From contig JBBIPC010000002.1 in assembly GCA_037443035.1 (NCBI GenBank), forward strand, positions 160,001 to 224,000: a DNA stretch of 64,000 bases, in the 5' to 3' direction. The stretch comes from Chthonomonadales bacterium. GTDB taxonomy: Bacteria; Armatimonadota; Chthonomonadetes; Chthonomonadales; CAJBBX01. Shown here piece after piece: positions 1-64,000 of this stretch. Positions within the stretch are counted from its first letter, which is position 1. Every line of letters starts with the position of its first letter. The notes under the pieces are model-generated. The model made no database searches and was not told the DNA's origin. It saw nothing but the letters and a program-made list of their open reading frames with translations. The position numbers and the translations under genes were made by a program.

Positions 1-1
1 C

Positions 2-481
2 AGCGACCGAAGGGGACGCGACGAGCATATTGGCCTGCGCTTCTGGGTGCAGATAGACGGGGTGGAGGTGGCGGGCTTCTGTGAATGCTCGCCTATCACC
101 ATCGAAACAGAGACGTTCGACTATCCAGAAGGCGGACTGAACACCTTCGTCCACCGTCTGCCCGTCCGCACTAAGTATGGCAACATCACCCTGAAGCGGG
201 GTCTGGATCCTGGGCAGGATCTTTTTCGCTGGTTCATGTCCACGCTGGACGGCAATACGCGGCGCAGGAATGTCACCATCAGCATCTACGGCCCGCAAGG
301 GAATAGTCCCGTGGAGGAATGGCACCTGCGCGGGGCCTATCCCGTGAAATGGACGGGTCCTGACCTCAAGACAGAGACCGGTGCTATCGCCGTCGAATCG
401 CTCGAGTTCGCCTTCGAAAGCCTGGTTAGTAATAACCTGGGCACCGGGCCAGGAGCTTCTCACAGTGGCTTTCAGCGCTAA
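2..481 (+). CDS. Phage-tail-like tube protein (T4 gp19 / Afp1-Afp5 family) of a CIS; 5' end runs off the window
   Basis: Frame is open from base 2 (..GLRFWVQIDGVEVAGFCEC). It carries the gp19-type motifs YPEGGLNTFVHRLP, NITLKRG, W-x-L-x-x-AYPVKWTGPDL and AVESLEFAFE. Confidence 0.93.
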   Translation, partial: SDRRGRDEHIGLRFWVQIDGVEVAGFCECSPITIETETFDYPEGGLNTFVHRLPVRTKYGNITLKRGLDPGQDLFRWFMSTLDGNTRRRNVTISIYGPQGNSPVEEWHLRGAYPVKWTGPDLKTETGAIAVESLEFAFESLVSNNLGTGPGASHSGFQR

Positions 482-572
482 CAACACTGCGCGAGGTTCC
501 GCCAAGCGGCCGCCTGTATTGGGCTGGGCATGGCGGAAACTTGGCCCTTCGGGAGAGAGGAGGGCTTAGGGG

Positions 573-3500
573 ATGGCCCTATCGGAACAGAAGCTTCGGG
601 AGCTCGCCGAAATCGAGCCGCCACGCTTTCTGGAGCGGATCGCGGATTTCCTCGCCGACTTGACGCTGCGCACTTCCGGCACGGCAGTGCTCGAGCGAGC
701 TCAGGAGGGTGCAGGCCGCCCCATCGGCAGCGTTGGCTTGAACGCCGAGTCCTTCGGCATGTTGCTTTCCCACCGGGCAGCATTCCATGGCGTAGCCGAT
801 CCTGTACAAGGCTTGTACCGCCTGATGAAACCCTACCAGGTCGGCCCTTACGAGCTCCGACAGTTCACCATGTGGCTGGTGAAGTTTCATGACAAGCTCT
901 CTGAAACCGAGGTGCTCCGAGAGCCTCCCGTGGTGGCGGCGGCACCTCAAGCAGAGCCAGCACGCCCCGGCGTCTCACGCGAAGCCGTCGCTCCTGCCCC
1001 ATCACCGCCATCTGCGTACCGCTTGCCCGCCGTTGCCGTGGCCGGAGCTGTCGTCTCAGAGACGGAGTTGGCGAGAGGAAGCCGGCGGCGCGTTCGCATA
1101 GTTCGAGGCCCTGGACATCCCTATGAGGAAGTCGTAGAGGAGGTTCCCGCCGGATCCAGACGAGCGATTCAGAGACCTGCTGGTGGAGGAGGGGCGGAAA
1201 GTACGGCCTCAGCCGAAGCAAGGCCAGCGGCGTCACAGCCGACTCGAGAGCCGGATGTCATCAGCCGAGCATGGCAGGCTGGTCACAGGAGTGGGCCGCC
1301 CGCGGGCATACCGCCAGAAGTCGAAGTGGCGCCTTCCACTGCAAAGCGCGTTGCCATGAGGACATTGTGGCTGTCCAATCTCAGCATGGCCAGCGCTGCG
1401 GCCGGCGTCATGATCGGACGGTCTGTGGCTCCGGCCACCATGGCCGCCCGACTCACGTCGCCAGCGACACTCGGGGTGGCCGGTCCGGCGGCCACCGGCA
1501 GCATGCTTCAACCACCGTACATGTCGTTCCCGCTCAGTCATCCGCCGGTGAGTACGGCCTCGTGGCTCGGTGTTGCCCCGCCGGCCCCCTATCCAGCCGA
1601 GTTCGTGCCCATGCCGGGTGCTCCCGCTCCGCTTCGGAGTCTTGTCGTGCCCCAGCCAGCGTTCGAGCGCCCGTCCATAGTGGCCATGCCCAGCTTCGGT
1701 GTCCAGATGCCGGTCCTGCCGGGTCGTGAGGCACTGAGCATCTACGAGACAGCCCACCAGGCATATACAGGTACGGCGGACGTCCACCCGCGTGGTAGGC
1801 CACGAGGCACAAGGGGCGCGCTCGAAGACGCTCTCCAACCCACCGCAGAGGCATCCATCCACCCTAGTCCTGCCCCGCAGCGCGGACCATCACCGATACC
1901 CGGACTGCTGGCTGCGGGGCTGGCGGGATTCCTACTTGGACGACTGACGTCTCGCGGTGGCGGCCAACCTGTACTAGGTCCCCCGGTATACGATCTGTTC
2001 GCCGAGCCTGTGCCATCACGCACCGGAGTCCCTCGGCTCCGCATCTTCTCAGTTTCGCTACCAGGATCGCTCGAAGCGACGCTCGTCGCACCAGGCGCAG
2101 GTCCCACAGCCGTTGGCGGGACACCTGGCGGTGCCTTCCTCCAGGTCGGGATACCGTTGCTCGGTGCCGGTCCCTCGCTAGGACGCAGATTGGGTACCGC
2201 GCCTGGAATGACTGTGCCTTCTCCCATGGACATTCTTGGTGGCACAGTTGCTGCCCGAGGAGGGCCAGCCGCATCCGCGCCGATTCGGGTGCCGAGCCAG
2301 GTCCTGCCGCGACTTGGAGAAGTCACCCTTATCGCTCCCCCCATGGCGGTAGCATCGGAAGCTGCCGAGCGCCGAGGAAGTGCCGTGGCGTTCGATTGGA
2401 AGGCCCTCGCTCGTGCATCCGGTCCGCTGGACCAGACGGGACTTCGCCGACTGCGCGAAGCTCTGCCGGAGGGGACTCAGGCGATCTACCCAGCTATCCC
2501 TCGCCAGGACCTGCCTGCGGGAGCCGTGAACCTTCGCTTGGCACCTTCGCTGCTACGACCGTTGTTGACCCAAGCGTACGGCTCGCATGCAGCCGGCATC
2601 GCGGGAGCCGCGGCTTCGACCGCCTCCGCCATCGATGTCACACCCCTGTCTGCAGCGCCTACTCCGGCGCGTATCGTACCGGTCAGGCGACCGGCAGGGG
2701 CAGCGGAATCGGTGCTTCCGAGCCCCACACCATCCGTGGCCGGAGCGCTGCAGGAGGCCGGTGCCGGCCAGGCCAGGCGGTCGCCCATGCTCGACTTCCT
2801 GGGGGTGCCAGTCCGTCTCGCCCCCAGCCTTGCGGGACGCGCAGAGCTTCGAGATGAGCTGGCGGCTCGTGGCCTAGCCACACAGGGCGCAACCCCTCAG
2901 GTCGTGCGACCTCACCTGTTCCAGGCACTGCGGGAGCAGGTATTCCCGGGAGTGCAAGCCATTCACGCGGAACCCGACCGCTCGGCTTGGCGCAAGGCTG
3001 CGCCGCACTTCGGCCTCAGAGACTCTGAGCCGACAACGGTTCTTTCGCCTGACGCCCGCATCAAGCCTCCGAGGGCCGACGCGCCGTTGCCCCAACTCCA
3101 TACTGGCGCGCCGTCGCCGGTCCTTCGTCCGTGGCTCGCTCAGACTGTCGCCGAACGGAGTGCCGGGGCCGTACCCATGTCCTTGGCTGCCGCACCGAGG
3201 CTCGCCGAGGCGTTTGGTATGCCTTCTCACAGACCTCTGCATACAACCGGCCGGGTCTCGGAGCCACATCTCGGGATGGATGAGCGCTTCGAGCCGTTCG
3301 CCTCTCCGATGACGGTGCCAATCGGCATACGGGGCATGCCGGGTATGCCGGCTGAGCGGCCTGTACGCTCGCTATGGCCCGCGCCAGAGCCTGACCCTCG
3401 GTCCCCACAGGACCGGAGCCCAGTCCATCTGCCACCCGTGGAAGCACACGGCCGCGTGAGGATCCCAGAAAGCGCTCCCGCTGAGCACGGCGCTCCACCG

Positions 3501-4505
3501 GCACCGTTGTTCTCCGTGAGTGGAGTGCGGCTGGCCGACCGGTCGCCATTGTCGCCTGACCAACTCCCCTCGCTACCTGGCTTACCGGCGCGACCTGCCA
3601 TGCCTGCGTCAGAGCTGGCCAGTCGCCCGTTGTTACCGAGCCTGCGAACAGAATGGCACCAAGGTATCGAACTACCTGGGGCAAGACCAGAGATCCGGCC
3701 GGCGTTCAGGAGTAGTCTGCCCATGGCGATCAGTCTGCCGGGGATCACCCAAGCCCGACATCCTGCGCTCGCATCCGACTCGCTTCCGTCAGCCGGAACG
3801 CTTGACACAGCCACACGCGTGGCCGCAGGACCAATGGAGCAGAGGGTGGCGCGCCCGCTGGTTTCACCGGCACCGTTCGGCGTTCCGATGCTCGCACCGA
3901 TCCCACTGCCGATCTTCGCCAGCACGGCGCAGCGACCGGCGCTCGGCCCAATGCGAAGCGCACCAATGCACCAGACGCTGCCGCAGCCGGACAGGCGGCC
4001 CGCAGAAGGACCTGCGGCCTTACAGCTCGCCGTGCACACGGTTCTGGGCGGTCCACAGCCTTCTGCCACGCCTCTCATGCCAACGAGTCCTGTGCAGCTT
4101 CCCCTGCCGGCTGCGCGTGTGGACATTCCACCCATCGAGCCGCCGCCTATGCCCCTGCCAGGCGCCGGCGAACCGGCATCGCCAGTCGCACTGCGCAGCC
4201 GGGCATCCTCGGTTGTTTCCCACGCACCTCGGCGGTACTACGCCTCGGTGGATGCAGGTCCCGCACGACGGGTAACGGTTCAGAAAGCCACATCGGAAAC
4301 AGCAGGCATCGTTGGCGGGCCTCACCAACCGCTGCCAAGTCCGCATCGCGCCCGACAGATGCCTACCGACACGCAGCGTGCTTCCATCCTGTCCTCGCGT
4401 GAAGAGGGCATGACCGCAAACGAAGTGTTTCTCCTCGCCAATGACGTTTGGGCGATTCTCAAACGACGACTACAGTGGGAGGCGGACCGGCGTGGCCGGT
4501 GGTAA
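573..4505 (+). CDS. 1310-aa Pro/Ala-rich CIS-associated protein with a short helical C-terminal motif; candidate lumen cargo, plug or tape-measure-like protein
   Basis: Long ORF with upstream GAGGAGG, lying between the tube and LysM genes. Mostly low complexity; ends LANDVWAILKRRLQWEADRRGRW. Confidence 0.75.
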   Translation: MALSEQKLRELAEIEPPRFLERIADFLADLTLRTSGTAVLERAQEGAGRPIGSVGLNAESFGMLLSHRAAFHGVADPVQGLYRLMKPYQVGPYELRQFTMWLVKFHDKLSETEVLREPPVVAAAPQAEPARPGVSREAVAPAPSPPSAYRLPAVAVAGAVVSETELARGSRRRVRIVRGPGHPYEEVVEEVPAGSRRAIQRPAGGGGAESTASAEARPAASQPTREPDVISRAWQAGHRSGPPAGIPPEVEVAPSTAKRVAMRTLWLSNLSMASAAAGVMIGRSVAPATMAARLTSPATLGVAGPAATGSMLQPPYMSFPLSHPPVSTASWLGVAPPAPYPAEFVPMPGAPAPLRSLVVPQPAFERPSIVAMPSFGVQMPVLPGREALSIYETAHQAYTGTADVHPRGRPRGTRGALEDALQPTAEASIHPSPAPQRGPSPIPGLLAAGLAGFLLGRLTSRGGGQPVLGPPVYDLFAEPVPSRTGVPRLRIFSVSLPGSLEATLVAPGAGPTAVGGTPGGAFLQVGIPLLGAGPSLGRRLGTAPGMTVPSPMDILGGTVAARGGPAASAPIRVPSQVLPRLGEVTLIAPPMAVASEAAERRGSAVAFDWKALARASGPLDQTGLRRLREALPEGTQAIYPAIPRQDLPAGAVNLRLAPSLLRPLLTQAYGSHAAGIAGAAASTASAIDVTPLSAAPTPARIVPVRRPAGAAESVLPSPTPSVAGALQEAGAGQARRSPMLDFLGVPVRLAPSLAGRAELRDELAARGLATQGATPQVVRPHLFQALREQVFPGVQAIHAEPDRSAWRKAAPHFGLRDSEPTTVLSPDARIKPPRADAPLPQLHTGAPSPVLRPWLAQTVAERSAGAVPMSLAAAPRLAEAFGMPSHRPLHTTGRVSEPHLGMDERFEPFASPMTVPIGIRGMPGMPAERPVRSLWPAPEPDPRSPQDRSPVHLPPVEAHGRVRIPESAPAEHGAPPAPLFSVSGVRLADRSPLSPDQLPSLPGLPARPAMPASELASRPLLPSLRTEWHQGIELPGARPEIRPAFRSSLPMAISLPGITQARHPALASDSLPSAGTLDTATRVAAGPMEQRVARPLVSPAPFGVPMLAPIPLPIFASTAQRPALGPMRSAPMHQTLPQPDRRPAEGPAALQLAVHTVLGGPQPSATPLMPTSPVQLPLPAARVDIPPIEPPPMPLPGAGEPASPVALRSRASSVVSHAPRRYYASVDAGPARRVTVQKATSETAGIVGGPHQPLPSPHRARQMPTDTQRASILSSREEGMTANEVFLLANDVWAILKRRLQWEADRRGRW

Positions 4506-4550
4506 CTGAAGCGCGATGCCGCCTCGAGAGAACGAAGGAAAGGTACAGCC

Positions 4551-5201
4551 ATGGGACTGACCAAAGCCAAGATCATCAACGAAGACACCCGCGAGGTCAT
4601 CGAGTGTCTGTTCAATCCCACCGAGTACACCATCGCCAAAGCCAACTCGTGGCAGCCGAAGCCGGTCGTCGGCAAGAACGTTCCGAAGCTGGACTTCACC
4701 GGCGGCGGTTCTCGCACGCTGGATCTCGAGCTATTCCTCGATGTCTTCGAGCAGAAGGGCGCCGATGTCCGCACCTACACGGACAAGCTTTGGAAGCTGA
4801 CCATGATCGACGAGTCCAAGAAGCACCCGAAAACACGTCGTTCACGGCCACCTCTGTGCACATTCCAATGGGGCGGGAACTGGAGCTTCAAGGCGGCGAT
4901 CACCAATCTCTCCATCCGCTACACGCTGTTCAGGGACGATGGTAAGCCGGTCAGGGCAGTGGCACATGTCACCATGCAGGAGGCGGAGGACGATACAGAA
5001 CAGCGGCGCACCAACCCCACCTCGGGCTCCGAACCCGGACGGAAGCGGCGCGAGGTCCGACCACACGATACCCTCGCACTGATCGCTTTCGAGGAATACG
5101 GAGACGCTGGGCAGTGGCGCCGTATCGCTCAGGCCAACAATCTGGCGGACCCCATGGACCTCCGCCCGGGTCAGATACTGACCATACCGCCCCTTACGTG
5201 A
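4551..5201 (+). CDS. CIS tube initiator with C-terminal LysM-like domain (Afp7-like)
   Basis: IECLFNPTEYTI and RPPLCTFQWG motifs; C-terminal DTLALIAFEEYGDAGQWRRIAQANNLADPMDLRPGQILTIP. Confidence 0.9.
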   Translation: MGLTKAKIINEDTREVIECLFNPTEYTIAKANSWQPKPVVGKNVPKLDFTGGGSRTLDLELFLDVFEQKGADVRTYTDKLWKLTMIDESKKHPKTRRSRPPLCTFQWGGNWSFKAAITNLSIRYTLFRDDGKPVRAVAHVTMQEAEDDTEQRRTNPTSGSEPGRKRREVRPHDTLALIAFEEYGDAGQWRRIAQANNLADPMDLRPGQILTIPPLT

Positions 5202-5269
5202 GCAGCAACAGGCGATCCAGGAAGGTCGAGGCCCTTTGAGCACAGCGTTCGAGTACGGAGGCAGAAGCG

Positions 5270-7222
5270 ATGGCTGAAGAACACCACGTCTCGCACTTCG
5301 CCATGCACATAGACGGTTCACCCGCCCCCAAAGAAGTCATGGACCAGCTTCTCGACTGCACCATCGAGAATAGCCTCCACCTTCCGGATATGTGCACGGT
5401 ACGGATCCACCATGGTGAGGCAGACAAGCAGGGCATGTACAAGTTCATCGATTCGCCTCAGTTCGCTGTTGGCAAGGCGATGAAGATTACGGGTGGTGAA
5501 GGTCCGAGCGGCGATTCGACCCTGTTCGAAGGGGAGATCGTCGGCGTCGAGCTAGACCTGGCCGCACACGGCGTGCCCACTCTGGTGGTGCGATGTTTCG
5601 ACAAGAGCCACCGCTTGCATAGGGGAAGGCAGGCCCGCACGTTCGTTCAGATGAAGGACACGGACATTGTGCAGCGCGTCGCAGGCGAGGCTGGCCTGAG
5701 CGTCGAGGCCGATCAGACCAGCGAAGTCCATGACTGGGTCATGCAGAACAACCAGACCAACTGGGAGTTCCTGCAAGAACGTGCGGCCCGGAACGGCTTC
5801 CGGCTCTTCCTGAAAGACGGCAGCAAGCTGTGCTTCAAGAAGGTCGAGGATGATGGTCGGACAACCCATACCCTCGAGTGGGGCAAGGAGCTACGCAGCT
5901 TCCGGCCCAGGGTATCGGCGTCTCCCCAGGTGGACGAGGTGGAGGTGCGTGGTTGGGATCCCAAGAAGAAACAGGCGATTATCGCAAGAGCCAAGTCCGC
6001 CAAGGGCGTGCCGAAGGTACGGCAGGATCGTCAAGGTGGAGAGGTCGCCAAGCGCGCGTTTGGCAGCGCCAAGATGGTCGTCGTCGATCGTCCCGTCCAT
6101 AGCGAAGGCGAAGCTAAGGCCATCGCCCAGTCGTTGTGTGACGAGATTGGGGCCTCCTTCCTGGAAGCCGAGGGTCTCTGCTACGGCGTGCCGCAGATGC
6201 GGCCGGAGGACATGGTCAAGATCCAGAACATCGGTGATCGTTTCAGCGGTGAGTACCTGGTCACGTCCTGTACCCACACCTACACACCGGCCGAAGGTTA
6301 CGCCACCGTCTTCACTGTGAGCGGCAAGAAACCTCCGACCCTCCTTTCCGTTCTGGAAGGGGATGAGCTGTCTCGTCGTGCGCCCATCGGTGGCAACATC
6401 GTGGTTGGCGTGGTTACGGACAACAACGACCCCGATAACTTGGCGCGGGTCAAAGTGAAGTTCCCCTGGCTCACCGAGGAGCACGAGAGCTTCTGGTCTC
6501 GTATTGCCGTACCTATGTCCGGCCCAGATAGAGGAATGCTGTTCTTGCCCGAAGTCGGCGACGAGGTCCTCGTGGCTTTCGAGCATGGCGACATCCGACG
6601 CTCCTACATCATAGGCTGCCTCTGGAACGGCAAGGACAAGCCACCAAAGACGCGCAAGGACGACTACGCTAGCTCGAAAGCCGTCAATGGCGGCAAGACC
6701 ACTCGCCGGTGGATACGGACGCGCATGGGGCACATCCTGGAGTTCTTCGATGATTGCGATGGCAAGATTGGTGCCACGCTCCGAACCAACGAAGGCTACC
6801 GGATTCAGCTCCGCGAGAACGACCAGCGCATCGAGATCATCACGAAGAACAAGCACATGATGCTACTCGATGACAAGAACGATGTGATTCGGGTCGTGGA
6901 CAAGACCGACGGCAATCACATCAAGATCAGCACGAGCGACAACTCGATTCTCGTCGAAGCGAAAGGCGACATCACCGTCCGCTCCAAGCAGGGCAACATT
7001 ACCCTCGATGCTATGCAGAAAGTCGTCATTACCGCGAAGCAGGGCATCGAGGCGACTACGCCGCAGCAAGTCAAGATCGAGGGTACTGCCGGGTTCAGCA
7101 TCAAGACTGCCGCCAGCGGGTCTGTGGAAGCCACCAATCTCGATCTCAAGGGCAATGCAAAGGCCAACCTCCAGGGCGGCGCCATGGCGACGATACAGGC
7201 CGCACTGGTCAAGATCAACTAG
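5270..7222 (+). CDS. vgrG: VgrG-like spike protein (Afp8; gp27-gp5 fusion)
   Basis: Late-control-D-like N-half (QNNQTNWEFLQERA, VEVRGWDP), gp5 OB fold (GVVTDNNDP..ARVKVKFPW..LPEVGDEVLVAFEHGD) and a beta-helical C-terminus. Confidence 0.93.
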   Translation: MAEEHHVSHFAMHIDGSPAPKEVMDQLLDCTIENSLHLPDMCTVRIHHGEADKQGMYKFIDSPQFAVGKAMKITGGEGPSGDSTLFEGEIVGVELDLAAHGVPTLVVRCFDKSHRLHRGRQARTFVQMKDTDIVQRVAGEAGLSVEADQTSEVHDWVMQNNQTNWEFLQERAARNGFRLFLKDGSKLCFKKVEDDGRTTHTLEWGKELRSFRPRVSASPQVDEVEVRGWDPKKKQAIIARAKSAKGVPKVRQDRQGGEVAKRAFGSAKMVVVDRPVHSEGEAKAIAQSLCDEIGASFLEAEGLCYGVPQMRPEDMVKIQNIGDRFSGEYLVTSCTHTYTPAEGYATVFTVSGKKPPTLLSVLEGDELSRRAPIGGNIVVGVVTDNNDPDNLARVKVKFPWLTEEHESFWSRIAVPMSGPDRGMLFLPEVGDEVLVAFEHGDIRRSYIIGCLWNGKDKPPKTRKDDYASSKAVNGGKTTRRWIRTRMGHILEFFDDCDGKIGATLRTNEGYRIQLRENDQRIEIITKNKHMMLLDDKNDVIRVVDKTDGNHIKISTSDNSILVEAKGDITVRSKQGNITLDAMQKVVITAKQGIEATTPQQVKIEGTAGFSIKTAASGSVEATNLDLKGNAKANLQGGAMATIQAALVKIN

Positions 7223-7231
7223 GAGAAGCAC

Positions 7232-7528
7232 ATGCCACCTGCAGCACGCATGGGAGATCCAACTGCACACGGAGGGGTGATCACGATGGGCTGTCCCACT
7301 GTCCTCATCGGAGGTCAACCGGCGGCCCGTCTGGGCGACATGCACACGTGCCCCATGGTCACACCTGGTACACCGCCGGTCCCCCACGTGGGCGGGCCCA
7401 TCCTTCCGCCGTGCCAGCCTACCGTTCTAATCGGCGGCATGCCAGCCGCCAGGGTCGGTGACATGGCCACGTGTGTCGGTCCCCCCGACTCGATTGTGAT
7501 GGGTTGCGTGACCGTGATCATCGCCTGA
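7232..7528 (+). CDS. PAAR spike-tip protein (Afp10-like)
   Basis: Three PAAR motifs (PAARMGD, PAARLGD, PAARVGD) with His/Cys metal ligands; GGAGA RBS. Confidence 0.95.
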   Translation: MPPAARMGDPTAHGGVITMGCPTVLIGGQPAARLGDMHTCPMVTPGTPPVPHVGGPILPPCQPTVLIGGMPAARVGDMATCVGPPDSIVMGCVTVIIA

Positions 7529-7551
7529 ATCCGCCGGTGAGAGGAGGCCTC

Positions 7552-7959
7552 ATGCCCGACGCAACGAAGGATTTCCTGGGATCAGGTTGGAAGTTTCCGC
7601 CGGTCCTCGATAGCCGTGGCCGCATTGCCCTTGTGCACCAAGAGCAGGACGTCGAAGAAGCCATCCAGATGATCCTCCGAACACGCAAGGGAGAGCGACC
7701 CATGCGACCGCAGTTCGGATCGGACCTGCATCTGCTCGCCTTCATGCCCAACGACGCCAGCACGCAGGGCATGGCCTGCCGGTATGTCCGTGAAGCGCTG
7801 GCATGGTGGGAACCCCGCATCGAGGTGGTCGAAGTCAATGCTCGGGCCGACGAAGCGGATCCGGCACGCATGCTCATTGACATTCGTTACCGGCTCTTAG
7901 CCACGAACTCGGAACGGAATCTTGTGTTTCCGTTCTATGTGATCCCCGGAGAGGAGTAG
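7552..7959 (+). CDS. GPW/gp25 baseplate protein (Afp9-like)
   Basis: Start moved to ATG 7552 behind GAGGAGG. Motifs FLGSGWKFP, ILRTRKGERPMRPQFGS, WEPRI and NLVFPFY. Confidence 0.93.
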   Translation: MPDATKDFLGSGWKFPPVLDSRGRIALVHQEQDVEEAIQMILRTRKGERPMRPQFGSDLHLLAFMPNDASTQGMACRYVREALAWWEPRIEVVEVNARADEADPARMLIDIRYRLLATNSERNLVFPFYVIPGEE

Positions 7960-7968
7960 CACGCCGCC

Positions 7969-10101
7969 ATGTCCCTCCCAAGCCCCAACCTGGACGACCG
8001 AAGCTTCCAGAGCATCGTAGATGACGTCAAGCGTCAGATCGGTCTGCGATGCCCCGAGTGGACCGACCACAACGTCTCGGATCCCGGCGTCACGCTCATC
8101 GAGCTGTTCGCCTGGATGATGGAGATGACGCTGTACCGCCTCAATCAGGTTCCGGAGAAGAACTACCTGAAGTTCCTGGAGATGCTCGGCGTCTCGCTGG
8201 AGCCGCCGCAGCCGGCGCGCACTGACCTGCGATTCCGGCTTTCACGTCCCATCGAGGACACTGACGGAGAGGAGGCGTACGAAGTCACCCTCAAGCCCCG
8301 CTCCACTATCGCGGGCACCGTTCGAACAGAGACCGAGGAGTCCATCGAGTTCGCGACTGACAGTGAACTGAAGATGGTTCGGCCCCGTATGCGCTACGTC
8401 ATCATGGCACCGAAGCGCGACCTGGCTGAAGGTGAGGACGAGCTGACGCGCGACATCCAGGAGTTTCAGCCCGGCCACGGGGCGTTCCAGATTTTCAGTC
8501 CCGTACCGCGGACAGGTGACGCTCTCTACATCGGCTTCGAGAACGACGTCTCGGGGAACCTCATACAGCTAGACGTGGAATGCGTAACCGCCGCGGCTAC
8601 TGGTCTGAACGAAGACTACCCGGCTCAGGTATGGGAGTGGTGGAACGGAACAACGAACAGATGGGAGCGCCTGGAGACGCCCTTCGACGACACCTTTGGC
8701 TGGAACCGGCCTGGTTACATCGAGCTGGACATGCCGCAGAATCTGGTGCCCAGGGTCCTGGGAGGCCGGCGTGCCTACTGGGTGCGTTGCCGATATACGA
8801 TCGATCCGGAAGACGTTCCACCGAAGGGTCCACAGAACCGCGGTCCAGATGAGTACCAGAAGCCGCCTGAGATCACTTCGCTGTTCGCACGCACGGTGGG
8901 CGGCACAGCCCCCGCGAGTCAGTGCACGACGGTATTCGAAGAAGTGCTTGGTCAGAGCGATGGCACTCCCGGCCAGGTTTTCCGCCTCAAGAACGCTCCG
9001 ATCATGCCACGTCGTCCTGGAGAGACGGTTCTCGTCGGCCGCGAGGGTGCGCCGCCCGAGGAAATGCAGAAGTGGACGGAGGTCGTGGACTTCTCCGAAT
9101 CCGGACCGGACGACCTTCACTTCACTTGCGACTCCCTGACCGGGGAGGTAGCCTTCGGACCAGCGATTCCACAACCCGATGGTTCCGCTCGTCGCTATGG
9201 CGCGATACCCGAGAAGGGCATGACGATCGTGTTTTCGGCGTACCGCTTTGGAGGTGGCACACAGGGCAACGTTCGAGAGAACCAGGTCCGCGTCCTCAAG
9301 TCCTCCATACCTTATATCGCGGAGGTGACCAACCCACGCAAGGCCCATGGAGGACAGGACCTGGAGGATATCGAGAGGGCCAAGATGCGGGGCCGCGCTG
9401 TGCTCAAGATGCGCGACCGAGCCGTAACGGCCGAGGATTTCGAGTTTCTTGCCAAACGAGCATCGTCCGGCGTCGGTCGGGCGCGATGCATTCAGCCCGC
9501 CCCTCGGCATCTGTGGACCGATGAAAGCGATGTACCGCCCGGAGTCGTCAAGGTGCTCATCGTTCCGGCGCTGTCCGAGGCCGTCACCGTCCCACGTCCC
9601 GCCGATCTCCGTGTGCCAGAACGCACAAGACGCGATGTCGAGCGCTATCTGGACGAGCGACGGCTTCTCACGACGGTACTCGAAGTCGGCGAGCCGGAGT
9701 ACCTATATGTCTCGACAGACATCGTTCTGGTGGCCGACCCTCATGCCGACGCAGAGGAAGTAGTCCGTCGCGTACGGGAGAAGCTGACGGCGTACCTCCA
9801 TCCGCTCACCGGCGGACCAACGGGCGATGGATGGCCCTTCCGCCGAAGCTTCACCATCTCCGATCTCTATGCACAAGTGGGAGCAGTGGACGGCGTAGCG
9901 TTCCTTCTTGACGCCAAGATATATGTCTCGCAGGTTGCGAACCAGGAAGAGGGCATCCTCGGTCCAGAGCAGCTCGTGCCCAATACGGAAGGCGTACGAG
10001 TGGCAGGTCACCAACTGCTCACCACACGAGAGCACAGGGTACGAGCCCGATCTATCTACCAGGTGGGCGCCGAGGACAGCCCCCTACTCGATGAAGCATA
10101 G
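7969..10101 (+). CDS. Baseplate J-like assembly protein (Afp11-like)
   Basis: LPSPNLDDRSF, PEWTDHNVSDPGVTLIELFAW, LGQSDGTPGQ, RDRAVTAEDFE and YLHPLTGG motifs. Confidence 0.93.
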   Translation: MSLPSPNLDDRSFQSIVDDVKRQIGLRCPEWTDHNVSDPGVTLIELFAWMMEMTLYRLNQVPEKNYLKFLEMLGVSLEPPQPARTDLRFRLSRPIEDTDGEEAYEVTLKPRSTIAGTVRTETEESIEFATDSELKMVRPRMRYVIMAPKRDLAEGEDELTRDIQEFQPGHGAFQIFSPVPRTGDALYIGFENDVSGNLIQLDVECVTAAATGLNEDYPAQVWEWWNGTTNRWERLETPFDDTFGWNRPGYIELDMPQNLVPRVLGGRRAYWVRCRYTIDPEDVPPKGPQNRGPDEYQKPPEITSLFARTVGGTAPASQCTTVFEEVLGQSDGTPGQVFRLKNAPIMPRRPGETVLVGREGAPPEEMQKWTEVVDFSESGPDDLHFTCDSLTGEVAFGPAIPQPDGSARRYGAIPEKGMTIVFSAYRFGGGTQGNVRENQVRVLKSSIPYIAEVTNPRKAHGGQDLEDIERAKMRGRAVLKMRDRAVTAEDFEFLAKRASSGVGRARCIQPAPRHLWTDESDVPPGVVKVLIVPALSEAVTVPRPADLRVPERTRRDVERYLDERRLLTTVLEVGEPEYLYVSTDIVLVADPHADAEEVVRRVREKLTAYLHPLTGGPTGDGWPFRRSFTISDLYAQVGAVDGVAFLLDAKIYVSQVANQEEGILGPEQLVPNTEGVRVAGHQLLTTREHRVRARSIYQVGAEDSPLLDEA

Positions 10102-10113
10102 GGAAGCGGCTAC

Positions 10114-11265
10114 ATGACAACCACACTGGACGGACGAAGGACGCCGCCGGGCAGCCAGGAAGACATCGGCCAGCCCATACAGAACATCGAGGTATCGGTT
10201 ACACCGGACGCCGTTCGGGTCGAACTCCTCCCCAGGCACGCCGGTTCACCACTGGAACGCCTGCGACCACTGTGGCATGAAGTGGTGAGGCTACCGCGCA
10301 TGGTGCTGAGCGTCACGTCTTCTGACGAACGCCCACGCCTCCTCAGGCTCTCGACCCGTTCGACGGATTCAGCCTGGCGATCATGGTGGACTCGCTGGAC
10401 GTTCGCAGTTCGGACGGTACCGGAGATCCATGGAGGCGACGCCGTCGCGGCTCAGGACATCACACTCGAGGACGATACGATCCTTCAGATACTCGTTCTT
10501 CCTGGAGAGACGCGGGAGGTCGCACTGGAATTCCGTCCTGTCCTGGACGGCACGACTCACCCCGGCGACTATGTCTTCGATATAGTCTACACGGACGTGA
10601 ACGACCGCTCCGAGGGGGCCGTCTCCGCCATGCTTGTGCTCCGGCATCCCGACAGCGTCCTCGAGCGACAGCTACCAGCCATCTACGCCGAGGAGATGGA
10701 CAGACTTCAGGAGGCATCAGGAGAACCCTACGAACCACCGTTCTTCCGGCGGTACCTCCGTGGGTTCGATGATGCGCTGGAGCCCATGAAGGAGACGCTG
10801 GACAACCTGCATCGGTTTTTCGGTGCCTACGAGACGCCGCCGGACTTCCTCCCCTGGCTGGCAACGTGGGTGGACCTCGTTCTGGATCAGAACTGGCCGG
10901 AGATGAAGCGCCGTCGCCTCATACGCGAGGCGGTCGAGCTCTATCGCTGGCGCGGTACCCGGCGTGGGCTCATGCGCTATCTCGAGATCTATGCCGGCGT
11001 GAAACCGGAGATCAACGACCGTCCCTTCCGGGGCATGCGCCTCGGCCCAGACACGGTGCTAGGCACAGGTCTCGAGGATCCAGAAAAGGCCCACCAGAAC
11101 ACCGTGCTTGGTGATGTTCCCGACCATACGTTCGTCGTGACTATCGCAGTACCGGACCCTTCGGCCATTAGTGAGCAAACGGTTCGGGACATCATTGACG
11201 CTCAGAAACCTGCCCACACCGCCTATGTCGTGCGGATTGTACGACGTACATCATCGGAGGAATAG
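10114..11265 (+). CDS. Tail-protein-I-like baseplate wedge protein (Afp12/Cis12-like) with an extra N-terminal Ig-like module
   Basis: C-half has LPAIY, FLPWLATWV and RRLIREAVELYRWRGTRRGL..IIDAQKPAHT. The N-terminal ~175 aa is beta-rich (PGETREVALEF..PGDYVFDIV). Confidence 0.88.
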   Translation: MTTTLDGRRTPPGSQEDIGQPIQNIEVSVTPDAVRVELLPRHAGSPLERLRPLWHEVVRLPRMVLSVTSSDERPRLLRLSTRSTDSAWRSWWTRWTFAVRTVPEIHGGDAVAAQDITLEDDTILQILVLPGETREVALEFRPVLDGTTHPGDYVFDIVYTDVNDRSEGAVSAMLVLRHPDSVLERQLPAIYAEEMDRLQEASGEPYEPPFFRRYLRGFDDALEPMKETLDNLHRFFGAYETPPDFLPWLATWVDLVLDQNWPEMKRRRLIREAVELYRWRGTRRGLMRYLEIYAGVKPEINDRPFRGMRLGPDTVLGTGLEDPEKAHQNTVLGDVPDHTFVVTIAVPDPSAISEQTVRDIIDAQKPAHTAYVVRIVRRTSSEE

Positions 11266-11274
11266 GAGAGTTCC

Positions 11275-12444
11275 ATGCCACTCGAGGACATGATAGCCCA
11301 CCCCATTACCGGCATCCGCCCCTTCAACGAACTCCGTATAGATGCCGAGATCTGGCGCGAAGCCCACGAGCAGCACACGCTCCATCGTCGCCTTCACAAC
11401 GTGTCGGCTCACCGGCCCGGCATCGTCTATGGATTGGAGGTCGTGGTCTCCCAGACGAAGGAGCGGACAATCGTGGTGGCGCCCGGAGTCGCCATAGACG
11501 ATGATGGCAATGTCGTCGTCCTTGGTGAGCCACCAGTGGCGTTCACGCTCGAGGAGAAAGGGCAGACCTATATCACCCTATCGTTCCTCCGCGCTACGGA
11601 CCGGCGATCGGCAGTGACAGTCGGATCCGGTCAGCAGCATTATCGCATCGTCGAAGGTCGCGACGTGCGGGCCACCAAGGAACTCCCGACAGGCCCGTAC
11701 ATCGAACTGGCGCGGATCTGGCGTACTGGCGCTGACAAGCCCGTCAAGGAGGCGGCGAACCCATTCGATCCTGGCAACGACGAGCTCAACCTCCTGAACC
11801 GGCCTATCGCCTTCCCTCATTGTTATGCTGAAGGAGCCGTGGGCGAGCTTTCGTATGTGCCGGTTTCCAATCCCGCCGCATGGAAGCCAAATAGATCCGG
11901 ACTGTGGCATCTGGTCCGGGAAGGCAACGGTCGGGGGTTTCATCTGTCGTTCACCGGTCCCATGAATCTGCGCCAGCCATCCGGGCGCGATCCCATCCTG
12001 CTCTATGTCGCAGGTTCCGAAGCTTTTCAGCCGCTCGCCGATGCCGAAGTCCAAGGCCTTCGCGAATACCTGGGTCGCGGTGGAATGCTGTTTGCCGAGG
12101 CCAGTGGCGGCTCCGAGGCGTTCGCTAAGAGCTTCGAGGAATTGGCGGGCAAGTTGGGCGCGAAGTTGGCGAAGGTCTCGAAGGGGCACCCCTTGCTGAC
12201 CGCTCATCACGTTTTCTCTGGACCACCTCCTGGCGCACAAGAGAAGGGCGTACTTACCGCGGACGTAGAAGCAGGCGTCATCTTGAGCACGTACGATTAT
12301 GGTGGTGCGTGGCAGGGCGATCTCGCCAAGCCCGATGCGGCAGATGCTCGCGACCGAATCCGCCAGGCTCAGGAGTTCGGCCTGAACGTCATCGCCTTCG
12401 CTGCACACCGACTCAGAACACGCGAACTGCGCAAGCTCGGTTAG
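11275..12444 (+). CDS. CIS accessory protein: tail-fibre-attachment-like N-terminus fused to a DUF4159-like domain
   Basis: N-terminal GIVYGLEV..VAPGVAIDDDG motif; C-terminal PILLYVAG..GLREYLGRGGMLFAEA..HPLL pattern typical of DUF4159. Confidence 0.75.
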   Translation: MPLEDMIAHPITGIRPFNELRIDAEIWREAHEQHTLHRRLHNVSAHRPGIVYGLEVVVSQTKERTIVVAPGVAIDDDGNVVVLGEPPVAFTLEEKGQTYITLSFLRATDRRSAVTVGSGQQHYRIVEGRDVRATKELPTGPYIELARIWRTGADKPVKEAANPFDPGNDELNLLNRPIAFPHCYAEGAVGELSYVPVSNPAAWKPNRSGLWHLVREGNGRGFHLSFTGPMNLRQPSGRDPILLYVAGSEAFQPLADAEVQGLREYLGRGGMLFAEASGGSEAFAKSFEELAGKLGAKLAKVSKGHPLLTAHHVFSGPPPGAQEKGVLTADVEAGVILSTYDYGGAWQGDLAKPDAADARDRIRQAQEFGLNVIAFAAHRLRTRELRKLG

Positions 12445-12565
12445 GCAGTAGCCGCCGAGCGTACAGCCGCGAGCATTCATCGTCGCCTGACATAGCGGCG
12501 CAGTCTCCTTGACTGGCGTAGGACGTGAGCACGTCAGGAGCTCGCGTCACACGCCTCATGCGACG

Positions 12566-12594
12566 TTGCCGCTGGAGAGTGCGTCTGCTATAAT
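12566..12594 (+). promoter_or_regulatory. sigma70-type promoter for the two membrane-protein genes
   Basis: TTGCCG (12566-12571), 17-nt spacer, TATAAT (12589-12594) with extended -10 TG. Confidence 0.7.
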
Positions 12595-12667
12595 GGCTGG
12601 GTATGATGCCGTGGCCGCGCGGAGAGCTTTGTAGGCGCGCACCATCCTTGGAAGATCGGAGACGCAA

Positions 12668-15091
12668 GTGGCAGCATCCGAGCAAACGAGGCAGTACCTG
12701 AACCCTCCTCCCCGCAGCGTGCTAGAGGTCGAGGCTGGTTCGGCAGTAGCACTCGCACTCGACTTCAGCAACGAGGCTCCCAACCCGCAGGGTTTCTACC
12801 TCGAAATAGACGGCCTCCCGGCTGCCGACTGGTCTACCGGTGTCGGTCCAACCAGCATGGTAGTAACGGCAGCGTTGGGAGCGGGTACGCTCAAGGCAAC
12901 GTTGCAGCCACCCGTTCGCGCTGCTGCGGCTGAGTATGCTCTGACAGTGAGGATCATCGCCGACGGCTCGGTGCTCGATCCGCCAGGAGACATAGCTCTG
13001 ACCCTCCGTGTGCTACCCGGGCCGGAACCGCCTGAGGAGGAGGTGTCTCCGGAGGCTGCCAGGATCCTGGAGGAAGTAGCCGCTGAGGAGGCGGCCACCC
13101 AAGCCACGTTAGAGACCGCCTTCGAGACATCATCCAGCGCGCCCGCTGTGGAAGTTCCCGCAGTCGAGCCGGCGGTATCCACTCCGGTTCCACCTCCTGC
13201 GCCGGAGCCTGCTCGGCCCACGGAACCGGTCGAGACGCCAACCGTCGCTGAGCCGCCGGCCGTGTCTCCACAGCCAGACATTGGGCCGCAGGTACAGCCA
13301 GCACCGCAGACTCCGGCGGCTACTTCGCCGGCCCCTGAGACACCTGCAAGTCCGCCACGGCCGACACAGCGCTCAGCCTCCGCGGCGCAGCCCCGACCGG
13401 CCGCACCACCCCGCCCTGCCAAGCCACCGGCTGCACCCAAGCCGACAGCTCCGTCGCCTCCTCCGCGGAAGCCCGACGAAGACATGCCCGTCATTGACCT
13501 CGGGGCCACGAGGCCGCACGTCGAAGAAGAGGAGGAAGAGGAACCGGCAATTGCAGAGAGGAGCGTGGTCGATCCCAAGGAGGGTACGGTCATCTCTCTG
13601 AAACCCGGTGAGACCACGCTGGTGCGCTTCAGTTTTCGCAACGAGCAGCGATCGACGCGGACATATGTCATAGACGAGGATCGGTCGCTGGAGCCAGGAT
13701 GGCTCGTTCTCGTGCAAGACCAAGTCAACATCAACGCCAACGGCACGGGTGAAGTCAGTGTGCGCCTCGCCCCACCCATCACAGCGCAGCCCGGGAGCTA
13801 TCCTTTCGTGGTGCGCGTCGGTCCGCTCGGCGCAACGCTGACACCGTGCAGCCTCGTGCTGGAAGTCCAGCCGACGCCTGCAGTGAAGTTGACAACCAAA
13901 CAAGATCTGGTGAAAGTCGGTCCCTTCGGACGGGCAGTGGACTTCGGCCTCATCGTCGAGAGCGCCGGCAACGCCGATACCTCCTTCCGGATCTCGGTGA
14001 AAGACCAGACTGTAGAGACCGATGAGCAGGGCCGCCCGAAGGGACCAGATGATCTGTACGAGACTCCTCTATGGCGGTACCTGTTCGACAAGGAGTTCGA
14101 AACACTCGAGTCCAAGGCCATAGGACGTCCGCCGAACCCCATACCTCTCCGCCTGCGAATGCTGCGCAAGGGCATCTGGTGGTTCGGTTTCAAGGAACAG
14201 CACCAGGCTCGTGTCAAGGCTGTGCCTGTTACCGACCCCACCAACGGAGGCAAGACAGAAAACTCGGTTCTACTGACGGCGATCCGCTGGCGCCTGTTGC
14301 CCATACCCGGCTTCCTGGCATGGCCACTCGCAATCGTCCTGTTCTTGCTCTTGGCTTCCGGCGCGAGCAACATGCGGGTGACCAATGCCTACAGTGTGGG
14401 CAGCTCCTATTATGTCCTGCAGATGCGAGACGATAACTGGACGGAGGGCAAGCCGCCCGTGAACATGACTGCCAAACTCCGGTGGAGCGCCCCGTGGTAC
14501 GCGCTGCTCAGGCTGAAGGCGTCAGAAGAAAACCGGACGGAGACTCACTACTTCGTACACGGGGGCTACGACGATACGATACAGGTCGAGGAATACGGCG
14601 ACAAGCGACGCCGCTCCTATGAAGTCGGTTCTCTGCTCCGTCCTGGCGGTGACCCGATACAGGTTCGGTTCGTCCCCCTGCGAACGGATATGAAATTGCT
14701 GCTCACGATCGGCCCTTCGGCAGCCCCCGTGGACGAATACGAGCGGGATGAATCCATCGGTGAGGACAAGACACCCCTCAAGACGCGAGAGGTCATCATT
14801 GACGTGCCCAGGGATGGCAGCACGCGTATCAACTTCAGCAACCTGACGGACCGAAATCGCGGTTTGAAGATACTGGTTCACCCCGTCACCGTACCCTCCC
14901 AGTTCAGAGTGGAGAACTTCACACTCAACGATTCGTCGCAGATCAACCCGGGAGAAACCCTCACGGCTAAGGTGACCTTTACGGGTACCGCGCCTCCAGA
15001 CGGCTCGAATGTGGAAGAGGATTGGCAGTTCGTCACGACAGACGCCACGCACCAGGTTCTCCATGTGCGCCTCCGGCTGAAGGTGGACTAG
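12668..15091 (+). CDS. Single-pass membrane protein with repeated Ig-like (COG1470/NEW3-like) modules, a Pro-rich linker and a C-terminal Ig-like domain
   Basis: 807-aa ORF with no signal peptide. Pro/Glu-rich linker, one hydrophobic helix (GFLAWPLAIVLFLLLASGA), modules ending AAAEYALTVR and QPGSYPFVVR. Confidence 0.75.
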   Translation: MAASEQTRQYLNPPPRSVLEVEAGSAVALALDFSNEAPNPQGFYLEIDGLPAADWSTGVGPTSMVVTAALGAGTLKATLQPPVRAAAAEYALTVRIIADGSVLDPPGDIALTLRVLPGPEPPEEEVSPEAARILEEVAAEEAATQATLETAFETSSSAPAVEVPAVEPAVSTPVPPPAPEPARPTEPVETPTVAEPPAVSPQPDIGPQVQPAPQTPAATSPAPETPASPPRPTQRSASAAQPRPAAPPRPAKPPAAPKPTAPSPPPRKPDEDMPVIDLGATRPHVEEEEEEEPAIAERSVVDPKEGTVISLKPGETTLVRFSFRNEQRSTRTYVIDEDRSLEPGWLVLVQDQVNINANGTGEVSVRLAPPITAQPGSYPFVVRVGPLGATLTPCSLVLEVQPTPAVKLTTKQDLVKVGPFGRAVDFGLIVESAGNADTSFRISVKDQTVETDEQGRPKGPDDLYETPLWRYLFDKEFETLESKAIGRPPNPIPLRLRMLRKGIWWFGFKEQHQARVKAVPVTDPTNGGKTENSVLLTAIRWRLLPIPGFLAWPLAIVLFLLLASGASNMRVTNAYSVGSSYYVLQMRDDNWTEGKPPVNMTAKLRWSAPWYALLRLKASEENRTETHYFVHGGYDDTIQVEEYGDKRRRSYEVGSLLRPGGDPIQVRFVPLRTDMKLLLTIGPSAAPVDEYERDESIGEDKTPLKTREVIIDVPRDGSTRINFSNLTDRNRGLKILVHPVTVPSQFRVENFTLNDSSQINPGETLTAKVTFTGTAPPDGSNVEEDWQFVTTDATHQVLHVRLRLKVD

Positions 15092-15094
15092 ACC

Positions 15095-17365
15095 ATGAAG
15101 CTCTTGCAGACCGAGATCAACATCGTCCCAGGCGTAGCAGCCCAACGCCAACCGCTGCCGGAGGGCATGGTAGGACAGGGTGCCACCGTTGTCCGCCTCA
15201 CCAATAACACCAGCCAGGAAAACGCCTACACCATTCGCCTGGGCTGCGACAATCCTTACTGGCAAGAGTCTTGGTACACGCTCGTCCCGTTGCCACCGTC
15301 CGGAGCGCCGGAGAACGCACCTCCGGCAGGGAAGCCGGACCAGGTCTCCCATAACGGGCGCGTGGCTACGCTGTTCATCACGCGAGGCGGCGAGCGGGAT
15401 GTCATGGTCGTCTTCAAGGTGCCCAAGGAGTACGATGCCCGCGCAGGTCTCTACGATCTCACTATTCAGGTCGAGACTCGCGTCACGGGACAGTCCGCGG
15501 GTCTCCGGCGCAAGGACAGATTCACCGAGTTACATGCCACCGCCATCATTCGGCCGTTCGAGCCGTTCGATCAGTGGCGAATGGAGCTTCAGCCGGAGAC
15601 CCGCAAGGTGGGATTCTTCCGCCGTTCTACCGAGTTCGAAGCGGTTCTTACTAACGAATGCAATGACTGGCTATACTGCGAGCTACGCGCTCCGCGGCCC
15701 AAGGATGTCCTCATCGAGACTCCGTCGCAGTATATCGCAGTCCCGCCCCCGGAGCCTGGGCAGGAACGCACAGTGCGAACAGTGCCATTTCGTGCAGCAA
15801 GCCGGATCCGCCCGTTCCGCGGGGAACGCGTGCCATTGTCAATTCCCCTGACAGCGGTCCGCATCGCAGCGCCCACCGTAGCTCCGCTGCCCGAAGAAGC
15901 GCTCTATACCCCAGGCAGCGCGAACTGCCATGCTGCCGTCGTTGCCACCGAGACACAAGAAACACGTGTGCCGCCAGTGGAGCAGGCGCTGACGTACTGC
16001 CCACTCTTCCCTGCGACTCTCAGCGGATGTCTTGGTGCAATCGCCCAGAATGCCAAAGGGCTGATCATGACACTCATCGGCCTGATCGTGGCCGCGAACC
16101 TGGCTGTATTCATGTTCGAGCAGATGTTCCGCCACAACATTATCGCCGAACCCTATCGCACGCAGGTGGCACCTGGCGGGGTACTGACGATCGGCGGACG
16201 CTGGGTAAAGGGATCCCGCGTATACATCAATGACGAGACGCAACCCGCCGAGCAGGTTGAACCGCCCGAAGAGAAGGGTCTGCGGAACTTCTTCGCTAAC
16301 GCCCTCAAGGCCGTGCAGCCGTCCCAGTTGCAGCTGATTGCCATCAAGGTACCGGAGACGTACGACGGTAAGAAGATCCGCATTACGGTGCAGCGCGCCG
16401 GAGCGTTGCCGTTCCTCGGCCCTCTTCTACCGAAGTACAAGTGCGGCTCTATGGTGCAAGTCGGTAATCCGCCACGGCCTCCAGCGCCTGCCAAGAAGGC
16501 CTTCGCGTTTGTCGCGCCGACGGTGGCCCCTGGGCAGCAGTTCGCCATCTCCGGCAGCTCACTGGGTACTTCCGGGCAGGTCTTGATGGGATCGGAACCT
16601 GCACGCGTGGTGCGGTGGACACCAACTCGCATCGTGGCGTCACCGCCGGCCAACTTACCGGTCAATGATGCAATACCAGTGAATGTCATACCGAAGGATC
16701 ATGACCCGATCCCGGCCGGCACCATCAAGATCGTCCAGCCAGGTGCGAGCGCCGCCGAGACGCCCTCAGGCACCGCGACGCCACCGACACAAGGAGCTTC
16801 GGGCGCGACCACTCCAACGCTTCCGCCGGTGAATAGGCCCGGACCGGGTACCGTCAGGCCGCCGGTGCGGCCTCCCAGCGTCCCCAGAGGAACTGCAGCG
16901 GCAGCAGCAGCCTACACAGCCCTGCTTCGTGGCGACCCTGGCCAGACGTCGGCGAACGTCAACCGCGCACTCCAGACCAATCCTAACGATCCGCTGGCAC
17001 TCGCGGTAAAGGGCTATGCACTTCTTCGGGATGAGAAACCCGGCGACGCGGCCAGCTCCATCAGCCAGGCTCTGCGTTTGACTGCCGGACAATCCGGACG
17101 CGCGCGATCCGTGGCATTGACGGCATCGGCATGGCTCTCGGAGATGCGCGAAGACCCCACGTCGGCCGAGAGGCAATACAGGGAAGCCCTTAAGGCCGAC
17201 CGTACCTGCACTTTGGCTGCCTATAGCTACGCGTACTACCTCCTCGACAACAACCGACGAGCGGAGGCCATGGAAGTTGTGCGGACTGCGTTGCGCAACA
17301 ACGGTTCAGAGGCCCGGTCGTCCTCCCGTTTCATGGATCTGGCAGGCCAACTCGGCATCCACTAG
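15095..17365 (+). CDS. Single-pass membrane protein: N-terminal Ig-like module, TM helix, IPT/TIG-like domains and C-terminal TPRs
   Basis: Starts 3 nt after the previous stop. TM GLIMTLIGLIVAANLAVFMF; VAPGQQFAISGSSLG..RWTPTRIVA (IPT-like); TPR-like ALQTNPNDPLALAVKGYALL. Confidence 0.75.
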   Translation: MKLLQTEINIVPGVAAQRQPLPEGMVGQGATVVRLTNNTSQENAYTIRLGCDNPYWQESWYTLVPLPPSGAPENAPPAGKPDQVSHNGRVATLFITRGGERDVMVVFKVPKEYDARAGLYDLTIQVETRVTGQSAGLRRKDRFTELHATAIIRPFEPFDQWRMELQPETRKVGFFRRSTEFEAVLTNECNDWLYCELRAPRPKDVLIETPSQYIAVPPPEPGQERTVRTVPFRAASRIRPFRGERVPLSIPLTAVRIAAPTVAPLPEEALYTPGSANCHAAVVATETQETRVPPVEQALTYCPLFPATLSGCLGAIAQNAKGLIMTLIGLIVAANLAVFMFEQMFRHNIIAEPYRTQVAPGGVLTIGGRWVKGSRVYINDETQPAEQVEPPEEKGLRNFFANALKAVQPSQLQLIAIKVPETYDGKKIRITVQRAGALPFLGPLLPKYKCGSMVQVGNPPRPPAPAKKAFAFVAPTVAPGQQFAISGSSLGTSGQVLMGSEPARVVRWTPTRIVASPPANLPVNDAIPVNVIPKDHDPIPAGTIKIVQPGASAAETPSGTATPPTQGASGATTPTLPPVNRPGPGTVRPPVRPPSVPRGTAAAAAAYTALLRGDPGQTSANVNRALQTNPNDPLALAVKGYALLRDEKPGDAASSISQALRLTAGQSGRARSVALTASAWLSEMREDPTSAERQYREALKADRTCTLAAYSYAYYLLDNNRRAEAMEVVRTALRNNGSEARSSSRFMDLAGQLGIH

Positions 17366-17399
17366 GATCACTGATTACGGATCGCCGTACCGAACAAAC

Positions 17400-17430
17400 G
17401 CGGCCCGTTCCTCGCGGAGGAGCGGGCCGC
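17400..17430. terminator. Probable bidirectional terminator hairpin between convergent gene clusters
   Basis: GCGGCCCGTTCCTC-GCG-GAGGAGCGGGCCGC: 14-bp stem with one G-U pair, flanked by AACAAAC and TTCGCTT. Confidence 0.7.
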
Positions 17431-17455
17431 TTCGCTTGCCGGACGACCGGTACCG

Positions 17456-18247
17456 TTACTTCGTCTTGCTCATGAGGCGCTCGATCTCGGCCTTGTCGCT
17501 CGCGGTCAGGTTCTTCAAGGCCTTCGCCTGACCCAATACTGCCCGCGCCTGGTCGGTCTTGTTCTGGGAACAGTACAGCTCGGCCAACCGCAAGTATGGG
17601 ATGACATATTCAGGCGACATCTTGATAGCATCCTTGTAGCTTGCCTCGGCAGCCTCGAGGTCTCCGTTGCTATAGGCGTCGTCGCCCTCCTGTTTCATCT
17701 TGATGGCCGTCGCGCGCTTCTCCTCTGCTGACATCGCCGCCGATCCACCTTCAGAACCACGACGTCCCCAGCTCACCTGGCGCGGTTGGAACGTCTGCCG
17801 GATGCTCGAAACCAGTTGCCTGGCGAGTCCTGCAGGACTCAGGCCCCATTCGCGTGCGAAGCCCGCGTCCGCGGTTATGACGTAGACCGACCCGTCGGAT
17901 GCCTTGGGCAGGTCTGTCGTCTTCAGTCCTGCCACGGTCACGACGACTGCCTTCCCCGCCTTGCCTACCGATAGCCGCTTCCACCAGGCCGGATCCTGAC
18001 TGTGAACAGCACGCAAGCGATCCGCCACCGTCTGGGCGCGCTTGCCGACGGGCCAACCAGGCAGGGAGCTGACTACCTCTACCACGCGCGACCGACGGCC
18101 TGCCACCTGCATATCCACCACGCCAATCCGTTTCCCGCCAGGCGTGTTGACTTCATACGCGCGAAACTCCGGCTGTTGCGCGGCTGCAACCAGTCGTGCC
18201 GCCAGACATGCCGCGGATAGCACCAGCGCCTGGAGCTTTCTCTTCAT
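17456..18247 (-). CDS. Exported protein with C-terminal TPR repeats
   Basis: Start at ATG 18247 after GAGGAGG. Signal peptide MKRKLQALVLSAACLAARLVAAA; TPR GDDAYSNGDLEAAEASYKDAIKMSPEYVIPYLRLAELY. Confidence 0.8.
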   Translation of the reverse strand: MKRKLQALVLSAACLAARLVAAAQQPEFRAYEVNTPGGKRIGVVDMQVAGRRSRVVEVVSSLPGWPVGKRAQTVADRLRAVHSQDPAWWKRLSVGKAGKAVVVTVAGLKTTDLPKASDGSVYVITADAGFAREWGLSPAGLARQLVSSIRQTFQPRQVSWGRRGSEGGSAAMSAEEKRATAIKMKQEGDDAYSNGDLEAAEASYKDAIKMSPEYVIPYLRLAELYCSQNKTDQARAVLGQAKALKNLTASDKAEIERLMSKTK

Positions 18248-18421
18248 CCTGAGCCTCCTCCTATGGCGGACACCCCGCCTCTTCCGCGTTTGCGGACAAT
18301 GATCTGAACAACAACCACTCGCCCCGCGCTGCTGCAACGAGGCACACTCGTCTAGACGTTACCACTCCCTTGCTCTGTTCCCAATCTACAGCCGACTACC
18401 TTGCGTCGGCCTTCTGGCGGA

Positions 18422-20038
18422 CTACGCGACCTGTCCCGCCACCCACAGCGTACCCCCTTCTCCGCCGACAACACAACGAGGATAGATTCCAGGCAAGGAG
18501 AAGGTACGGCACGGGCCCTGAAGCGCGTCCAATACGACGATCGCGTTGGACGACCGGGCGGGCACGAAGATGCGTCCTTGCGTATCCACGTAGAGCTGGG
18601 CGCCGCCCACTCCGCGCACGACCCTCCGAACCACCGTGCCGTCGTCCACCCCGACCGCCTCGACAACTCCGTCGCCACCTTCCTCGTGGCATGTCACGAT
18701 AGTGCCATTGGGCAGAGCGGCGATGCCAGAATACGCGATGCCGCCACCCGACGGCTGATGCTCACCCAGAACCTCGCCGTCGCTGTTCAGCACTAGGATC
18801 CGTTCGTTACCAAAGCTCGCCACGGCCATAAGGACGAGACCACGGGGAGTGGTGCCGATCTGTGCAGCTCGTCCTGGCCAGAAACGCTCTACAGTGCGCC
18901 CACCTCGCCTAAATGCCAGCACCGCCTCGGTCAGCGGGCCCGATGACACCAGGAGGCGTCCCCGGCCGTCGAACGTTAGCGTCGTGGCGCCGCTGAGCCG
19001 TGTGAGTACGTCCGTCGCGCCGTAGAACGCGCCGACCTCCCTTCCGTCGGCAGTGTACTCCACTACCTCGGACGTATTCAGCCCCCTCTGCGGCAGGCCA
19101 TCGTTGACCACATAGATGTTGCCTGGAGTGAACCCTTCCCGAGCGGCAACGTCTGGCGCGATGCATAGAGACTGCGCCATGCGCAGGCGGTCACTGCCGA
19201 AGGCCCGGAGAATCTCTCCCTGAGGGGTGATCTGCACCACGATTCCCACCTGGGGGATGTCCGCCACGTCGTCACACCGCAGCGTCATGGCCGCGGCCAC
19301 GGCTGAGAGAGTGAGCAACAGGCCGAACTGGGCCAGCCGCCGAAAGGATGGTGCCCCCAGCACCCTCTCGTCGCGTCCCGCCTCGGCTAGGAATGCGTGG
19401 AGCACCGAGAAATCACGCAGGCTGCGGTTGCTGGCTTCCCTTACGAAACCCACCGCATCGAGGTCGAGATAGCCAAGTGCCACGGCCTTCGCCACAGCCT
19501 GGACGGTCTTCGAGACGCCGAGTCGTCGGTGGATCTTCTCCAGGTGCGTCGTAACGGTACGCGGCGATAGAAAGAGCCGCTCTGCAATATCCGTGTTGGA
19601 CAGTCCTTTGCTCGCTTCTCGAAGGATCTCGATCTGCCGTCGGGTGAGCAAGGGCTTGCCATCCTGGCCGAGGTACATAGCTCCCCGGCGCCGCGGGAAG
19701 AACCGGTTGAACAAGAGTGAGAGTGTCTCGCCATCACCCAGGGCGTCCGTCAGAGCAGCAGCCAATCGCCCTCGTCCAGGCACTTCGGCAAGGCGTGTGG
19801 CAGCATGACGCGCCACGTCTAGCATCCATCCGAAGTCGGTCTCCGCCGTGTATAATCGCGGCTGAGCCTCGGCATGCACCGCACGGTTCTTCGCCCGGTC
19901 GTGGGAGCGCATGGGTGCAGCCAGCTCTTCTCCGGCCAGAAGGAGGGCCGTGACCAGCGCAGCTTCCTGCTGCGGGATCACCGCAACCTGGTGGTCCTCA
20001 ATCGTATGGCTTGCACCTGCCTCTTGGGGTGCTTTCAC
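18422..20038 (-). CDS. LuxR/GerE-type HTH regulator fused to a C-terminal NHL-like beta-propeller
   Basis: LTRRQIEILREASKGLSNTDIAERLFLSPRTVTTHLEKIHRRLGV, followed by blade-like repeats (LTFDGRGRLLVS, GIAALPNGTIVT, LYVDTQGRIFV). Confidence 0.8.
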   Translation of the reverse strand: MKAPQEAGASHTIEDHQVAVIPQQEAALVTALLLAGEELAAPMRSHDRAKNRAVHAEAQPRLYTAETDFGWMLDVARHAATRLAEVPGRGRLAAALTDALGDGETLSLLFNRFFPRRRGAMYLGQDGKPLLTRRQIEILREASKGLSNTDIAERLFLSPRTVTTHLEKIHRRLGVSKTVQAVAKAVALGYLDLDAVGFVREASNRSLRDFSVLHAFLAEAGRDERVLGAPSFRRLAQFGLLLTLSAVAAAMTLRCDDVADIPQVGIVVQITPQGEILRAFGSDRLRMAQSLCIAPDVAAREGFTPGNIYVVNDGLPQRGLNTSEVVEYTADGREVGAFYGATDVLTRLSGATTLTFDGRGRLLVSSGPLTEAVLAFRRGGRTVERFWPGRAAQIGTTPRGLVLMAVASFGNERILVLNSDGEVLGEHQPSGGGIAYSGIAALPNGTIVTCHEEGGDGVVEAVGVDDGTVVRRVVRGVGGAQLYVDTQGRIFVPARSSNAIVVLDALQGPCRTFSLPGIYPRCVVGGEGGTLWVAGQVA

Positions 20039-20090
20039 ACGAGCTGCCTACACCTCCTGATACTGCACTAGTCTGAGGCTGGCAATGCTC

Positions 20091-23000
20091 CTACCATCTT
20101 GCGAACACGTAGTGCCACACACTGCGGCCATCGGTACTCGCGCTAGACTGCGCCGCAGGATAGACAACAGGGAGAGACTGCTCCCAGCCGCGAAGGTCGT
20201 TGGTCGGGCGCAGCGATTGCCTCTCGAAGTACGGTTTCTCTGCGCTTGCGACCGCCTTGTTCTTCTCCTGAGACTGGCCGACCAGCTGGGCCAGTATGGC
20301 ATTCGCCCGCGTAATGACGTCCGGCATGCGCACGGATGCAGGTGGCAGCTCGTCCAGCGCTTTCAGGAGTGCATAGGTGAAAAAGCCGTTCTTGAAGACC
20401 TCACCGTTGTACGATATGGCAAGTTTCGGGTCGTCGTCCAGGTTCTCGTTGGCTTGCTCGCCTTTGCGGCAGGAGAACAGCGCCGAACACAGGACGGCAC
20501 CGTCGTCGCTGGATAGGTCCGGAGGTGCGGCATCGAACGGCGCCTTCGTACCATTGCGGCACGCGTCGTACACACACATCACGGTGACAGGTGTGTCCTT
20601 CGAACCCCAGTTGACAAGGTTCTTGACACGCGTGGGCCACTCCCAGACGTAGACTCTTGCTGGTGCCGACGGATCGTCGTCCGCCATGATGAGGTGGTCC
20701 ACGTTCAACGCCGTGCGCGTGCCGAGGCTCGCGGTGACGTTCGTGCCGTGTCCCGCGAAGAAGATGAGGACATGTCGCGCCTTGCGCTGCTCGAGAACCT
20801 TCAGGAAGGTATCGAAGGCTGCGGCCACGACCTTGCTTGTCGCCAAGCCGAACCGCTGCCCTGGTCGCTTCGTCTCGGACAGATCGTTTGGCGTTGTGCT
20901 CTTGACGTTCTGGAGGCCGTTCGTGCGCATCTCCGGGGTGCCTGAGTCGTTGCGGCCAACGACGTACACGATATTCTCCGGCGCATAGCCACGTTCGATG
21001 AGCTTCGCACGGATGGACATGGCATCGTCGGCCGCATGCCGCAGGGGCAACGTGCGGAACTCACCGGTACCGTAGTAGTTGATTCCGACGACGAAGGCCA
21101 CGGCCCTGACCGCCACGCGGATCTTCACATCTGCACGCGCGGGTGCCTGGGATGCGTCATCTGAATCCCACAGCCGGACGCGGATGGTATACGCCCCAAC
21201 ACTTAGCCTTCCGTCTTCGATCTGCAACTTGCCGTCCAGAGGGGGTGGCTTGGGGGTTCGCTCAGTGCCCGGGACGACATTTCCTCGGCTGTCCACCACG
21301 TCCCAGGCGATGAGCTTGATGCCCTGCGGGTCGAACTCGACGATCGTGTCGGCATTCCGGCCGGCATCGTTGGCGTTGAACACCAGGGACCGCGATCCGG
21401 TACCGTCGTCACAGTAGACGAAATCCGGCTTCTTGAAGTTGAACGCTACGGCGGCAGCAGGAAGCTCGATCGTCAGTTCCTGCTGTGCTCGTAGGGTCTG
21501 TGTACCGAACGGCACCTCCGCGGTGACCGCGACTTTCCCCTGGCTTGCACGAAGACCAGCAAGTGGGAAGCGCCATTCTCCTCCAGTACGGCTGCCCTGC
21601 AGCGTCTGATCCCCGAACTTCACAGTTACAGTATCGGCCCATGTCTTCACGCGGACCGCAGCAGCATCTGCTAAGACATAGCCGCCTGCAGGTCGTTTCA
21701 CGAGACTCACGCCCTCCACAGTGAGTCCCGGTTCGATGGCCGTGGTCAGGTTCGCCTCGGCCTTCTTCACCGCCTCCAGCGCATCCGTTCCAGCAAGCGC
21801 CGCAACGTTGTCGGCGTATTGCCGCGCAGACGCGAGAGCAGCCTGTGCTCTTGCCAGTGCGTCCGGGGGTCGCTGATCTCGTGTAACGGCGCTGATGGCG
21901 GTGTTCGCCAGAGCAAGCAAGCGTTGCAGCTTCCGCTGACACATGGCACCTACCCACTTCGGCGGTGCAGCGCCTCCGCTCGATGTGCCGCTGCGTAGGA
22001 GATCCAGGTATCCAGCAAGCGGGGCGGACAACTGTGGCAGCGCCCCTGGCGACAGCGGCACAGTGATCGTCTTCGGTACGTCACCAGCGTTTGGATACGC
22101 AACCATGACGGTGACACGCACATTGGTCGCAGAAGGTGCAGGGACAGCGAGAAGGACTAGCTCCGCTCGTGCGTCGCTGCCGCTATGGGTCACCAGACCT
22201 TCGAGATTCTCCAGATCTATGTCGTCCATGCGAACTGCTTTGACACGGCGTCCGAGAACCAGCCCGGTGACATCGAGCCGGATTGCCGCGATTCCATCAC
22301 GATCAGCGAACACCGACGAAACCACAGCGACCTCGACAGGCGTCTTCTCCAGCTTCTGCTGAGCTTCCAGTGCTTCGCGCGCCTGCTGAGCTTCCCTGGC
22401 ACGCCGCTCGGCCTCTTCGCGCTCCTTCTGCTCCTTTGCGCGCTGAGCTGCCTCGCGTGCTTTGCGCTCTTCCTCAGCTCGCCGGAGACGCTCCTGTTCG
22501 GCTTGGATCTGCGCATCCAACTGAGCGATGCGGGCATCGAGATCTTCGCCACGACCTACAGCCTTGGCAAGGAGGCGGAGTCCACTGAGATATGCCTTGG
22601 CTTCGGAAGCCGCACCTTCGGGCGTCTGGCGCAACCGGTAGTCGTAGAGGTCGTCGAGCACTTGCCGTGCCTCCGCTGCGTGGGAAGGGTCGGTAAGCAC
22701 GCCGATGTAGGCCCGTTCGCCGGCAGCGAGATCTCCCCGAGCCAGCTCCCGCTGGTAGTCAGGCAGCCTTCCCAGGCGCGGATCCGACGGCTGGATGGTC
22801 TCGGGGGAGCTTGGCCATTGGACAACCACGGGATCCGATGGACGCACCGTCCTGGCCTGCACCGTAATGGACTGTGCACCGCCCGTCCATGGTATTAGGA
22901 ACACGCTACGGCTGCGGGCTTCGCTCGATCCGGCGATCGTCTCGACCGGAGTCACATCGGCTGGGTATTCGAAGCCGTTGATCATGACGCGCGGTATTAC

Positions 23001-24497
23001 GGAGCCAAAGTCCGATACAGTGACTTCGATGAGATGCACCAGCTCATGTGCCCGGAGCACGCGCGCAGTTACAAGTGGCGTCGTCTCGGACCGGACGGCA
23101 AGCTGCTCAGTCGCCACATCCTTCTGGCCACGGCGCACGCTAACGACGACCGGCGTCTCGGCATTCGGGGACACCAGGAATCTTGGAACCGTGAAGGTTC
23201 GGTCGCCGGCCGCGGTGACCTTCTCCTGCAGGACAACGCTATCCGAAGGGCCAGAGCCGACCGCCACTCGCACTTCATCGCCGCTCCGCAATCGTTGGAC
23301 GCTGAAACCAAGACCGGCTACTGCGACGTCCTGGATCACCATGGTTCGGCTTGCCATCACGATCGTGGGCTTGGGGATATTCCACAACGCGATGGTTCCG
23401 TCATACGTTACGGAGGCGTTCGTCAGTGGGTCGTCGAGAACGAGCTTGACCGAGATAGGCTCCGGCTTCTCCTCGAGGGAGACGCGCAGATCGAACTCAC
23501 TGAGTACGTTCTTCTGCGAGGCATTTGGCAGAGCCTGGCCCGTCGCAGCATCCACCACCTTCACGGTAACCGGCGCCAGGGTCTCCACCGCTCCTCGGAT
23601 GACCTTGACGCTACCTTCTGCCTGCCACTCTGGGCTCTCCACGACCATCCTGAACCTTGGCTTCCCGGCCTCTAGCTCCGCTGCCAAGACCGTACTCACA
23701 CTCTTGTCCAGGAGTTCCAGGTAGCCGCTCTTGCCCACGATGTCCTCGACATCCGGCTGAGCGGGAACGCGTGTGAACGCCGACGGAGGAAGCTTCCTCA
23801 GGCGGTCCAGATCAGCGATCTCCGCCGTGACGCTGACGGCTGCCACCTCCGTTTCTCCAGCCTTCTGAGCTAGCTCCAGCCCTAGTCTCCGGCGGGCAAG
23901 AGCCGCAGCGACTGCCATACGCCGCACGAAGGGGGAGTCGTAGACAGGATGGATCTGGCTCGCTTTGCGCTGTTTGGAGCTTGCACCCGGTTCGTCGCCT
24001 GCGCCATGCCATAGTGACTCGTAGACGGCTGTATAGTAGGCGTACTTGCGGGCCGAGTCTGTGGCCCGTTGCGCCGCCATCCAGGAGCAGTAGGCACGAG
24101 CCAGTGTCGGCAAGTACCCTCCGACAAGGGCGTCCCCTGAGATGGTGCCGCCAGGTGGAAGGATCTTGCCGCTGGCTGGCTCGTCGTAGCCCTGAATCAG
24201 TAGGCGTGCCATCTCCGCGTGCGCCGCGAACCGCCTTTCCGCCTCTTCGACGGAGATCGCCGAGCGGTTGTCGGCGTTGCGTGTTGTGAGCATGGCCTGC
24301 CGCAACGCGATCCATGCGTCGCGTACCTCCATGGGCGACGGACGGCTAGAGGGAGCTTGCTGGGCCACCGTTGGCCACGCGACAACGAACAGCAGCACAG
24401 CTACGCCTGCCGCTGCAGTGAAACCCTTGACTTGGCTTGCCGGCGATGCCAATCCAACGCTCCGTCTCACGGTGATCCTTCCATCGAGAACCATCAC
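20091..24497 (-). CDS. Large exported protein with C-terminal caspase-family (peptidase C14) domain
   Basis: N-terminal hydrophobic signal, central coiled coil (EQERLRRAEEERKAREAAQRAKEQ), C14 motifs AFVVGINYY, FFAGHG, YDACR and NGFFTYALLKAL. Exact start uncertain. Confidence 0.85.
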   Translation of the reverse strand: MMVLDGRITVRRSVGLASPASQVKGFTAAAGVAVLLFVVAWPTVAQQAPSSRPSPMEVRDAWIALRQAMLTTRNADNRSAISVEEAERRFAAHAEMARLLIQGYDEPASGKILPPGGTISGDALVGGYLPTLARAYCSWMAAQRATDSARKYAYYTAVYESLWHGAGDEPGASSKQRKASQIHPVYDSPFVRRMAVAAALARRRLGLELAQKAGETEVAAVSVTAEIADLDRLRKLPPSAFTRVPAQPDVEDIVGKSGYLELLDKSVSTVLAAELEAGKPRFRMVVESPEWQAEGSVKVIRGAVETLAPVTVKVVDAATGQALPNASQKNVLSEFDLRVSLEEKPEPISVKLVLDDPLTNASVTYDGTIALWNIPKPTIVMASRTMVIQDVAVAGLGFSVQRLRSGDEVRVAVGSGPSDSVVLQEKVTAAGDRTFTVPRFLVSPNAETPVVVSVRRGQKDVATEQLAVRSETTPLVTARVLRAHELVHLIEVTVSDFGSVIPRVMINGFEYPADVTPVETIAGSSEARSRSVFLIPWTGGAQSITVQARTVRPSDPVVVQWPSSPETIQPSDPRLGRLPDYQRELARGDLAAGERAYIGVLTDPSHAAEARQVLDDLYDYRLRQTPEGAASEAKAYLSGLRLLAKAVGRGEDLDARIAQLDAQIQAEQERLRRAEEERKAREAAQRAKEQKEREEAERRAREAQQAREALEAQQKLEKTPVEVAVVSSVFADRDGIAAIRLDVTGLVLGRRVKAVRMDDIDLENLEGLVTHSGSDARAELVLLAVPAPSATNVRVTVMVAYPNAGDVPKTITVPLSPGALPQLSAPLAGYLDLLRSGTSSGGAAPPKWVGAMCQRKLQRLLALANTAISAVTRDQRPPDALARAQAALASARQYADNVAALAGTDALEAVKKAEANLTTAIEPGLTVEGVSLVKRPAGGYVLADAAAVRVKTWADTVTVKFGDQTLQGSRTGGEWRFPLAGLRASQGKVAVTAEVPFGTQTLRAQQELTIELPAAAVAFNFKKPDFVYCDDGTGSRSLVFNANDAGRNADTIVEFDPQGIKLIAWDVVDSRGNVVPGTERTPKPPPLDGKLQIEDGRLSVGAYTIRVRLWDSDDASQAPARADVKIRVAVRAVAFVVGINYYGTGEFRTLPLRHAADDAMSIRAKLIERGYAPENIVYVVGRNDSGTPEMRTNGLQNVKSTTPNDLSETKRPGQRFGLATSKVVAAAFDTFLKVLEQRKARHVLIFFAGHGTNVTASLGTRTALNVDHLIMADDDPSAPARVYVWEWPTRVKNLVNWGSKDTPVTVMCVYDACRNGTKAPFDAAPPDLSSDDGAVLCSALFSCRKGEQANENLDDDPKLAISYNGEVFKNGFFTYALLKALDELPPASVRMPDVITRANAILAQLVGQSQEKNKAVASAEKPYFERQSLRPTNDLRGWEQSLPVVYPAAQSSASTDGRSVWHYVFARW

Positions 24498-24531
24498 GCA
24501 TCATCGCCGGCGGCTTGCCGGCGATGATGCG
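24497..24531. repeat. Perfect 15-bp inverted repeat
   Basis: CGCATCATCGCCGGC-GGCTT-GCCGGCGATGATGCG. Confidence 0.85.
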
Positions 24532-24583
24532 CTACCGATCTACAGTTCTATACGGCTCGATGCTAGTGCAGAGCGCCTGCTTC

Positions 24584-25990
24584 TCAGCGGCCTGTCGAGA
24601 CAGGGCGATCTTCGCCGCCTGTTCTGACCACAGCATCGAGAGCCATCTGGAATGTCAGGTTCACGAACCACGTCTTCGACTTCGTCAGATACTCGACTGT
24701 GGGTTCGATGGTCAGTACCTTGGCGTCCATTTCTCCTTTCCGCACGAACGCGAAGCCCGCCGACAGAACGTTCTCGCTGTAGGCGTACCGTACGGCTGTT
24801 TTGTTCGTCCGGAAGCCAATGCGGATCGGCGTCTCGTAGCGCCGCTCCCTCGGAATAGGGATCAGCGGTCTGGCCGGGATCCACTCGGCGCCGAAGTGGA
24901 AGTTCGTCACGGCCTTCCGAAAGTCCGTCTGGTCCTCGCTGTTCGCACCTGAGAATCGCTGGATTTCGGCAGCGATGACCACGCGATCCCGTTCGCCTGT
25001 CGCACTCTGCCCCGGAAGGAAGCTATTGTAAGCAACGCCGAGGGTCAGGCGGTCGGGCACCTCGGAAGCCATGGCCTCGCCAAAGCCCATCCCTTTCAGG
25101 TCGGCCTTGGACCGATAGCACGCCGCGAACGACCACGTTGTCGTGCTCGCTGTCAGCTTCTCGTCGCCGGTACCGAGCCCTGCTTGTGGCGGCACACCCG
25201 TCTGATAATAGACACCTAGCGAGAAACCGTCCCCATGTCCTCGGTCGACACGCTGCGTGTCCGTTTTCGACGTCACTTGCTGCTGGAGAGTGTCATCCCA
25301 AGCTGTCGTCTCCGTCTGATGGAGGCTCTGGGAATCGGACGTGACACGATAGTACGCGACGCCAACACCGAGCGTGCCCCGCTTGTTGGCCAGCGGAGAC
25401 CACTGATGCCCATAGGCGACGGTCAGATAGGAGTTGCGCATGAGCTGCCAATCGTGATCCAGGGTCTCGGAGAACGTCGTAGGATCGGCGACGGTGCCAA
25501 GGGTCCTTCGGCGCGTTGCATCGAGGTTGAAGTAGCCACCCAGAGTGTAGCTCACCCCGATCGTGCCAGTTCCCCCAGCCCACTTGGAGGAAAGCGGATA
25601 GACGAAGCTGGCAAAGGTCGGCTGCAGACCACCCGCACGACGATCCAGGGATTGTGAAAAGGTCTCCGGATCCGCAGTTGTGAGGCGCGACCAGCGAAGA
25701 TCGCTGGTTGTCTCGAGGCCAGGGCGGAAGTGCAACATTAGTTGGCGTCGTGTCAGCACGCCGAGTCGGCCGGGGTTCCAGAAGGTCGCGCTCGGGTCAT
25801 CGGCGATGGCCGAGTACGCATTGCCCATGGCCACAGACCTGGAACCCACACCGAGTGTCTGCAGAAAGTCCGGCCCTACCGTGTAGAACTCTGTGGTGCC
25901 CTGCCCGAAGCACGTGCCCGGCATGCTGACAGCGAGCACGACGACTGCGAGCAACCCCAGGTCCCGTACCCGCCGGGTAATCTCCATCAT
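24584..25990 (-). CDS. Outer-membrane beta-barrel of the FadL/PorV (UPF0164-like) family
   Basis: Signal peptide, then the hatch motif FLQTLGVGSRSVAMGNAYSAIADDPSATFWNPGRL and alternating aromatic beta-strands. Start set at ATG 25990 behind GAGGAG. Confidence 0.8.
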   Translation of the reverse strand: MMEITRRVRDLGLLAVVVLAVSMPGTCFGQGTTEFYTVGPDFLQTLGVGSRSVAMGNAYSAIADDPSATFWNPGRLGVLTRRQLMLHFRPGLETTSDLRWSRLTTADPETFSQSLDRRAGGLQPTFASFVYPLSSKWAGGTGTIGVSYTLGGYFNLDATRRRTLGTVADPTTFSETLDHDWQLMRNSYLTVAYGHQWSPLANKRGTLGVGVAYYRVTSDSQSLHQTETTAWDDTLQQQVTSKTDTQRVDRGHGDGFSLGVYYQTGVPPQAGLGTGDEKLTASTTTWSFAACYRSKADLKGMGFGEAMASEVPDRLTLGVAYNSFLPGQSATGERDRVVIAAEIQRFSGANSEDQTDFRKAVTNFHFGAEWIPARPLIPIPRERRYETPIRIGFRTNKTAVRYAYSENVLSAGFAFVRKGEMDAKVLTIEPTVEYLTKSKTWFVNLTFQMALDAVVRTGGEDRPVSTGR

Positions 25991-26058
25991 TGCTGACTCT
26001 CCTCTCATCGTCGTTCGGAAGCGGCGGCGAGCCGCCAGGGCCCGCCGCCAGCTTGGTA

Positions 26059-29000
26059 TTACCGGGTCAGCGATACCCGGAACGTTATCTGATCGGTCGT
26101 GCCCGGGTTACCCAGCACGTCCTTCGCGTCGCTGATGCGAACCGTATACTCCTTGCCGTAGGAATAGCCCGTCCGCAGGATGGGTAGCTGCCAGATAACC
26201 ATGTAGCCATCGTCAGCACTACCAGACACGGTCGCCGAACCGTATAGCTTGTCCACCAAGTTCGGCTTGGTCAGTGCATCGGCCAGCGACAGATTGAAGG
26301 AACCGCTCGGCCCCTGAACGGTAACCGTCACGGATGGTGCGTTCAGCTCGTTGGTTCCGCTCAGCAGCTTGGCCAGCGGCGCCCGTGCTCCCGACGGCTC
26401 TCCAGCGCTATGATCCACGCGGAAGATCAGCGTGAGGATGCTCCCCATGGCTACCGACGGCGGCAGGGTCGAGCCAGGTATGGGCGAGGTGATCTTGACC
26501 ACCGGGCCTGCGTTGTCCACAATGACCGACTTCGAATCCTGGTTCGCGTTGCCGATGCGATCGGTAGCCGACAGCACGAGATCCACAGCGCCGATGGACG
26601 TCGTGGTATTCCAGCTCTGGCTGATGGCGCCCGATGCCGTGCCAGATGCCAGCGAACTCGTTCCGGCCTTCAGCTCCCACTGCTTCAGGTAGGCGTCACT
26701 AACGTTGCCGGTGACGGTTACTGTGCCCTTAACAAACACGCGAGACCCAACGACCTGGTTCGGCGTCGGGTTATCGAGGCTCACCGTCGGCTTGACATTG
26801 TCCGCGATCACTGTCACGGTCTTTTCATCGGTGAAGCCTACTTTGTCCGTCGCCTTCAGCCGGAAGGTATGCGCACCTTCGCCACTCGTCGTGTAGGACT
26901 CCGAGACTCCGCCGCTCGCCGTGCCGGTCTTCACGAAGGACGCATCGTTATCATCGGTCAGGCGCCAATCCAACAGGTTCGCGTCAATGACGCTGCCGAC
27001 AAGCCTGATGACTCCCTGAACGAAGAAGTCAGCTCCGTCCTGAACCTTCGGGAGAGCATCAATGGCTACTGCCGGTGGCGTGTTATCTACGGTGATCAGC
27101 ACGGATACGTTGTCGGTGACGTTTCCAGCCTTGTCAACTGCCACCAGTTTGATCACGTGTACGCCGTCGGCGCCCAACGTAGTGTTCAGGCTCGCGCTCG
27201 CCGAAGGCCCGCTTCCTGACCCGCCAGGTACGGGGCTGCCGTTGTCCAGCCACTGCCAGCTCGACAGGTTCGCGTCCGTCACCGTACCGGTCAGTGTGAT
27301 CGTACCCTTCACCACGGCGCCGTTTGTCGGAGCGGTTATGCTCACGCTAGGCGCAATGTTGTCTGCGATGACGGTGAATGTCGCAGGTGGGGCAGGATTG
27401 GCCGCCTTGTCGGTCGCGTTGAGTGTGAATGTGTGGGTGCCGTCTTTGCCTGCCGTGTCATAATCGAACACGAAGTTCGCGGTCGCTCCGGTCTGCACGA
27501 AACCGGCGTCACCAGTATCCGTCAGCGTCCAGGACTGGAGATTGGCGTCGGCAATCGTGCCAGCAACCTTCACGACTCCCTTGACGAAGCGATCCGACCC
27601 CACGATGACTACCGGTGCGACGGTGAGTGTCAGAACCGGTGAAGCTGTGTCAACGGTGACAGTGACCGTCGCCTCGCTGACGTTGCCCGCCTTATCGGCA
27701 ACAACGAGCTTGAGGACGTGTGTGCCGTCGCTGGCCGGGTTCCATGCGGCGTCGGCCGGAAGTGTCGTTCCCGACGCAAAGACAACGCCGTTATCGAGCC
27801 ATTCCCATTTCGCAAGGTTTGTTTCCGTCACCGTGCCTGAGGCCGTGACCGGACCAGCGATGAAGGCGCCGTTGGTTGGACTCGCGACGACCACCACGGG
27901 TGGCGTGTTGTCTACGGTAACCGAGATCGCGTCGGCTGCCGCCGCGTTGGTGTTCCCTGCTTTGTCCGTCGCCAGAACCTTGATCGTGTGGGCCCCTTCA
28001 GCAAGTGCGGTGGTGTCGAGGCTAAACGCCACGGTACTTCCAGGTACTGTACCGGGCGGGTTCAGGGTCGTCCCGTCTATCTGGATCTCGAACACGTCCG
28101 GGTTCACATCGTTGATTGCCGCGTTGAGCGCCACGACGCCACGAACGAATGCGCCGTTGGCAGGCGAAGTGATGGTCACCACGGGCGCGATGTTGTCCAC
28201 AGTGACGATGACGCTAGTGTCCACCGTGGCGCCGGCCAGGTTCTTGGCGAAGAGCTTGATCGTATGACGACCGTCTTTGCCCGTTGTGTCCCAGTCGAAC
28301 TCGAATGGGCCACTGGCATTGCCGTCGGTCAGTTTCGATGGAGAAGAATCGAGGTCGTGAAGCTCCCACTTGTCCAGAGCCGGTACCGCAACCGTGAACT
28401 TGATCTTCTTCGTGCCTCGAACGTACGCACCGTCCGAGGGGTCTGTAATGCTCACGGTACCAACCGTAACCACAGTCACCTGAATGGTGTCGGCGACCGC
28501 CGCGTTGGACAGACCCGCTTTGTCCGTGGCGAGGATCTTGAGCGTCACGACCGTGCCAGAGGCGATAGCGCTCGTATCCCACACTGCCGATACGCTGGTC
28601 GTCGTGCCAGTTGCGCCAGGGATGTCGTTGAAACCGCCACCGGTGTCGAACTGTATCTTCCAACTGTCGAGATTGCATTCGGTCACGGCACCAGTGATCT
28701 GGACAGTGCCCGTAACGAACTCGCCGTTCCCAGGCCTCGAGAATTTCACCGCTGGGACGGCGTTGTCCACCGTAACAGTGACGCTTGCCGAGCCCACGTT
28801 GAACTGAGCGTCAGTGGCCTCGAGTGTCAGAGTATGGACTCCATCCGGCACGAGGGTGGTATCCCATGTGTACGCGACCGGGCTTCCGGCGCCCGACGCC
28901 AGGACTACGCCATTGTCCAGCAATCGCCAAGTAACGCTCGAAGCATCCGTGATGGTCGCTGCAACAGCAAAGGTGGCCCCTGTTACGAATTGGGACGGAG

Positions 29001-30108
29001 TTGGTGAACTGAACGCCGCAACAGGAGCAGTACGGTCGGTGGTCACGGCGAAGGTGCCTACGGCCGGCTCTCTCCTGGTGTTGCCCGCGTTGTCCTGAGC
29101 GTAGACGACAACGTTGAACGTTCCCTCGGTAGCAGTCTCGTAGTCTACGCTCCAGGTGACATCTTTGTTGTAATCCGAGCCAAACTCGAGCTGGGCTGGA
29201 ACGACAACCGTGGGGCCTACTGGAGGCGTGATCTCCACGTCTACTGCTCGAATACCCGACGAGCCATCCGCGAAGGCGCCAGTAAGGCGGAACACGTTCT
29301 GGCGAACGAAGGAAGTGGAAATCCCTGCCTTCTTCACGGGCGGTGTCGGATCTATGATCACGCGTCTCTGGAAGATGTTCGACGTGACGCTGCCCGGCTG
29401 ACTCTGGTAGCGAACGCCGATTGTCTCGATCTGTTCCCGCAGACCAGGTCCCATCGGGTCATTGCCCAGAGCGAACACAGCCGGCAGGGCTGTACTCCCT
29501 ACCGTCTGCACGTTGAATTTCTCGTAGTTGGTTGGTGTGTAGACCTGGTTCACCGAGGTCGGGGAACTGAGCGTCACTTGGTCAATAGTCTTGCCAGCCC
29601 CAGCGTCTCCTCGCACTACAACCGGGATGAGCAGGGGTTGGGTCGGATCCCCAAGCACAGCGCCCTGGCCCGCGAAGACGTCCGTCAACAGCTCCAGGGA
29701 ACCCCCTGGGAAGAAGTTCCGGACCTTCACCGTGATAGTCTGGGCTACGCCCGCCACCCCGGCGCGGTACGGGGTGACAGTGAGGGTGACCGTATCGCTC
29801 GGTGCAACCCCGGACAGATCCCACGTCCAATACCAGACCGCGCCCTTGACGAGTGCACCTGCCTCCGGCCCCCCATTGACCGAGATCCGTACTTCGTCGG
29901 CCAGATGGCATGTTCCGTTCACGAGGTAGACAGGTGGCGATACGTTCTTGTTGATGATGGCCCCGTTGAACGGGTTCACAACCCTGACCGTGGTAGCGGC
30001 CGATGCCGCCACCGCCAGTCCAGCGGCTAGGAGAGCCGCTAGCACTGGCGCCATCGGAGGACAAATGCGTCCCATCCGTGGCTTCCTTTCCGCGCAACTC
30101 TCAAGCAT
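26059..30108 (-). CDS. Exported protein with about 11 bacterial Ig-like repeats; putative adhesin or surface protein
   Basis: Signal peptide (VLAALLAAGLAVAASA); ~90-95-aa repeats of pattern DNxxPxVxITSPxNG..WDT..DGxHTxKLxATDKAGN. Start at ATG 30108 behind AAAGGAG. Confidence 0.85.
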   Translation of the reverse strand: MLESCAERKPRMGRICPPMAPVLAALLAAGLAVAASAATTVRVVNPFNGAIINKNVSPPVYLVNGTCHLADEVRISVNGGPEAGALVKGAVWYWTWDLSGVAPSDTVTLTVTPYRAGVAGVAQTITVKVRNFFPGGSLELLTDVFAGQGAVLGDPTQPLLIPVVVRGDAGAGKTIDQVTLSSPTSVNQVYTPTNYEKFNVQTVGSTALPAVFALGNDPMGPGLREQIETIGVRYQSQPGSVTSNIFQRRVIIDPTPPVKKAGISTSFVRQNVFRLTGAFADGSSGIRAVDVEITPPVGPTVVVPAQLEFGSDYNKDVTWSVDYETATEGTFNVVVYAQDNAGNTRREPAVGTFAVTTDRTAPVAAFSSPTPSQFVTGATFAVAATITDASSVTWRLLDNGVVLASGAGSPVAYTWDTTLVPDGVHTLTLEATDAQFNVGSASVTVTVDNAVPAVKFSRPGNGEFVTGTVQITGAVTECNLDSWKIQFDTGGGFNDIPGATGTTTSVSAVWDTSAIASGTVVTLKILATDKAGLSNAAVADTIQVTVVTVGTVSITDPSDGAYVRGTKKIKFTVAVPALDKWELHDLDSSPSKLTDGNASGPFEFDWDTTGKDGRHTIKLFAKNLAGATVDTSVIVTVDNIAPVVTITSPANGAFVRGVVALNAAINDVNPDVFEIQIDGTTLNPPGTVPGSTVAFSLDTTALAEGAHTIKVLATDKAGNTNAAAADAISVTVDNTPPVVVVASPTNGAFIAGPVTASGTVTETNLAKWEWLDNGVVFASGTTLPADAAWNPASDGTHVLKLVVADKAGNVSEATVTVTVDTASPVLTLTVAPVVIVGSDRFVKGVVKVAGTIADANLQSWTLTDTGDAGFVQTGATANFVFDYDTAGKDGTHTFTLNATDKAANPAPPATFTVIADNIAPSVSITAPTNGAVVKGTITLTGTVTDANLSSWQWLDNGSPVPGGSGSGPSASASLNTTLGADGVHVIKLVAVDKAGNVTDNVSVLITVDNTPPAVAIDALPKVQDGADFFVQGVIRLVGSVIDANLLDWRLTDDNDASFVKTGTASGGVSESYTTSGEGAHTFRLKATDKVGFTDEKTVTVIADNVKPTVSLDNPTPNQVVGSRVFVKGTVTVTGNVSDAYLKQWELKAGTSSLASGTASGAISQSWNTTTSIGAVDLVLSATDRIGNANQDSKSVIVDNAGPVVKITSPIPGSTLPPSVAMGSILTLIFRVDHSAGEPSGARAPLAKLLSGTNELNAPSVTVTVQGPSGSFNLSLADALTKPNLVDKLYGSATVSGSADDGYMVIWQLPILRTGYSYGKEYTVRISDAKDVLGNPGTTDQITFRVSLTR

Positions 30109-30436
30109 GGTAGCTCCTTTCGTTGCAGACTGCGTCCGCCGCGGGTTCAAGAGGGCGTGCACGGTCCACCATTGCCCACCTGGCGGCGCTTACGATCACG
30201 TCTCGAGCTCATCGCGCAATGATTTCAGACCGATCTCCCCAACCGGAGCAGATGACGCGCCCTTCACGGCGCAGAGAGCATTCTTATGATGATACGCCCG
30301 CTCTAGGCTTGTTTCCTCCGCTTTCGCGTAGGATTCTCCGTTTTCCTGCACGAACCAAGAACCACCTGCATACGTACAGGCTGGCTAAGAACCATGCTCG
30401 ATCGCAGTTGGAGACGGCGAGCGCGGGGGGATCATC

Positions 30437-31525
30437 ATGAGCGGCTCATCCATACCACAGTCAATGCGTGCCGTACGTTGCCACGCTCCGGGAGATTATC
30501 GCCTGGAGGAAGTGCCGGTACCGCAAACCGGTCCTGGCGAGGTGCTGATCGAGGTCGAAGCGTGTGGCGTCTGTGCTTCTGACGTAAAGTGCTTTGGCGG
30601 AGCGCCACTGTTCTGGGGCGATTCGACGCGTCCGAGGTACGTAGAGCCCCCCGTCATACCAGGCCATGAGTTTGTCGGCCGCGTCGTTGCGGTCGGAGAA
30701 CACGCAGATGCAGAGCATAGCATCGCGGTTGGCTCGAGAGTCATCTCCGAGCAGATCGTCCCCTGTCGGCGATGCCGGCAGTGCGCTGCCGGCCGGTACC
30801 ACCTATGCGAGGCGAACCTTGTTTACGGTTTCCGACAAGCGAGCCAAGGGGCCATGGCAGAGTACATGCTGTTTCCTTCGACCGCCATCGTACACAGAGT
30901 GCCGGATGGCTTGCCCCTTGAGCAAGCTGCTCTGATCGAACCGCTGGCATGTTCCATGCATGCCGTCGAACGGTCGCAGATGGCGCTGGGTGACGTGGTG
31001 GTCATCGCGGGGGCGGGGACTCTCGGCCTCGGCATGGTAGCTGCTGCCCGGCTGAGGAATCCAGGCAGCTTGATCGTTCTGGACCGCTTCGACCACCGCT
31101 TGGATGTCGCGCGGAGTCTCGGCGCGGACGTCGTGCTGAACGTGGTCTCTGCGGACCCTGTCGAGGAGATTCTGGCGCTGACCGATGGATACGGCTGCGA
31201 TGTCTACATAGAAGCAACTGGCCAGCCCGACGCCGTGAATCAGGGTCTGCGCATGCTCCGAAAGGGCGGCACCTTCGTGGAGTTCTCCGTCATGTCGCGC
31301 GAGACAGCCACGGACTGGACCATCATTGGTGACGGCAAGGAACTCACCATCTACGGTGCGCATCTTGGGCCGTACTGCTATCCGAAGGTCATCGGCTATC
31401 TGGAGCGCGGCCTGCTCCGAACGGACGGGATTGTGACACACTGTCTTCCCATCGAGCGGTTCCGTGAAGCCTTCGAGCTTGTTCATGCTGGCGGAGAGAG
31501 CATCAAGGTGTTGCTCGTGCCGTAG
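30437..31525 (+). CDS. eltD: Zn-dependent polyol dehydrogenase, erythritol/L-threitol dehydrogenase-like
   Basis: CASDVKC..FWGD, GHEFVG, structural Zn CRRCRQC..C, GAGTLG and GAHLGPYCYP. Resembles mycobacterial EltD as I recall it. Confidence 0.75.
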   Translation: MSGSSIPQSMRAVRCHAPGDYRLEEVPVPQTGPGEVLIEVEACGVCASDVKCFGGAPLFWGDSTRPRYVEPPVIPGHEFVGRVVAVGEHADAEHSIAVGSRVISEQIVPCRRCRQCAAGRYHLCEANLVYGFRQASQGAMAEYMLFPSTAIVHRVPDGLPLEQAALIEPLACSMHAVERSQMALGDVVVIAGAGTLGLGMVAAARLRNPGSLIVLDRFDHRLDVARSLGADVVLNVVSADPVEEILALTDGYGCDVYIEATGQPDAVNQGLRMLRKGGTFVEFSVMSRETATDWTIIGDGKELTIYGAHLGPYCYPKVIGYLERGLLRTDGIVTHCLPIERFREAFELVHAGGESIKVLLVP

Positions 31526-31531
31526 TTCACG

Positions 31532-32722
31532 ATGCATTACGACCTTATCATCGTCGGTGCAGGACCTGCGGGCGGTTCTTCGGGCCTGGCGGCGGCGCGT
31601 GCCGGGCTGCGAGTCGCCATCGTAGACCGTAGGTTACTGCCACGCCACAAGACCTGCGGTGGTGGGGTGCCCATGGGGGTGGCGCCGTATCTGGAAGGGT
31701 TCGACCCGCGCCCGATAGCCGAGGCGACCGTTCGTCGTATGCATCAGACGTTCCTGTTCGGGCGGTCGGTCATTGCGCCGATGAATGCGCCAGACGATCG
31801 CCCTCAGGTGGAACTATGGTGTGTTCGGCGCGATGTGTTCGACCATGCCTTGGCGTCGGCGGCTGCCCAGCATGGTGCGGACATCCTCGAAGGCATCCGC
31901 GTGGACGGAGTCGAAGCTAGGGGCGCGGAGATAGTCGTTACTGGACGCTCTCAGGGCAGCGGAGTTGCATGGCGGGCGTCGGCCGACCACGTCATCGCGG
32001 CGGACGGCGCCACAGGCGTGGTGGCGCGGCTCATGAATCTCCAGCCACACCGCCTGCCGGCCACTGCCATGGAGGCGGAAGTCCCCCACCGGTGGGGGAC
32101 TGGCCATGCCTCCCTGGAGCCCGATACAATCCATCTCGAGTTCGGCGCCGTGCCGAACGGCTATGCATGGGTCTTTCCTAACAGGGAGCGGCTCAACATC
32201 GGCGCCGGCTTGTTCCGAGGATCGGCCGTGGCAGGCAACACCGTGCGCAAGCTACTGATGGGCGCAATGCAGGACTACGCCCGGTACCTGGGGATCGACA
32301 TCCGCTGGGACGATGCCACCGTCCACGCTCATCCCGTGCCTCTATGGTCGGGCCGCAGCCGACTCCACGGAGCAGGCGGCCGGGTGCTCTTGGCAGGAGA
32401 TGCAGCAGCGTTGGTGAACCCCCTCTTTGGAGATGGTATCCACAACGCCATCCGCTCCGGTCGAATCGCGGTGGAGTGCATCCTCTCCGGTCGACCTGCA
32501 GAGTACAGCGACCGCGTGCACACGAGCCTCGGGGTGGACCTTCGTGCAGCGTCCCGACTGGCTTCGTTCTTCTACCGGTTCCCGAAGGAGTGCTACAGCC
32601 TGGCTATCATGCGCCCTGGTGCCGCTCGTATCGCTGCGCGTCTGCTCAACGGTGACATGAGCTATCGCGAGCTTGTCCCTCGCGTCATGCGGCGTATCGT
32701 TCGCGCGCTGGCTACTTCCTGA
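31532..32722 (+). CDS. Geranylgeranyl reductase family FAD oxidoreductase
   Basis: VGAGPAGG, RHKTCGGG, GYAWVFP and LAGDAAALVNPLFGDGI motifs. Confidence 0.9.
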   Translation: MHYDLIIVGAGPAGGSSGLAAARAGLRVAIVDRRLLPRHKTCGGGVPMGVAPYLEGFDPRPIAEATVRRMHQTFLFGRSVIAPMNAPDDRPQVELWCVRRDVFDHALASAAAQHGADILEGIRVDGVEARGAEIVVTGRSQGSGVAWRASADHVIAADGATGVVARLMNLQPHRLPATAMEAEVPHRWGTGHASLEPDTIHLEFGAVPNGYAWVFPNRERLNIGAGLFRGSAVAGNTVRKLLMGAMQDYARYLGIDIRWDDATVHAHPVPLWSGRSRLHGAGGRVLLAGDAAALVNPLFGDGIHNAIRSGRIAVECILSGRPAEYSDRVHTSLGVDLRAASRLASFFYRFPKECYSLAIMRPGAARIAARLLNGDMSYRELVPRVMRRIVRALATS

Positions 32723-32725
32723 ACG

Positions 32726-33802
32726 TCACTCGCGCCAGTCAGCAACGAAGACGTTCGTCTCACGACTCCTGCCAGTTCGGTTGGAACACCACAGAAGCCG
32801 TCTTCCGTCCGGGCTGAACATGGGGAACGAGTCGAACTCCCCGCCATAGGTGACTCGCTCCAGACCCGTGCCGTCAACATTGACAAGGAACAGGTCGAAC
32901 ATACGCCCTGCCGGGTCGTGATGGTTGCTCGAGAAGATGATGCGCTTGCCATCGGAAGCGAAGAACGGCGCGAAGCTCGCTCCCTGGAGATTCGTGACTT
33001 GGCGTGGTTGAGAACCATCCGCGCGGGCCACCCAGATGTCCATCCGACTCGGTTTCACCAGTTCCTGCGCAAGCAGTGAGCGGTATTCCGTCTCCTCTTC
33101 GTGGTTCTGTGGATACCGTGCGCGCCATACGATCATCCGGCCGTCCGGAGAATAGAACGGGCCGCCATCGTAGCCCAGGCGGTGCGTCAGGCGACGTACA
33201 TCGCTTCCATCCGTACGCATGGAGTAGATCTCGAGATCGCCATCCATGCTCGAAGTGAAGATGATGCGCTTCCCATCTGGTGACACAGTGGCCTCGGCAT
33301 AGTACGCTGTCGGCACACCCGGTGCGACCTTCTGAGGTAGGAGCGGCCGCGCATCCGACCCATCCGCCTTGGCGCGATAGATGGCGTAGCGGTTCCACAC
33401 CGGCCATACATATCCTCGGGAGCGGTCCGGCGGTGGCGGCGGCTCCGGGCTGAAGCCCTCCGTGCTCGAATACAGAATCTCCTTGTCACCTTTCAGGAAG
33501 TAACCACAGGTACAGCGTCCGAGACCACTCGATACGCGCCGTTCTCCGGAGCCGTCGGCGTTCATGGTGAACATCTGGTCCGCCTTCATGTCACCGCGCC
33601 GGACCTGACAGATGATCTGCTTGCCGGAGAAACTCCAGTAAGCCTCTGCGTAGCCACCGCCCGCAGTGAGCTTCCGCACGTTGGTGAGGTGGATCTCCCG
33701 ATCGTCGCGGAGCGTTGGCAAGGGACCGGACGGCTGTTGCCTCGCACCTCCGAGGATCGGCACTGTCATTAGGCCGATCAGGACCCCCAGGCGCCTGATC
33801 AA
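32726..33802 (-). CDS. Exported TolB-like PD40 beta-propeller protein
   Basis: Repeated SPDGKRIIFTS, YDGGPFYSPDG and FPMFSPDG blades; signal peptide; overlaps the M28 stop codon. Confidence 0.9.
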   Translation of the reverse strand: MIRRLGVLIGLMTVPILGGARQQPSGPLPTLRDDREIHLTNVRKLTAGGGYAEAYWSFSGKQIICQVRRGDMKADQMFTMNADGSGERRVSSGLGRCTCGYFLKGDKEILYSSTEGFSPEPPPPPDRSRGYVWPVWNRYAIYRAKADGSDARPLLPQKVAPGVPTAYYAEATVSPDGKRIIFTSSMDGDLEIYSMRTDGSDVRRLTHRLGYDGGPFYSPDGRMIVWRARYPQNHEEETEYRSLLAQELVKPSRMDIWVARADGSQPRQVTNLQGASFAPFFASDGKRIIFSSNHHDPAGRMFDLFLVNVDGTGLERVTYGGEFDSFPMFSPDGRRLLWCSNRTGRSRETNVFVADWRE

Positions 33803-35613
33803 CGCACCGACTCCGCCAGTGTCAGCGTCACGGTAATCTCCTCGGCACCGCGCTTGACGGTCACTTCGACCTTCTCGCCCGGTTTCCGATCAGCGAGGAC
33901 CGCCATGTACTCCTCGATGTTGCGAATGGACTTGCCGGCGATGCGGATAACGATGTCACCGACCTTCACGCCAGCTTTCTCTGCGGGTCCTCCGGATCGG
34001 AGACCACCGACCGGCACTCCGGCCACCTCGGCGCTGTACTCGGGCATGATGCCCAGCGACGCTCCCGAACGCCTGGGCGGGCCACCACCCGGGCGCTCCG
34101 CCTGGATCCTGACGAACTCAGGGCGTTTGGGGTCTTCCGCGACCCTTGTCGCAATGTCCGCCACCATCTGGACAATCCGTGTCTCGTCCCACATGTTGAT
34201 CTTGTCGAAGGTGTCGCTGGGTCTGTGGTAGTCCGGATGGGTGCCTGTGAAGAAGAAGAGTACCGGCACGCCTGCGTTGTAGAAGGACTGGTGGTCGCTA
34301 CCGCCGAACCCGGCATTGCTCCTGGCAAGCTGGAAGGATGCCGTCTTGTTCACCTCGTCCAGGATGCCGTTCCAGACCGGTGACGTTCCCACCCCGATGG
34401 CGCTGACCTTGTTATCCTTGGCCCGTCCTATCATGTCCAGGTTCAGCATGGCCACAGTCTTCTCCAAGGGCACGATGGGGTTCTTGGTGTAATGGATTGA
34501 ACCCAAGAGACCAAGTTCCTCGCCCGAGAACGCCATGAAGAGCATGCTGCGCTTGGGACGTACTGGGAGCGACGCGAAGTACTCCGCCAGGGCCATCATC
34601 CCGGCTGTGCCCGATGCGTTGTCGTCGGCGCCATAGTGGATGGCCGGTTTGTTGACCGGGTTCAGGGAGCCTGCACCGCCAAGCCCCAGGTGATCCATAT
34701 GAGCGCCTATGACGAGGTACTCTTTGGCAAGCTCGGGATCGGAGCCTGGCAATAGTCCGATGATGTTTGCCGTTGGCTCTTCCCGCGTGGCGACTTCAGT
34801 CGCAACGGCAGCTTGGACGGGTAGCTCCACCGACGCCGGTGTCTCGGATAGGGTCTTCTCGATTTCGGCCAGGTTCTTGCCTGCAGCGCGGAGCCACTCC
34901 TCGGCGACGGCACGCCTTACCATCAGAACGGGTAGGCCGCTGTTGCCTGGTCGTGCGGAAGCGTTGAAGGTGGGTTGCTCCTTCTCATTCGCGAGTGCAA
35001 CGACAAGCGCGGCCGCGCCGGCATCTCGTGCGGCCTGCACCTTACGCTGCAGCTCCATCCCGCGGAATCGTCCGCGACGCTCCGGCTGCTCAGGCGACAT
35101 GACCGCCAGCGCGATCTTCCCTTTGGCATCCACGCCGGCATAGTCATCCCGAGCGCCCGTGGTGTTGCCATAGCCCACGAACACGACGGGTCCCTTGGCC
35201 GTTCCGGTGGACGCGCTAGATGCCGGCTCGAAGTCCTTGCTCAGGCGGTAGCGTTTCGTCTGACCTGAAATGACGGCTTCTAGCGAGTTCGCTTTGCCTC
35301 GTTGAGAACCAGCAATGAACGCGAATGGCTGGAAGTAGCCACTGCCATTCAGCTTGGCGTTCGGGTCACGCTGTTTGCTCGTCCCCAACGGCACGAGGCC
35401 GATGTGCCGGAAGTGCTCGGCGATATAGCGTGCCGCTATCTCGTTTCCCTTCTCCCCCGTGCGCCGCCCCTGACATTCGTCGCCAGCAAGGAACTGCAGA
35501 TGAGGTGAGATCAGCGATTCCGTGATCGCTACGGGTTTCCGTACGTCTGCCAGCGTCGCACCTACGGAAATCGCCAGGAATGCCAGCGTGGCACGCAGTG
35601 TCCAATGACGCAT
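33799..35613 (-). CDS. M28 family metallopeptidase with PA and C-terminal PDZ domains
   Basis: IGAHMDHLG, GADDNASG, FSGEELGLLGS, NLDMIGR and YHRPSD motifs; PDZ LGIMPEY..GPAEKAG. Start at ATG 35613 after AAGGAG. Confidence 0.92.
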   Translation of the reverse strand: MRHWTLRATLAFLAISVGATLADVRKPVAITESLISPHLQFLAGDECQGRRTGEKGNEIAARYIAEHFRHIGLVPLGTSKQRDPNAKLNGSGYFQPFAFIAGSQRGKANSLEAVISGQTKRYRLSKDFEPASSASTGTAKGPVVFVGYGNTTGARDDYAGVDAKGKIALAVMSPEQPERRGRFRGMELQRKVQAARDAGAAALVVALANEKEQPTFNASARPGNSGLPVLMVRRAVAEEWLRAAGKNLAEIEKTLSETPASVELPVQAAVATEVATREEPTANIIGLLPGSDPELAKEYLVIGAHMDHLGLGGAGSLNPVNKPAIHYGADDNASGTAGMMALAEYFASLPVRPKRSMLFMAFSGEELGLLGSIHYTKNPIVPLEKTVAMLNLDMIGRAKDNKVSAIGVGTSPVWNGILDEVNKTASFQLARSNAGFGGSDHQSFYNAGVPVLFFFTGTHPDYHRPSDTFDKINMWDETRIVQMVADIATRVAEDPKRPEFVRIQAERPGGGPPRRSGASLGIMPEYSAEVAGVPVGGLRSGGPAEKAGVKVGDIVIRIAGKSIRNIEEYMAVLADRKPGEKVEVTVKRGAEEITVTLTLAESVR

Positions 35614-35624
35614 GAGTGTGCTCC

Positions 35625-36425
35625 TTATCTTGTTGCGCCTGAAGGTCGCTGATCCGTCTCGGGCCACCAGTCCCGCAGCACCGGCAGCAGCGTCGTAGCC
35701 GTCATGTCCACCTGGATGGGGGTAACGGCGATGCGTCCCTTCCGAACTGCCGCAATGTCCGTGGTCTCGTCGGTCTCGTCGTCCTTCAGGACCCCCGATA
35801 GCCAGTAATACTCCTGTCCCCGAGGATCCTTACGCACAACTATACGGTCGGTGTATTCTCGCCGTCCCTGTGTTGTCACCGCAACCCCGCGAATGCTCTC
35901 ACCGGGCAAGTCCGGTACGTTCACGTTGAGCAATGTGTAGGGAGGCAGCCCATGCCCGAGGATTCTCGTCGCAAGCTCGCACGCGAATTCGGCCGCGGGA
36001 CTCCAGTTCTGCACGCCTCCATTTCCACTGACAACGGAGACTGCGACCGTTGGTATACCCAGTATGGCTGCTTCCAACGCTGCCATGACAGTCCCGCTGT
36101 ACGTGATGTCCCAACCGAGGTTCGCGCCCTCGTTAATGCCCGCGAACGCCAGGTCCACGCGCTGTTGCATGACAACGTCATAGGCCAGCGACACACAGTC
36201 GGTCGGCGTGCCGTTCGACGACCATGCGCGCGAACCGTCTCCCAGGGTGATTTCGGCCAGACGAAGCGGCTTATGGAGTGTTACGGCATGGCCAATGGCG
36301 CTCCGCGGCCGCTCGGGCGCCACGACGAACGTATCCCCTACCGCGGCTAGTGCCTGTCTGAGCGCCAGAAGGCCCGGTGCTCCGATGCCATCGTCGTTCG
36401 TGATGAGAATCCGCGGCCTGCTCAT
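35625..36425 (-). CDS. surE: 5'/3'-nucleotidase SurE
   Basis: ILITNDDGI, GTPTDCV and GINEGANLG..YSGTV motifs. Confidence 0.95.
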   Translation of the reverse strand: MSRPRILITNDDGIGAPGLLALRQALAAVGDTFVVAPERPRSAIGHAVTLHKPLRLAEITLGDGSRAWSSNGTPTDCVSLAYDVVMQQRVDLAFAGINEGANLGWDITYSGTVMAALEAAILGIPTVAVSVVSGNGGVQNWSPAAEFACELATRILGHGLPPYTLLNVNVPDLPGESIRGVAVTTQGRREYTDRIVVRKDPRGQEYYWLSGVLKDDETDETTDIAAVRKGRIAVTPIQVDMTATTLLPVLRDWWPETDQRPSGATR

Positions 36426-36521
36426 GTGCTCCCCACACGAGGTATCGCGGGTACGAGTATCCAGTGAGGGCATGGGAAGGCAGACTGGGTGGCATCGTTG
36501 GTTGGCATTGGCGTGGCGTCA

Positions 36522-37856
36522 TTATACCGACGAACGGTCGTCACTACGTGCCATACGCGAACTCTGCCGGCGGTAATCGCGCATGGAGACCAACTGCAAG
36601 GCAACGCCACCGAGCATGATCACCTCAGCGACGAGGAAGGCACGTTTCGCGCCAAGAAGGTGGAAGAGCGGTATTGCGCAATGCGGAGCGATACTGCCCC
36701 GAATTCCGAAGAAGCTGGAGTGCAGCGCCTGGTACTGCGCCGCGCGCCCTGGTTCCGCAAAGAGCAGTGTGGTGTTCAGGTACCCCAGCTCGATGGCTGA
36801 CATGGCGATTCCACCGGCGGCAGCGGCGAGGCGGAGATACTCCACGCGCGGCGCGAACGCGTACGTGATGGGCATGGTGCACACGACCCCGATGGCGATG
36901 AGGACCGTCACAAGAGGTCCCTTCCGGTCCATGAACGGCCCCCAGAAGAAGAACCCGGCGATCGTCGCCGCCGCCGCAACGTTCTGGAGATTGGCTACTT
37001 CGGTGTTGGTGATGGCGAATCGGTCCACCTGGTAGATCGGATAGAGGGTGGTCGCCACGATATTGCCAAATCCGTAGACAAAAACCGAAGCCGTGAACCA
37101 GCGATAGCCTGGGTTGCGTCGCAAGATGTCCAGGGTGTCCCGCAGAAACTCCAGTGTGGAGACCGAATCGCGCTCTGATTCTGGGCCTGCATGTACGGGT
37201 ATACGACTGAACGTCCATGCACTCAGTGCCCCGAATGCGCCACCCACGAAGAAGACGGCACGCCACCCTGCGCCCGCATCCATGAGGCGACCGGCAATGA
37301 GCGCTGTTGCCAGTGTCACGATGTTCAGCACGATTCGGACCACGCTCATGAGGCGTCCGCGTAGCTCGTCCGGGTAGATGTCCTTCATGACGGCAGTGTA
37401 GGCGGGAGACGACACGGAAAAGATGACCGGCGTGGCACACACAAGTAGCACGAACTGTTCTCTGCTACGAACGAATGGGCTCAACATGAAGAGCCCGCGG
37501 GCAACCAGCCACGTCCAGTAGACGAATGGCAGCTTCGCACGTCCCTCCATCTGGCGGGCCCAGATGGTCGCGAACACGTAGCCCAGAGCCGGCGCGGACG
37601 CCAGCCAGCCCATCTGGCTAGCCGTCGCCTGCATCTCGGCTCTGGCGATCCTCCCGACGAAGGTCCACACACAACCGAGGTACACGCCGGCGCATGCGCC
37701 CGTCGCCATATCCCAGAGCCACGCACGGCGCGTCGTGTCCGGTAGTTCTGGCAGACGTGGCCGCGGGACGAAACGTGATAGTGCCAATCGCAAGGAGTTC
37801 GTTCTCAGACAGACAACACCGGCGTGCCCGACAACCGCCGCACGCCGGTGATGCAT
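36522..37856 (-). CDS. MFS transporter
   Basis: About 12 hydrophobic segments; IYPDELRGR and GPFMDRKG loop motifs; AGGAGG RBS. Confidence 0.85.
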   Translation of the reverse strand: MHHRRAAVVGHAGVVCLRTNSLRLALSRFVPRPRLPELPDTTRRAWLWDMATGACAGVYLGCVWTFVGRIARAEMQATASQMGWLASAPALGYVFATIWARQMEGRAKLPFVYWTWLVARGLFMLSPFVRSREQFVLLVCATPVIFSVSSPAYTAVMKDIYPDELRGRLMSVVRIVLNIVTLATALIAGRLMDAGAGWRAVFFVGGAFGALSAWTFSRIPVHAGPESERDSVSTLEFLRDTLDILRRNPGYRWFTASVFVYGFGNIVATTLYPIYQVDRFAITNTEVANLQNVAAAATIAGFFFWGPFMDRKGPLVTVLIAIGVVCTMPITYAFAPRVEYLRLAAAAGGIAMSAIELGYLNTTLLFAEPGRAAQYQALHSSFFGIRGSIAPHCAIPLFHLLGAKRAFLVAEVIMLGGVALQLVSMRDYRRQSSRMARSDDRSSV

Positions 37857-37930
37857 GTTACCTCCTTCCTCGCCGGAGTGTGGCAGTGGGCATGATCGGT
37901 TGTCGAAAAGCCAAGGTCAGCTCGGCCAAG

Positions 37931-38680
37931 CTATGCAGCGTCGTACCCCGTCAGTGGGCGATACCAGATGTTCCGAAAGCGTACGAGGTCTCCGTGATCC
38001 TGGAGCTCCAGGGGCCCCACTGGTGGGTGAGGGGTATACCGGCCAACGACGCGGTGATTCGTCGCGCCGATGGGTTCAGTATGGTTGTGGACGACGACAC
38101 CATTGTGGAGGACCGTGACGCAGGCGGGCTTGACCAACGTCTCGCCGTCGAATCGCGGAGCTTCCCAGATGATGTCGTAGGTCTGCCACTCCCCGGGCTG
38201 TCTGCATACGTTTACCAGAGGGGGATACTGGCCGTAGATGGCGGCAGTGGTGCCGTCCGGATAGGTGGGGTTGTCGTAGCAGTCCAGCACCTGGATCTCG
38301 TACAGGCCCATGAGGAACACCCCGCTATTACCACGTCCCTGTCCGTCGCCCTTGACGACCGCAGGGGCGGCCCATTCGATGTGGAGCTGACAGTCGCCGA
38401 AGTGCTCTCGCGTGCGGATGTTCCCCGCGCCGGGGACCACTTCCATGTACCCGTGCTCTACTCGCCAGCCCGCGGGTCCTCCTTTCACGCTCTGCCAAGC
38501 GTCCAGCCCCGTGCCATCGAAGAGAATGATCGCGTCGGATGGAGGCGATCCCGCCGCCTCCTGTGTACTGAGTAGTGGCGGCGTCACGATGGGAGGTTGT
38601 GGGCGTCGCCCGTCGTGCACGCGATAGGGACTGTTCGGCAAGAAGGGTGTGTCGTCGTAGCCCAAGTGGGTGGATGCCAT
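37931..38680 (-). CDS. DUF1080 (3-keto-disaccharide hydrolase family) protein
   Basis: ILFDG, FGDCQLHIEW, GNSGVF, YEIQVLD, GEWQTYDI and LQDHG..VRFRNIW motifs. Confidence 0.9.
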   Translation of the reverse strand: MASTHLGYDDTPFLPNSPYRVHDGRRPQPPIVTPPLLSTQEAAGSPPSDAIILFDGTGLDAWQSVKGGPAGWRVEHGYMEVVPGAGNIRTREHFGDCQLHIEWAAPAVVKGDGQGRGNSGVFLMGLYEIQVLDCYDNPTYPDGTTAAIYGQYPPLVNVCRQPGEWQTYDIIWEAPRFDGETLVKPACVTVLHNGVVVHNHTEPIGATNHRVVGRYTPHPPVGPLELQDHGDLVRFRNIWYRPLTGYDAA

Positions 38681-38834
38681 GAACCGGACCTCCGTAGTGA
38701 AGTGCTCGTGTCTGTTCGCCGTTCGACGCGGGTTTTCCTTTATCCCCCAAGTGTCCCGCGGATACGCGCAGGAAGAGATCTGCCCCTTGCTGAAATGACA
38801 TTACATGCGCTACTCCAAGGAGGTTCACGTCACC

Positions 38835-39896
38835 GTGTTCGGCTCACTTTCCAGTCTTGCATTTCTCCGGGATGCCCGGTCGCGACGCGCTTCGAGTTAC
38901 GATCAGACGGGTGGAAATGAGGACTTTCTCCTATTTGCACCTGGCGAGACCAAAGAGATCATGCGATCTGCTGGTGCAGGATGCATCCGCCATATCTGGA
39001 TGACGACCGCGGGCAAGGAGGAAGCTCTGCTGCGCCGGTGGGTCATCCGCATGTACTGGGATGGCGAGACATCTCCTAGCGTGGAAGCGCCTCTGGGCGA
39101 TTTCTTCGGCATGGGATTCGGCATCTCGCGCAACTTCGTCTCGGCCCCCTTGCAGATGGGACCGAGCGACGGCCGTGGCATGAACTGCTGGTTCCCCATG
39201 CCGTACTCGGAAGGCGCCACGGTAACGATCACGAACGATGGTGACGAGACGAACGCGCTGTACTACTACGTGGACTACGAGGAATTCGATAGGTTGGCAG
39301 ATGGGATGGCCCGGTTCCACGCCCAATGGCGCAGGGAGAATCCAACGGATGGCTGGATGCATCCGTCCAGACGCCAGGAGTTCCAAGCCGACGTCTGGAG
39401 GACCTGGAAAGCGCCCGAAGCGCTCAACCCCACAGGCCAGGGAAACTATGTGATTCTCGAAGCGGAAGGACGTGGCCACTACGTCGGCTGCAACTTGCAC
39501 ATAGATGTTTTCGAGCGGCAGGTGAACGACTGGTACGGTGAAGGGGATGATATGATTTTCGTGGACGGCGAGCCGTTTCCGACTCTCCACGGCACCGGCA
39601 CCGAGGACTACTTCTGCATGGCGTATTGTCCCCAGACGGAGTACTCAGCGCCCTATCACGGGCTCATCCTTTACAGTGGTACGCCGGACTGGCCGTGGAA
39701 GGGGAAGAACTCCATGTACCGTTACCACATCGAAGACCCCATCCTCTTCCAGAAGTCCATACGTGTCACTATCGAGCACGGGCATGCCAACAAACTGAGC
39801 AACGACTACAGCAGCACGGCCTACTGGTATCAGCTTGAACCGCATCGCCCGTTCCCTCCTTTCCCTCATGTCTCGCTCCGTCTTCCACGACCGTGA
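38835..39896 (+). CDS. DUF2961 / glycoside hydrolase family 172 protein
   Basis: GAGCIRHIWMT, PLGDFFG, WYGEGDD, GTGTEDYF and TIEHGHAN motifs. GTG start after AAGGAGG; ATG 38805 is an alternative. Confidence 0.88.
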   Translation: MFGSLSSLAFLRDARSRRASSYDQTGGNEDFLLFAPGETKEIMRSAGAGCIRHIWMTTAGKEEALLRRWVIRMYWDGETSPSVEAPLGDFFGMGFGISRNFVSAPLQMGPSDGRGMNCWFPMPYSEGATVTITNDGDETNALYYYVDYEEFDRLADGMARFHAQWRRENPTDGWMHPSRRQEFQADVWRTWKAPEALNPTGQGNYVILEAEGRGHYVGCNLHIDVFERQVNDWYGEGDDMIFVDGEPFPTLHGTGTEDYFCMAYCPQTEYSAPYHGLILYSGTPDWPWKGKNSMYRYHIEDPILFQKSIRVTIEHGHANKLSNDYSSTAYWYQLEPHRPFPPFPHVSLRLPRP

Positions 39897-39925
39897 GACG
39901 TCGCCCATCCGGGTTCGACCAAAGC

Positions 39926-39956
39926 TTGACAGAGCTCCGCGTAACCATGGTATGAT
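39926..39956 (+). promoter_or_regulatory. Candidate glnA promoter
   Basis: TTGACA (39926-39931) and TGgTATGAT extended -10 (39951-39956). The 19-nt spacer is suboptimal. Confidence 0.45.
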
Positions 39957-40034
39957 GAGAATGTGCAGCGGGTCCACGACAGGCCCGTGACAATGAATCG
40001 AAACAGACCTGGCCACACTGCCGTGTTCGGGTCG

Positions 40035-40090
40035 AGAAAGCACGCTCCCAGAGCGTCCGATGGCGGACGGATGGGGGCGTTTCTTCTTCT
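40035..40090 (+). terminator. Terminator/attenuator-like hairpin in the glnA leader
   Basis: ACGCTCCCA/TGGGGGCGT outer stem and CGTCCG/CGGACG inner stem, followed by TTCTTCTTCT. Confidence 0.55.
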
Positions 40091-40165
40091 GGTTTCCAAA
40101 GGAGGTGCAGTCGGCCAACTCCTGCAGAAGCCTATCTTCGCACAAGCAAAGGAGAACCCTAGAAC

Positions 40166-41581
40166 ATGACACCCAAGGAAGTCATCGAGCTGGCCATCGA
40201 GCGTGAGGCCAAGGTTGTGGACGTTCGCTTCGTAGATCTGCCGGGTGTGTGGCAGCATTTCGCGATGCCGCTTTCTGCCTTCACGGAAGACGTGTTCGAG
40301 GACGGCATCGGCTTCGATGGCTCGTCCATACGCGGCTTTCAGAAGATCAACGAGTCGGACATGCTGCTAATACCCGACCCAGACACGGCCTTCATGGATC
40401 CCTTCACTGAGGTGCCGCAGCTCGACATCATCTGCGACATCGAGGACCCCATCACCCGCGAACGGTACAGCCGAGACCCGCGCCAGGTTGCGAAGAAGGC
40501 GGAAGCGTACCTCCGCGGAACAGGCCTGGCCGACGTGGCTTACTTCGGACCGGAGGCAGAGTTCTACATCTTCAGCGATATCCGCTACGACACTACCCCC
40601 AACAGTGGCTATTACTTCATTGACAGTGACGAGGGCATATGGAACTCCGGTCGCGATGAGAAGCCAAACCTCGGCTACAAGATCCGTTACAAGGGCGGCT
40701 ATTTCCCTGTGCCCCCAACGGACACGCTCCAGGACCTCCGAACGGAGATGATGCTCACCCTCATCGAGGCTGGTGTGCAGAGCGAGGTGCAGCACCACGA
40801 AGTCGGCACGGCGGGTCAGAGCGAGATAGACATAAAGTATGGCCCGCTCCTCTACACCGCCGACGCGCTCATGAAGTTCAAGTACATCGTCAAGAATGTC
40901 GCATGGCAGAACGGCTATACCGTGACGTTCATGCCAAAGCCCCTCTTCCAGGACAACGGCTCCGGCATGCACTGCCATCAGTCGCTCTGGAAAGAGGGGA
41001 GCAACGTCTTCTACGACGAGAAGGGCTATGCAGGTCTCTCCGAGACTGCCATCTACTACATCGGCGGCCTGCTGAAACATGCGCCTGCCATCCTCGCCTT
41101 TGCAGCTCCGTCAACCAACTCCTACCGGCGGCTGGTCCCGGGTTACGAGGCCCCCATCAACCTCATCTACTCGCAGCGCAACCGGTCGGCGTGCATTCGC
41201 ATCCCCATGTACTCCCGCTCGCCCAAGGCCAAGCGTATCGAGTTTCGCGCACCGGATCCTTCGGCCAACCCGTACCTCGCATTCCCGGCGATGCTCATGG
41301 CGGGGCTCGACGGCATCGAGAACCGCATCCTGCCGCCCGATCCCATTGACAAGGACCTCTACGAGATGGAACCAGAGGAGCGCCACGGCATCAAGATGAC
41401 GCCTGGTAGCTTGCAAGAGTCCCTCGACGCTCTGGAGGCGGACCATGACTTCCTGTTGAAGGGAGATGTCTTCACCAGGGACCTGCTCGAAGAGTACGTC
41501 GCCTACAAGCGGAAGAACGAAGTGGACGCCGTTGCGTTGAGGCCTCACCCCCACGAGTTCTACCTCTATTACGACATCTGA
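40166..41581 (+). CDS. glnA: Glutamine synthetase type I
   Basis: [49 protein letters not shown] and the adenylylation-site-like KDLY. Confidence 0.98.
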
Positions 41582-41599
41582 GCCTCTCGCACGGAGATC

Positions 41600-41640
41600 G
41601 TGCTGTGTGGCCTGCGTCCACGGATGCAGGCCACACGCAC
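41600..41640 (+). terminator. Strong hairpin between glnA and glnB
   Basis: GTGTGGCCTGCGTC-CACG-GATGCAGGCCACAC. The U-tract is weak, and a TATAAT follows at 41652-41657. Confidence 0.55.
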
Positions 41641-41687
41641 TTGCGCTGATGTATAATCCTCCCCGATAGGAGGTCCTCCCTCCGGAC

Positions 41688-42026
41688 ATGAAGCGCATCG
41701 AGTGTATCATCCGCCCGCATAAGCTCGACGAAGTCAAGATCGCCCTCGGGGAGATTGGCGTCACTGGCATGACGGTTACTGATGTCCGTGGTTCCGGGCG
41801 CCATCGAGGCCATCGGGAGAGTTTCCTAGGTGCCGACTACGCCATTGACCTACCAACCAAGGTCAAGATCGAGATGATCGTCCGTGATGAGGACGTGGAA
41901 GAGATCATCGAGACTGTACTGGCACACGCCTGGACAGGCGAGAAGGGCGACGGGAAGATCTTCGTCTTGCCCATGGAAGATGCCATCCGCATTCGTACAG
42001 CCGAGAGCGGCGACGAAATCCTCTGA
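41688..42026 (+). CDS. glnB: P-II nitrogen regulatory protein
   Basis: 112 aa; IIRPHKLDEVK, Tyr51, K58 and TGEKGDGKIF..IRIRT motifs. Confidence 0.93.
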   Translation: MKRIECIIRPHKLDEVKIALGEIGVTGMTVTDVRGSGRHRGHRESFLGADYAIDLPTKVKIEMIVRDEDVEEIIETVLAHAWTGEKGDGKIFVLPMEDAIRIRTAESGDEIL

Positions 42027-42235
42027 GCCAAGGCTGAGATGGGGCGCCTGCAGTCTATGGCATACACTTCCGCGTGCCTGGCTGCATTCTACGCTATGCA
42101 AACCGCAAGAGTTTCTAGCACCAAGTGCAGGAGCTTGGTAACCAGGCAGCGAAGAGTATTCATGGCAACGCGCGGTCGTGCTCCGCAGCCTGCTGATGAC
42201 CCGCTTCGCGAAGCAACAAGGAAAGGAGTATTCCA

Positions 42236-43585
42236 TTGGGCAACAGAATGACCCGCCGGGACCTGATGCGGACCACGGCCATGATGACCGGTGCGGTTCT
42301 CATCTCGCCCGAAGTCCTGGCACGTCAATCACCGAACCAGACTCTGGGAGTGGCCGTTGTGGCAGCAGGGGGCATGGGCGGCTACGCCGTGGACATGGCC
42401 CTCACCGAGCGCCTCGTCGCACTATGCGACATTGACGAAAACGCCCTGGCAGGCGCCATGAAGAAGGTCAAGGAACGACGCCCTGATCTGCCGGAGCCCA
42501 AGACCTTCTTCGACTATCGCAAGATGCTCGACGCATGTCGCAAGGACATTGACGTGGTGCTGATCTCCACGCCAGACCATCACCACGCACCGGCAGCGAT
42601 CCGCGCCATGCAGATGGGTAAGCACGTCTTTGTGCAGAAGCCGCTGGCGTACAACATCGCGGAGTGCCGTGCACTTGCCAAGGCGGCGCGCCGCTACAAA
42701 GTCCTGACGCAGATGGGCAACCAGGGCCACTGTGGCGAAGCCATACGGCGCGCATGCGAGTACCTGTGGGATGGATGTATTGGGAACGTAACCGAGACTC
42801 ACTCCATCCTGGGCCGCAACTTCGGAGGGAGCGGCGGTCGCCCACCGTCGAAACCCGTGCCGCCAGGCGTCCACTGGGAGGAGTGGATCGGTCCGGCACC
42901 ATTCCGAGAGTATCACGACGGGCTGCATCCGTTCAGTTGGCGGTCGTGGCGCGACTTCGGCACGGGCACCATCGGCGATATGGCCTGCCATAACCTCGAC
43001 GTCCTCTTCTGGGCGCTGAAGGTCGGCGAAGCAAAGAAGATCACCGTGGAGTGTCTCAACACGACGGGTGGCAGCGAGGAGATGTGGCCACAGGACAACA
43101 TTGTCCGTTATGATGTGCCTGCGCGGGCTGGCATGCCTCCCCTGAAGGTGTACGTCTACGACCACCAGGGACTGAAGCCGCAGATCATGCTCGACACCGA
43201 GAAAGAGTGCGACGTGAAGTTCAGCGAGTGCACCCTCTTCATCGGCGAGAAGGGTAAGTTCTGGACCACGGGCACGGCTGGCCAGGCGCGCATTCTGCCG
43301 CTGGAGAAACACGCCGAGTATCCACCGCCACCCCAGACTCTCCCCAGAGCTCATGGCGGCCCCATCGAAGACCTGTTCTGGTGCATCAAGAATGGGGGCA
43401 CGCCCTGCTCCAACATTCCGGAAGCTTCAGGTCCGCTGACAGAGTTCGCGCTCCTCGGGCACCTTGCTCAGAAAGCCGGCGTGGGCCAGAAGGTGGAGTG
43501 GGATGTCGCTGCCATGAAATGCACGAACCTCCCCGAGCTGAACGCGGTCGTACGCCGCAAGTACCGCAAGGGCTGGGAAGTCTAG
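42236..43585 (+). CDS. Tat-exported Gfo/Idh/MocA oxidoreductase
   Basis: Twin-arginine MTRRDLM; STPDHHHA, HVFVQKPL, QMGNQG and GDMACHNLD motifs. Confidence 0.92.
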   Translation: MGNRMTRRDLMRTTAMMTGAVLISPEVLARQSPNQTLGVAVVAAGGMGGYAVDMALTERLVALCDIDENALAGAMKKVKERRPDLPEPKTFFDYRKMLDACRKDIDVVLISTPDHHHAPAAIRAMQMGKHVFVQKPLAYNIAECRALAKAARRYKVLTQMGNQGHCGEAIRRACEYLWDGCIGNVTETHSILGRNFGGSGGRPPSKPVPPGVHWEEWIGPAPFREYHDGLHPFSWRSWRDFGTGTIGDMACHNLDVLFWALKVGEAKKITVECLNTTGGSEEMWPQDNIVRYDVPARAGMPPLKVYVYDHQGLKPQIMLDTEKECDVKFSECTLFIGEKGKFWTTGTAGQARILPLEKHAEYPPPPQTLPRAHGGPIEDLFWCIKNGGTPCSNIPEASGPLTEFALLGHLAQKAGVGQKVEWDVAAMKCTNLPELNAVVRRKYRKGWEV

Positions 43586-43605
43586 AAGCTCCGTTCGATT
43601 GGTCC

Positions 43606-43663
43606 AGGGGGCCCCTCTTCGCGGAGGCAGACGAAGCTTCCGCGGAAAGGCGGCCCCTTTCCT
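43606..43663 (+). terminator. Probable terminator after the oxidoreductase gene
   Basis: Imperfect GC-rich inverted repeat (CGCGGAGG/CTTCCGCG core, AGGGG/CCCCT outer) followed by TTTCCTT. Confidence 0.5.
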
Positions 43664-43679
43664 TATCTCGGGGCTTGCG

Positions 43680-43708
43680 TTGACACAGCCGGTGGTCGTG
43701 GGTATCAT
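43680..43708 (+). promoter_or_regulatory. sigma70-type promoter of topA
   Basis: TTGACA, 17-nt spacer, TATCAT, ending 42 nt before the topA ATG. Confidence 0.75.
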
Positions 43709-43750
43709 GCGTCGCCGTCGCCGACCATCAACATCAAAGAGCAAAGATGC

Positions 43751-46084
43751 ATGGCTACAACACTGATCATCGTCGAATCGCCAGCCAAGACCAAGACGCT
43801 GCGCAACTTCCTCGGACCAGGCTTTCGTGCAGAGGCAAGCATGGGTCATGTGCGAGACCTGCCCGAGAAGGAAATGGGCGTCGATATAGACAAAGGCTTC
43901 AAGCCCCGGTACGTCCTGATCCCTGAGCGGCGTGAGACTATCAAGAGATTACGAGAAGCGGCTGCGAAAGCTGACCGGGTGCTGCTCGCTTCGGACCCCG
44001 ACCGCGAGGGCGAGGCCATCGCCTATCACCTTGCCCACGTGCTGAAACTTTCCAACGCAGAACGCATCGAGTTCAACGAAATTACGCGACAGGCCGTGCT
44101 GGCGGCGTTGGATCACCCCCGGCCCATTGACGGCAAGCGAGTGGATGCACAGGAAGCGAGACGGATCCTCGACCGGATTGTCGGCTATCGTCTCTCACCG
44201 CTTCTCTGGAAGAAGGTCCGCAAAGGACTGAGCGCTGGGCGCGTCCAATCCGTCGTGCTCAGGCTCATCTGCGACCGAGAGCGCGAGATCCTGGCCTTCG
44301 TACCCGAAGAGTACTGGACCATCACCGCCCGCCTGACACCGCAGCCCCCGGAAGAGCCGTGGCCCTTCGAGGCGCGCCTGATCCAACGCGACCACAAGAA
44401 GGTAGCGCTGAAGAACGAGGCGGACGCCAAGGCTGTCGTCGCGGATCTCCAGGGCGCTACCTATCGCGTGGCATCAGTCAAGACGCGGGAGCAGCTTCGG
44501 AAGCCGCAGCCACCCTTCACGACGAGCACGCTCCAGCAAGAAGCAGCGCGAAAGCTGGGCTTCAGCAACAGAAAGACGATGATCGTCGCGCAGCAGTTGT
44601 ACGAGGGTGTGGATCTTGGACCAGCCGGAGCTACGGGACTGATTACGTACATGAGGTCGGACTCCGTCCGTGTGGCACCGGAGGCACAGGCACAGGCCCG
44701 CGATTACATCCATGCCCATTTCGGCGAGCGGTACCTACCCAAGTCCCCTCCGGTCTACAAGACCAAGGGAGCCTCTCAGGACGCCCACGAAGCTATTCGC
44801 CCGACCTCCGTTGCACGCGATATGGCCGCGGTCGAGCCCTACCTCGATGACGACCAGAAGAAGCTGTATCGTCTCATCTGGGAACGGTTCGTGGCGAGTC
44901 AGATGGCCCCGGCCGTTCTGGACGTGACGACCGTGGACATCGAGGCCAGTCGGTACACTTTCCGCGCCAGCGGCTCCGTCGTCAAGTTCGATGGTTACAT
45001 GCGCATCTATACCGAAGGCAAGGATACGGGCGCGGAGGCGGAGGATGATGCGTCGGACACGCGGCTGCCACCTCTCACTGCGAACCAGCTGCTCGACCTC
45101 TTGGAGTTGCTGCCGAAACAGCACTTCACAGAGCCACCTCCCCGCTACACGGAAGCGACCCTGGTCAAGACGCTTGACGAGCGTGGGATCGGACGTCCGA
45201 GTACCTGGGCTACGTTCATCGCAACCATTCTCGACCGCGGTTACGTGGTGCTCGTAGATCGGAAGTTCCGCCCGACGGACCTGGGGTTCACTGTAAACGA
45301 TCTGCTGGTGAAGCACTTTCCCACGATCATGGACCCGGACTTCACGTCCGAGATGGAGACCAAGCTCGACGAGATCGAGGAGGGGCATGCTGACAAGCTA
45401 TCCATTCTGCGGCACTTCTATGATCCATTCCAGGCAGCCGTGGACCTAGCCCACGAACAGATGCAGAGCATGAAGCCGGCCCCTGTGGAGACGGATATCA
45501 CGTGCCCAGCATGCGGCCGGAAAATGATGCTGCGCCAGTCGGATCGCGGGCCGTTTCTGGGGTGTTCCGGTTACCCTCGATGCAAGACGGTTCTCAACGC
45601 AGATGGCACGCCTATCGCCCATCCGGAGTCGGACAACGCCGCCGCTACGGACCGTACGTGCCCCAAGTGCGGCAAGCCAATGGTCGTCCGCCAGGGTCGG
45701 TACGGGCCATTCCTGGGCTGCAGCGGGTATCCGAAGTGCCGCACCGTCTTGCCCCTGGCTGGCGAGCAAGGGCCAGCAGCGCAGCCACAGCTCGAGTCGA
45801 CCGGCGTGAAATGCCCAAAGGACGGTGGAGATGTAGTCGTTCGACGCTCTAGACGCGGTGCGGTTTTCTACGGGTGTGCCAACTATCCTGAATGCGACTA
45901 CACCACGTGGCACCGGCCTACAGGCGACATGTGTCCGAAGTGTGGCTGGCCGGTCGGAGCCAAGAGCTTTCGTGGAAGAGCAACCGGCCTGATCGTCTGC
46001 ACGAATCCCGACTGCGACTATCAGGAACGACAGACAGCTCCAGCGCGTGCAGACGGTACTGTGCCGGATTCTCCGGAGGGCTGA
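43751..46084 (+). CDS. topA: DNA topoisomerase I
   Basis: IVESPAK, SDPDREGEAI, SAGRVQS, catalytic LITYMRSDS, GIGRPST and C-terminal Zn ribbons. Confidence 0.98.
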   Translation: MATTLIIVESPAKTKTLRNFLGPGFRAEASMGHVRDLPEKEMGVDIDKGFKPRYVLIPERRETIKRLREAAAKADRVLLASDPDREGEAIAYHLAHVLKLSNAERIEFNEITRQAVLAALDHPRPIDGKRVDAQEARRILDRIVGYRLSPLLWKKVRKGLSAGRVQSVVLRLICDREREILAFVPEEYWTITARLTPQPPEEPWPFEARLIQRDHKKVALKNEADAKAVVADLQGATYRVASVKTREQLRKPQPPFTTSTLQQEAARKLGFSNRKTMIVAQQLYEGVDLGPAGATGLITYMRSDSVRVAPEAQAQARDYIHAHFGERYLPKSPPVYKTKGASQDAHEAIRPTSVARDMAAVEPYLDDDQKKLYRLIWERFVASQMAPAVLDVTTVDIEASRYTFRASGSVVKFDGYMRIYTEGKDTGAEAEDDASDTRLPPLTANQLLDLLELLPKQHFTEPPPRYTEATLVKTLDERGIGRPSTWATFIATILDRGYVVLVDRKFRPTDLGFTVNDLLVKHFPTIMDPDFTSEMETKLDEIEEGHADKLSILRHFYDPFQAAVDLAHEQMQSMKPAPVETDITCPACGRKMMLRQSDRGPFLGCSGYPRCKTVLNADGTPIAHPESDNAAATDRTCPKCGKPMVVRQGRYGPFLGCSGYPKCRTVLPLAGEQGPAAQPQLESTGVKCPKDGGDVVVRRSRRGAVFYGCANYPECDYTTWHRPTGDMCPKCGWPVGAKSFRGRATGLIVCTNPDCDYQERQTAPARADGTVPDSPEG

Positions 46085-47439
46085 TGGGGGACCGTCCTCT
46101 CGTTGTCGTCGTCGGGGGCGGACTGGCCGGCGTGGAATGCGCCTGGGCTGCGGCCAATCGCGGAGCTCAGGTCCTTCTCTACGAGATGCGACCAACGAAG
46201 CTCACGCCAGCTCACCATACAGGGGACCTGGCTGAGCTGGTCTGCTCCAACTCCCTGAAGTCGTCGCGGCTGGGCAACGCCTCGGGTCTCCTCAAGGAGG
46301 AGATGAGGCGACTCGGCTCGGTGACGCTTTCCGTAGCGGACACCACTGCGGTGCCGGCAGGCGAGGCCCTCGCAGTTGACCCGTCCTTGTTCGCGGCCGG
46401 TGTCACAGAGCGCATCCATGCGCATACCGAGATCACTGTGGTTCGCGAGGAGGTTCTAGAGCTCCCAAACCAGCGCCCAACCGTGCTAGCGACCGGCCCT
46501 CTGACCTCCACGGATCTAGCACTTTCTCTTCAGCAGCTTACCGGTAGGGAAGCCCTCTACTTCTATGATGCGGTTGCGCCGACGGTGACCGCTGACAGCA
46601 TCGCCATGGAGAGGGTCTATCGTGCGTCGCGCAGGGGCCGGGGCGGTACTGTCGGTGCGACTTCGGAGGATTATCTCAACTGCCCCATGACCAAGGAGGA
46701 GTATCAGGCCTTCTACCAAGCTCTAATCCAGGCAGCGCAATCCACACCCCATCTCCCCGAGGAACATAACACGACGTTCTTCGAAGGCTGCTTGCCGATC
46801 GAAGAGCTTGCCCGGCGCGGTCCTGGCACCCTTCTCTACGGGCCGATGCGTCCCATTGGGTTGCCGGATCCCCGTACTGGACGCCGCCCGTACGCGGTCG
46901 TGCAGTTGCGTCAGGAGAACAAGTCGGGCACCCTCTGGGGTCTGGTAGGGTTCCAGACACGGCTGAAGTGGTCCGAACAGCAGCGAGTCTTTCGTATGAT
47001 CCCGGGTCTGGAGGCGGCACAGTTCGTGCGCTACGGCGTCCTGCATCGGAACACGTACTTGAGGTCTCCGGAAGTGCTCGCTCCGGACCTCCAAGTGAAG
47101 GCCGAGCCGGGTATCTTCGTTGCTGGCCAGCTGAGCGGTGTCGAAGGCTACATGGAGTCGGCTGCCATGGGCATCCTAGCCGGGATCAACGCAGCGCGCC
47201 TGGCGCAGGGGCTACCCACAGTCCTTCCTCCGGCAGAAACCATGCTCGGCTCGCTCTGCCGATACCTGGTCGAGTGCTTGCCCGACAGATTCGCGCCCAT
47301 GAACGCCAATCATGGGCTGCTCCCACCTCTGACGGAGCGCGCTAAGGATCGCAAGGCTCGCGGCGATCTGTACGCCCAACGATCCTTGGCGGCTCTCCAG
47401 ACGTGGATCCGCTCGGAGCTCGGCGAGGACCGTACATAG
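46084..47439 (+). CDS. trmFO: tRNA (uracil-5)-methyltransferase TrmFO
   Basis: VGGGLAGVE, AELVCSNS, FEGCLPIE, RYGVLHRN and AGQLSGVEGY motifs. ATG overlaps the topA TGA. Confidence 0.96.
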   Translation: MGDRPLVVVVGGGLAGVECAWAAANRGAQVLLYEMRPTKLTPAHHTGDLAELVCSNSLKSSRLGNASGLLKEEMRRLGSVTLSVADTTAVPAGEALAVDPSLFAAGVTERIHAHTEITVVREEVLELPNQRPTVLATGPLTSTDLALSLQQLTGREALYFYDAVAPTVTADSIAMERVYRASRRGRGGTVGATSEDYLNCPMTKEEYQAFYQALIQAAQSTPHLPEEHNTTFFEGCLPIEELARRGPGTLLYGPMRPIGLPDPRTGRRPYAVVQLRQENKSGTLWGLVGFQTRLKWSEQQRVFRMIPGLEAAQFVRYGVLHRNTYLRSPEVLAPDLQVKAEPGIFVAGQLSGVEGYMESAAMGILAGINAARLAQGLPTVLPPAETMLGSLCRYLVECLPDRFAPMNANHGLLPPLTERAKDRKARGDLYAQRSLAALQTWIRSELGEDRT

Positions 47440-47446
47440 GAGTCCC

Positions 47447-48280
47447 ATGACCATGCCCGAACCCGTCCCCTCTGACATTCGCGTCATCGTGGACCGACTC
47501 GAAGGGGAGGTGAGTCTCGCTGCCCGCGACTTGCGCACAGGGCGCACGATCCTGCTGCACCCGGACCGCCAGTGCCCTACAGCCAGCGTCATCAAGCTCC
47601 CCATTCTCGTCCACACGGTGCTCCTCGCCCAGGAAGGCCATCTGTCGTTGGATGAGCCCGTCCTGTACGCCGCTGAGGAGAAGACCCCTGGTTCTGGCAT
47701 CCTGAAGGATCTGACACCGGGACTGAAGCTACCATTACGAGACCTATGCACCGTGATGATCGCCCTCTCCGACAATACGGCGACCAACCTCGTGCTCGAC
47801 AGGGTGGGCATAGAACCCGTCAACGTACGGATGCAGGCTCTGGGCTTGCGTCACACAAGGCTATTTCGTAAGGTCTTCAGCCAGGGTCCACCTGTGAGCC
47901 GACAGAACGCACGCTACGGCCTCGGTGTTACCACCCCGCGAGACATGATCCGCCTTCTTTCAGCCCTCTACTTCGGAACCATAGGTAATCGCGAAACGTC
48001 CGAGCTTGTACGCACGTTCCTCCGCACTCAGCAGGGGCGCGACGGCATCCCGAGGTATCTTCAGCCGGAATGGACGTACGAAGGAAAGGGCGGTGCCGTG
48101 AATTCGGTGCGGAATGACGTCGGCATCGTGGCCGGTCCTGACGGCCTAGCCGTCGCCCTCGCGATATTCTGCACCGACATGCCTCGGCCGCTGTGGACAG
48201 CCGACAACCCTGGCTGGATAGCAATAGGTAGGCTGGCGCACGCGATCATCCAGAACTTCCATCCGGAGTTGGCGACGTAA
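47447..48280 (+). CDS. Serine hydrolase with class A beta-lactamase fold
   Basis: SVIK (SxxK), SDN and KGG in place of KTG; no signal peptide. Confidence 0.85.
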   Translation: MTMPEPVPSDIRVIVDRLEGEVSLAARDLRTGRTILLHPDRQCPTASVIKLPILVHTVLLAQEGHLSLDEPVLYAAEEKTPGSGILKDLTPGLKLPLRDLCTVMIALSDNTATNLVLDRVGIEPVNVRMQALGLRHTRLFRKVFSQGPPVSRQNARYGLGVTTPRDMIRLLSALYFGTIGNRETSELVRTFLRTQQGRDGIPRYLQPEWTYEGKGGAVNSVRNDVGIVAGPDGLAVALAIFCTDMPRPLWTADNPGWIAIGRLAHAIIQNFHPELAT

Positions 48281-48333
48281 GGCACACTCCTCCGCCCAGA
48301 CACGTCCTACGCCTGGCGGAGGTGGGGGGGGCA

Positions 48334-48363
48334 GGCGGCCTGCATCTGGAAGAGCAGGCCGCC
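48334..48363. terminator. Hairpin between convergent serine hydrolase and cold-shock genes
   Basis: GGCGGCCTGC-N10-GCAGGCCGCC, a perfect 10-bp stem. Confidence 0.55.
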
Positions 48364-48385
48364 GTCTCATCGGGCCGCCAGCGGT

Positions 48386-48598
48386 TCAGCTAATGATCTG
48401 CACGTTAGAGGCGCGCAGTCCCTTGCCACGTGGGTCCTGTCCGACATCGAACTGGACACGCTGGCCTTCGCGGAGTTCGCGGTAGCCGGAAGCCTGAATG
48501 GCCGAGTAATGGACGAAAACGTCTTCGCCGTCGTCCTGAGCGATGAAGCCGTAGCCCTTGGTGGCATTGAACCACTTGACGGTGCCGACCTTAGACAT
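48386..48598 (-). CDS. cspA: Cold-shock protein
   Basis: 70 aa; [15 protein letters not shown] (RNP1) and DVFVHYS (RNP2). Confidence 0.95.
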
Positions 48599-48725
48599 TG
48601 CGGAGCAACCTCCATACTGATTACATAGCATTTACGACAAGGCCAGGAGGCTCCGACAAGAAGTCTTCGTCTTTGCGCACTCGTCTTGGATGCTGATGCC
48701 GCGTTGTTCCCTTCGGGAACGCGCA

Positions 48726-48754
48726 AGTATAACACAACGCGCAGAGCAGCGCAA
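48726..48754 (-). promoter_or_regulatory. sigma70-type promoter of the cold-shock gene
   Basis: Minus strand TTGCGC, 17-nt spacer, TATACT with extended TG; implies a 5' UTR of about 120 nt. Confidence 0.65.
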
Positions 48755-48836
48755 GCGAAATGGAAAGAATCTCCTCTGCGTTCGCCCAGAGAGCATCGAA
48801 TGTAGTGCTGGACCGGCAGGATACTCCGGCATCCGC

Positions 48837-50243
48837 TCAAACCCGCGTTATCTCCCAGCCTAGGTAGTCCTCTAGAGCCTCCGTGAGCGGTTGCGCGACG
48901 TGATCCTCCGTCAGGCTTACATGGTGCCGGTGGCCTTGCTTGCCGATGGTGACGAGAACGTCCTGCAGGTCCTCCTTCTCCAGCACCCCAGCACAGCCAA
49001 AGAACTCGCTCGGGATCTCGTCGTCGGTAATCCGTCCCTCACCAATGTAGGCGCAGAGGCAGCCCGAATCCGTCATGAGACCACCGAACGTCACGGGCAT
49101 GGGCTTGATGCGCCCCTGATTGCATCCCCAACCGCACCCAGGTCCTGTGGCGTTAGCGAGTATGAAGTGATCCGTGACGACACCCTTGCCGCGCATGAGG
49201 CTTTGCGGCACGGGCCCACAGTGGAAGAGGATGCACTGCTCTTCATCCTCGCCGTAGTTGTTGTTCCAGTCCAGACATGCGGAAGCGTGGCCGGAAGCCA
49301 GGCTCAACGCACGCATGGCGATCGCGTTGCCAACGTCCACTTCGCATGCGGCGGCAATGCCCCGGTCGTTCAGATCGCTCAGCAGGACGCATGGCGAGAT
49401 CCCGAGCTGCTTCTGGAGTTCCAGCCAGCACCGGATTGCCAGGGCGTCCAGGCGCATCTCCTCGATGATGCGGTCCAGAACAACACCGAGCTTGGTGATC
49501 GTTGTGAAAGCGGCAGGCGGTGTGTCGCCCCATGTCGTATGGGCCAGGAGATCCGCTGCCTTCTCCTTCACTTCGGGGGCATCGTCTCCAAGATCTCGCA
49601 CCCGCGCGATGACATCGGCCATGTCCACGGTCTCTACCGTAATCCCGTGCCGCTGCAAGGCCAGTTCGTCAATGCGCACCGTCTTGAATGGGGTTGTTCG
49701 TGCGCCGATGGCTCCTACATTCATCTCGCGGATACCGTTGACAACACGGCACAGCCGATCGAAGTGGTCCACATTCTGGGCGAAAGCGCTGGACGATGGA
49801 TGGACCACATGGGGTTTCAGGGCGGTGAACCGCACTCCGTACTGCGAGAAGACGTCCATGATGGAGAACTTCCCACAGAACGCGTCGCGGCGGGTTGACG
49901 GTGCCATGCGGTGGAGCTCATCCGGATAAGCCTGGATCAGGATGGGCACTCCTGCGTCCTTCAGCGCCGCCACAGCGCCAGTCTCATCTCCGAAGTTCGG
50001 CAGGCAGAGGATGACCCCGCCATACTTCCCGCGGTTCGCCCGGAGAAACTCGGCGTACACTGCCCCCTCGGCGGGCGTCTCCACGGCGCCATGCCGGGTG
50101 GCGCCTCCGTCCAGGAGCAGTACCTCATGACCCAGTGCGCGGAGCGTGTCCGCCATTTCTCGCCGTGCTTCCGCGATGAGGGAAGCTGGGAAGAATCCTC
50201 TGTTCCCGAAGAACAGAGCGAAGGTTGTCTTCTTCTGTTGCAT
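48837..50243 (-). CDS. L-fucose/L-arabinose isomerase family protein
   Basis: GNRGFFP, PNFGDE, RRDAFCGKFS, ACEVD, FHCG and HHVSL motifs. Confidence 0.85.
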   Translation of the reverse strand: MQQKKTTFALFFGNRGFFPASLIAEARREMADTLRALGHEVLLLDGGATRHGAVETPAEGAVYAEFLRANRGKYGGVILCLPNFGDETGAVAALKDAGVPILIQAYPDELHRMAPSTRRDAFCGKFSIMDVFSQYGVRFTALKPHVVHPSSSAFAQNVDHFDRLCRVVNGIREMNVGAIGARTTPFKTVRIDELALQRHGITVETVDMADVIARVRDLGDDAPEVKEKAADLLAHTTWGDTPPAAFTTITKLGVVLDRIIEEMRLDALAIRCWLELQKQLGISPCVLLSDLNDRGIAAACEVDVGNAIAMRALSLASGHASACLDWNNNYGEDEEQCILFHCGPVPQSLMRGKGVVTDHFILANATGPGCGWGCNQGRIKPMPVTFGGLMTDSGCLCAYIGEGRITDDEIPSEFFGCAGVLEKEDLQDVLVTIGKQGHRHHVSLTEDHVAQPLTEALEDYLGWEITRV

Positions 50244-50263
50244 GGCCGATTACCTCTCGTGTA

Positions 50264-51172
50264 TCAGACGGTCGCCAGCAGCCGCTGGGCCGATCCTCCG
50301 ATTTCCAGTTCATCCAGTACGGTTGTGACGGTAGCTCTGTAGACTGCCTGCTGGGCGACGGCGACGGATACCTGCTTCGCCTGCTCGTACGCTTGCCGCA
50401 GGGCCGTGCCCACGTTGATTTTCGCAATGCCGTTCTGCATCCCTGCCTGAAGCGACTCCCGCGCAATGCCACTCCCACCGTGGAGAACCAGCGGGATGCC
50501 GGTAGCCTCAGCGAGCGCCTGCAGACGAGGGATGCTCAGCCGAGCCCGGGGCTTCTTGGCGCTCTTCGCCGCGCCCGAGATAGCGCCATGAATGTTACCA
50601 ATGGCCACGGAAAGCCAGTCCACCCCTGTCTCCGCGACAAAGCGTCTGGCTTCGGCGACGTCGGTGAAACCTCGGCCGGACGTAAAGAGCTCTTCGTAAT
50701 CCGGCAGGGGGCCTGTCTCGTGTCCGAGGACCGCGCCTAATTCTGCCTCCGCCGGCACGCCTGCAGCATGCGCCGCTTCGACCACGCGCCGTGTGGCGGC
50801 GATGTTCTCTTCCAACGGTAGCCGCGAGCCGTCTACCATGACCGAGTCATAGCCAAGGTAAAGGGCCTCTTCAATGATGGGCATGAAGTCCACCGTCACG
50901 TGATCCTCGTCAATGACGGGAGTGTGGTCCAGATGTAGTCGGGTGAAGCGCTCGTCCTTGACGCGTTCGTACTCCTCCCGAACGGCTCGGAGACCGCCCG
51001 CAGCGAACTTCTCCCACTCCAACCGCGCCACGGCAACGAAGCCGAACGTTCTCGTGTCCCTGAGGGCACTGACGATGGGCTCCATCATCGGAAGATAGGG
51101 AACGTTGAACGAGGGCACCGCGATTCCTAGCTCGCGGGCCCGATTTACCAAGATCTTGCTGCTGGGTTGCAT
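50264..51172 (-). CDS. Class II fructose/tagatose-bisphosphate aldolase family protein
   Basis: LHLDH, SVMVDGS, EAELG, SVAIGNIHG, LVLHGGSG and KINVGT motifs. Confidence 0.92.
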   Translation of the reverse strand: MQPSSKILVNRARELGIAVPSFNVPYLPMMEPIVSALRDTRTFGFVAVARLEWEKFAAGGLRAVREEYERVKDERFTRLHLDHTPVIDEDHVTVDFMPIIEEALYLGYDSVMVDGSRLPLEENIAATRRVVEAAHAAGVPAEAELGAVLGHETGPLPDYEELFTSGRGFTDVAEARRFVAETGVDWLSVAIGNIHGAISGAAKSAKKPRARLSIPRLQALAEATGIPLVLHGGSGIARESLQAGMQNGIAKINVGTALRQAYEQAKQVSVAVAQQAVYRATVTTVLDELEIGGSAQRLLATV

Positions 51173-51212
51173 GGATGCTGGATGCTGTCCTTTCCTAGGT
51201 AGCTATCTCATG

Positions 51213-51953
51213 TCACCGGCGCCTGACGCCGACAAACGCGTCCTGGGTTCTGTGCCGCGACCTCCCGTCCTGCAGGATGACGTGTTCCGACGTGAAGCCT
51301 ACCTCCATGAGAAGCTGGAGCCATACGTCCCGACTGAACAAGCCGAATATATGCGTCTCTTCGGCGGACCACACAGCCCCAGTCTTCGTCAGCAGATAGA
51401 CGAATCGGCTTGCGTAGTTCTCGCCAGTGTCCTCCAACCGCCCCGTACAGCGATGGAACCGCACCCTCTCATCACCCCACACGGCACTGCCGCTATACTC
51501 GTTTTCGGCAAACGTTTCTGCAGTGTACTCCGGAACGAAGACACCGACGCCTCCAGGCGCTGTGTGCTCGTAAGCCGTCGAGAGGGCAGCCTGCAGATCG
51601 GCGCGCGTAGCCATGTAGCTGATGGCGTCTTCGGCGATGACCGCGACGAACTGCCGACCGAGGCGAAGGGCACGCATGTCACCGAGGACGTGCTCGCATT
51701 CCGGGTTCATCCTTGCCGATACAGCTAGCATCTCCAAGGAGACGTCGGTCACTGTCACGCGGTACTTGCGGCTCAGATGATGCACCAGGCATCCGCCACC
51801 GGCACCAAGCGCGAGCACCGTGCGCCCTCGGATCTGCTTGCAGCGGCGGATAACGTCCGCGACGCGGTTGGCGATCCAGACGTAACGGTCTGGCGGTGAG
51901 AGCAGGGGCCACCACGGAGCAAGTTGGCTGTACAGGATGAGAGTTTGTGCCAT
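51213..51953 (-). CDS. Class I SAM-dependent methyltransferase
   Basis: VLALGAGGG, TDVSLEML, GDMRALRLGRQF and APGG motifs; motif I lacks the usual acidic residue. Confidence 0.8.
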   Translation of the reverse strand: MAQTLILYSQLAPWWPLLSPPDRYVWIANRVADVIRRCKQIRGRTVLALGAGGGCLVHHLSRKYRVTVTDVSLEMLAVSARMNPECEHVLGDMRALRLGRQFVAVIAEDAISYMATRADLQAALSTAYEHTAPGGVGVFVPEYTAETFAENEYSGSAVWGDERVRFHRCTGRLEDTGENYASRFVYLLTKTGAVWSAEETHIFGLFSRDVWLQLLMEVGFTSEHVILQDGRSRHRTQDAFVGVRRR

Positions 51954-52078
51954 TCCTGCAACTGATCGTTCGCTAGCGCCCTTGTTGAGACAGTGTTACC
52001 GTACAGAGCCGAGGGCGTCTGTGAATACAGCAAGATCCCGCTGCGTCCGAACGCGGTGGCCTCCTGAGGAATACCGAG

Positions 52079-53149
52079 GTGCCCAGCAAACTCGCCTGTC
52101 CGCTGTGCCGATCGCCGTTCGGCGACGAGTGCGGTGAATACGTCTGTGCTTCAGGAGCACACCGATTTCCGCTCTCCCACGGCATTCCGGACTTCAGCAC
52201 CCGCGAGCACTACTGGAACCAGCTTACCCCAGACCAGATGGAGTTCCTCTTGGATGTAGCCCAGCTCCGCGGCTATCGGTATGCCGTGGAGAACGTCATC
52301 GGCCTGTTCAAGGACCCCGAACTGAGCCGCTACGTGCTCGCGGCCAACCGTGCTGACTTTCGGGCGATTCTGCCCCTCGGACCCGACACGGAGGTAGTGG
52401 AGATAGGCGCTGGCTGGGGCGCGGTATCGTGCGGGTTGGCACCACACTGCCGCAGCGTCGTGGCGTTGGATACGAATCCGTATACGCTGCGCTTCGTCAG
52501 TCTTCGCGCCAAGGAGGATCAGATAGACAACCTTCTCCTTGCCCGATGCGATCCCTTGGACGATGGTCGCCTCCCGCTGGCGGAAGCCGGCTTCGATCTA
52601 GCCATCCTCAATGGTGTGCTCGAGTACGTGGGCAGCGCAACGGAGGACATCAGCCCGGATGCCGCTCAGCTTCGCGGCCTCAAGGAGGTACGCCGGATAC
52701 TCCGGCCTGGTGGCGCAGTCTATGTCGGCATCGAGAATCGCTTTGGCTACCTCTATTTCCTCGGGACGAGGGATCATGGCGGCCTTCGGTACACTAGCGT
52801 GCTGCCTCGCTGGCTCGCGAACTGCGTTATGCGCATGCGCATGCACAAGCCGTACCGTACGTACACGTACTCTTACAGCGGCTATCGCAAGCTACTCGCG
52901 CGCGCTGGTTTCAAAGATCCGCGCGTTTACATCGCGGTCCCGAACTACCGCGATCCACGGTTCATCGTGCCCGCCGATGACGACCGGGCTATCGCGTACC
53001 TGGTGCGTCGTTACGCATCCTACCTCAGGAAGCGATCCTGGCGCCTGGCAGCCCATGCGATCTTCGGGCGGGCGCCAGACTCCTTCTGCGGACAACTGGC
53101 GAGGGCACTGTCCGACTCCTTCCTGCTGGTAGCCGAGGCCGCCCCATGA
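52079..53149 (+). CDS. Class I SAM-dependent methyltransferase with N-terminal Zn-ribbon/Trm112-like segment
   Basis: LACPLC..C..H..GIPDF, VVEIGAGWG, FDLAILNGVLEY and LRPGG motifs. Confidence 0.88.
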   Translation: MPSKLACPLCRSPFGDECGEYVCASGAHRFPLSHGIPDFSTREHYWNQLTPDQMEFLLDVAQLRGYRYAVENVIGLFKDPELSRYVLAANRADFRAILPLGPDTEVVEIGAGWGAVSCGLAPHCRSVVALDTNPYTLRFVSLRAKEDQIDNLLLARCDPLDDGRLPLAEAGFDLAILNGVLEYVGSATEDISPDAAQLRGLKEVRRILRPGGAVYVGIENRFGYLYFLGTRDHGGLRYTSVLPRWLANCVMRMRMHKPYRTYTYSYSGYRKLLARAGFKDPRVYIAVPNYRDPRFIVPADDDRAIAYLVRRYASYLRKRSWRLAAHAIFGRAPDSFCGQLARALSDSFLLVAEAAP

Positions 53150-54129
53150 GCACCGAGCTGGTAGAGAAGATACTCTCGGCTGGCGTTCTCCCGCATGTGC
53201 GGCGCGGCCACGTTTCACCCGTCAAGCTGGACACGACGGCGTTGCCGGGCGGATCGCTGGTCATGCTCCTGTTCGTGAACGATGAAGCGGAGCCCTCGTA
53301 CGTGCTTCGAACGCCACGAACTCCGCGACAACCGCAACGTATCCTCACCAACTTCAACTCTCTCCGCTATCTCTCCCAGGTGCGGCCGGTGGCCCGTTCG
53401 GTACCCAGAGCCGTTTTCTGCGGGGACCTGGACGGTCTGCTGACTTCCATCGAGACGTGCGTCCCTGGCCTGCCACTAGCGGTCAATCTGCGCATCGCTC
53501 GCCACGAGGGGCGACGCGACGATGCCGCGCACCTGTTCGGCTTGGGTGCCCAGTGGCTCTGGAACTTGCACGCCGCCACGCGGGCCAAGACGCCCCTTGC
53601 ACCCTGCGGTCAGCAGGACGCCGAAGCTAGCGCCACCAAATCCATCTGCGCCCTGAGGGACGAGGGTCTGCTGACCACTGCTCAGGCAGCATCTCTTCTC
53701 TCCGCGGTCCGGCTCGCCAACGGTCCCACAATGCCTGTGTCACGTGTACATGGCGACTACAACCCCAACAACATGCTGCTTGACCGACGGAAAGGGGTAT
53801 CGGTCATTGACTGGGAGTTCTCGCGCACAGGATGGGCGCTCTGGGATCTGTTCACCCTGGCACGTACAGCTTGGTTCCATCCGGCCGGCGTGCCCGAACC
53901 CAGTGCCACATTGGCCCAAGAGGTCTGGGATCCGCGCACCCCCTTCGGCCGAGCTTTCGCCGTTGCATTGCGCCGCTACGAGCAAGCATGGGGCATCCAT
54001 CGAGCCCACTGCCGCCTTCTCTTCGGCGTGTACATTGCCCAGTACTTGACCGAGCAGCTAGGCTTGCCACCACTGCCGAGCGTACCCGAGGCGTGGAAGA
54101 CGCTCCTTCTTGCTGCCGTCGAGTACTGA
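53146..54129 (+). CDS. Aminoglycoside phosphotransferase/kinase-like protein
   Basis: HGDYNPNNML (Brenner motif) and VIDWE; ATGA overlap with the methyltransferase. Confidence 0.85.
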   Translation: MSTELVEKILSAGVLPHVRRGHVSPVKLDTTALPGGSLVMLLFVNDEAEPSYVLRTPRTPRQPQRILTNFNSLRYLSQVRPVARSVPRAVFCGDLDGLLTSIETCVPGLPLAVNLRIARHEGRRDDAAHLFGLGAQWLWNLHAATRAKTPLAPCGQQDAEASATKSICALRDEGLLTTAQAASLLSAVRLANGPTMPVSRVHGDYNPNNMLLDRRKGVSVIDWEFSRTGWALWDLFTLARTAWFHPAGVPEPSATLAQEVWDPRTPFGRAFAVALRRYEQAWGIHRAHCRLLFGVYIAQYLTEQLGLPPLPSVPEAWKTLLLAAVEY

Positions 54130-54148
54130 CGGAAGCGCGGCAGGGACT

Positions 54149-54514
54149 TCAATCGGCCGGCCTGCTCTCCGACGCAACGACGGGCGCCCCGCTGAACTCG
54201 AACTCAGGCCGCTCGAACACCGGAGGATGGTAGGCAGGCCGGAGCTGCACGCACCCGCGCTTGCAGGCTTCGGCGCAACACGCACAATGGATACATCGAA
54301 ACAGGTCGAAGCGGAGCACTTTGCTCGCCCGGTCTACCTCGATGGCGTTGGCGGGGCACCGCAGAGCGCAAGCACCGCAGAAGACGCAGTTCTCCTGCTG
54401 GAACTCGACCGCGCCGCGGTACCCCGGAGCGGGTTCCCGGGAGACGACCGGGAAGGGACGCGTCGCGGGCTTGGCTAACAGGTTACCGAGAATCCGACGG
54501 ATTAACATGGTCAC
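54149..54514 (-). CDS. echF: Ech hydrogenase 2x[4Fe-4S] subunit
   Basis: KPATRPFP, CVFCGACALRCP and CIHCACCAEAC. Confidence 0.9.
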   Translation of the reverse strand: MTMLIRRILGNLLAKPATRPFPVVSREPAPGYRGAVEFQQENCVFCGACALRCPANAIEVDRASKVLRFDLFRCIHCACCAEACKRGCVQLRPAYHPPVFERPEFEFSGAPVVASESRPAD

Positions 54515-55594
54515 TCAGCGCTCCGTGCAGCTGATGCAGGGGTCGATGGACAGGGTGATCACCGGCACATCGGCCATCTCGCAGCCAGGCAGCATGGCGA
54601 CGAGAGCCGGCACGTTGGCAGAGGTTGGAGTTCGGATGCGCAGGCGGTCCAGCCTCGTGCTCCCATCTGCGCTGATGAAGTAGATGAGCTCGCCACGCGG
54701 CTGTTCCACCCGCGAGAAAGCCCGTCCATTCGGTCGGCCACGCGGCCGAATGATGACATCGCCCTCCGGTATGTTGGCAATGGCCTTTCGCACCAGTTCG
54801 ATGGACTGGTAGCACTCACGAGCCCGGACGCGTGTTCGGGCATAGGAGTCGCCACCAGTCTCCACGATCGGCTCGATGCCGAGCTCGCCGTAGGCCGCGA
54901 AGCCGTCCGTGCGTGCATCTACTGGCACTCCACTGGCCCGCAGTACAGGACCCACGGCACCGAGAACGATCGCCTGCCCTGCAGGCAAGACACCCTTGCC
55001 AACGAGCCTCTTCTTAACAGTGCGATCCTCGAGAATTCCGTTCACCGCCACGTCCAGGGCCTTCTCCAGCGCATCCAGCTCACGCAGGATCATCTCCAGA
55101 TCCTCTGGGACAATATCGCGCCGAACGCCTCCGATAGTGCACGTTGAGATGATGACGCGGCTGCCTGCCGTTTTCTCGAAGATATCCATGAGGCGCTCGC
55201 GATTGCGCCAGAACTCCATGAATAGGCTCTCGAAGCCCAGTGCGTCCGCCAGTAGCCCCAGCCAGAGATGATGGCTCTGCAGCCGATGCAGCTCGCTCCA
55301 GATGACTCGCAGGTAGCGCGCCCGCGGTGGTACCTCCGCGCCCATCAGACGCTCGATACCCTGACAATAGCAGAGGGCGTGGATGAAGCTGCAGATACCG
55401 CAGATCCGCTCGACGAGGAAGACGTTCTGCGTGTAGTCCATGCGTTCGCCGGCCTTCTCGACACCACGGTGGACGTAGCCGATATGGGGAACCGCCTCCT
55501 TGACCGTTTCGTTCTCCAGCGTAAGCTTGAGCTGGATAGGTTCCGGCAAGACCGGGTGCTGCGGCCCGAATGGAATGGTTGTCCGATCAGACAT
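54515..55594 (-). CDS. echE: Ech [NiFe]-hydrogenase large subunit (group 4)
   Basis: PFGPQHP, L1 ERICGIC and L2 DPCISCTER with no C-terminal extension. Confidence 0.95.
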   Translation of the reverse strand: MSDRTTIPFGPQHPVLPEPIQLKLTLENETVKEAVPHIGYVHRGVEKAGERMDYTQNVFLVERICGICSFIHALCYCQGIERLMGAEVPPRARYLRVIWSELHRLQSHHLWLGLLADALGFESLFMEFWRNRERLMDIFEKTAGSRVIISTCTIGGVRRDIVPEDLEMILRELDALEKALDVAVNGILEDRTVKKRLVGKGVLPAGQAIVLGAVGPVLRASGVPVDARTDGFAAYGELGIEPIVETGGDSYARTRVRARECYQSIELVRKAIANIPEGDVIIRPRGRPNGRAFSRVEQPRGELIYFISADGSTRLDRLRIRTPTSANVPALVAMLPGCEMADVPVITLSIDPCISCTER

Positions 55595-55997
55595 CCCGCT
55601 TCTCCACCGGCCGCTCCTTGAGCATGGGTCGTTCCGGCCCACCCTCGGTCAGTAGCAACCTGCCATGATAGTCGAGCGCGATACCCGTGATCGGAAGCCC
55701 AAAGAGTTCCTTGATCTCGTTCTCCACGAGGAATGCTGCGAAGTAGATCCCGCTGATGCTGGGCACTTCCGTTCCCTTGGGGAGCACGAGATGCAGATGG
55801 CGCAGGTGGCTGCCCGAAGCGAAGTGATAGTAGAGTTCGAAGTTCGCCCCTGAGTCCAGGCACGTCATCGTTACGAACCGGAGCTGGCTTTCCATGGCAG
55901 CAGCCACGCGATCCAACAGTTCGTCCAGGAGGACCTCTTCCACGTTGGGTACCTGCACAGGCGGTTGGGCACTGGAATGGGCCGTCGCTTCACTCAT
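55587..55997 (-). CDS. echD: Ech hydrogenase subunit D (NuoC-like)
   Basis: RFVTMTC, LYYHF and PSISGIYFAAFLVENEIKELFG. Start at ATG 55997. Confidence 0.9.
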   Translation of the reverse strand: MSEATAHSSAQPPVQVPNVEEVLLDELLDRVAAAMESQLRFVTMTCLDSGANFELYYHFASGSHLRHLHLVLPKGTEVPSISGIYFAAFLVENEIKELFGLPITGIALDYHGRLLLTEGGPERPMLKERPVEKRDV

Positions 55998-56451
55998 TGG
56001 GCGATCCCGCGCCTTCCCGCAACTTCCGCCGTCGCTCTTGCATGCGCTGCACGGCCATGACGGCGCCTTCGATAATGGCCTCTGGCTTCGGAGCGCAGCC
56101 TGGCACCCAGACATCCACGGGTATGATCCCCTCCACACCTCCGAGGATGTTGTAACACTCGTGGAACACACCACCAGATAGAGCGCATGCGCCGATGGCC
56201 ACGACTGCTTTTGGGTCCGGCATCTGCTCGTAGAGATTACGCAGCACACGAGCGTTGCGGAGGTTGCAGGTGCCCGTTACCAGAAGCACATCCGCATGCT
56301 TCGGGTTGCCCATGTTCACCATGCCGAAGCGCTCCACGTCATAGACCGGCGTCAGGCAGGCTAGCACCTCGATGTCGCAACCGTTGCATGCACCCGCATC
56401 AAAATGCAGTATCCAAGGCGACCTCGCGCGAGCTCGGTCGAGCAATCCCAT
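55990..56451 (-). CDS. echC: Ech hydrogenase small subunit (NuoB-like)
   Basis: SPW..CNGCDIE, GNPKHAD, IGACALSGG and VPGCAPKPE. Confidence 0.94.
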   Translation of the reverse strand: MGLLDRARARSPWILHFDAGACNGCDIEVLACLTPVYDVERFGMVNMGNPKHADVLLVTGTCNLRNARVLRNLYEQMPDPKAVVAIGACALSGGVFHECYNILGGVEGIIPVDVWVPGCAPKPEAIIEGAVMAVQRMQERRRKLREGAGSPNE

Positions 56452-56491
56452 TGTACTATGCCTCCTCTTGTCTCACTTTCGCGAGGAGAGA

Positions 56492-57355
56492 TCACTGGAT
56501 CCTGGCCAGACCCACGTACCGCATGGCGAGGTTGGCAGCCGCAAGGCCCGCACCCCAAACCCACGCGAAGACTACGAGCCAACTCCATGTCAGACGCGCA
56601 GTAACATTGTCCAGGAGGATCACAGCCAGATAGGACCCAAGTGCCAGAAGCGCTCCTGCCCACCAGACGGTGTGCCATAGCAGCCAGTTGAACCCGAGAA
56701 TGAGTACGACCTCGTAGAAACGCGCAAGCTCGATGAGCGCCAGAGTGGGTCCTGAAAACTCGGTATAGACACCGCGCACCAGTTCCTGGTGCGCGTGATG
56801 AGAGCCGGATATGTCGAATGGTGATTTGTGTAGCTTGATACCGAGCACCATGGTCTGTGTCAGTAGAAACAGCGGCATACTCCAGAGGAGGGGCTTGTCC
56901 AGTTCGAGCAGCCGGCTCACCGAGAAGCTGTGGGTGTGAAGATAGATCCCCACCACCATGAAAACCAAGAGGGGCTCGTAGGCGAGCATCTGGAGCACTT
57001 CTCTCTGAGCCCCAAGCTGAGAATAGGGCGATTTCACGCTGAACGCCCCAAGGATGAGCATCACGGTTCCTAGCCCCACCACGAAAAGGAGCACGAGAAG
57101 GTCCTGGCCCAGCAACAGCATGAGCAGGCCCAATACGGTGGTCACAAGGTACAGGGATGCCGCAATGACCTGGAAGTTGTTGCATGCACTAGGAGCCTTG
57201 CCCAGCAGCTTTAGGACGTCGTAGAATGGCTGGAGCAGCGGGGGGCCTATGCGCGCCTGCAGGCGCGCCGTCAGTCGGCGATCTATGCCGAAGAGCAGTC
57301 CGCCCAATATCGGCGCGACGAGCACACCCAACGCGCCTATGGAGTACTCGTTCAT
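56492..57355 (-). CDS. echB: Ech hydrogenase membrane subunit B (NuoH-like)
   Basis: ARLQARIGPPLLQPFYDVLKL and KSPFDIS..HQELVRGVYTEFSG. ATGA overlap with echA. Confidence 0.92.
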   Translation of the reverse strand: MNEYSIGALGVLVAPILGGLLFGIDRRLTARLQARIGPPLLQPFYDVLKLLGKAPSACNNFQVIAASLYLVTTVLGLLMLLLGQDLLVLLFVVGLGTVMLILGAFSVKSPYSQLGAQREVLQMLAYEPLLVFMVVGIYLHTHSFSVSRLLELDKPLLWSMPLFLLTQTMVLGIKLHKSPFDISGSHHAHQELVRGVYTEFSGPTLALIELARFYEVVLILGFNWLLWHTVWWAGALLALGSYLAVILLDNVTARLTWSWLVVFAWVWGAGLAAANLAMRYVGLARIQ

Positions 57356-59340
57356 CGGACGATCCATCCACCAGCCAGCATGAGCATTAGCAGCAGTGTG
57401 GACGCCGCAGTCATCCAACCCGTGTGCAGATCCTCTCCTGCATACTGCTCGTAGTAGTATCCCCTTACCGACACGGCCGATGTCACCTCGCCGGCACATC
57501 GGAACGCCGTTACAGTAGCCTGCGAATCCTGCTCTCCGCACAGATATGCGCCGGTGCAGCGCCTTCGCGTGAGACGGCTATAGAGAACCGGCAGGAGCAC
57601 CGCGAGTGCAAGGGCACCGAACAGGAACGGCCACGGAACGCCGAGCACGTTCCCTTCAGCCAGGATGTCCTCGGTTCGGACGGGCATGAAGGCGTAGTAC
57701 TGCGCCACGGCCGGGATGACCAGCTCTGTCAGCAGCGGCACGACGAGCAGGCTGAATACTACGGCACCAGCGGCAAGGAGCAGGAGAGGAACGAAGTACA
57801 TGGAGTGCAGGTGTTCGACATGGGGAAAAACGACCACAGGGTCTGCCATCATGAGGCGGCCTGCGAACTTCACCCAGAACACCACAGTCAGCGTACTGCC
57901 AATGACCAGCAAGAACAAAGCCAAGGGCATGACGACAGAGGCCTCGATGGCCGCAACCTTCGCAATGAGCACACCGAAGGGTGGCAGAAGCATGGAGAGG
58001 ATGCCAATGATCATGACGACAGTGGTGAGAGGCATGCGAGAGACAAGGCCCTGCATGTCCTCGATGTCCCGGCTCCAGATGGCATGCTCCACCACGCCTG
58101 CAGCCATGAAGAGCAGCGCCTTGGAGATGGCATGGAAGATGATCAGCATGACGGCGGCTGCCATGGCCAGGGGCGTGTTCAAGCCAGCACAAGCGATGAT
58201 GAGTCCGAGATTGGAGATGGTCGAATACGCCAGGACCTTTTTCGCGTTGGACTGGCCGATGGCCAGAAGAGCCGCACAGACAAAGGTGAAGCCGCCAGCA
58301 ACCGCGATTACACTGCTGATGCGTGTATCGTGGAATGCCGGTGCCAGCCGAGCTACAAGGTAGACACCCGCCTTCACCATCGTGCTGGAGTGCAGCAACG
58401 CTGAGACAGGCGTCGGTGCCACCATGGCTCCTAGCAGCCAGCTATGAAACGGCATCTGGGCGGACTTCGTGAAGCCGGCGATGACGAGAAAGCCGAGCCC
58501 CAGCAGCACCATAGGTTGTTGAGGCGCCTGAACTTGCCGGCCGACGATCTCCTGCAGATCCAATGTCCCGACGGCGGCAGCCAGAACGAGCATGCCCAGC
58601 GCGAAGGCAACACCACCGACCATATTCATCCACAGCGCTCGGTAGGCGTTGCGCCTGGCGTCGGGCGTGCCATCGTGACCTATCAGCAGGTAGCTGCAGA
58701 GAGTAGTAACTTCCCAGAAGAAGAACAGCCAGAGGAGACTGTTAGCGAGCACGAGTCCATTCATGGCGCCCAGGAATATGAGCACCGTGAGGAAGAAACG
58801 TGGCCGCCGACTGGCTTCCTCGGGAATGCCTGCGTGCTTCTCGTGCTCTTTCATGTAGGGGAGGCCGTACACTGCTACGATGGAGCCGATGACCGACACG
58901 ATCATGACCATGATGATCGTGACCCAATCCACGTAGAGCGCCTCCGCGTGATGCTTGGGAGCGACAAGACCCGTCTCGATAGCGCCGACGATCACGGCCT
59001 GTGCCGCCGCTAGCAGCATGATCGGAGCGTTCCGAAGCCATGCGCCGATGACGAAGAACCAGACCAGCAAGACCACGTCCAGCAGAATGATGACGATGTC
59101 CCAAGTCAACCGACCTGCCAAGTCGGGCGTGAATGCCTGAGTTGTATGCGTCAAAGCGACCTTGGTGAACAGACAAAGTGCCGCCAGCGTGAGTCCCCAT
59201 CCCGCGGCGCTGACCATGCCCTTGCGTGACCACTTCGTCCGGACGGCGTAGACCACCAGCCCGAACGCCACAGGCGAGAGGATGAGAACGCCTGCCAGCA
59301 CACTTGTCGGAACCATGGATACCTGCGCGAGGAGGTTCAT
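57352..59340 (-). CDS. echA: Ech hydrogenase membrane antiporter-like subunit A (NuoL-like)
   Basis: FFWEVTT, TKSAQMPFHSWLLGAMVAPTPVSALLHSSTMVKAG and FHAISKALLF. Confidence 0.93.
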   Translation of the reverse strand: MNLLAQVSMVPTSVLAGVLILSPVAFGLVVYAVRTKWSRKGMVSAAGWGLTLAALCLFTKVALTHTTQAFTPDLAGRLTWDIVIILLDVVLLVWFFVIGAWLRNAPIMLLAAAQAVIVGAIETGLVAPKHHAEALYVDWVTIIMVMIVSVIGSIVAVYGLPYMKEHEKHAGIPEEASRRPRFFLTVLIFLGAMNGLVLANSLLWLFFFWEVTTLCSYLLIGHDGTPDARRNAYRALWMNMVGGVAFALGMLVLAAAVGTLDLQEIVGRQVQAPQQPMVLLGLGFLVIAGFTKSAQMPFHSWLLGAMVAPTPVSALLHSSTMVKAGVYLVARLAPAFHDTRISSVIAVAGGFTFVCAALLAIGQSNAKKVLAYSTISNLGLIIACAGLNTPLAMAAAVMLIIFHAISKALLFMAAGVVEHAIWSRDIEDMQGLVSRMPLTTVVMIIGILSMLLPPFGVLIAKVAAIEASVVMPLALFLLVIGSTLTVVFWVKFAGRLMMADPVVVFPHVEHLHSMYFVPLLLLAAGAVVFSLLVVPLLTELVIPAVAQYYAFMPVRTEDILAEGNVLGVPWPFLFGALALAVLLPVLYSRLTRRRCTGAYLCGEQDSQATVTAFRCAGEVTSAVSVRGYYYEQYAGEDLHTGWMTAASTLLLMLMLAGGWIVR

Positions 59341-59351
59341 GGCGTGCTGTT

Positions 59352-62300
59352 CTAGCCTGGCATACCGGGAAGGCTCTTTGGGAGCGTCAGTTTCGGTCGG
59401 TTTCCGAATTCGGGCTTCAAGGGCGGTTCCTTTTCCAGCAACGCAAGCACGACCTCGATGGCCTTGTCCAACTGCGGGTCACGCCCTGCTGCATAGTCCT
59501 GTGGCGCCATCTGTACTTCGATATCAGGATCCGTGCCATAGTTCTCAACGCCCCAGCCTACGTCCTTGAACCAGAAGGCGTATTCCGGCTGCGTCGTCAT
59601 CCCGCCATCCACCAGTGGGTTATGTGGTCCAATTCCGATGACACCGCCCCACGTCCGCGTCCCGATGAGCGGTCCTAAGCCCATCAGCTTGAAGCAGTGG
59701 CTCACAATATCCCCATCGGATCCCGCGAACTGATTGGTGAGCATGACCATGGGACCCGCCACAGAGTGGCTCGGATACGGTTCTGGCTGTCCCCAGCGGG
59801 GAACGTCGTAGCCCACCCGCTTCCGGGCTAGTTTCTCCAGCAGAAGCTGCGAGACATGCCCGCCGCGGTTGAAGCGGACGTCCACGACGAGGGCATCGTA
59901 CTCAGCTTCAGCTAGATACAGCCGGTGAAACTCGGCGTAGCCCGCAGCGCCCATATCGGGAATGTGTACGTATCCCACGCGGCTGTTGGTCGCTTCGTGG
60001 ACGCGCCGCCGGTTGTGCTCGACCCACTCGCGGTACCTGGCTGGGAACTCGCTCCGGAGTGCCTTGGTCGTTACCGTTCGTAGCGCATCGCCCGAGCGCA
60101 GCGTCAGCGTCACTTCGCAGCCAGCCTGATGGACAAGAGCCTGTTGGGGCGTACAGTCGGCACCGAGCTGTCTGCCATTGATGGCGACGAGCAGGTCACC
60201 GGGCTCTGCGAGAATGCCGGGCGCCCGGAGAGGCGACATGGCGTCTGGTTCTCCGGGAGCCCCCTCTACAATCCGGGTGATCCGGTATCCCTGGGCGTCG
60301 GGATCCCATTCGAAGTCAGCCCCGAGGAATCCCTGATGGTAGGCTGGCTCGGGCCGATAGTCGCCGCCGAACTCGTACGCATGCGATGTTCCCAGCTCTC
60401 CCTGCATCTCCCACATGAGATCGGAGAACTCCGCCCTCGTACCGACGCGGTCGATTAGCGGCGCGTAACGATCCCACACGGCGTTCCAGTCTACGTCGGA
60501 CATGTCGGGCGTCCAGAAGTAATCCCTCTGCAGACGCCAGGCTTCCCGGGCCATCTGGCGCCACTCGGCTCCCGGATCTACGGGGACGCGCACACGTCCA
60601 AGATCCACCCATCCGCTCTTGCGCCCGGGGGGATCACCCGCAGCTTTCTCGTCAGGCTTCTCGCCTGCCCTCACCACACGTAGCCGGTCTCGCACCCTGT
60701 AGACCATGGACTTCAGGTCTGCACCGACCTCGAAGTCGGAGATGCCGGCTACCAATGTCTCTGTAAAACGTTGAGCGAAGTCGTAGCATTCCAGCGTCCC
60801 TTTGGGTGGCGTGTCGGTATCCGCCCAGCTTCGACCGAGTGCCCCTTGCACCGGAAATGTGAGATAGAGCAGTTTCCCCTTCAGCGCAGCAACCTGCGCC
60901 ACGATGCTCTCGGGCACTGGGAACCCGACGACTCTTCCCGCAATACCCTCCAGGTCAATGACGAGGTGTTGCGGCTCTTCTGGCGGCTGATCCGCTGGTT
61001 TGTCTGACTTCGCGTCTCCCTTCTCCTGACTGGAGTCGGGCTTCGAGAGCGGCTCGGGGAGCGGCAGGAAAGGTGATCGTACGTCCTTCCGCAGTGTCAC
61101 AAGGAACGGCCGTTCGCCACGAGGAAACCCTAAGTCGAAGTGAAGATTGTCGTAGACGGGGTCGAGGTCCCGTTTTCCGATGAAATAGAGGTACTTACCC
61201 TCGGGATCGAAGCAGGGCGACGTGTCTTGGAGGATGGGGTCCGTCACCTGACTGACTGTGCCGTCTTCGCGACTCCACAGCTTTATAGCGACCCTGTAAT
61301 GCGAGACACTTGCATGATAGGCCACCCAGCGCCCGTCGTGCGACCAGGTAGCACCGCCCAACGTGCCCCACGTGTTACGTTCGATTACCGTCACCGAGCC
61401 CGTGTCCAGGTCAACGAACAGGAGTTCCCGGCGGTTGTTCCACAGCACCAGGTGGTCCGCTGTCGGAGATGCGCGCAGAGCGTAGACTCTGCCTAGGTCG
61501 AGGTCGCTGTATCGCCGATACTCACCGCAGTTATCGAGCGTGTGGACTTCGATAGCCTCCTCGCCATCGCGATCGACCATAGCCGCTATGCGCTTGCCAT
61601 CGCGTAACCATGTAACGCAGCGGTAGCGGACGCCCGCTTCCTGAAAGCTGTCGGCACCAGCCACGATGGTGGCGGCGCCTTCCCAGTTGCCCATCGTCAC
61701 GCACTTGCCCCGTACAGTCAGAGCGAGGGAATGCCCTTCCGGGTGGAGGGTATACCCCTGAAGATATCGGCCTGGCTCTGCGTACTTGCGCTGGCGCTGA
61801 ACACGGGGGCTGCGGTATTCCACTGGTACTCTGTGGACGGAGTCGGACGCGGGATCTAGGACGTAAAGGTCGGCCCCGGCGTGGAAGACGACGAGGCGGC
61901 CGTCTGTGTTCGGATAGCGAACGAAGTACTCCACCAGATGGGTGTGGCGGCGCAGGTCATTGCCATCCGGAAGGCACGAGTAGATATTCCCGACGCCCTC
62001 GTGGTCGGATAGGAAGTAGATACGGTCCCCGATCCACATGGGTCTGGACATGTTGCCCTCGAGGCGGATAAGCGGTCGGAACGTTCCGCTTCCGTCCGGG
62101 TCTATCCAGATGTCCCCTGCGGTTCCTCCGCGATACCGCTTCCACCGCGCCGGATCGTTGCTGTGCCTGCCGAGTGCCACTCCGCCCCGTGGACCGAAGG
62201 TGATGCTCACCGCCAACCCGTAGGGCTCCGTCCTGGGCAGACCGCCCTCCAGTCCCACGGACATAATGCAGCACGTGCCGGAGAAGGGCTGCTGGGCATC

Positions 62301-62630
62301 GGAGGTGAACAAGATACGCGAACCGTCTCGGCTCCAGCCCACCACAGTGGAGGTAGCACCGAGATACGTAAGCCGACGCAGCGGCCCACCCTCGGAAGGC
62401 ATCACATAGACCTCGAGGTGTCCTTCCTCCCGACCACTGAATGCCAAGAGGGATCCATCCGGAGAGTAGAACGGCTGGGTGGTGATTGCCAGGTTGGCCG
62501 TAAGTCTTCGCGCGACGCCTCCCTGCACCGGAACTGTCCACAGGTCGTCCTCGGAGCCAAAGACGATACTGTCGCCATGCACTGTCGGCCAACGATAGTA
62601 ACCTTGCATCGGGGCCACTCGCTTCACCAT
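59352..62630 (-). CDS. tri: Tricorn protease (S41 family)
   Basis: Beta-propellers (WKRYRGGTAG), GELGTSHAY, PDZ, DVRFNRGG, catalytic AGSDGD, GTRTWGG and ENYGTDPD. Start could be 62609, 62630 or 62663. Confidence 0.95.
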   Translation of the reverse strand: MVKRVAPMQGYYRWPTVHGDSIVFGSEDDLWTVPVQGGVARRLTANLAITTQPFYSPDGSLLAFSGREEGHLEVYVMPSEGGPLRRLTYLGATSTVVGWSRDGSRILFTSDAQQPFSGTCCIMSVGLEGGLPRTEPYGLAVSITFGPRGGVALGRHSNDPARWKRYRGGTAGDIWIDPDGSGTFRPLIRLEGNMSRPMWIGDRIYFLSDHEGVGNIYSCLPDGNDLRRHTHLVEYFVRYPNTDGRLVVFHAGADLYVLDPASDSVHRVPVEYRSPRVQRQRKYAEPGRYLQGYTLHPEGHSLALTVRGKCVTMGNWEGAATIVAGADSFQEAGVRYRCVTWLRDGKRIAAMVDRDGEEAIEVHTLDNCGEYRRYSDLDLGRVYALRASPTADHLVLWNNRRELLFVDLDTGSVTVIERNTWGTLGGATWSHDGRWVAYHASVSHYRVAIKLWSREDGTVSQVTDPILQDTSPCFDPEGKYLYFIGKRDLDPVYDNLHFDLGFPRGERPFLVTLRKDVRSPFLPLPEPLSKPDSSQEKGDAKSDKPADQPPEEPQHLVIDLEGIAGRVVGFPVPESIVAQVAALKGKLLYLTFPVQGALGRSWADTDTPPKGTLECYDFAQRFTETLVAGISDFEVGADLKSMVYRVRDRLRVVRAGEKPDEKAAGDPPGRKSGWVDLGRVRVPVDPGAEWRQMAREAWRLQRDYFWTPDMSDVDWNAVWDRYAPLIDRVGTRAEFSDLMWEMQGELGTSHAYEFGGDYRPEPAYHQGFLGADFEWDPDAQGYRITRIVEGAPGEPDAMSPLRAPGILAEPGDLLVAINGRQLGADCTPQQALVHQAGCEVTLTLRSGDALRTVTTKALRSEFPARYREWVEHNRRRVHEATNSRVGYVHIPDMGAAGYAEFHRLYLAEAEYDALVVDVRFNRGGHVSQLLLEKLARKRVGYDVPRWGQPEPYPSHSVAGPMVMLTNQFAGSDGDIVSHCFKLMGLGPLIGTRTWGGVIGIGPHNPLVDGGMTTQPEYAFWFKDVGWGVENYGTDPDIEVQMAPQDYAAGRDPQLDKAIEVVLALLEKEPPLKPEFGNRPKLTLPKSLPGMPG

Positions 62631-62780
62631 GAAGTCGGCGCCCGCGTACATGCGTGCGTACACTGTGCCGCGCGAGGGAGTCCTAACGGGGCCTTGCCTG
62701 GAGGCAGATCAGAGAGCCGCTAGCAATAACGCGGCGCCGCGTGAGGCATTATACCCATGCAACGACCTCCAGAGGAACGT

Positions 62781-62805
62781 GCGGGGCGGCTCGTAGCCGC
62801 CCCGC
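62781..62805 (-). terminator. Hairpin downstream of the DUF1559 gene
   Basis: GCGGGGCGGCT-CGT-AGCCGCCCCGC, a perfect 11-bp stem. Confidence 0.55.
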
Positions 62806-62852
62806 TGATGGAACCCGGAGGAGGATGCCCTGTTACGGGCGCGGGTTACATC

Positions 62853-63629
62853 TTACTGGCGAGTAGCATCCCACTTGTTCAGGTCGAGCATCGCCGGATC
62901 GCTGTCGTACAGCCAGCCAGGGTTCGTTGCTTCCGGCTTCAGAGCCTTTGCATGCCCGTCGCAGAACGTGAAGTTGGCCATACCGGAGTGGACCGTCGGC
63001 ACGCAACCCGTTGGTCCATTCGGGTAATCAGCCGGAGCACGCTTACCTTCGGGAATAGAGCCGCAGCCCCAGTACCAGTTCCACACGGAGTTGCTGTAGT
63101 ACATGGAGCGAGGCCCCCACCACATGACGTTGTCAATGTCATGCTTCTCGGCAAGCATGATCGTGTCCGCTGGCCGGCCGACCTTCGCCAGCGAGGCGAC
63201 ATTATCGGAGACCCAGCTCTGGACCATACCCATGACGCCGATCATGCGGTTCGCGTTGTTGATCCACTTGATGAGGCCGTTGGAGGCCCAGGAAATGCGG
63301 GGACCGGCCCAGTCCACATCGGCCTGGCGACCGCCGGAATCGCTGGGACAGCGGAGAATGTTGATGTTCTTGATGTAGGGCTGGGTCGTTGTGGGCCAGT
63401 TCAGCGCCCACCAGTTGTTGTCGCACCCCATGGGGTACATCTCGTCGTTGTCCTGGGCGTACATCAGCACTGCCAGGCCAAGCTGCTTGGCATTGCTGAG
63501 ACAGGACGTAGCGCGCGCCTTCTCGCGGGCCTGCGCGAACACCGGGAACAGGATCGCCGCCAGAATCGCGATGATCGCGATCACGACCAGCAGTTCGATC
63601 AGCGTGAACCCCGATTTCTTGTGGAGCAT
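62853..63629 (-). CDS. Prepilin-type N-terminal cleavage/methylation protein, DUF1559 / H-X9-DG family
   Basis: [37 protein letters not shown] and [18 protein letters not shown] 63629 behind AAGGAG. Confidence 0.93.
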
Positions 63630-63705
63630 TCTTTGACCTCTCCTTGTAGAATTCGCCGCGAGACAGTTGCCTATCCGCCGCTGCGGCACTACGGCGATGG
63701 CATTC

Positions 63706-63966
63706 CTATTGAGGGCCGAATGGTGCCCCTGGTCCCGGCTGGCCCTTGGGCCGGGGCGGAGGTGGCGGGACGTTCCCGCCTTGGCGCATGCGTTCCATGG
63801 CCTGACGCGCCTCTGCAGGCATCTCTGCTGGAGGTCCTTGCTTCAGTTGCTGTTCCTCCTCCTTGGTGAAGCCGCTCCTCTGGCAACCTGCCAGGCCGGT
63901 CATAGCTACTGCTAGGACTGCCGCCACCGTCACTCGCAGCAGCCAGCCAGACAGCCGTATTCTCAC
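63706..63966 (-). CDS. Small lipoprotein
   Basis: AAGGAGG RBS, signal peptide with LAGC lipobox and a Pro-rich tail. Confidence 0.75.
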
Positions 63967-64000
63967 GTATGTTCCTCCTTGCCCTCGGACGCCACCATTT

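Follow-up and report, generated by a model that had tools for sequence, protein, structure and literature searches.

The plugs of contractile injection systems that have been solved are C-terminal helices trimerising in the spike cavity, and deletion of Alg6 or Pvc6 leads to loss of assembly (PMC8894135, PMC12546770); in Anabaena Cis6, a flexible loop extends into the tube lumen (PMC8894136). In lineage II, afp6 is reported missing except in subtype IIb, with unexplained subtype genes present instead, and afp14 generally missing (PMC6899500), and neither cis6 nor cis14 was found in H. borinquense (PMC11566945). For CIS-Sc, the IId system of S. coelicolor, no tape-measure gene is reported; the particles are uniformly 268 nm long, and no plug chain is among the nine proteins built into the model (PMC12237407). 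Its lumen density requires Sco4256-4258 (PMC10066040).

The locus and the protein in its plug slot

The window, a stretch of 64,000 nucleotides from a Chthonomonadales bacterium (Armatimonadota), opens within an injection-system locus, whose genes were assigned by domain match, and P0001 by reading frame and composition:

1..481, + strand: second tube gene (Cis5/Cis1b-like, T4 gp19 fold), starting 20 bases 5' of the window
573..4505, + strand: P0001, Pro/Ala-rich 1310-aa protein in the Cis6 slot
4551..5201, + strand: Cis7 tube initiator, CIS_tube + LysM
5270..7222, + strand: VgrG-like spike (Cis8), single ORF
7232..7528, + strand: PAAR tip
7471..7959, + strand: gp25-like wedge, whose real start is probably about 27 codons further in
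7969..10101, + strand: Baseplate J (Cis11)
10114..11265, + strand: Tail_P2_I baseplate protein (Cis12-like)
11275..12444, + strand: DUF4159 protein with weak CIS13 similarity

The locus encodes a cap, a sheath, two tubes, Cis7, a one-ORF VgrG, PAAR, gp25 and a single baseplate J, with no classical afp6 or afp14; it is a lineage-II-type eCIS and IId-like, the subtype being read from gene content rather than from a tree. CIS-Sc shares the single-ORF VgrG and single baseplate J, and the solved structure closest to the window VgrG is 9GTR (E 4.5e-52), which we read as the CIS-Sc baseplate, given that PMC12237407 cites 9GTS, the entry next to it. Just upstream of the window, a tail-assembly-chaperone pair (phrog_508, E 9e-8; DUF6760) is followed directly by a gene for a 2542-aa protein with a DUF4157 domain (E 9e-33), rich in amphipathic helix-like sequence. 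A viral-contig scan with Cis7 yielded nine candidates, none of which was confirmed.

The frame at 573-4505 (+) runs uninterrupted for 1310 codons, and the protein tail reads ...LANDVWAILKRRLQWEADRRGRW. As the earlier note proposed, it occupies the tube-to-initiator slot, with a gp19-type tube gene on its 5' side and the CIS_tube + LysM gene on its 3' side, which is the position of the Cis6 plug, directly upstream of cis7. The arrangement recurs in 10 related loci from nine genomes, with the second tube gene 5' in all nine that retain upstream DNA and cis7 3' in all seven that retain downstream DNA. Ala (15.3%), Pro (14.5%) and Ser (7.6%) are abundant and Cys is absent. The long Pro/Ala/Ser-rich tracts described earlier are present: these residues make up 28-50% of each 50-aa window between residues 100 and 1251, as against 20-24% in residues 1-100 and 26% in 1251-1300. 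Ten full-length homologues measure 1007-1476 aa; over Armatimonadota loci in general, the length of the slot protein runs from 597 to 1476 aa. The whole protein had no match in Pfam, NCBIfam or PHROGs, and its N-terminal, central and C-terminal pieces, searched against Pfam at E 10, returned a 16-residue SAP scrap and nothing else. Literature searches, with most subscription journals outside their coverage, found no description of this family and no work on contractile injection and Armatimonad together.

Chance can give long frames at high G+C, and the GC3 of P0001 (0.65) is lower than that of neighbouring genes (0.70-0.77), as might befit a spurious or decaying GC-rich frame. That reading is refuted, because the protein is conserved: both ends and the middle persist, intact and syntenic, over three Armatimonadota families, and 31 stored homologues combine the helix and the central island with the N-terminal domain. 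We give it a negligible probability.

Conserved islands and the C-terminal helix

Conservation among the 10 full-length homologues marks out four blocks (residues 1-115, about 222-285, 579-845 and 1283-1310), mapped as follows:

573..917, + strand: N-terminal domain of five helices, aa 1-115 (AlphaFold2; conservation among Armatimonadota homologues)
1236..1427, + strand: small conserved island, aa 222-285, with PDxxSRAW and LWxxNL motifs (homologue conservation)
2307..3107, + strand: central conserved island, aa 579-845, with LPxGxxxxYPA, AVNLxL and LDFLGxPVxLAPSL motifs (homologue conservation)
2535-2552 and 2814-2831, + strand: RLAPSL copies, inside the central island
4419..4502, + strand: amphipathic, basic-tipped C-terminal helix, aa 1283-1310, candidate plug helix (sequence pattern, conservation)

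The ordered N-terminus of about 115 residues and the more ordered central island that had been noticed from the sequence both hold up: AlphaFold2 predicts five helices over residues 5-113 (block pLDDT 64-93) and, around residues 583-686, a small unit of alpha/beta type (block pLDDT 75-86). Fold searches with the central island returned a best Z of 2.7 among 48,161 chains (rmsd 9.6, 60 aligned) and no match in BFVD at E 0.001, while its top ESM Atlas score, 0.76, is a lead only; the N-terminal domain gave generic helical matches (best Z 5.2, rmsd 8.4, 103 aligned) and none in Foldseek. Such empty searches do not demonstrate new folds. The islands, proposed earlier as uncharacterised functional domains, are conserved, but 18 of the 79 helix-bearing proteins of at least 500 aa score for neither of them. 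RLAPSL does occur twice, at residues 655 and 748, as stated earlier; the repetition is at chance level, some repeated 6-mer appearing in 620 of 2000 shuffles of the protein. Profiles of the two surrounding regions align over at most nine columns (hhalign probability 1.7%), and domain duplication is therefore rejected.

The most conserved part of the protein is its C-terminus. Residues 1283-1310 fit the earlier description of a basic amphipathic helix, with a hydrophobic stripe (V1285, L1288, V1292/W1293, L1296, L1300) and a basic tip, a residue pattern that suggests helical structure. Its link to injection-system loci, also anticipated, was borne out: a profile built on the final 45 residues had nine strong matches in 201 Armatimonadota genomes, every one directly before cis7, and four weak ones (E 0.002-0.006) away from CIS genes. 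Of 113 stored proteins scoring for the helix, 112 have it within eight residues of their C-terminus; it is the constant part of the family.

A similar helix caps low-complexity ORFs of 255-2500 aa adjoining tube or cis7 genes in Actinomycetota, Cyanobacteriota, Pseudomonadota and Bacillota, and also in haloarchaea. Annotation often retains only the last 70-180 codons of these ORFs; the 2203-aa ORF of Halogeometricum is annotated as 182 aa and the 1381-aa ORF of S. clavuligerus as 71 aa. Chance matches to amphipathic helices arise easily. In five of six held-out loci, the top match of a cross-phylum profile was the C-terminus of a low-complexity ORF beside the second tube gene or cis7, with helix-capped ORFs scoring 13-34 bits and unrelated ORFs of the same six loci at most 3 bits. 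A profile of eight helices from outside Armatimonadota, its training rows chosen by eye from their position, ranked the P0001 tail first (E 0.5) and that of a 109-aa neighbour third (E 1.5) among 34,896 tails of the host genome. The earlier statement that such helices occur in actinobacterial and chloroflexal loci stands for the former (L070, L071, L077, L079); Chloroflexota are at present only leads from ESM Atlas clusters, in which they are the commonest phylum and which a stored 107-aa C-terminal homologue matches at 0.94-0.95. SCO4249, which by gene number adjoins the second tube gene of S. coelicolor, is by position a candidate member. It was detected by mass spectrometry in crude CIS preparations by one peptide, as were Cis7 and Cis12 (PMC12237407), and is not named among detected proteins in the text of bioRxiv 2022.08.10.503483, whose tables are images.

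Plug, ruler or cargo

At a probability of about 0.5, we favour the view that P0001 is a particle-internal assembly protein, its helix plugging the spike cavity and its chain lying in the tube. The helix would take over the job of Cis6, packing by its hydrophobic stripe into the tube-facing cavity of the VgrG hub, either as a trimer of P0001 helices or paired with the similar helix that the 109-aa neighbour carries. Once seated, it would nucleate assembly of baseplate and tube; some 900 Pro/Ala-rich residues would act as a scaffold inside the growing tube, the two folded islands would be interaction modules, and the protein would exit with the tube upon firing. As solid protein, a trimer is calculated to fill only 33-52 nm of lumen. 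Docking, stoichiometry and luminal location are what we infer here, as would be any ruler role. A model that combined three helices of 32 aa with three fragments of the VgrG hub (300 aa) scored 0.00, controls not having been folded, and speaks neither for nor against docking.

With the known plugs (Alg6, Anabaena tCIS Cis6, Pvc6, Afp6, SalCis6) P0001 shares its gene position directly before cis7 and an amphipathic helix at the C-terminus, the part that bears function in the plugs. It differs in being about 20 times longer, in beginning with a helical domain rather than a single strand, and in having no detected sequence match to solved plugs. The helix likewise had no match to DUF5908. Such comparisons have little power, as one DUF5908 member and the slot protein of Iodobacter themselves miss the solved plugs, and PDB sequence searches with helix profiles and short slot genes matched no plug chain. 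In Aureibacter the same slot is occupied by a DUF5908 gene encoding 55 aa, and in Iodobacter by one encoding 53 aa; DUF5908 is likely the short Bacteroidota form of Alg6, judging by position and layout only. Of four loci lacking the chaperone pair (L063, L068, L074, L078), three have a short slot gene and none the P0001-type helix; the cross-phylum profile leaves short slot genes unscored (at most 2.9 bits for any ORF in L063, L064 and L074). P0001 does not have the small strand-loop-helix layout of the plugs, to which the 109-aa neighbour comes nearer: because this layout is Alg6-like (N-terminal strand-like segment, linker, helix), the neighbour may, by analogy, be the actual plug. It matches DUF5908 weakly (two of 10 members, E 0.077; hhalign 1.2%).

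Like the tape-measure proteins Afp14 and those of phages, P0001 is a long, length-variable chain in a cluster encoding a tail-assembly-chaperone pair, and its conserved C-terminus would sit at the baseplate. Phage tape measures come with gpG/gpGT-type chaperones. P0001 differs from tape measures in being Pro-rich (14.5%) and largely non-helical, with no predicted long coiled coil, and matches no tape-measure family in Pfam, NCBIfam or PHROGs. Its gene, moreover, is not directly 3' of the chaperones, which here lead into the DUF4157 gene; in Streptomyces-type loci they lead into the helix-capped gene, as in L071, L077 and L079. That gene precedes the second tube gene in Streptomyces-type loci, whereas P0001 follows it, and the Armatimonadota locus has in addition the short helix gene and the giant DUF4157 gene before the second tube gene. 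The Halogeometricum ORF of 2203 aa can be set against a contracted sheath of 220 nm (about 500-660 nm extended, if the ratio is 2.3- to 3-fold) and the Streptomycetaceae helix-capped proteins of 906-1381 aa against the 268 nm of CIS-Sc; both pairs give about 0.2-0.3 nm per residue, from two loose literature points. A ruler role for P0001 is possible and we hold it tentatively; if true, it predicts particles of about 250-390 nm from the locus described here.

The earlier suggestion that P0001 is the main effector finds little support: Pfam, NCBIfam and PHROGs showed no catalytic or toxin domain, and the role is unlikely because the 2542-aa DUF4157 protein fits it better. Tape-measure-related, DUF4157-linked effectors are Sle1/Sle2 of S. 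lividans and Tme of S. davawensis (BN159_7576). Like P0001, they are large, partly disordered, CIS-associated and tied to spike or tube-initiator proteins; P0001 differs in having neither DUF4157 nor a terminal toxin domain; the Tme-like gene of the Armatimonadota locus is the upstream one. A broader version, in which the helix is merely a loading tag hooking a payload to the spike cavity and the islands, once the system has fired, work on the target or producer cell, we consider doubtful. In two genomes DUF4157 proteins end in a fused module of the 109-aa type (L056, 285 aa; L057, 789 aa), so helices of this kind can ride on cargo; in Tme, a characterised effector, disorder covers about 70% of the protein (PMC11126660); and the islands, in which 20 columns reach at least 90% conservation over 52 sequences, have no known fold match. 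Those columns, however, are mostly Pro, Gly and hydrophobic, T585 and N653 excepted, and form no catalytic set; Pfam, NCBIfam and PHROGs show no toxin, enzyme or DUF4157 domain in P0001; the next gene 3' is cis7, not an immunity-like gene; and P0001 keeps a fixed position within the structural operon and lacks a variable C-terminal toxin domain, whereas the DUF4157 neighbour has a C-terminal end that differs from genome to genome, in the manner of polymorphic effectors.

P0001 could instead work outside the tube, in the cytoplasm, as a scaffold or assembly chaperone in only transient contact with the baseplate, leaving the 109-aa protein as plug and the DUF4157 protein as both ruler and effector. 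The latter's gene does hold the classical tape-measure position, directly after the chaperone pair, and its product is rich in amphipathic helix-like sequence; a lumen of 3.6-4.5 nm might not let two folded islands through, and the CIS-Sc model was built without such a chain (PMC12237407). We nevertheless judge this improbable: in the chaperone-following position of Armatimonadota loci the DUF4157 protein varies from 285 to 2583 aa, against 597 to 1476 aa for the slot protein, and in six outgroup loci (L066, L070, L071, L073, L077, L080) no DUF4157 gene lies between chaperones and cis7, the sole long gene there being the helix-capped ORF.

Implications for lineage II

Lineage II systems are reported to lack recognisable plug and tape-measure genes (PMC6899500, PMC12237407 and PMC11566945), and the Halogeometricum ORF belongs to a system published as having neither (PMC11566945). 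The P0001 family supplies a definite candidate, a gene with a motif of 28 residues, for the missing plug and perhaps also for a length ruler, and is open to study in cultured, genetically tractable hosts. That the 109-aa-type module is found fused to DUF4157 proteins suggests that a short tag of this kind can anchor cargo. More speculatively, the helix-capped giant low-complexity proteins might unite in one chain the plug and the tape measure that lineage II seems to lack: a disordered polyproline-like ruler, fixed in the spike through a Cis6-like helix, with the conserved chaperone/DUF6760 pair handling it, which would have been overlooked because conservation is limited to the last helix and annotation so often keeps the final codons alone. 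A disordered ruler, if true, would be a new way of setting tail length; should the protein be no more than a long-tailed plug, it would still supply a missing entry in the parts list and correct gene models.

P0001 and its gene neighbourhood

P0001, the 1310-aa protein encoded between tube 2 and Cis7, is a real, conserved component of a lineage II contractile injection system (CIS), undescribed in the literature searched. As the earlier note proposed, it is a genuine low-complexity ORF: the frame is open throughout and rich in Ala (15.3%), Pro (14.5%) and Ser (7.6%), Cys is absent, and the bias weakens at the two ends only. It has no match in Pfam, NCBIfam or PHROGs. The motif RLAPSL, which that note had singled out as occurring twice, is indeed present at residues 655 and 748, but this is at chance level, some repeated 6-mer appearing in 620 of 2000 shuffles of P0001; profiles of the two regions gave no alignment (probability 1.7%), and a domain duplication was rejected.

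The gene order, read from the window and a locus record (L001) extending 19.6 kb upstream, is Pvc16-type cap, sheath, tube 1, tail assembly chaperone (phrog_508 match, E 9e-8, upstream of the window), DUF6760, a 2542-aa DUF4157 protein, a 109-aa ORF, tube 2, P0001, Cis7, VgrG, PAAR, gp25, baseplate J, Tail_P2_I and DUF4159. By gene content alone, with no tree behind the assignment, the system is lineage II and IId-like; no Cis15-type AAA ATPase was found among ORFs scanned either side of the cluster (L001 and window 1-30162).

Features of the locus
L001:11014-18642, just upstream of the window, after the chaperone/DUF6760 pair: 2542-aa DUF4157 protein
L001:18656-18985: 109-aa ORF with an N-terminal strand-like segment, a linker and a plug-like helix
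window 573-4505, + strand: P0001
window 11275-17365, after the baseplate genes: DUF4159 protein, 807-aa protein (NEW3-like domain, conserved in relatives), 756-aa TPR protein
window 17456-30162, - strand, convergent block: TPR protein, LuxR-type regulator, 1468-aa caspase-domain protein, PorV-like protein, 1367-aa Ig-repeat protein

The genes at 11275-17365 possibly form a fibre or attachment module; the N-terminus of the 756-aa protein is weakly similar to the Tail_P2_I protein. VgrG is split into two ORFs (gp27-like and gp5-like) in two Armatimonadota genomes (loci L058 and L060), and is a single ORF in close relatives.

The two genes immediately upstream of tube 2 lie outside the stretch available to the earlier note, and we judge them the most important neighbours. 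The 2542-aa protein has an N-terminus of weak alpha/beta-hydrolase character and a long amphipathic stretch rich in Arg, Ala, Gly and Leu, and its C-terminus varies from genome to genome; this layout resembles that described for the Tme effector (PMC11126660; also PMC13277306). Its gene occupies the classical tape-measure position, and the product is likely a Tme-like polymorphic effector or a ruler. The helix of the 109-aa ORF is related to that of P0001 (hhalign probability 51%, pairwise E 1.5e-4). Among eight loci, the DUF4157 protein carries this module as a C-terminal fusion in two (L056:12124-12981; L057:6050-8419), and the module is relocated before the DUF4157 gene in three more (L058-L060); it is possibly a cargo anchor or the true Cis6.

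The C-terminal helix and its family

Residues 1-160 of P0001 as query retrieved 14 proteins, of which 10 are full length (1007-1476 aa), and a genome scan found 10 loci in nine genomes titled Chthonomonadales or Chthonomonadaceae, Capsulimonadaceae, Fimbriimonadaceae and Armatimonadota. Of the loci having upstream DNA, 9/9 show tube 2 on that side, and of those having downstream DNA, 7/7 show cis7 there. Distribution is patchy: in a strict first look five of 41 relatives (this genome counted) matched, and the congeneric genome, 96% complete, was not among them. Four blocks are conserved in the alignment (1-115, ~222-285, 579-845 and 1283-1310). AlphaFold2 predicts five helices within residues 5-113 (model of 1-160, mean pLDDT 70.6) and, in a weaker model of the central island (65.1), an alpha/beta unit at ~583-686; fold searches with both models gave no meaningful structural match.

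On sequence grounds, the amphipathic helix at 1283-1310 is the constant part of the family. None of the 107 proteins matched by a wider helix profile has a precomputed Pfam domain. The helix was scored in 113 of 117 stored proteins and lay at most 8 residues from the C-terminus in 112 of these. Stored proteins of at least 500 aa (n=79) carry both islands (31), the central island only (30) or neither (18), counts that depend on the thresholds used and include some fragments. Complete proteins in this slot, directly before cis7, span 597-1476 aa.

The linkage to CIS loci that the earlier note predicted was borne out. Searched with a profile of the C-terminal 45 residues, 13 of 201 genomes of the phylum gave a match; all nine strong matches (E 8e-13 or better, training rows from this genome, G017 and G021 included) stand directly before cis7 and VgrG, and no CIS gene lies inside 1.5 kb of the four weak ones (E 0.002-0.006). 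Two of the 11 genomes with a strong Cis7 match were missed: in G077 the helix, which ends a low-complexity ORF of >653 aa, is divergent, and in G098 the locus has two sheaths and a short slot gene (75 aa).

Similar helices also end low-complexity proteins in actinobacterial CIS loci, as the note had stated, and elsewhere: a plasmid search with Cis7 gave 59 records, and 13 of the 18 examined, chosen for diversity, carry such an ORF.

Helix-capped ORFs in plasmid loci
before cis7: Nostoc, 524 aa
before cis7: Pseudanabaena, 2531 aa
before cis7: Kovacikia, 2316 aa
before cis7: Paenibacillus, 532 aa or more
before cis7: Burkholderia, 321 aa
before cis7: Paraburkholderia, 878 aa
before cis7: Embleya, 255 aa
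before cis7: Rhodococcus, 85 aa (annotated length)
before cis7: Halogeometricum, 2203 aa (L069:3371-9982; record table, final 182 aa only)
before cis7: Haloferax, 2319 aa (L076:1860-8819; record table, final 177 aa only)
before tube 2: S. clavuligerus, 1381 aa (L070:4228-8373; record table, final 71 aa only)
before tube 2: Streptomyces sp., 1020 aa
before tube 2: Streptantibioticus, 906 aa

The other five slots hold a 55-aa DUF5908 protein (Aureibacter), a 53-aa protein (Iodobacter), a 70-aa protein (second S. clavuligerus type), nothing (Treponema) and, in a rearranged locus of Deinococcus psychrotolerans, an FHA-domain Ser/Thr kinase gene (L072:4047-8825). In the Paenibacillus slot (L067:6419-8961), low-complexity frames of 352 and 532 aa overlap and may be a single frameshifted gene. 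Kovacikia resembles the P0001 locus in having an extra helix gene (68 aa) before tube 2.

A cross-phylum profile was built with eight of the 13. The helix-capped C-terminus was top match in five of six held-out loci (13-34 bits; unrelated ORFs at most 3), and the helix-capped ORF was best match in whole-plasmid scans of 3/3 records, two being training rows. With the eight outgroup rows alone, the tail of P0001 ranked first and that of the 109-aa ORF third among 34,896 tails of this genome, at weak E-values.

Plug, scaffold or ruler

Where systems have been solved, the plug is encoded just before cis7; it is required for assembly, and its C-terminal helix forms a trimer in the tube-facing spike cavity (PMC8894135, PMC12546770, PMC8894136, PMC13266070, PMC12210884). 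Lineage II reportedly lacks afp6, the plug gene (IIb excepted), and afp14, the tape measure, and has unexplained subtype genes instead (PMC6899500). CIS of Streptomyces coelicolor (CIS-Sc) are described as uniform at 268 nm with the tape-measure gene absent, and the candidate SCO4249 is represented in crude preparations by one peptide, in a row identical to that of SCO4247 (PMC12237407, supplement file 2); it is absent among proteins named in passages of the text, tables aside, of bioRxiv 2022.08.10.503483. H. borinquense reportedly has no cis6 or cis14 (PMC11566945); on its plasmid the ORF immediately preceding cis7 is helix-capped and 2203 aa long, as placed by the plasmid record and not by that paper's locus tags. 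In passages of the Roseiflexus paper (PMC12998442), no mention of plug, tape measure or lumen was found.

We favour, at a probability of about 0.5, a reading in which the helix would seat in the VgrG cavity as a plug, alone or mixed with that of the 109-aa ORF, and the chain would form an internal scaffold reaching into the tube; as solid protein, a P0001 trimer needs 33-52 nm of lumen. P0001 differs from Cis6 in size and N-terminal layout, and homology between them was undetected in a search also blank for known short slot genes; most likely, P0001 works like a plug, a claim short of its being a Cis6.

That the helix-capped chain also sets tube length is possible, though less probable. It would accord with the association of these ORFs with the chaperone/DUF6760 pair, found in all 11 outgroup loci where the pair is visible and in none of four loci without it (L063, L068, L074, L078), which is a pattern and not a statistic because the loci are related and hand-picked; the pair was called by annotation or BLAST, by eye in L067, and by position and size only in L070. 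Also in its favour, several loci have no other long gene, the DUF4157 neighbour varies ninefold in size (285-2583 aa), and lengths scale loosely, at 0.2-0.3 nm per residue, the lower end of the underlying contraction ratio coming from helical rises. Its upper end comes from SLP lengths of 100 and 300 nm (PMC13277306). Against a ruler, however, the gene after the chaperones in the P0001 locus is another one, P0001 is non-helical, H. borinquense sheaths are termed heterogeneous, and the lumen density of CIS-Sc is reported to depend on other proteins (PMC10066040). A role for P0001 as cargo seems less probable again, and one as an external accessory is improbable. The P0001 family bears on a gap stated in three papers, and brings it within reach of a simple deletion experiment.

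Follow-up and report, generated by a model that had tools for sequence, protein, structure and literature searches.

How a cytoplasmic type IId CIS reaches the membrane and fires is an open question: CisA (Sco4242) of Streptomyces coelicolor has been proposed as membrane adaptor and trigger, its interaction being unproven (PMC12237407), and CisA is reported missing in Roseiflexus (Chloroflexota). The question is raised again by a locus of a Chthonomonadales bacterium, analysed here in a window of 64,000 nucleotides; a full-text search found no CIS paper on its phylum, the Armatimonadota. From its gene content, the locus appears to be an intact type IId-like CIS of a diderm host (Omp85 is present), with a complete core set of cap, sheath, tubes, LysM hub, VgrG-related spike, gp25, baseplate J and Tail_P2_I wedge, and with core genes 28–56% identical to those of a Streptomyces plasmid CIS, the subtype being read from the genes present. 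Cap, sheath, tube and chaperone genes and that of a 2542-aa DUF4157 protein lie further upstream of the window (G000:C2:147688-159641), and the gene of the Cis5-like tube initiator (1..481, plus strand) starts just outside it. There follow, on the same strand, a 1310-aa Pro/Ala-rich protein without known family that is kept in relatives (573..4505), the CIS_tube and LysM hub protein Cis7 (4551..5201), the VgrG-related spike (5270..7222; NF033848, above cut-off), a PAAR protein (7232..7528), a gp25-like baseplate protein (7552..7959), baseplate J (7969..10101; TIGR02243, above cut-off), the wedge protein (10114..11265), a fibre-position protein (11275..12444) and two bitopic proteins of families A (12668..15091) and B (15095..17365), the last three being named below by their start positions. 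The minus strand carries a secreted-looking TPR protein, with a signal peptide by inspection (17456..18247), and a Peptidase C14 (caspase-like) protein (20091..24497). Two queries found no Cis15 AAA ATPase in the host genome (best matches 26–29% over the AAA core); among ten genomes tested that encode the wedge–15095 cassette, three have a Cis15 or CIS-type AAA ATPase and seven have none. A sigma-70-like site ahead of 12668 is no commoner than chance (2 found, 1.8 expected).

From family profiles and a structural model, the wedge N-terminus, two regions of 12668 and the N-terminus of 15095 are one PapD/ASH-like Ig domain. The initial annotation had proposed this from four segments aligned by eye, and these lie where it placed them (wedge residue 129, 15095 residue 96, 12668 residues 356 and 70). 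In the wedge the module (10171-10659, residues 20-182) is fused to Tail_P2_I (residues 216-367); 12668 has copies m1 (12695-13021) and m2 (13559-13879), separated by a Pro-rich linker of 60–409 aa across 42 relatives, and 15095 has one copy (15095-15565). Single-sequence comparison in a six-sequence test supported only the 12668 copy pair (E 5e-8; remaining pairs E 0.02–0.9). Family profiles paired wedge-N with 15095-N (96.3%, E 1.5e-9) and m1 with m2 (99.5%), with weaker matches for m2 and 15095-N (59%), wedge-N and m2 (43%), wedge-N and m1 (11%) and m1 and 15095-N (8%); five module pairs scored 23–61 against maxima of 17–22 in 30 column shuffles. The common module is borne out by matches to the first Ig domain of a bridging paralogue (wedge-N 95.5%, m1 98.1%, m2 97.2%, 15095-N 97.3%) and by the Ig fold of the wedge model, which has solved-structure matches to RbmA, CEP192, 2QSV, YadV, EcpB, CsuC, CupB2 and SafB. 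The Trp seen upstream of each segment is likewise kept (W55 and W345 in 12668; W56 and W60 in 15095; W69/W73/W76 in the wedge domain). Wedge-N and 15095-N both contain an inserted loop in which Trp and Asp/Gln residues are conserved, and the wedge domain appears to have arisen by duplication of the 15095 N-domain; the wedge (39%) and m1 (37%) copies are the least conserved modules. The earlier description of a module before a single TM helix is right as to order but omitted a second common Ig domain, IgB, between the two (to 14305 in 12668 and to 16009 in 15095; 94% and 97%, respectively, to the paralogue's second domain).

Specificity of the module to CIS was considered and rejected, given its 1,558 representatives (E<=0.001), which include many long repeat proteins, and the CIS-independent paralogue. 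Homotypic co-assembly of the modules, read earlier from the common fold alone, is not well supported, the module being widespread and present in that paralogue too. Complex prediction for wedge-N with the cytoplasmic tandems of 12668 and 15095 scored 0.00 and is not counted as evidence. The 12668 alignment gave no informative match in a solved-structure sequence search, and its ESM Atlas clusters are unnamed or FixG_C/Cep192/NPCBM.

Each bitopic protein has one hydrophobic helix (14294-14350 in 12668, 16061-16117 in 15095), in line with the helices predicted earlier; by hydropathy only, Kyte-Doolittle values are at least 1.8 in 50/50 12668-family and 51/53 15095-family sequences, and the 15095 model places its helix at residues 322-345, directly after the tandem. 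The claimed lack of a signal peptide agrees with the absence of a hydrophobic window from the first 40 residues across both families. We infer that both proteins lie N-in/C-out in the inner membrane; the positive-inside bias favours this orientation in 50/50 sequences of the 12668 family and is neutral in the 15095 family (20 for, 22 against). Several fusions fit this topology, namely YARHG at the C-terminus of 2/24 B-family and 2/28 A-family proteins scanned, TIR at the N-terminus of 1/24 B-family proteins scanned, and PG_binding_1 at the C-terminus of an actinobacterial relative. Beyond the helix, 15095 has the TIG (E 0.011) and TPR matches expected of it, modelled as two IPT-like beta domains and, past a Pro-rich linker, a helical repeat; Foldseek with the full model returned partial multi-Ig matches only (TM-score <=0.16), and the variable post-TM part of 12668 had no Pfam match. 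Median identity is 49–58% in the pre-TM tandem and 26–33% in the post-TM part, whose domains are the least conserved.

A single set of 21/391 Armatimonadota genomes encodes the wedge with its Ig fusion (E<1e-13) together with orthologues of 12668 (E<1e-60) and of 15095 (E<1e-37); these genomes are kin from five families and do not count as independent events. All 21 have a TIGR02243 match, and for orthologues the membrane genes are thus CIS-linked, as anticipated. Gene order wedge-11275-12668-15095 is kept in 28/28 loci with the complete set of four, out of 42 loci of which some are redundant, and the secreted TPR protein is co-inherited with the cassette (orthologues at E<1e-40 in 17/20 cassette genomes sampled and 0/351 others). 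Linkage has exceptions: L100 has a 15095 orthologue on its own, G368 has a broken one outside a CIS context, in G280 the 12668/15095 pair lies apart from the wedge, and G030, a genome without baseplate match, encodes an m1-linker-TM-IPT protein. Of the 18 loci that have 5 kb or more of downstream sequence, 15 have C14 peptidase genes nearby and 9 have NlpC/P60 genes. A role of 12668 and 15095 in the CIS is well supported, because the fold is common, TM helices are predicted and the orthologues are CIS-linked.

The intervening 11275 combines a shoulder-like N-terminal domain, which may be eBAP3/TssK-like, with DUF4159; an eBAP3-like adaptor is TssK-like (PMC12923769). Its matches, to fibre-anchor domains, are weak (CIS13, E 1e-4; All3314, E 0.11), with none to TssK, no informative match in a solved-structure sequence search and only unnamed clusters in the ESM Atlas. 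Its length is invariant and its median identity across loci is 61–63%, making it as conserved as baseplate J (61% each), unlike a receptor-binding fibre.

Three known systems invite comparison. The 12668/15095 pair occupies CisA's place in Streptomyces and resembles CisA in being bitopic, in its predicted N-in/C-out topology, in lying downstream of the wedge genes and in having a long run of unstructured cytoplasmic sequence (PMC12237407), but no sequence relation was found, folded Ig domains flank the linker here, and one query found no CisA-like C-terminal domain in the host genome (best E 0.22). The thylakoid-anchored CIS of Anabaena likewise has a baseplate extension and a fibre-position protein implicated in anchoring to the membrane (PMC8894136); there the TM helix is in Cis13 itself, whereas here it is on separate proteins and the wedge is of Tail_P2_I type, and an Anabaena-type anchor was rejected since 11275 has no TM (best hydrophobic window 1.31). 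With the T6SS (TssJLM/TssK) and the haloarchaeal T6SS-like CIS, which is anchored by non-TssJLM anchors (PMC11566945), the likeness is by analogy only, in a TssG-like wedge of Tail_P2_I type, a putative eBAP3-like adaptor resembling TssK, and two bitopic proteins. TssL (DotU) and TssM (IcmF) had no matches in the host genome (G000; 100% complete, 61 contigs; E. coli control positive), on which ground a TssJLM-like complex was rejected, and a pattern scan found no lipobox in the locus proteins. The T6SS-like trans-envelope complex envisaged earlier is unsupported, because neither TssL nor TssM turned up and the cassette has no co-travelling outer-membrane component; the poor conservation of the post-TM domains also tells against it.

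The bitopic proteins are not without kin among known CIS accessories; judged by profiles they are diverged relatives of the Streptomyces Sco4256-4258 Ig-Ig-TM family, whose published data point to cargo. That family has tandem PapD-like Ig domains, one TM, a variable C-terminal domain and a place in type IId CIS loci, seldom outside them (PMC10066040, PMC10020575), and the published HHpred list of Sco4256 overlaps the solved-structure matches of our wedge model. Five actinobacterial plasmid proteins, chosen by product names, architecture and CIS locus (3/5), stand in for the family: the 12668 core matches them at 95.3% over 201 columns and the 15095 core at 31% directly, the latter reaching 99.3% to the paralogue, which matches the actinobacterial set at 99.8%. 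In contrast to Sco4256-4258, the Armatimonadota proteins are two strongly diverged paralogues fixed directly after the wedge and 11275, 12668 has an extra Ig copy on its long linker, the C-termini are Ig/IPT/TPR where those have ricin lectin, the host is diderm, and the wedge has the module, which two actinobacterial wedges examined (169 and 183 aa) lack. A tree of 35 cores, subject to a long-branch warning, gives four separate subfamilies with unsettled relations, leaving the host paralogue and the Sco4256 lineage as two candidates for the origin of A and B. The Ig-Ig-TM paralogue is single-copy in another 88 genomes, of which 85 lack a TIGR02243 match, and the family can therefore be a resident membrane protein; because the same architecture is a single-copy gene in genomes without baseplate match, a pure cargo reading of the Sco4256 family is itself questioned.

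Strict co-travel of the CIS, the Ig-bearing wedge and two membrane proteins suggests that the syringe may dock on the inner membrane of the cell that makes it. The explanation we tentatively prefer, at slightly under an even chance, is a cytoplasmic, type IId-like CIS that has a dedicated module for docking or triggering at the inner membrane, maybe bridged by 11275 and served by the secreted TPR protein. The conserved cytoplasmic Ig-Ig tandems of 12668 and 15095 would receive the baseplate periphery, with either the putatively TssK-like 11275 or the wedge's Ig domain as the contact, while the extra 12668 copy on its long linker would capture free particles; the periplasmic Ig/IPT/TPR parts, which vary, would work with the secreted TPR protein to sense the cell wall or brace against it. 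Docking would probably be conditional, as proposed for CisA, and would end in firing into the cell's own envelope or through it. Conservation of the pre-TM but not the post-TM part, fixed gene order, occurrence in the same 21 genomes, the conservation of 11275, the co-inherited secreted TPR protein, the fusions that fit N-in/C-out, the paralogue's persistence without a baseplate match, and the lack of a CisA-like domain in the one search made speak for docking; against it stand the neutral positive-inside bias of 15095, the low conservation of the wedge and m1 modules, and a conserved N-terminus with a variable C-terminus, which fits effectors too.

The main rival, unlikely in our estimate but the strongest of the alternatives, is that 12668 and 15095 travel with the particle as cargo, in the manner of Sco4256-4258. 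The Ig tandem would then serve as loading handle, the TM would insert into a membrane after firing, and the wedge copy would be either a loading site or a side effect of local duplication of the domain. Sco4256-4258 are reported as particle-associated effectors toxic in E. coli, Sco4256 co-purified with particles in 3/3 preparations, and deletion of sco4256-4258 left ~85% of tubes empty against ~97% filled in the wild type (PMC10066040, PMC10020575); these data count against docking, as do the particles of the related Roseiflexus system, free in the cytoplasm of a genus that encodes Sco4256 homologues. Homology to 'hydrolytic protein'/RICIN proteins from actinobacterial CIS loci (for both proteins via the paralogue) and variable C-termini also favour cargo. 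However, about a third of Sco4256-4258 family members have a toxin or lectin third domain (PMC10020575), and neither such a domain nor any C-terminal toxin family was found in the 24 B-family and 28 A-family proteins scanned; the DUF4157 protein, with its hydrolase-like N-terminus, is already an effector candidate in the locus, gene number and order are fixed, the family exists also without CIS, and A and B group apart on long branches instead of nesting within the actinobacterial proteins.

Less likely again is an ordinary extracellular or free cytoplasmic CIS with 11275 as short fibre and with membrane proteins that serve the envelope as assembly chaperones, stress sensors or release factors and at no time hold the baseplate; it would suit the fibre position and fibre-type anchor domain of 11275, the PapD-like fold of the tandem and the C14 and NlpC/P60 neighbours, which suggest a signalling or lysis context, but leaves unexplained the same module on the wedge in all 21 genomes and the invariant length and high conservation of 11275. 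The model of the initial annotation, a stable harness co-assembled from the cytoplasmic modules and the wedge copy, with T6SS-like firing out of the cell via a novel trans-envelope complex, seems improbable: the diderm host, the loop common to wedge-N and 15095-N, the co-inherited secreted protein, NlpC/P60-LysM genes adjoining some loci and the haloarchaeal precedent are set against the missing lipobox, a PorV-like barrel gene beside the locus only in the window and G013 among loci annotated, poorly conserved periplasmic parts, and the seven genomes without a CIS-type AAA ATPase. Equally improbable is an Armatimonadota-specific CIS with its own membrane complex, built from two host Ig-Ig-TM proteins that arose by duplication, a TssK-like adaptor, the Ig-fused wedge and a periplasmic TPR partner; with a stable anchor in the inner membrane and outward firing, it would be an independently evolved T6SS of a diderm phylum.

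Were a stably anchored, outward-firing CIS to prove true, Sco4256-type 'effectors' could be resident membrane anchors. The cassette provides, in a diderm phylum, a strictly co-inherited and testable set of candidate parts.

The finding lies at the 3′ end of a complete contractile injection system (CIS) operon, the only sheath locus detected in this genome, where genes for a cap (Pvc16_N), sheath, tube, chaperone and 2542-aa DUF4157 protein precede the window and those for a second tube, a 1310-aa protein, LysM hub, VgrG, PAAR, gp25 and baseplate J follow within it. VgrG passes the NF033848 cut-off and baseplate J that of TIGR02243, and the core proteins share 28–56% identity with a Streptomyces plasmid CIS. 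In the DUF4157 protein (L001:9014-16642), likely an effector or tape-measure-like cargo, a hydrolase-like N-terminal part precedes a long middle region rich in Arg, Gly and Ala; the Pro/Ala-rich 1310-aa protein (573-4505) has no family match, and both its ends are conserved in relatives.

Orthologues of the two membrane proteins, 12668 and 15095 (named by gene start), are tightly tied to the CIS: they and the Ig-fused wedge (10114-11265) occur in an identical set of 21 of 391 genomes, all 21 with a TIGR02243 match, and 35 further TIGR02243 genomes lack the cassette. Genome and metagenome scans gave 42 partly redundant loci, 28 of which hold all four genes, invariably ordered wedge-11275-12668-15095; most of the others are interrupted by contig ends. 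Exceptions to linkage are a lone 15095 orthologue (L100), broken or fragmentary cases (G368, G321), a pair on a different contig behind unrelated genes in a genome that retains the wedge (G280), a pair followed by VgrG (L102), and a genome without a baseplate match (G030) encoding a first 12668 module joined by a long Pro-rich linker to a transmembrane (TM) helix and IPT domain (L022:8640-11201, minus strand). Since the 21 genomes are kin from five families, this reflects inheritance as a unit rather than 21 independent events. Named relatives are Armatimonadota, except one MAG labelled Janthinobacterium.

A TPR protein that looks secreted (17456-18247, minus strand) is co-inherited with the cassette, with orthologues in 17 of 20 sampled cassette genomes and none of 351 others (E<1e-40); the three genomes without it (G205, G280, G077) have, immediately after 15095, a gene for an AAA ATPase. 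Where downstream sequence extends for 5 kb or more, 15 of 18 loci encode caspase-like Peptidase C14 proteins (here 20091-24497, minus strand), several with signal-peptide-like N-termini, and nine encode NlpC/P60 proteins, neighbours that may link to cell death or envelope remodelling. Genes for a LuxR-type regulator with a propeller-like C-terminus, a PorV-like barrel protein and a multi-Ig protein (18422-30162, minus strand) were observed next to the CIS in close relatives only. A sigma-70-like site (12566-12594), not above chance, lies in the 223-bp gap before 12668, which is <10 bp in several relatives.

The four Ig-like segments of the initial annotation, one in the wedge N-terminus, one in 15095 and two in 12668 (m1, m2), were located exactly and do share one module. 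Single-sequence comparison connects only m1 with m2, and profiles built from 26–54 family members match m1 to m2 at 99.5% and, in a repeated comparison, the wedge N-terminus to that of 15095 at 96%, the remaining pairs reaching 8–59%; each of five pairs tested scores above all 30 column shuffles. The common module is settled by a paralogue family (18 proteins), whose first Ig domain all four segments match at 95.5–98.1%. A model of the wedge domain (pLDDT 85) is an all-beta sandwich, best matched (Z 11.6-10 over about 105 residues, rmsd about 3) by PapD/ASH/MSP/FixG-type Ig domains.

This single-copy paralogue (L060:8947-10497 on contig C16 here), bearing beta-rich repeats, is widespread in Armatimonadota without a CIS. 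The 15095 profile finds matches in 110 of 391 genomes, comprising the 21 with orthologues, 88 where one weakly matching copy (about 360-690 aa) occurs and one showing only broken fragments; only three of these 89 non-orthologue genomes have a TIGR02243 match. Its neighbours here are presumably alaS and gpmI, and in several other genomes it adjoins what we take to be purH. At E<=0.001 the 12668-core profile finds 1,558 representatives, including many long proteins that match in as many as 16 places. As the module is common and present in a CIS-independent paralogue, its shared fold is weak evidence for co-assembly.

Overlooked initially was a second common Ig domain between module and TM helix in both proteins, making the unit IgA-IgB-TM. 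The single TM helix noted earlier is supported by hydropathy, one hydrophobic helix being found in 50/50 members of the 12668 family and 51/53 of the 15095 family, never near the N-terminus; the positive-inside rule favours N-in in 50/50 of the former and is neutral in the latter (20 vs 22). Relative to the window proteins, the 12668 tandem has a median identity of 56–58% and that of 15095 one of 49–50%, against 37% for m1, 39% for the wedge domain and 26–33% for post-TM domains. In Pfam scans of 24 15095-family and 28 12668-family members, TIG, TPR and YARHG lie beyond the helix, a TIR domain is fused N-terminally in one protein and toxin families are absent; an actinobacterial relative carries PG_binding_1 at its C-terminal end. 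These domains and the conservation pattern fit a predicted N-in/C-out topology with a cytoplasmic conserved face.

The same architecture, likewise overlooked, is that of Streptomyces coelicolor Sco4256–4258. These are described as resembling one another at the N-terminus, having a single TM helix each and being toxic to E. coli (PMC10066040), and the first domain of Sco4256 as resembling PapD-like chaperones, RbmA and CEP192 (PMC10020575). The paralogue query returned 22 plasmid records, 21 from Streptomyces or Kitasatospora; of five regions inspected, three fall within annotated CIS loci and a fourth adjoins a solitary PAAR gene, the fifth having no annotation. Direct matches to these five proteins reach 95% over 201 columns for the 12668 core, 31% for the 15095 core and 0.5% for the wedge domain; via the paralogue, both cores and the actinobacterial set are all connected (98.8%, 99.3%, 99.8%). 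Both membrane proteins thus probably belong to the Sco4256 family, with actinobacterial stand-ins taking the place of the Sco4256 sequence itself. A Sco4256-like protein of Streptomyces clavuligerus (L053:11995-13671) has a peptidoglycan-binding domain at its C-terminal end, a better fit for anchoring to the cell wall than for cargo in the tube.

We tentatively favour a docking or trigger module at the inner membrane. The main rival, less likely, is that 12668 and 15095 are themselves cargo. In its favour, Sco4256 reportedly co-purifies with particles (PMC10020575) and about 85% of tubes are reported empty after sco4256–4258 deletion (PMC10066040); against it stands the lack of a toxin family in the Pfam scans. 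PMC13277306 concerns other effectors and has no bearing here. That the two are membrane accessories without baseplate contact is unlikely. An anchored T6SS-like injector is improbable. The host is diderm, as it encodes Omp85, but DotU and IcmF have no match in the genome, locus proteins lack a lipobox and the periplasmic parts are poorly conserved; a CIS-type AAA ATPase (Cis15) was found neither here nor in the single-contig cassette genomes G164 and G227, and in just 3/10 genomes tested. Particles of the related Roseiflexus lineage are described as free in the cytoplasm (PMC12998442); anchoring by other proteins has precedents in Anabaena (PMC8894136), Streptomyces CisA (PMC12237407) and haloarchaea (PMC11566945).

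The proposed harness of co-assembling modules is possible for the wedge and 15095 N-termini, which share an inserted loop missing from the other copies; this loop suggests that the wedge domain was duplicated from 15095. In another Armatimonadota CIS (G349, L083:3-857, minus strand) an FHA domain occupies the same wedge slot, which thus takes interchangeable interaction modules. In the T6SS, TssK connects the wedge to the membrane complex. The 11275 protein, without a TM helix and as conserved as baseplate J, has an N-domain weakly resembling fibre-anchor domains (CIS13 E 1e-4, All3314 E 0.11); eBAP3 domains of this type are reported to bind Tail_P2_I wedges and resemble TssK (PMC12923769), making 11275 a candidate docking protein at least equal to the wedge Ig domain. 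The initial observation is confirmed and its interpretation partly supported.

Full-text literature, with most subscription papers outside coverage, yielded no CIS paper on Armatimonadota and none on a CIS with COG1470 or a Chloroflex eCIS/FHA baseplate, and the readable supplement of the fibre catalogue held no Armatimonadota genus term. The cassette parts belong to known families; no published record was found of the fixed cassette, its Ig-fused wedge, the CIS-independent paralogue or, in a diderm host, a Sco4256-like pair that is doubled and diverged.
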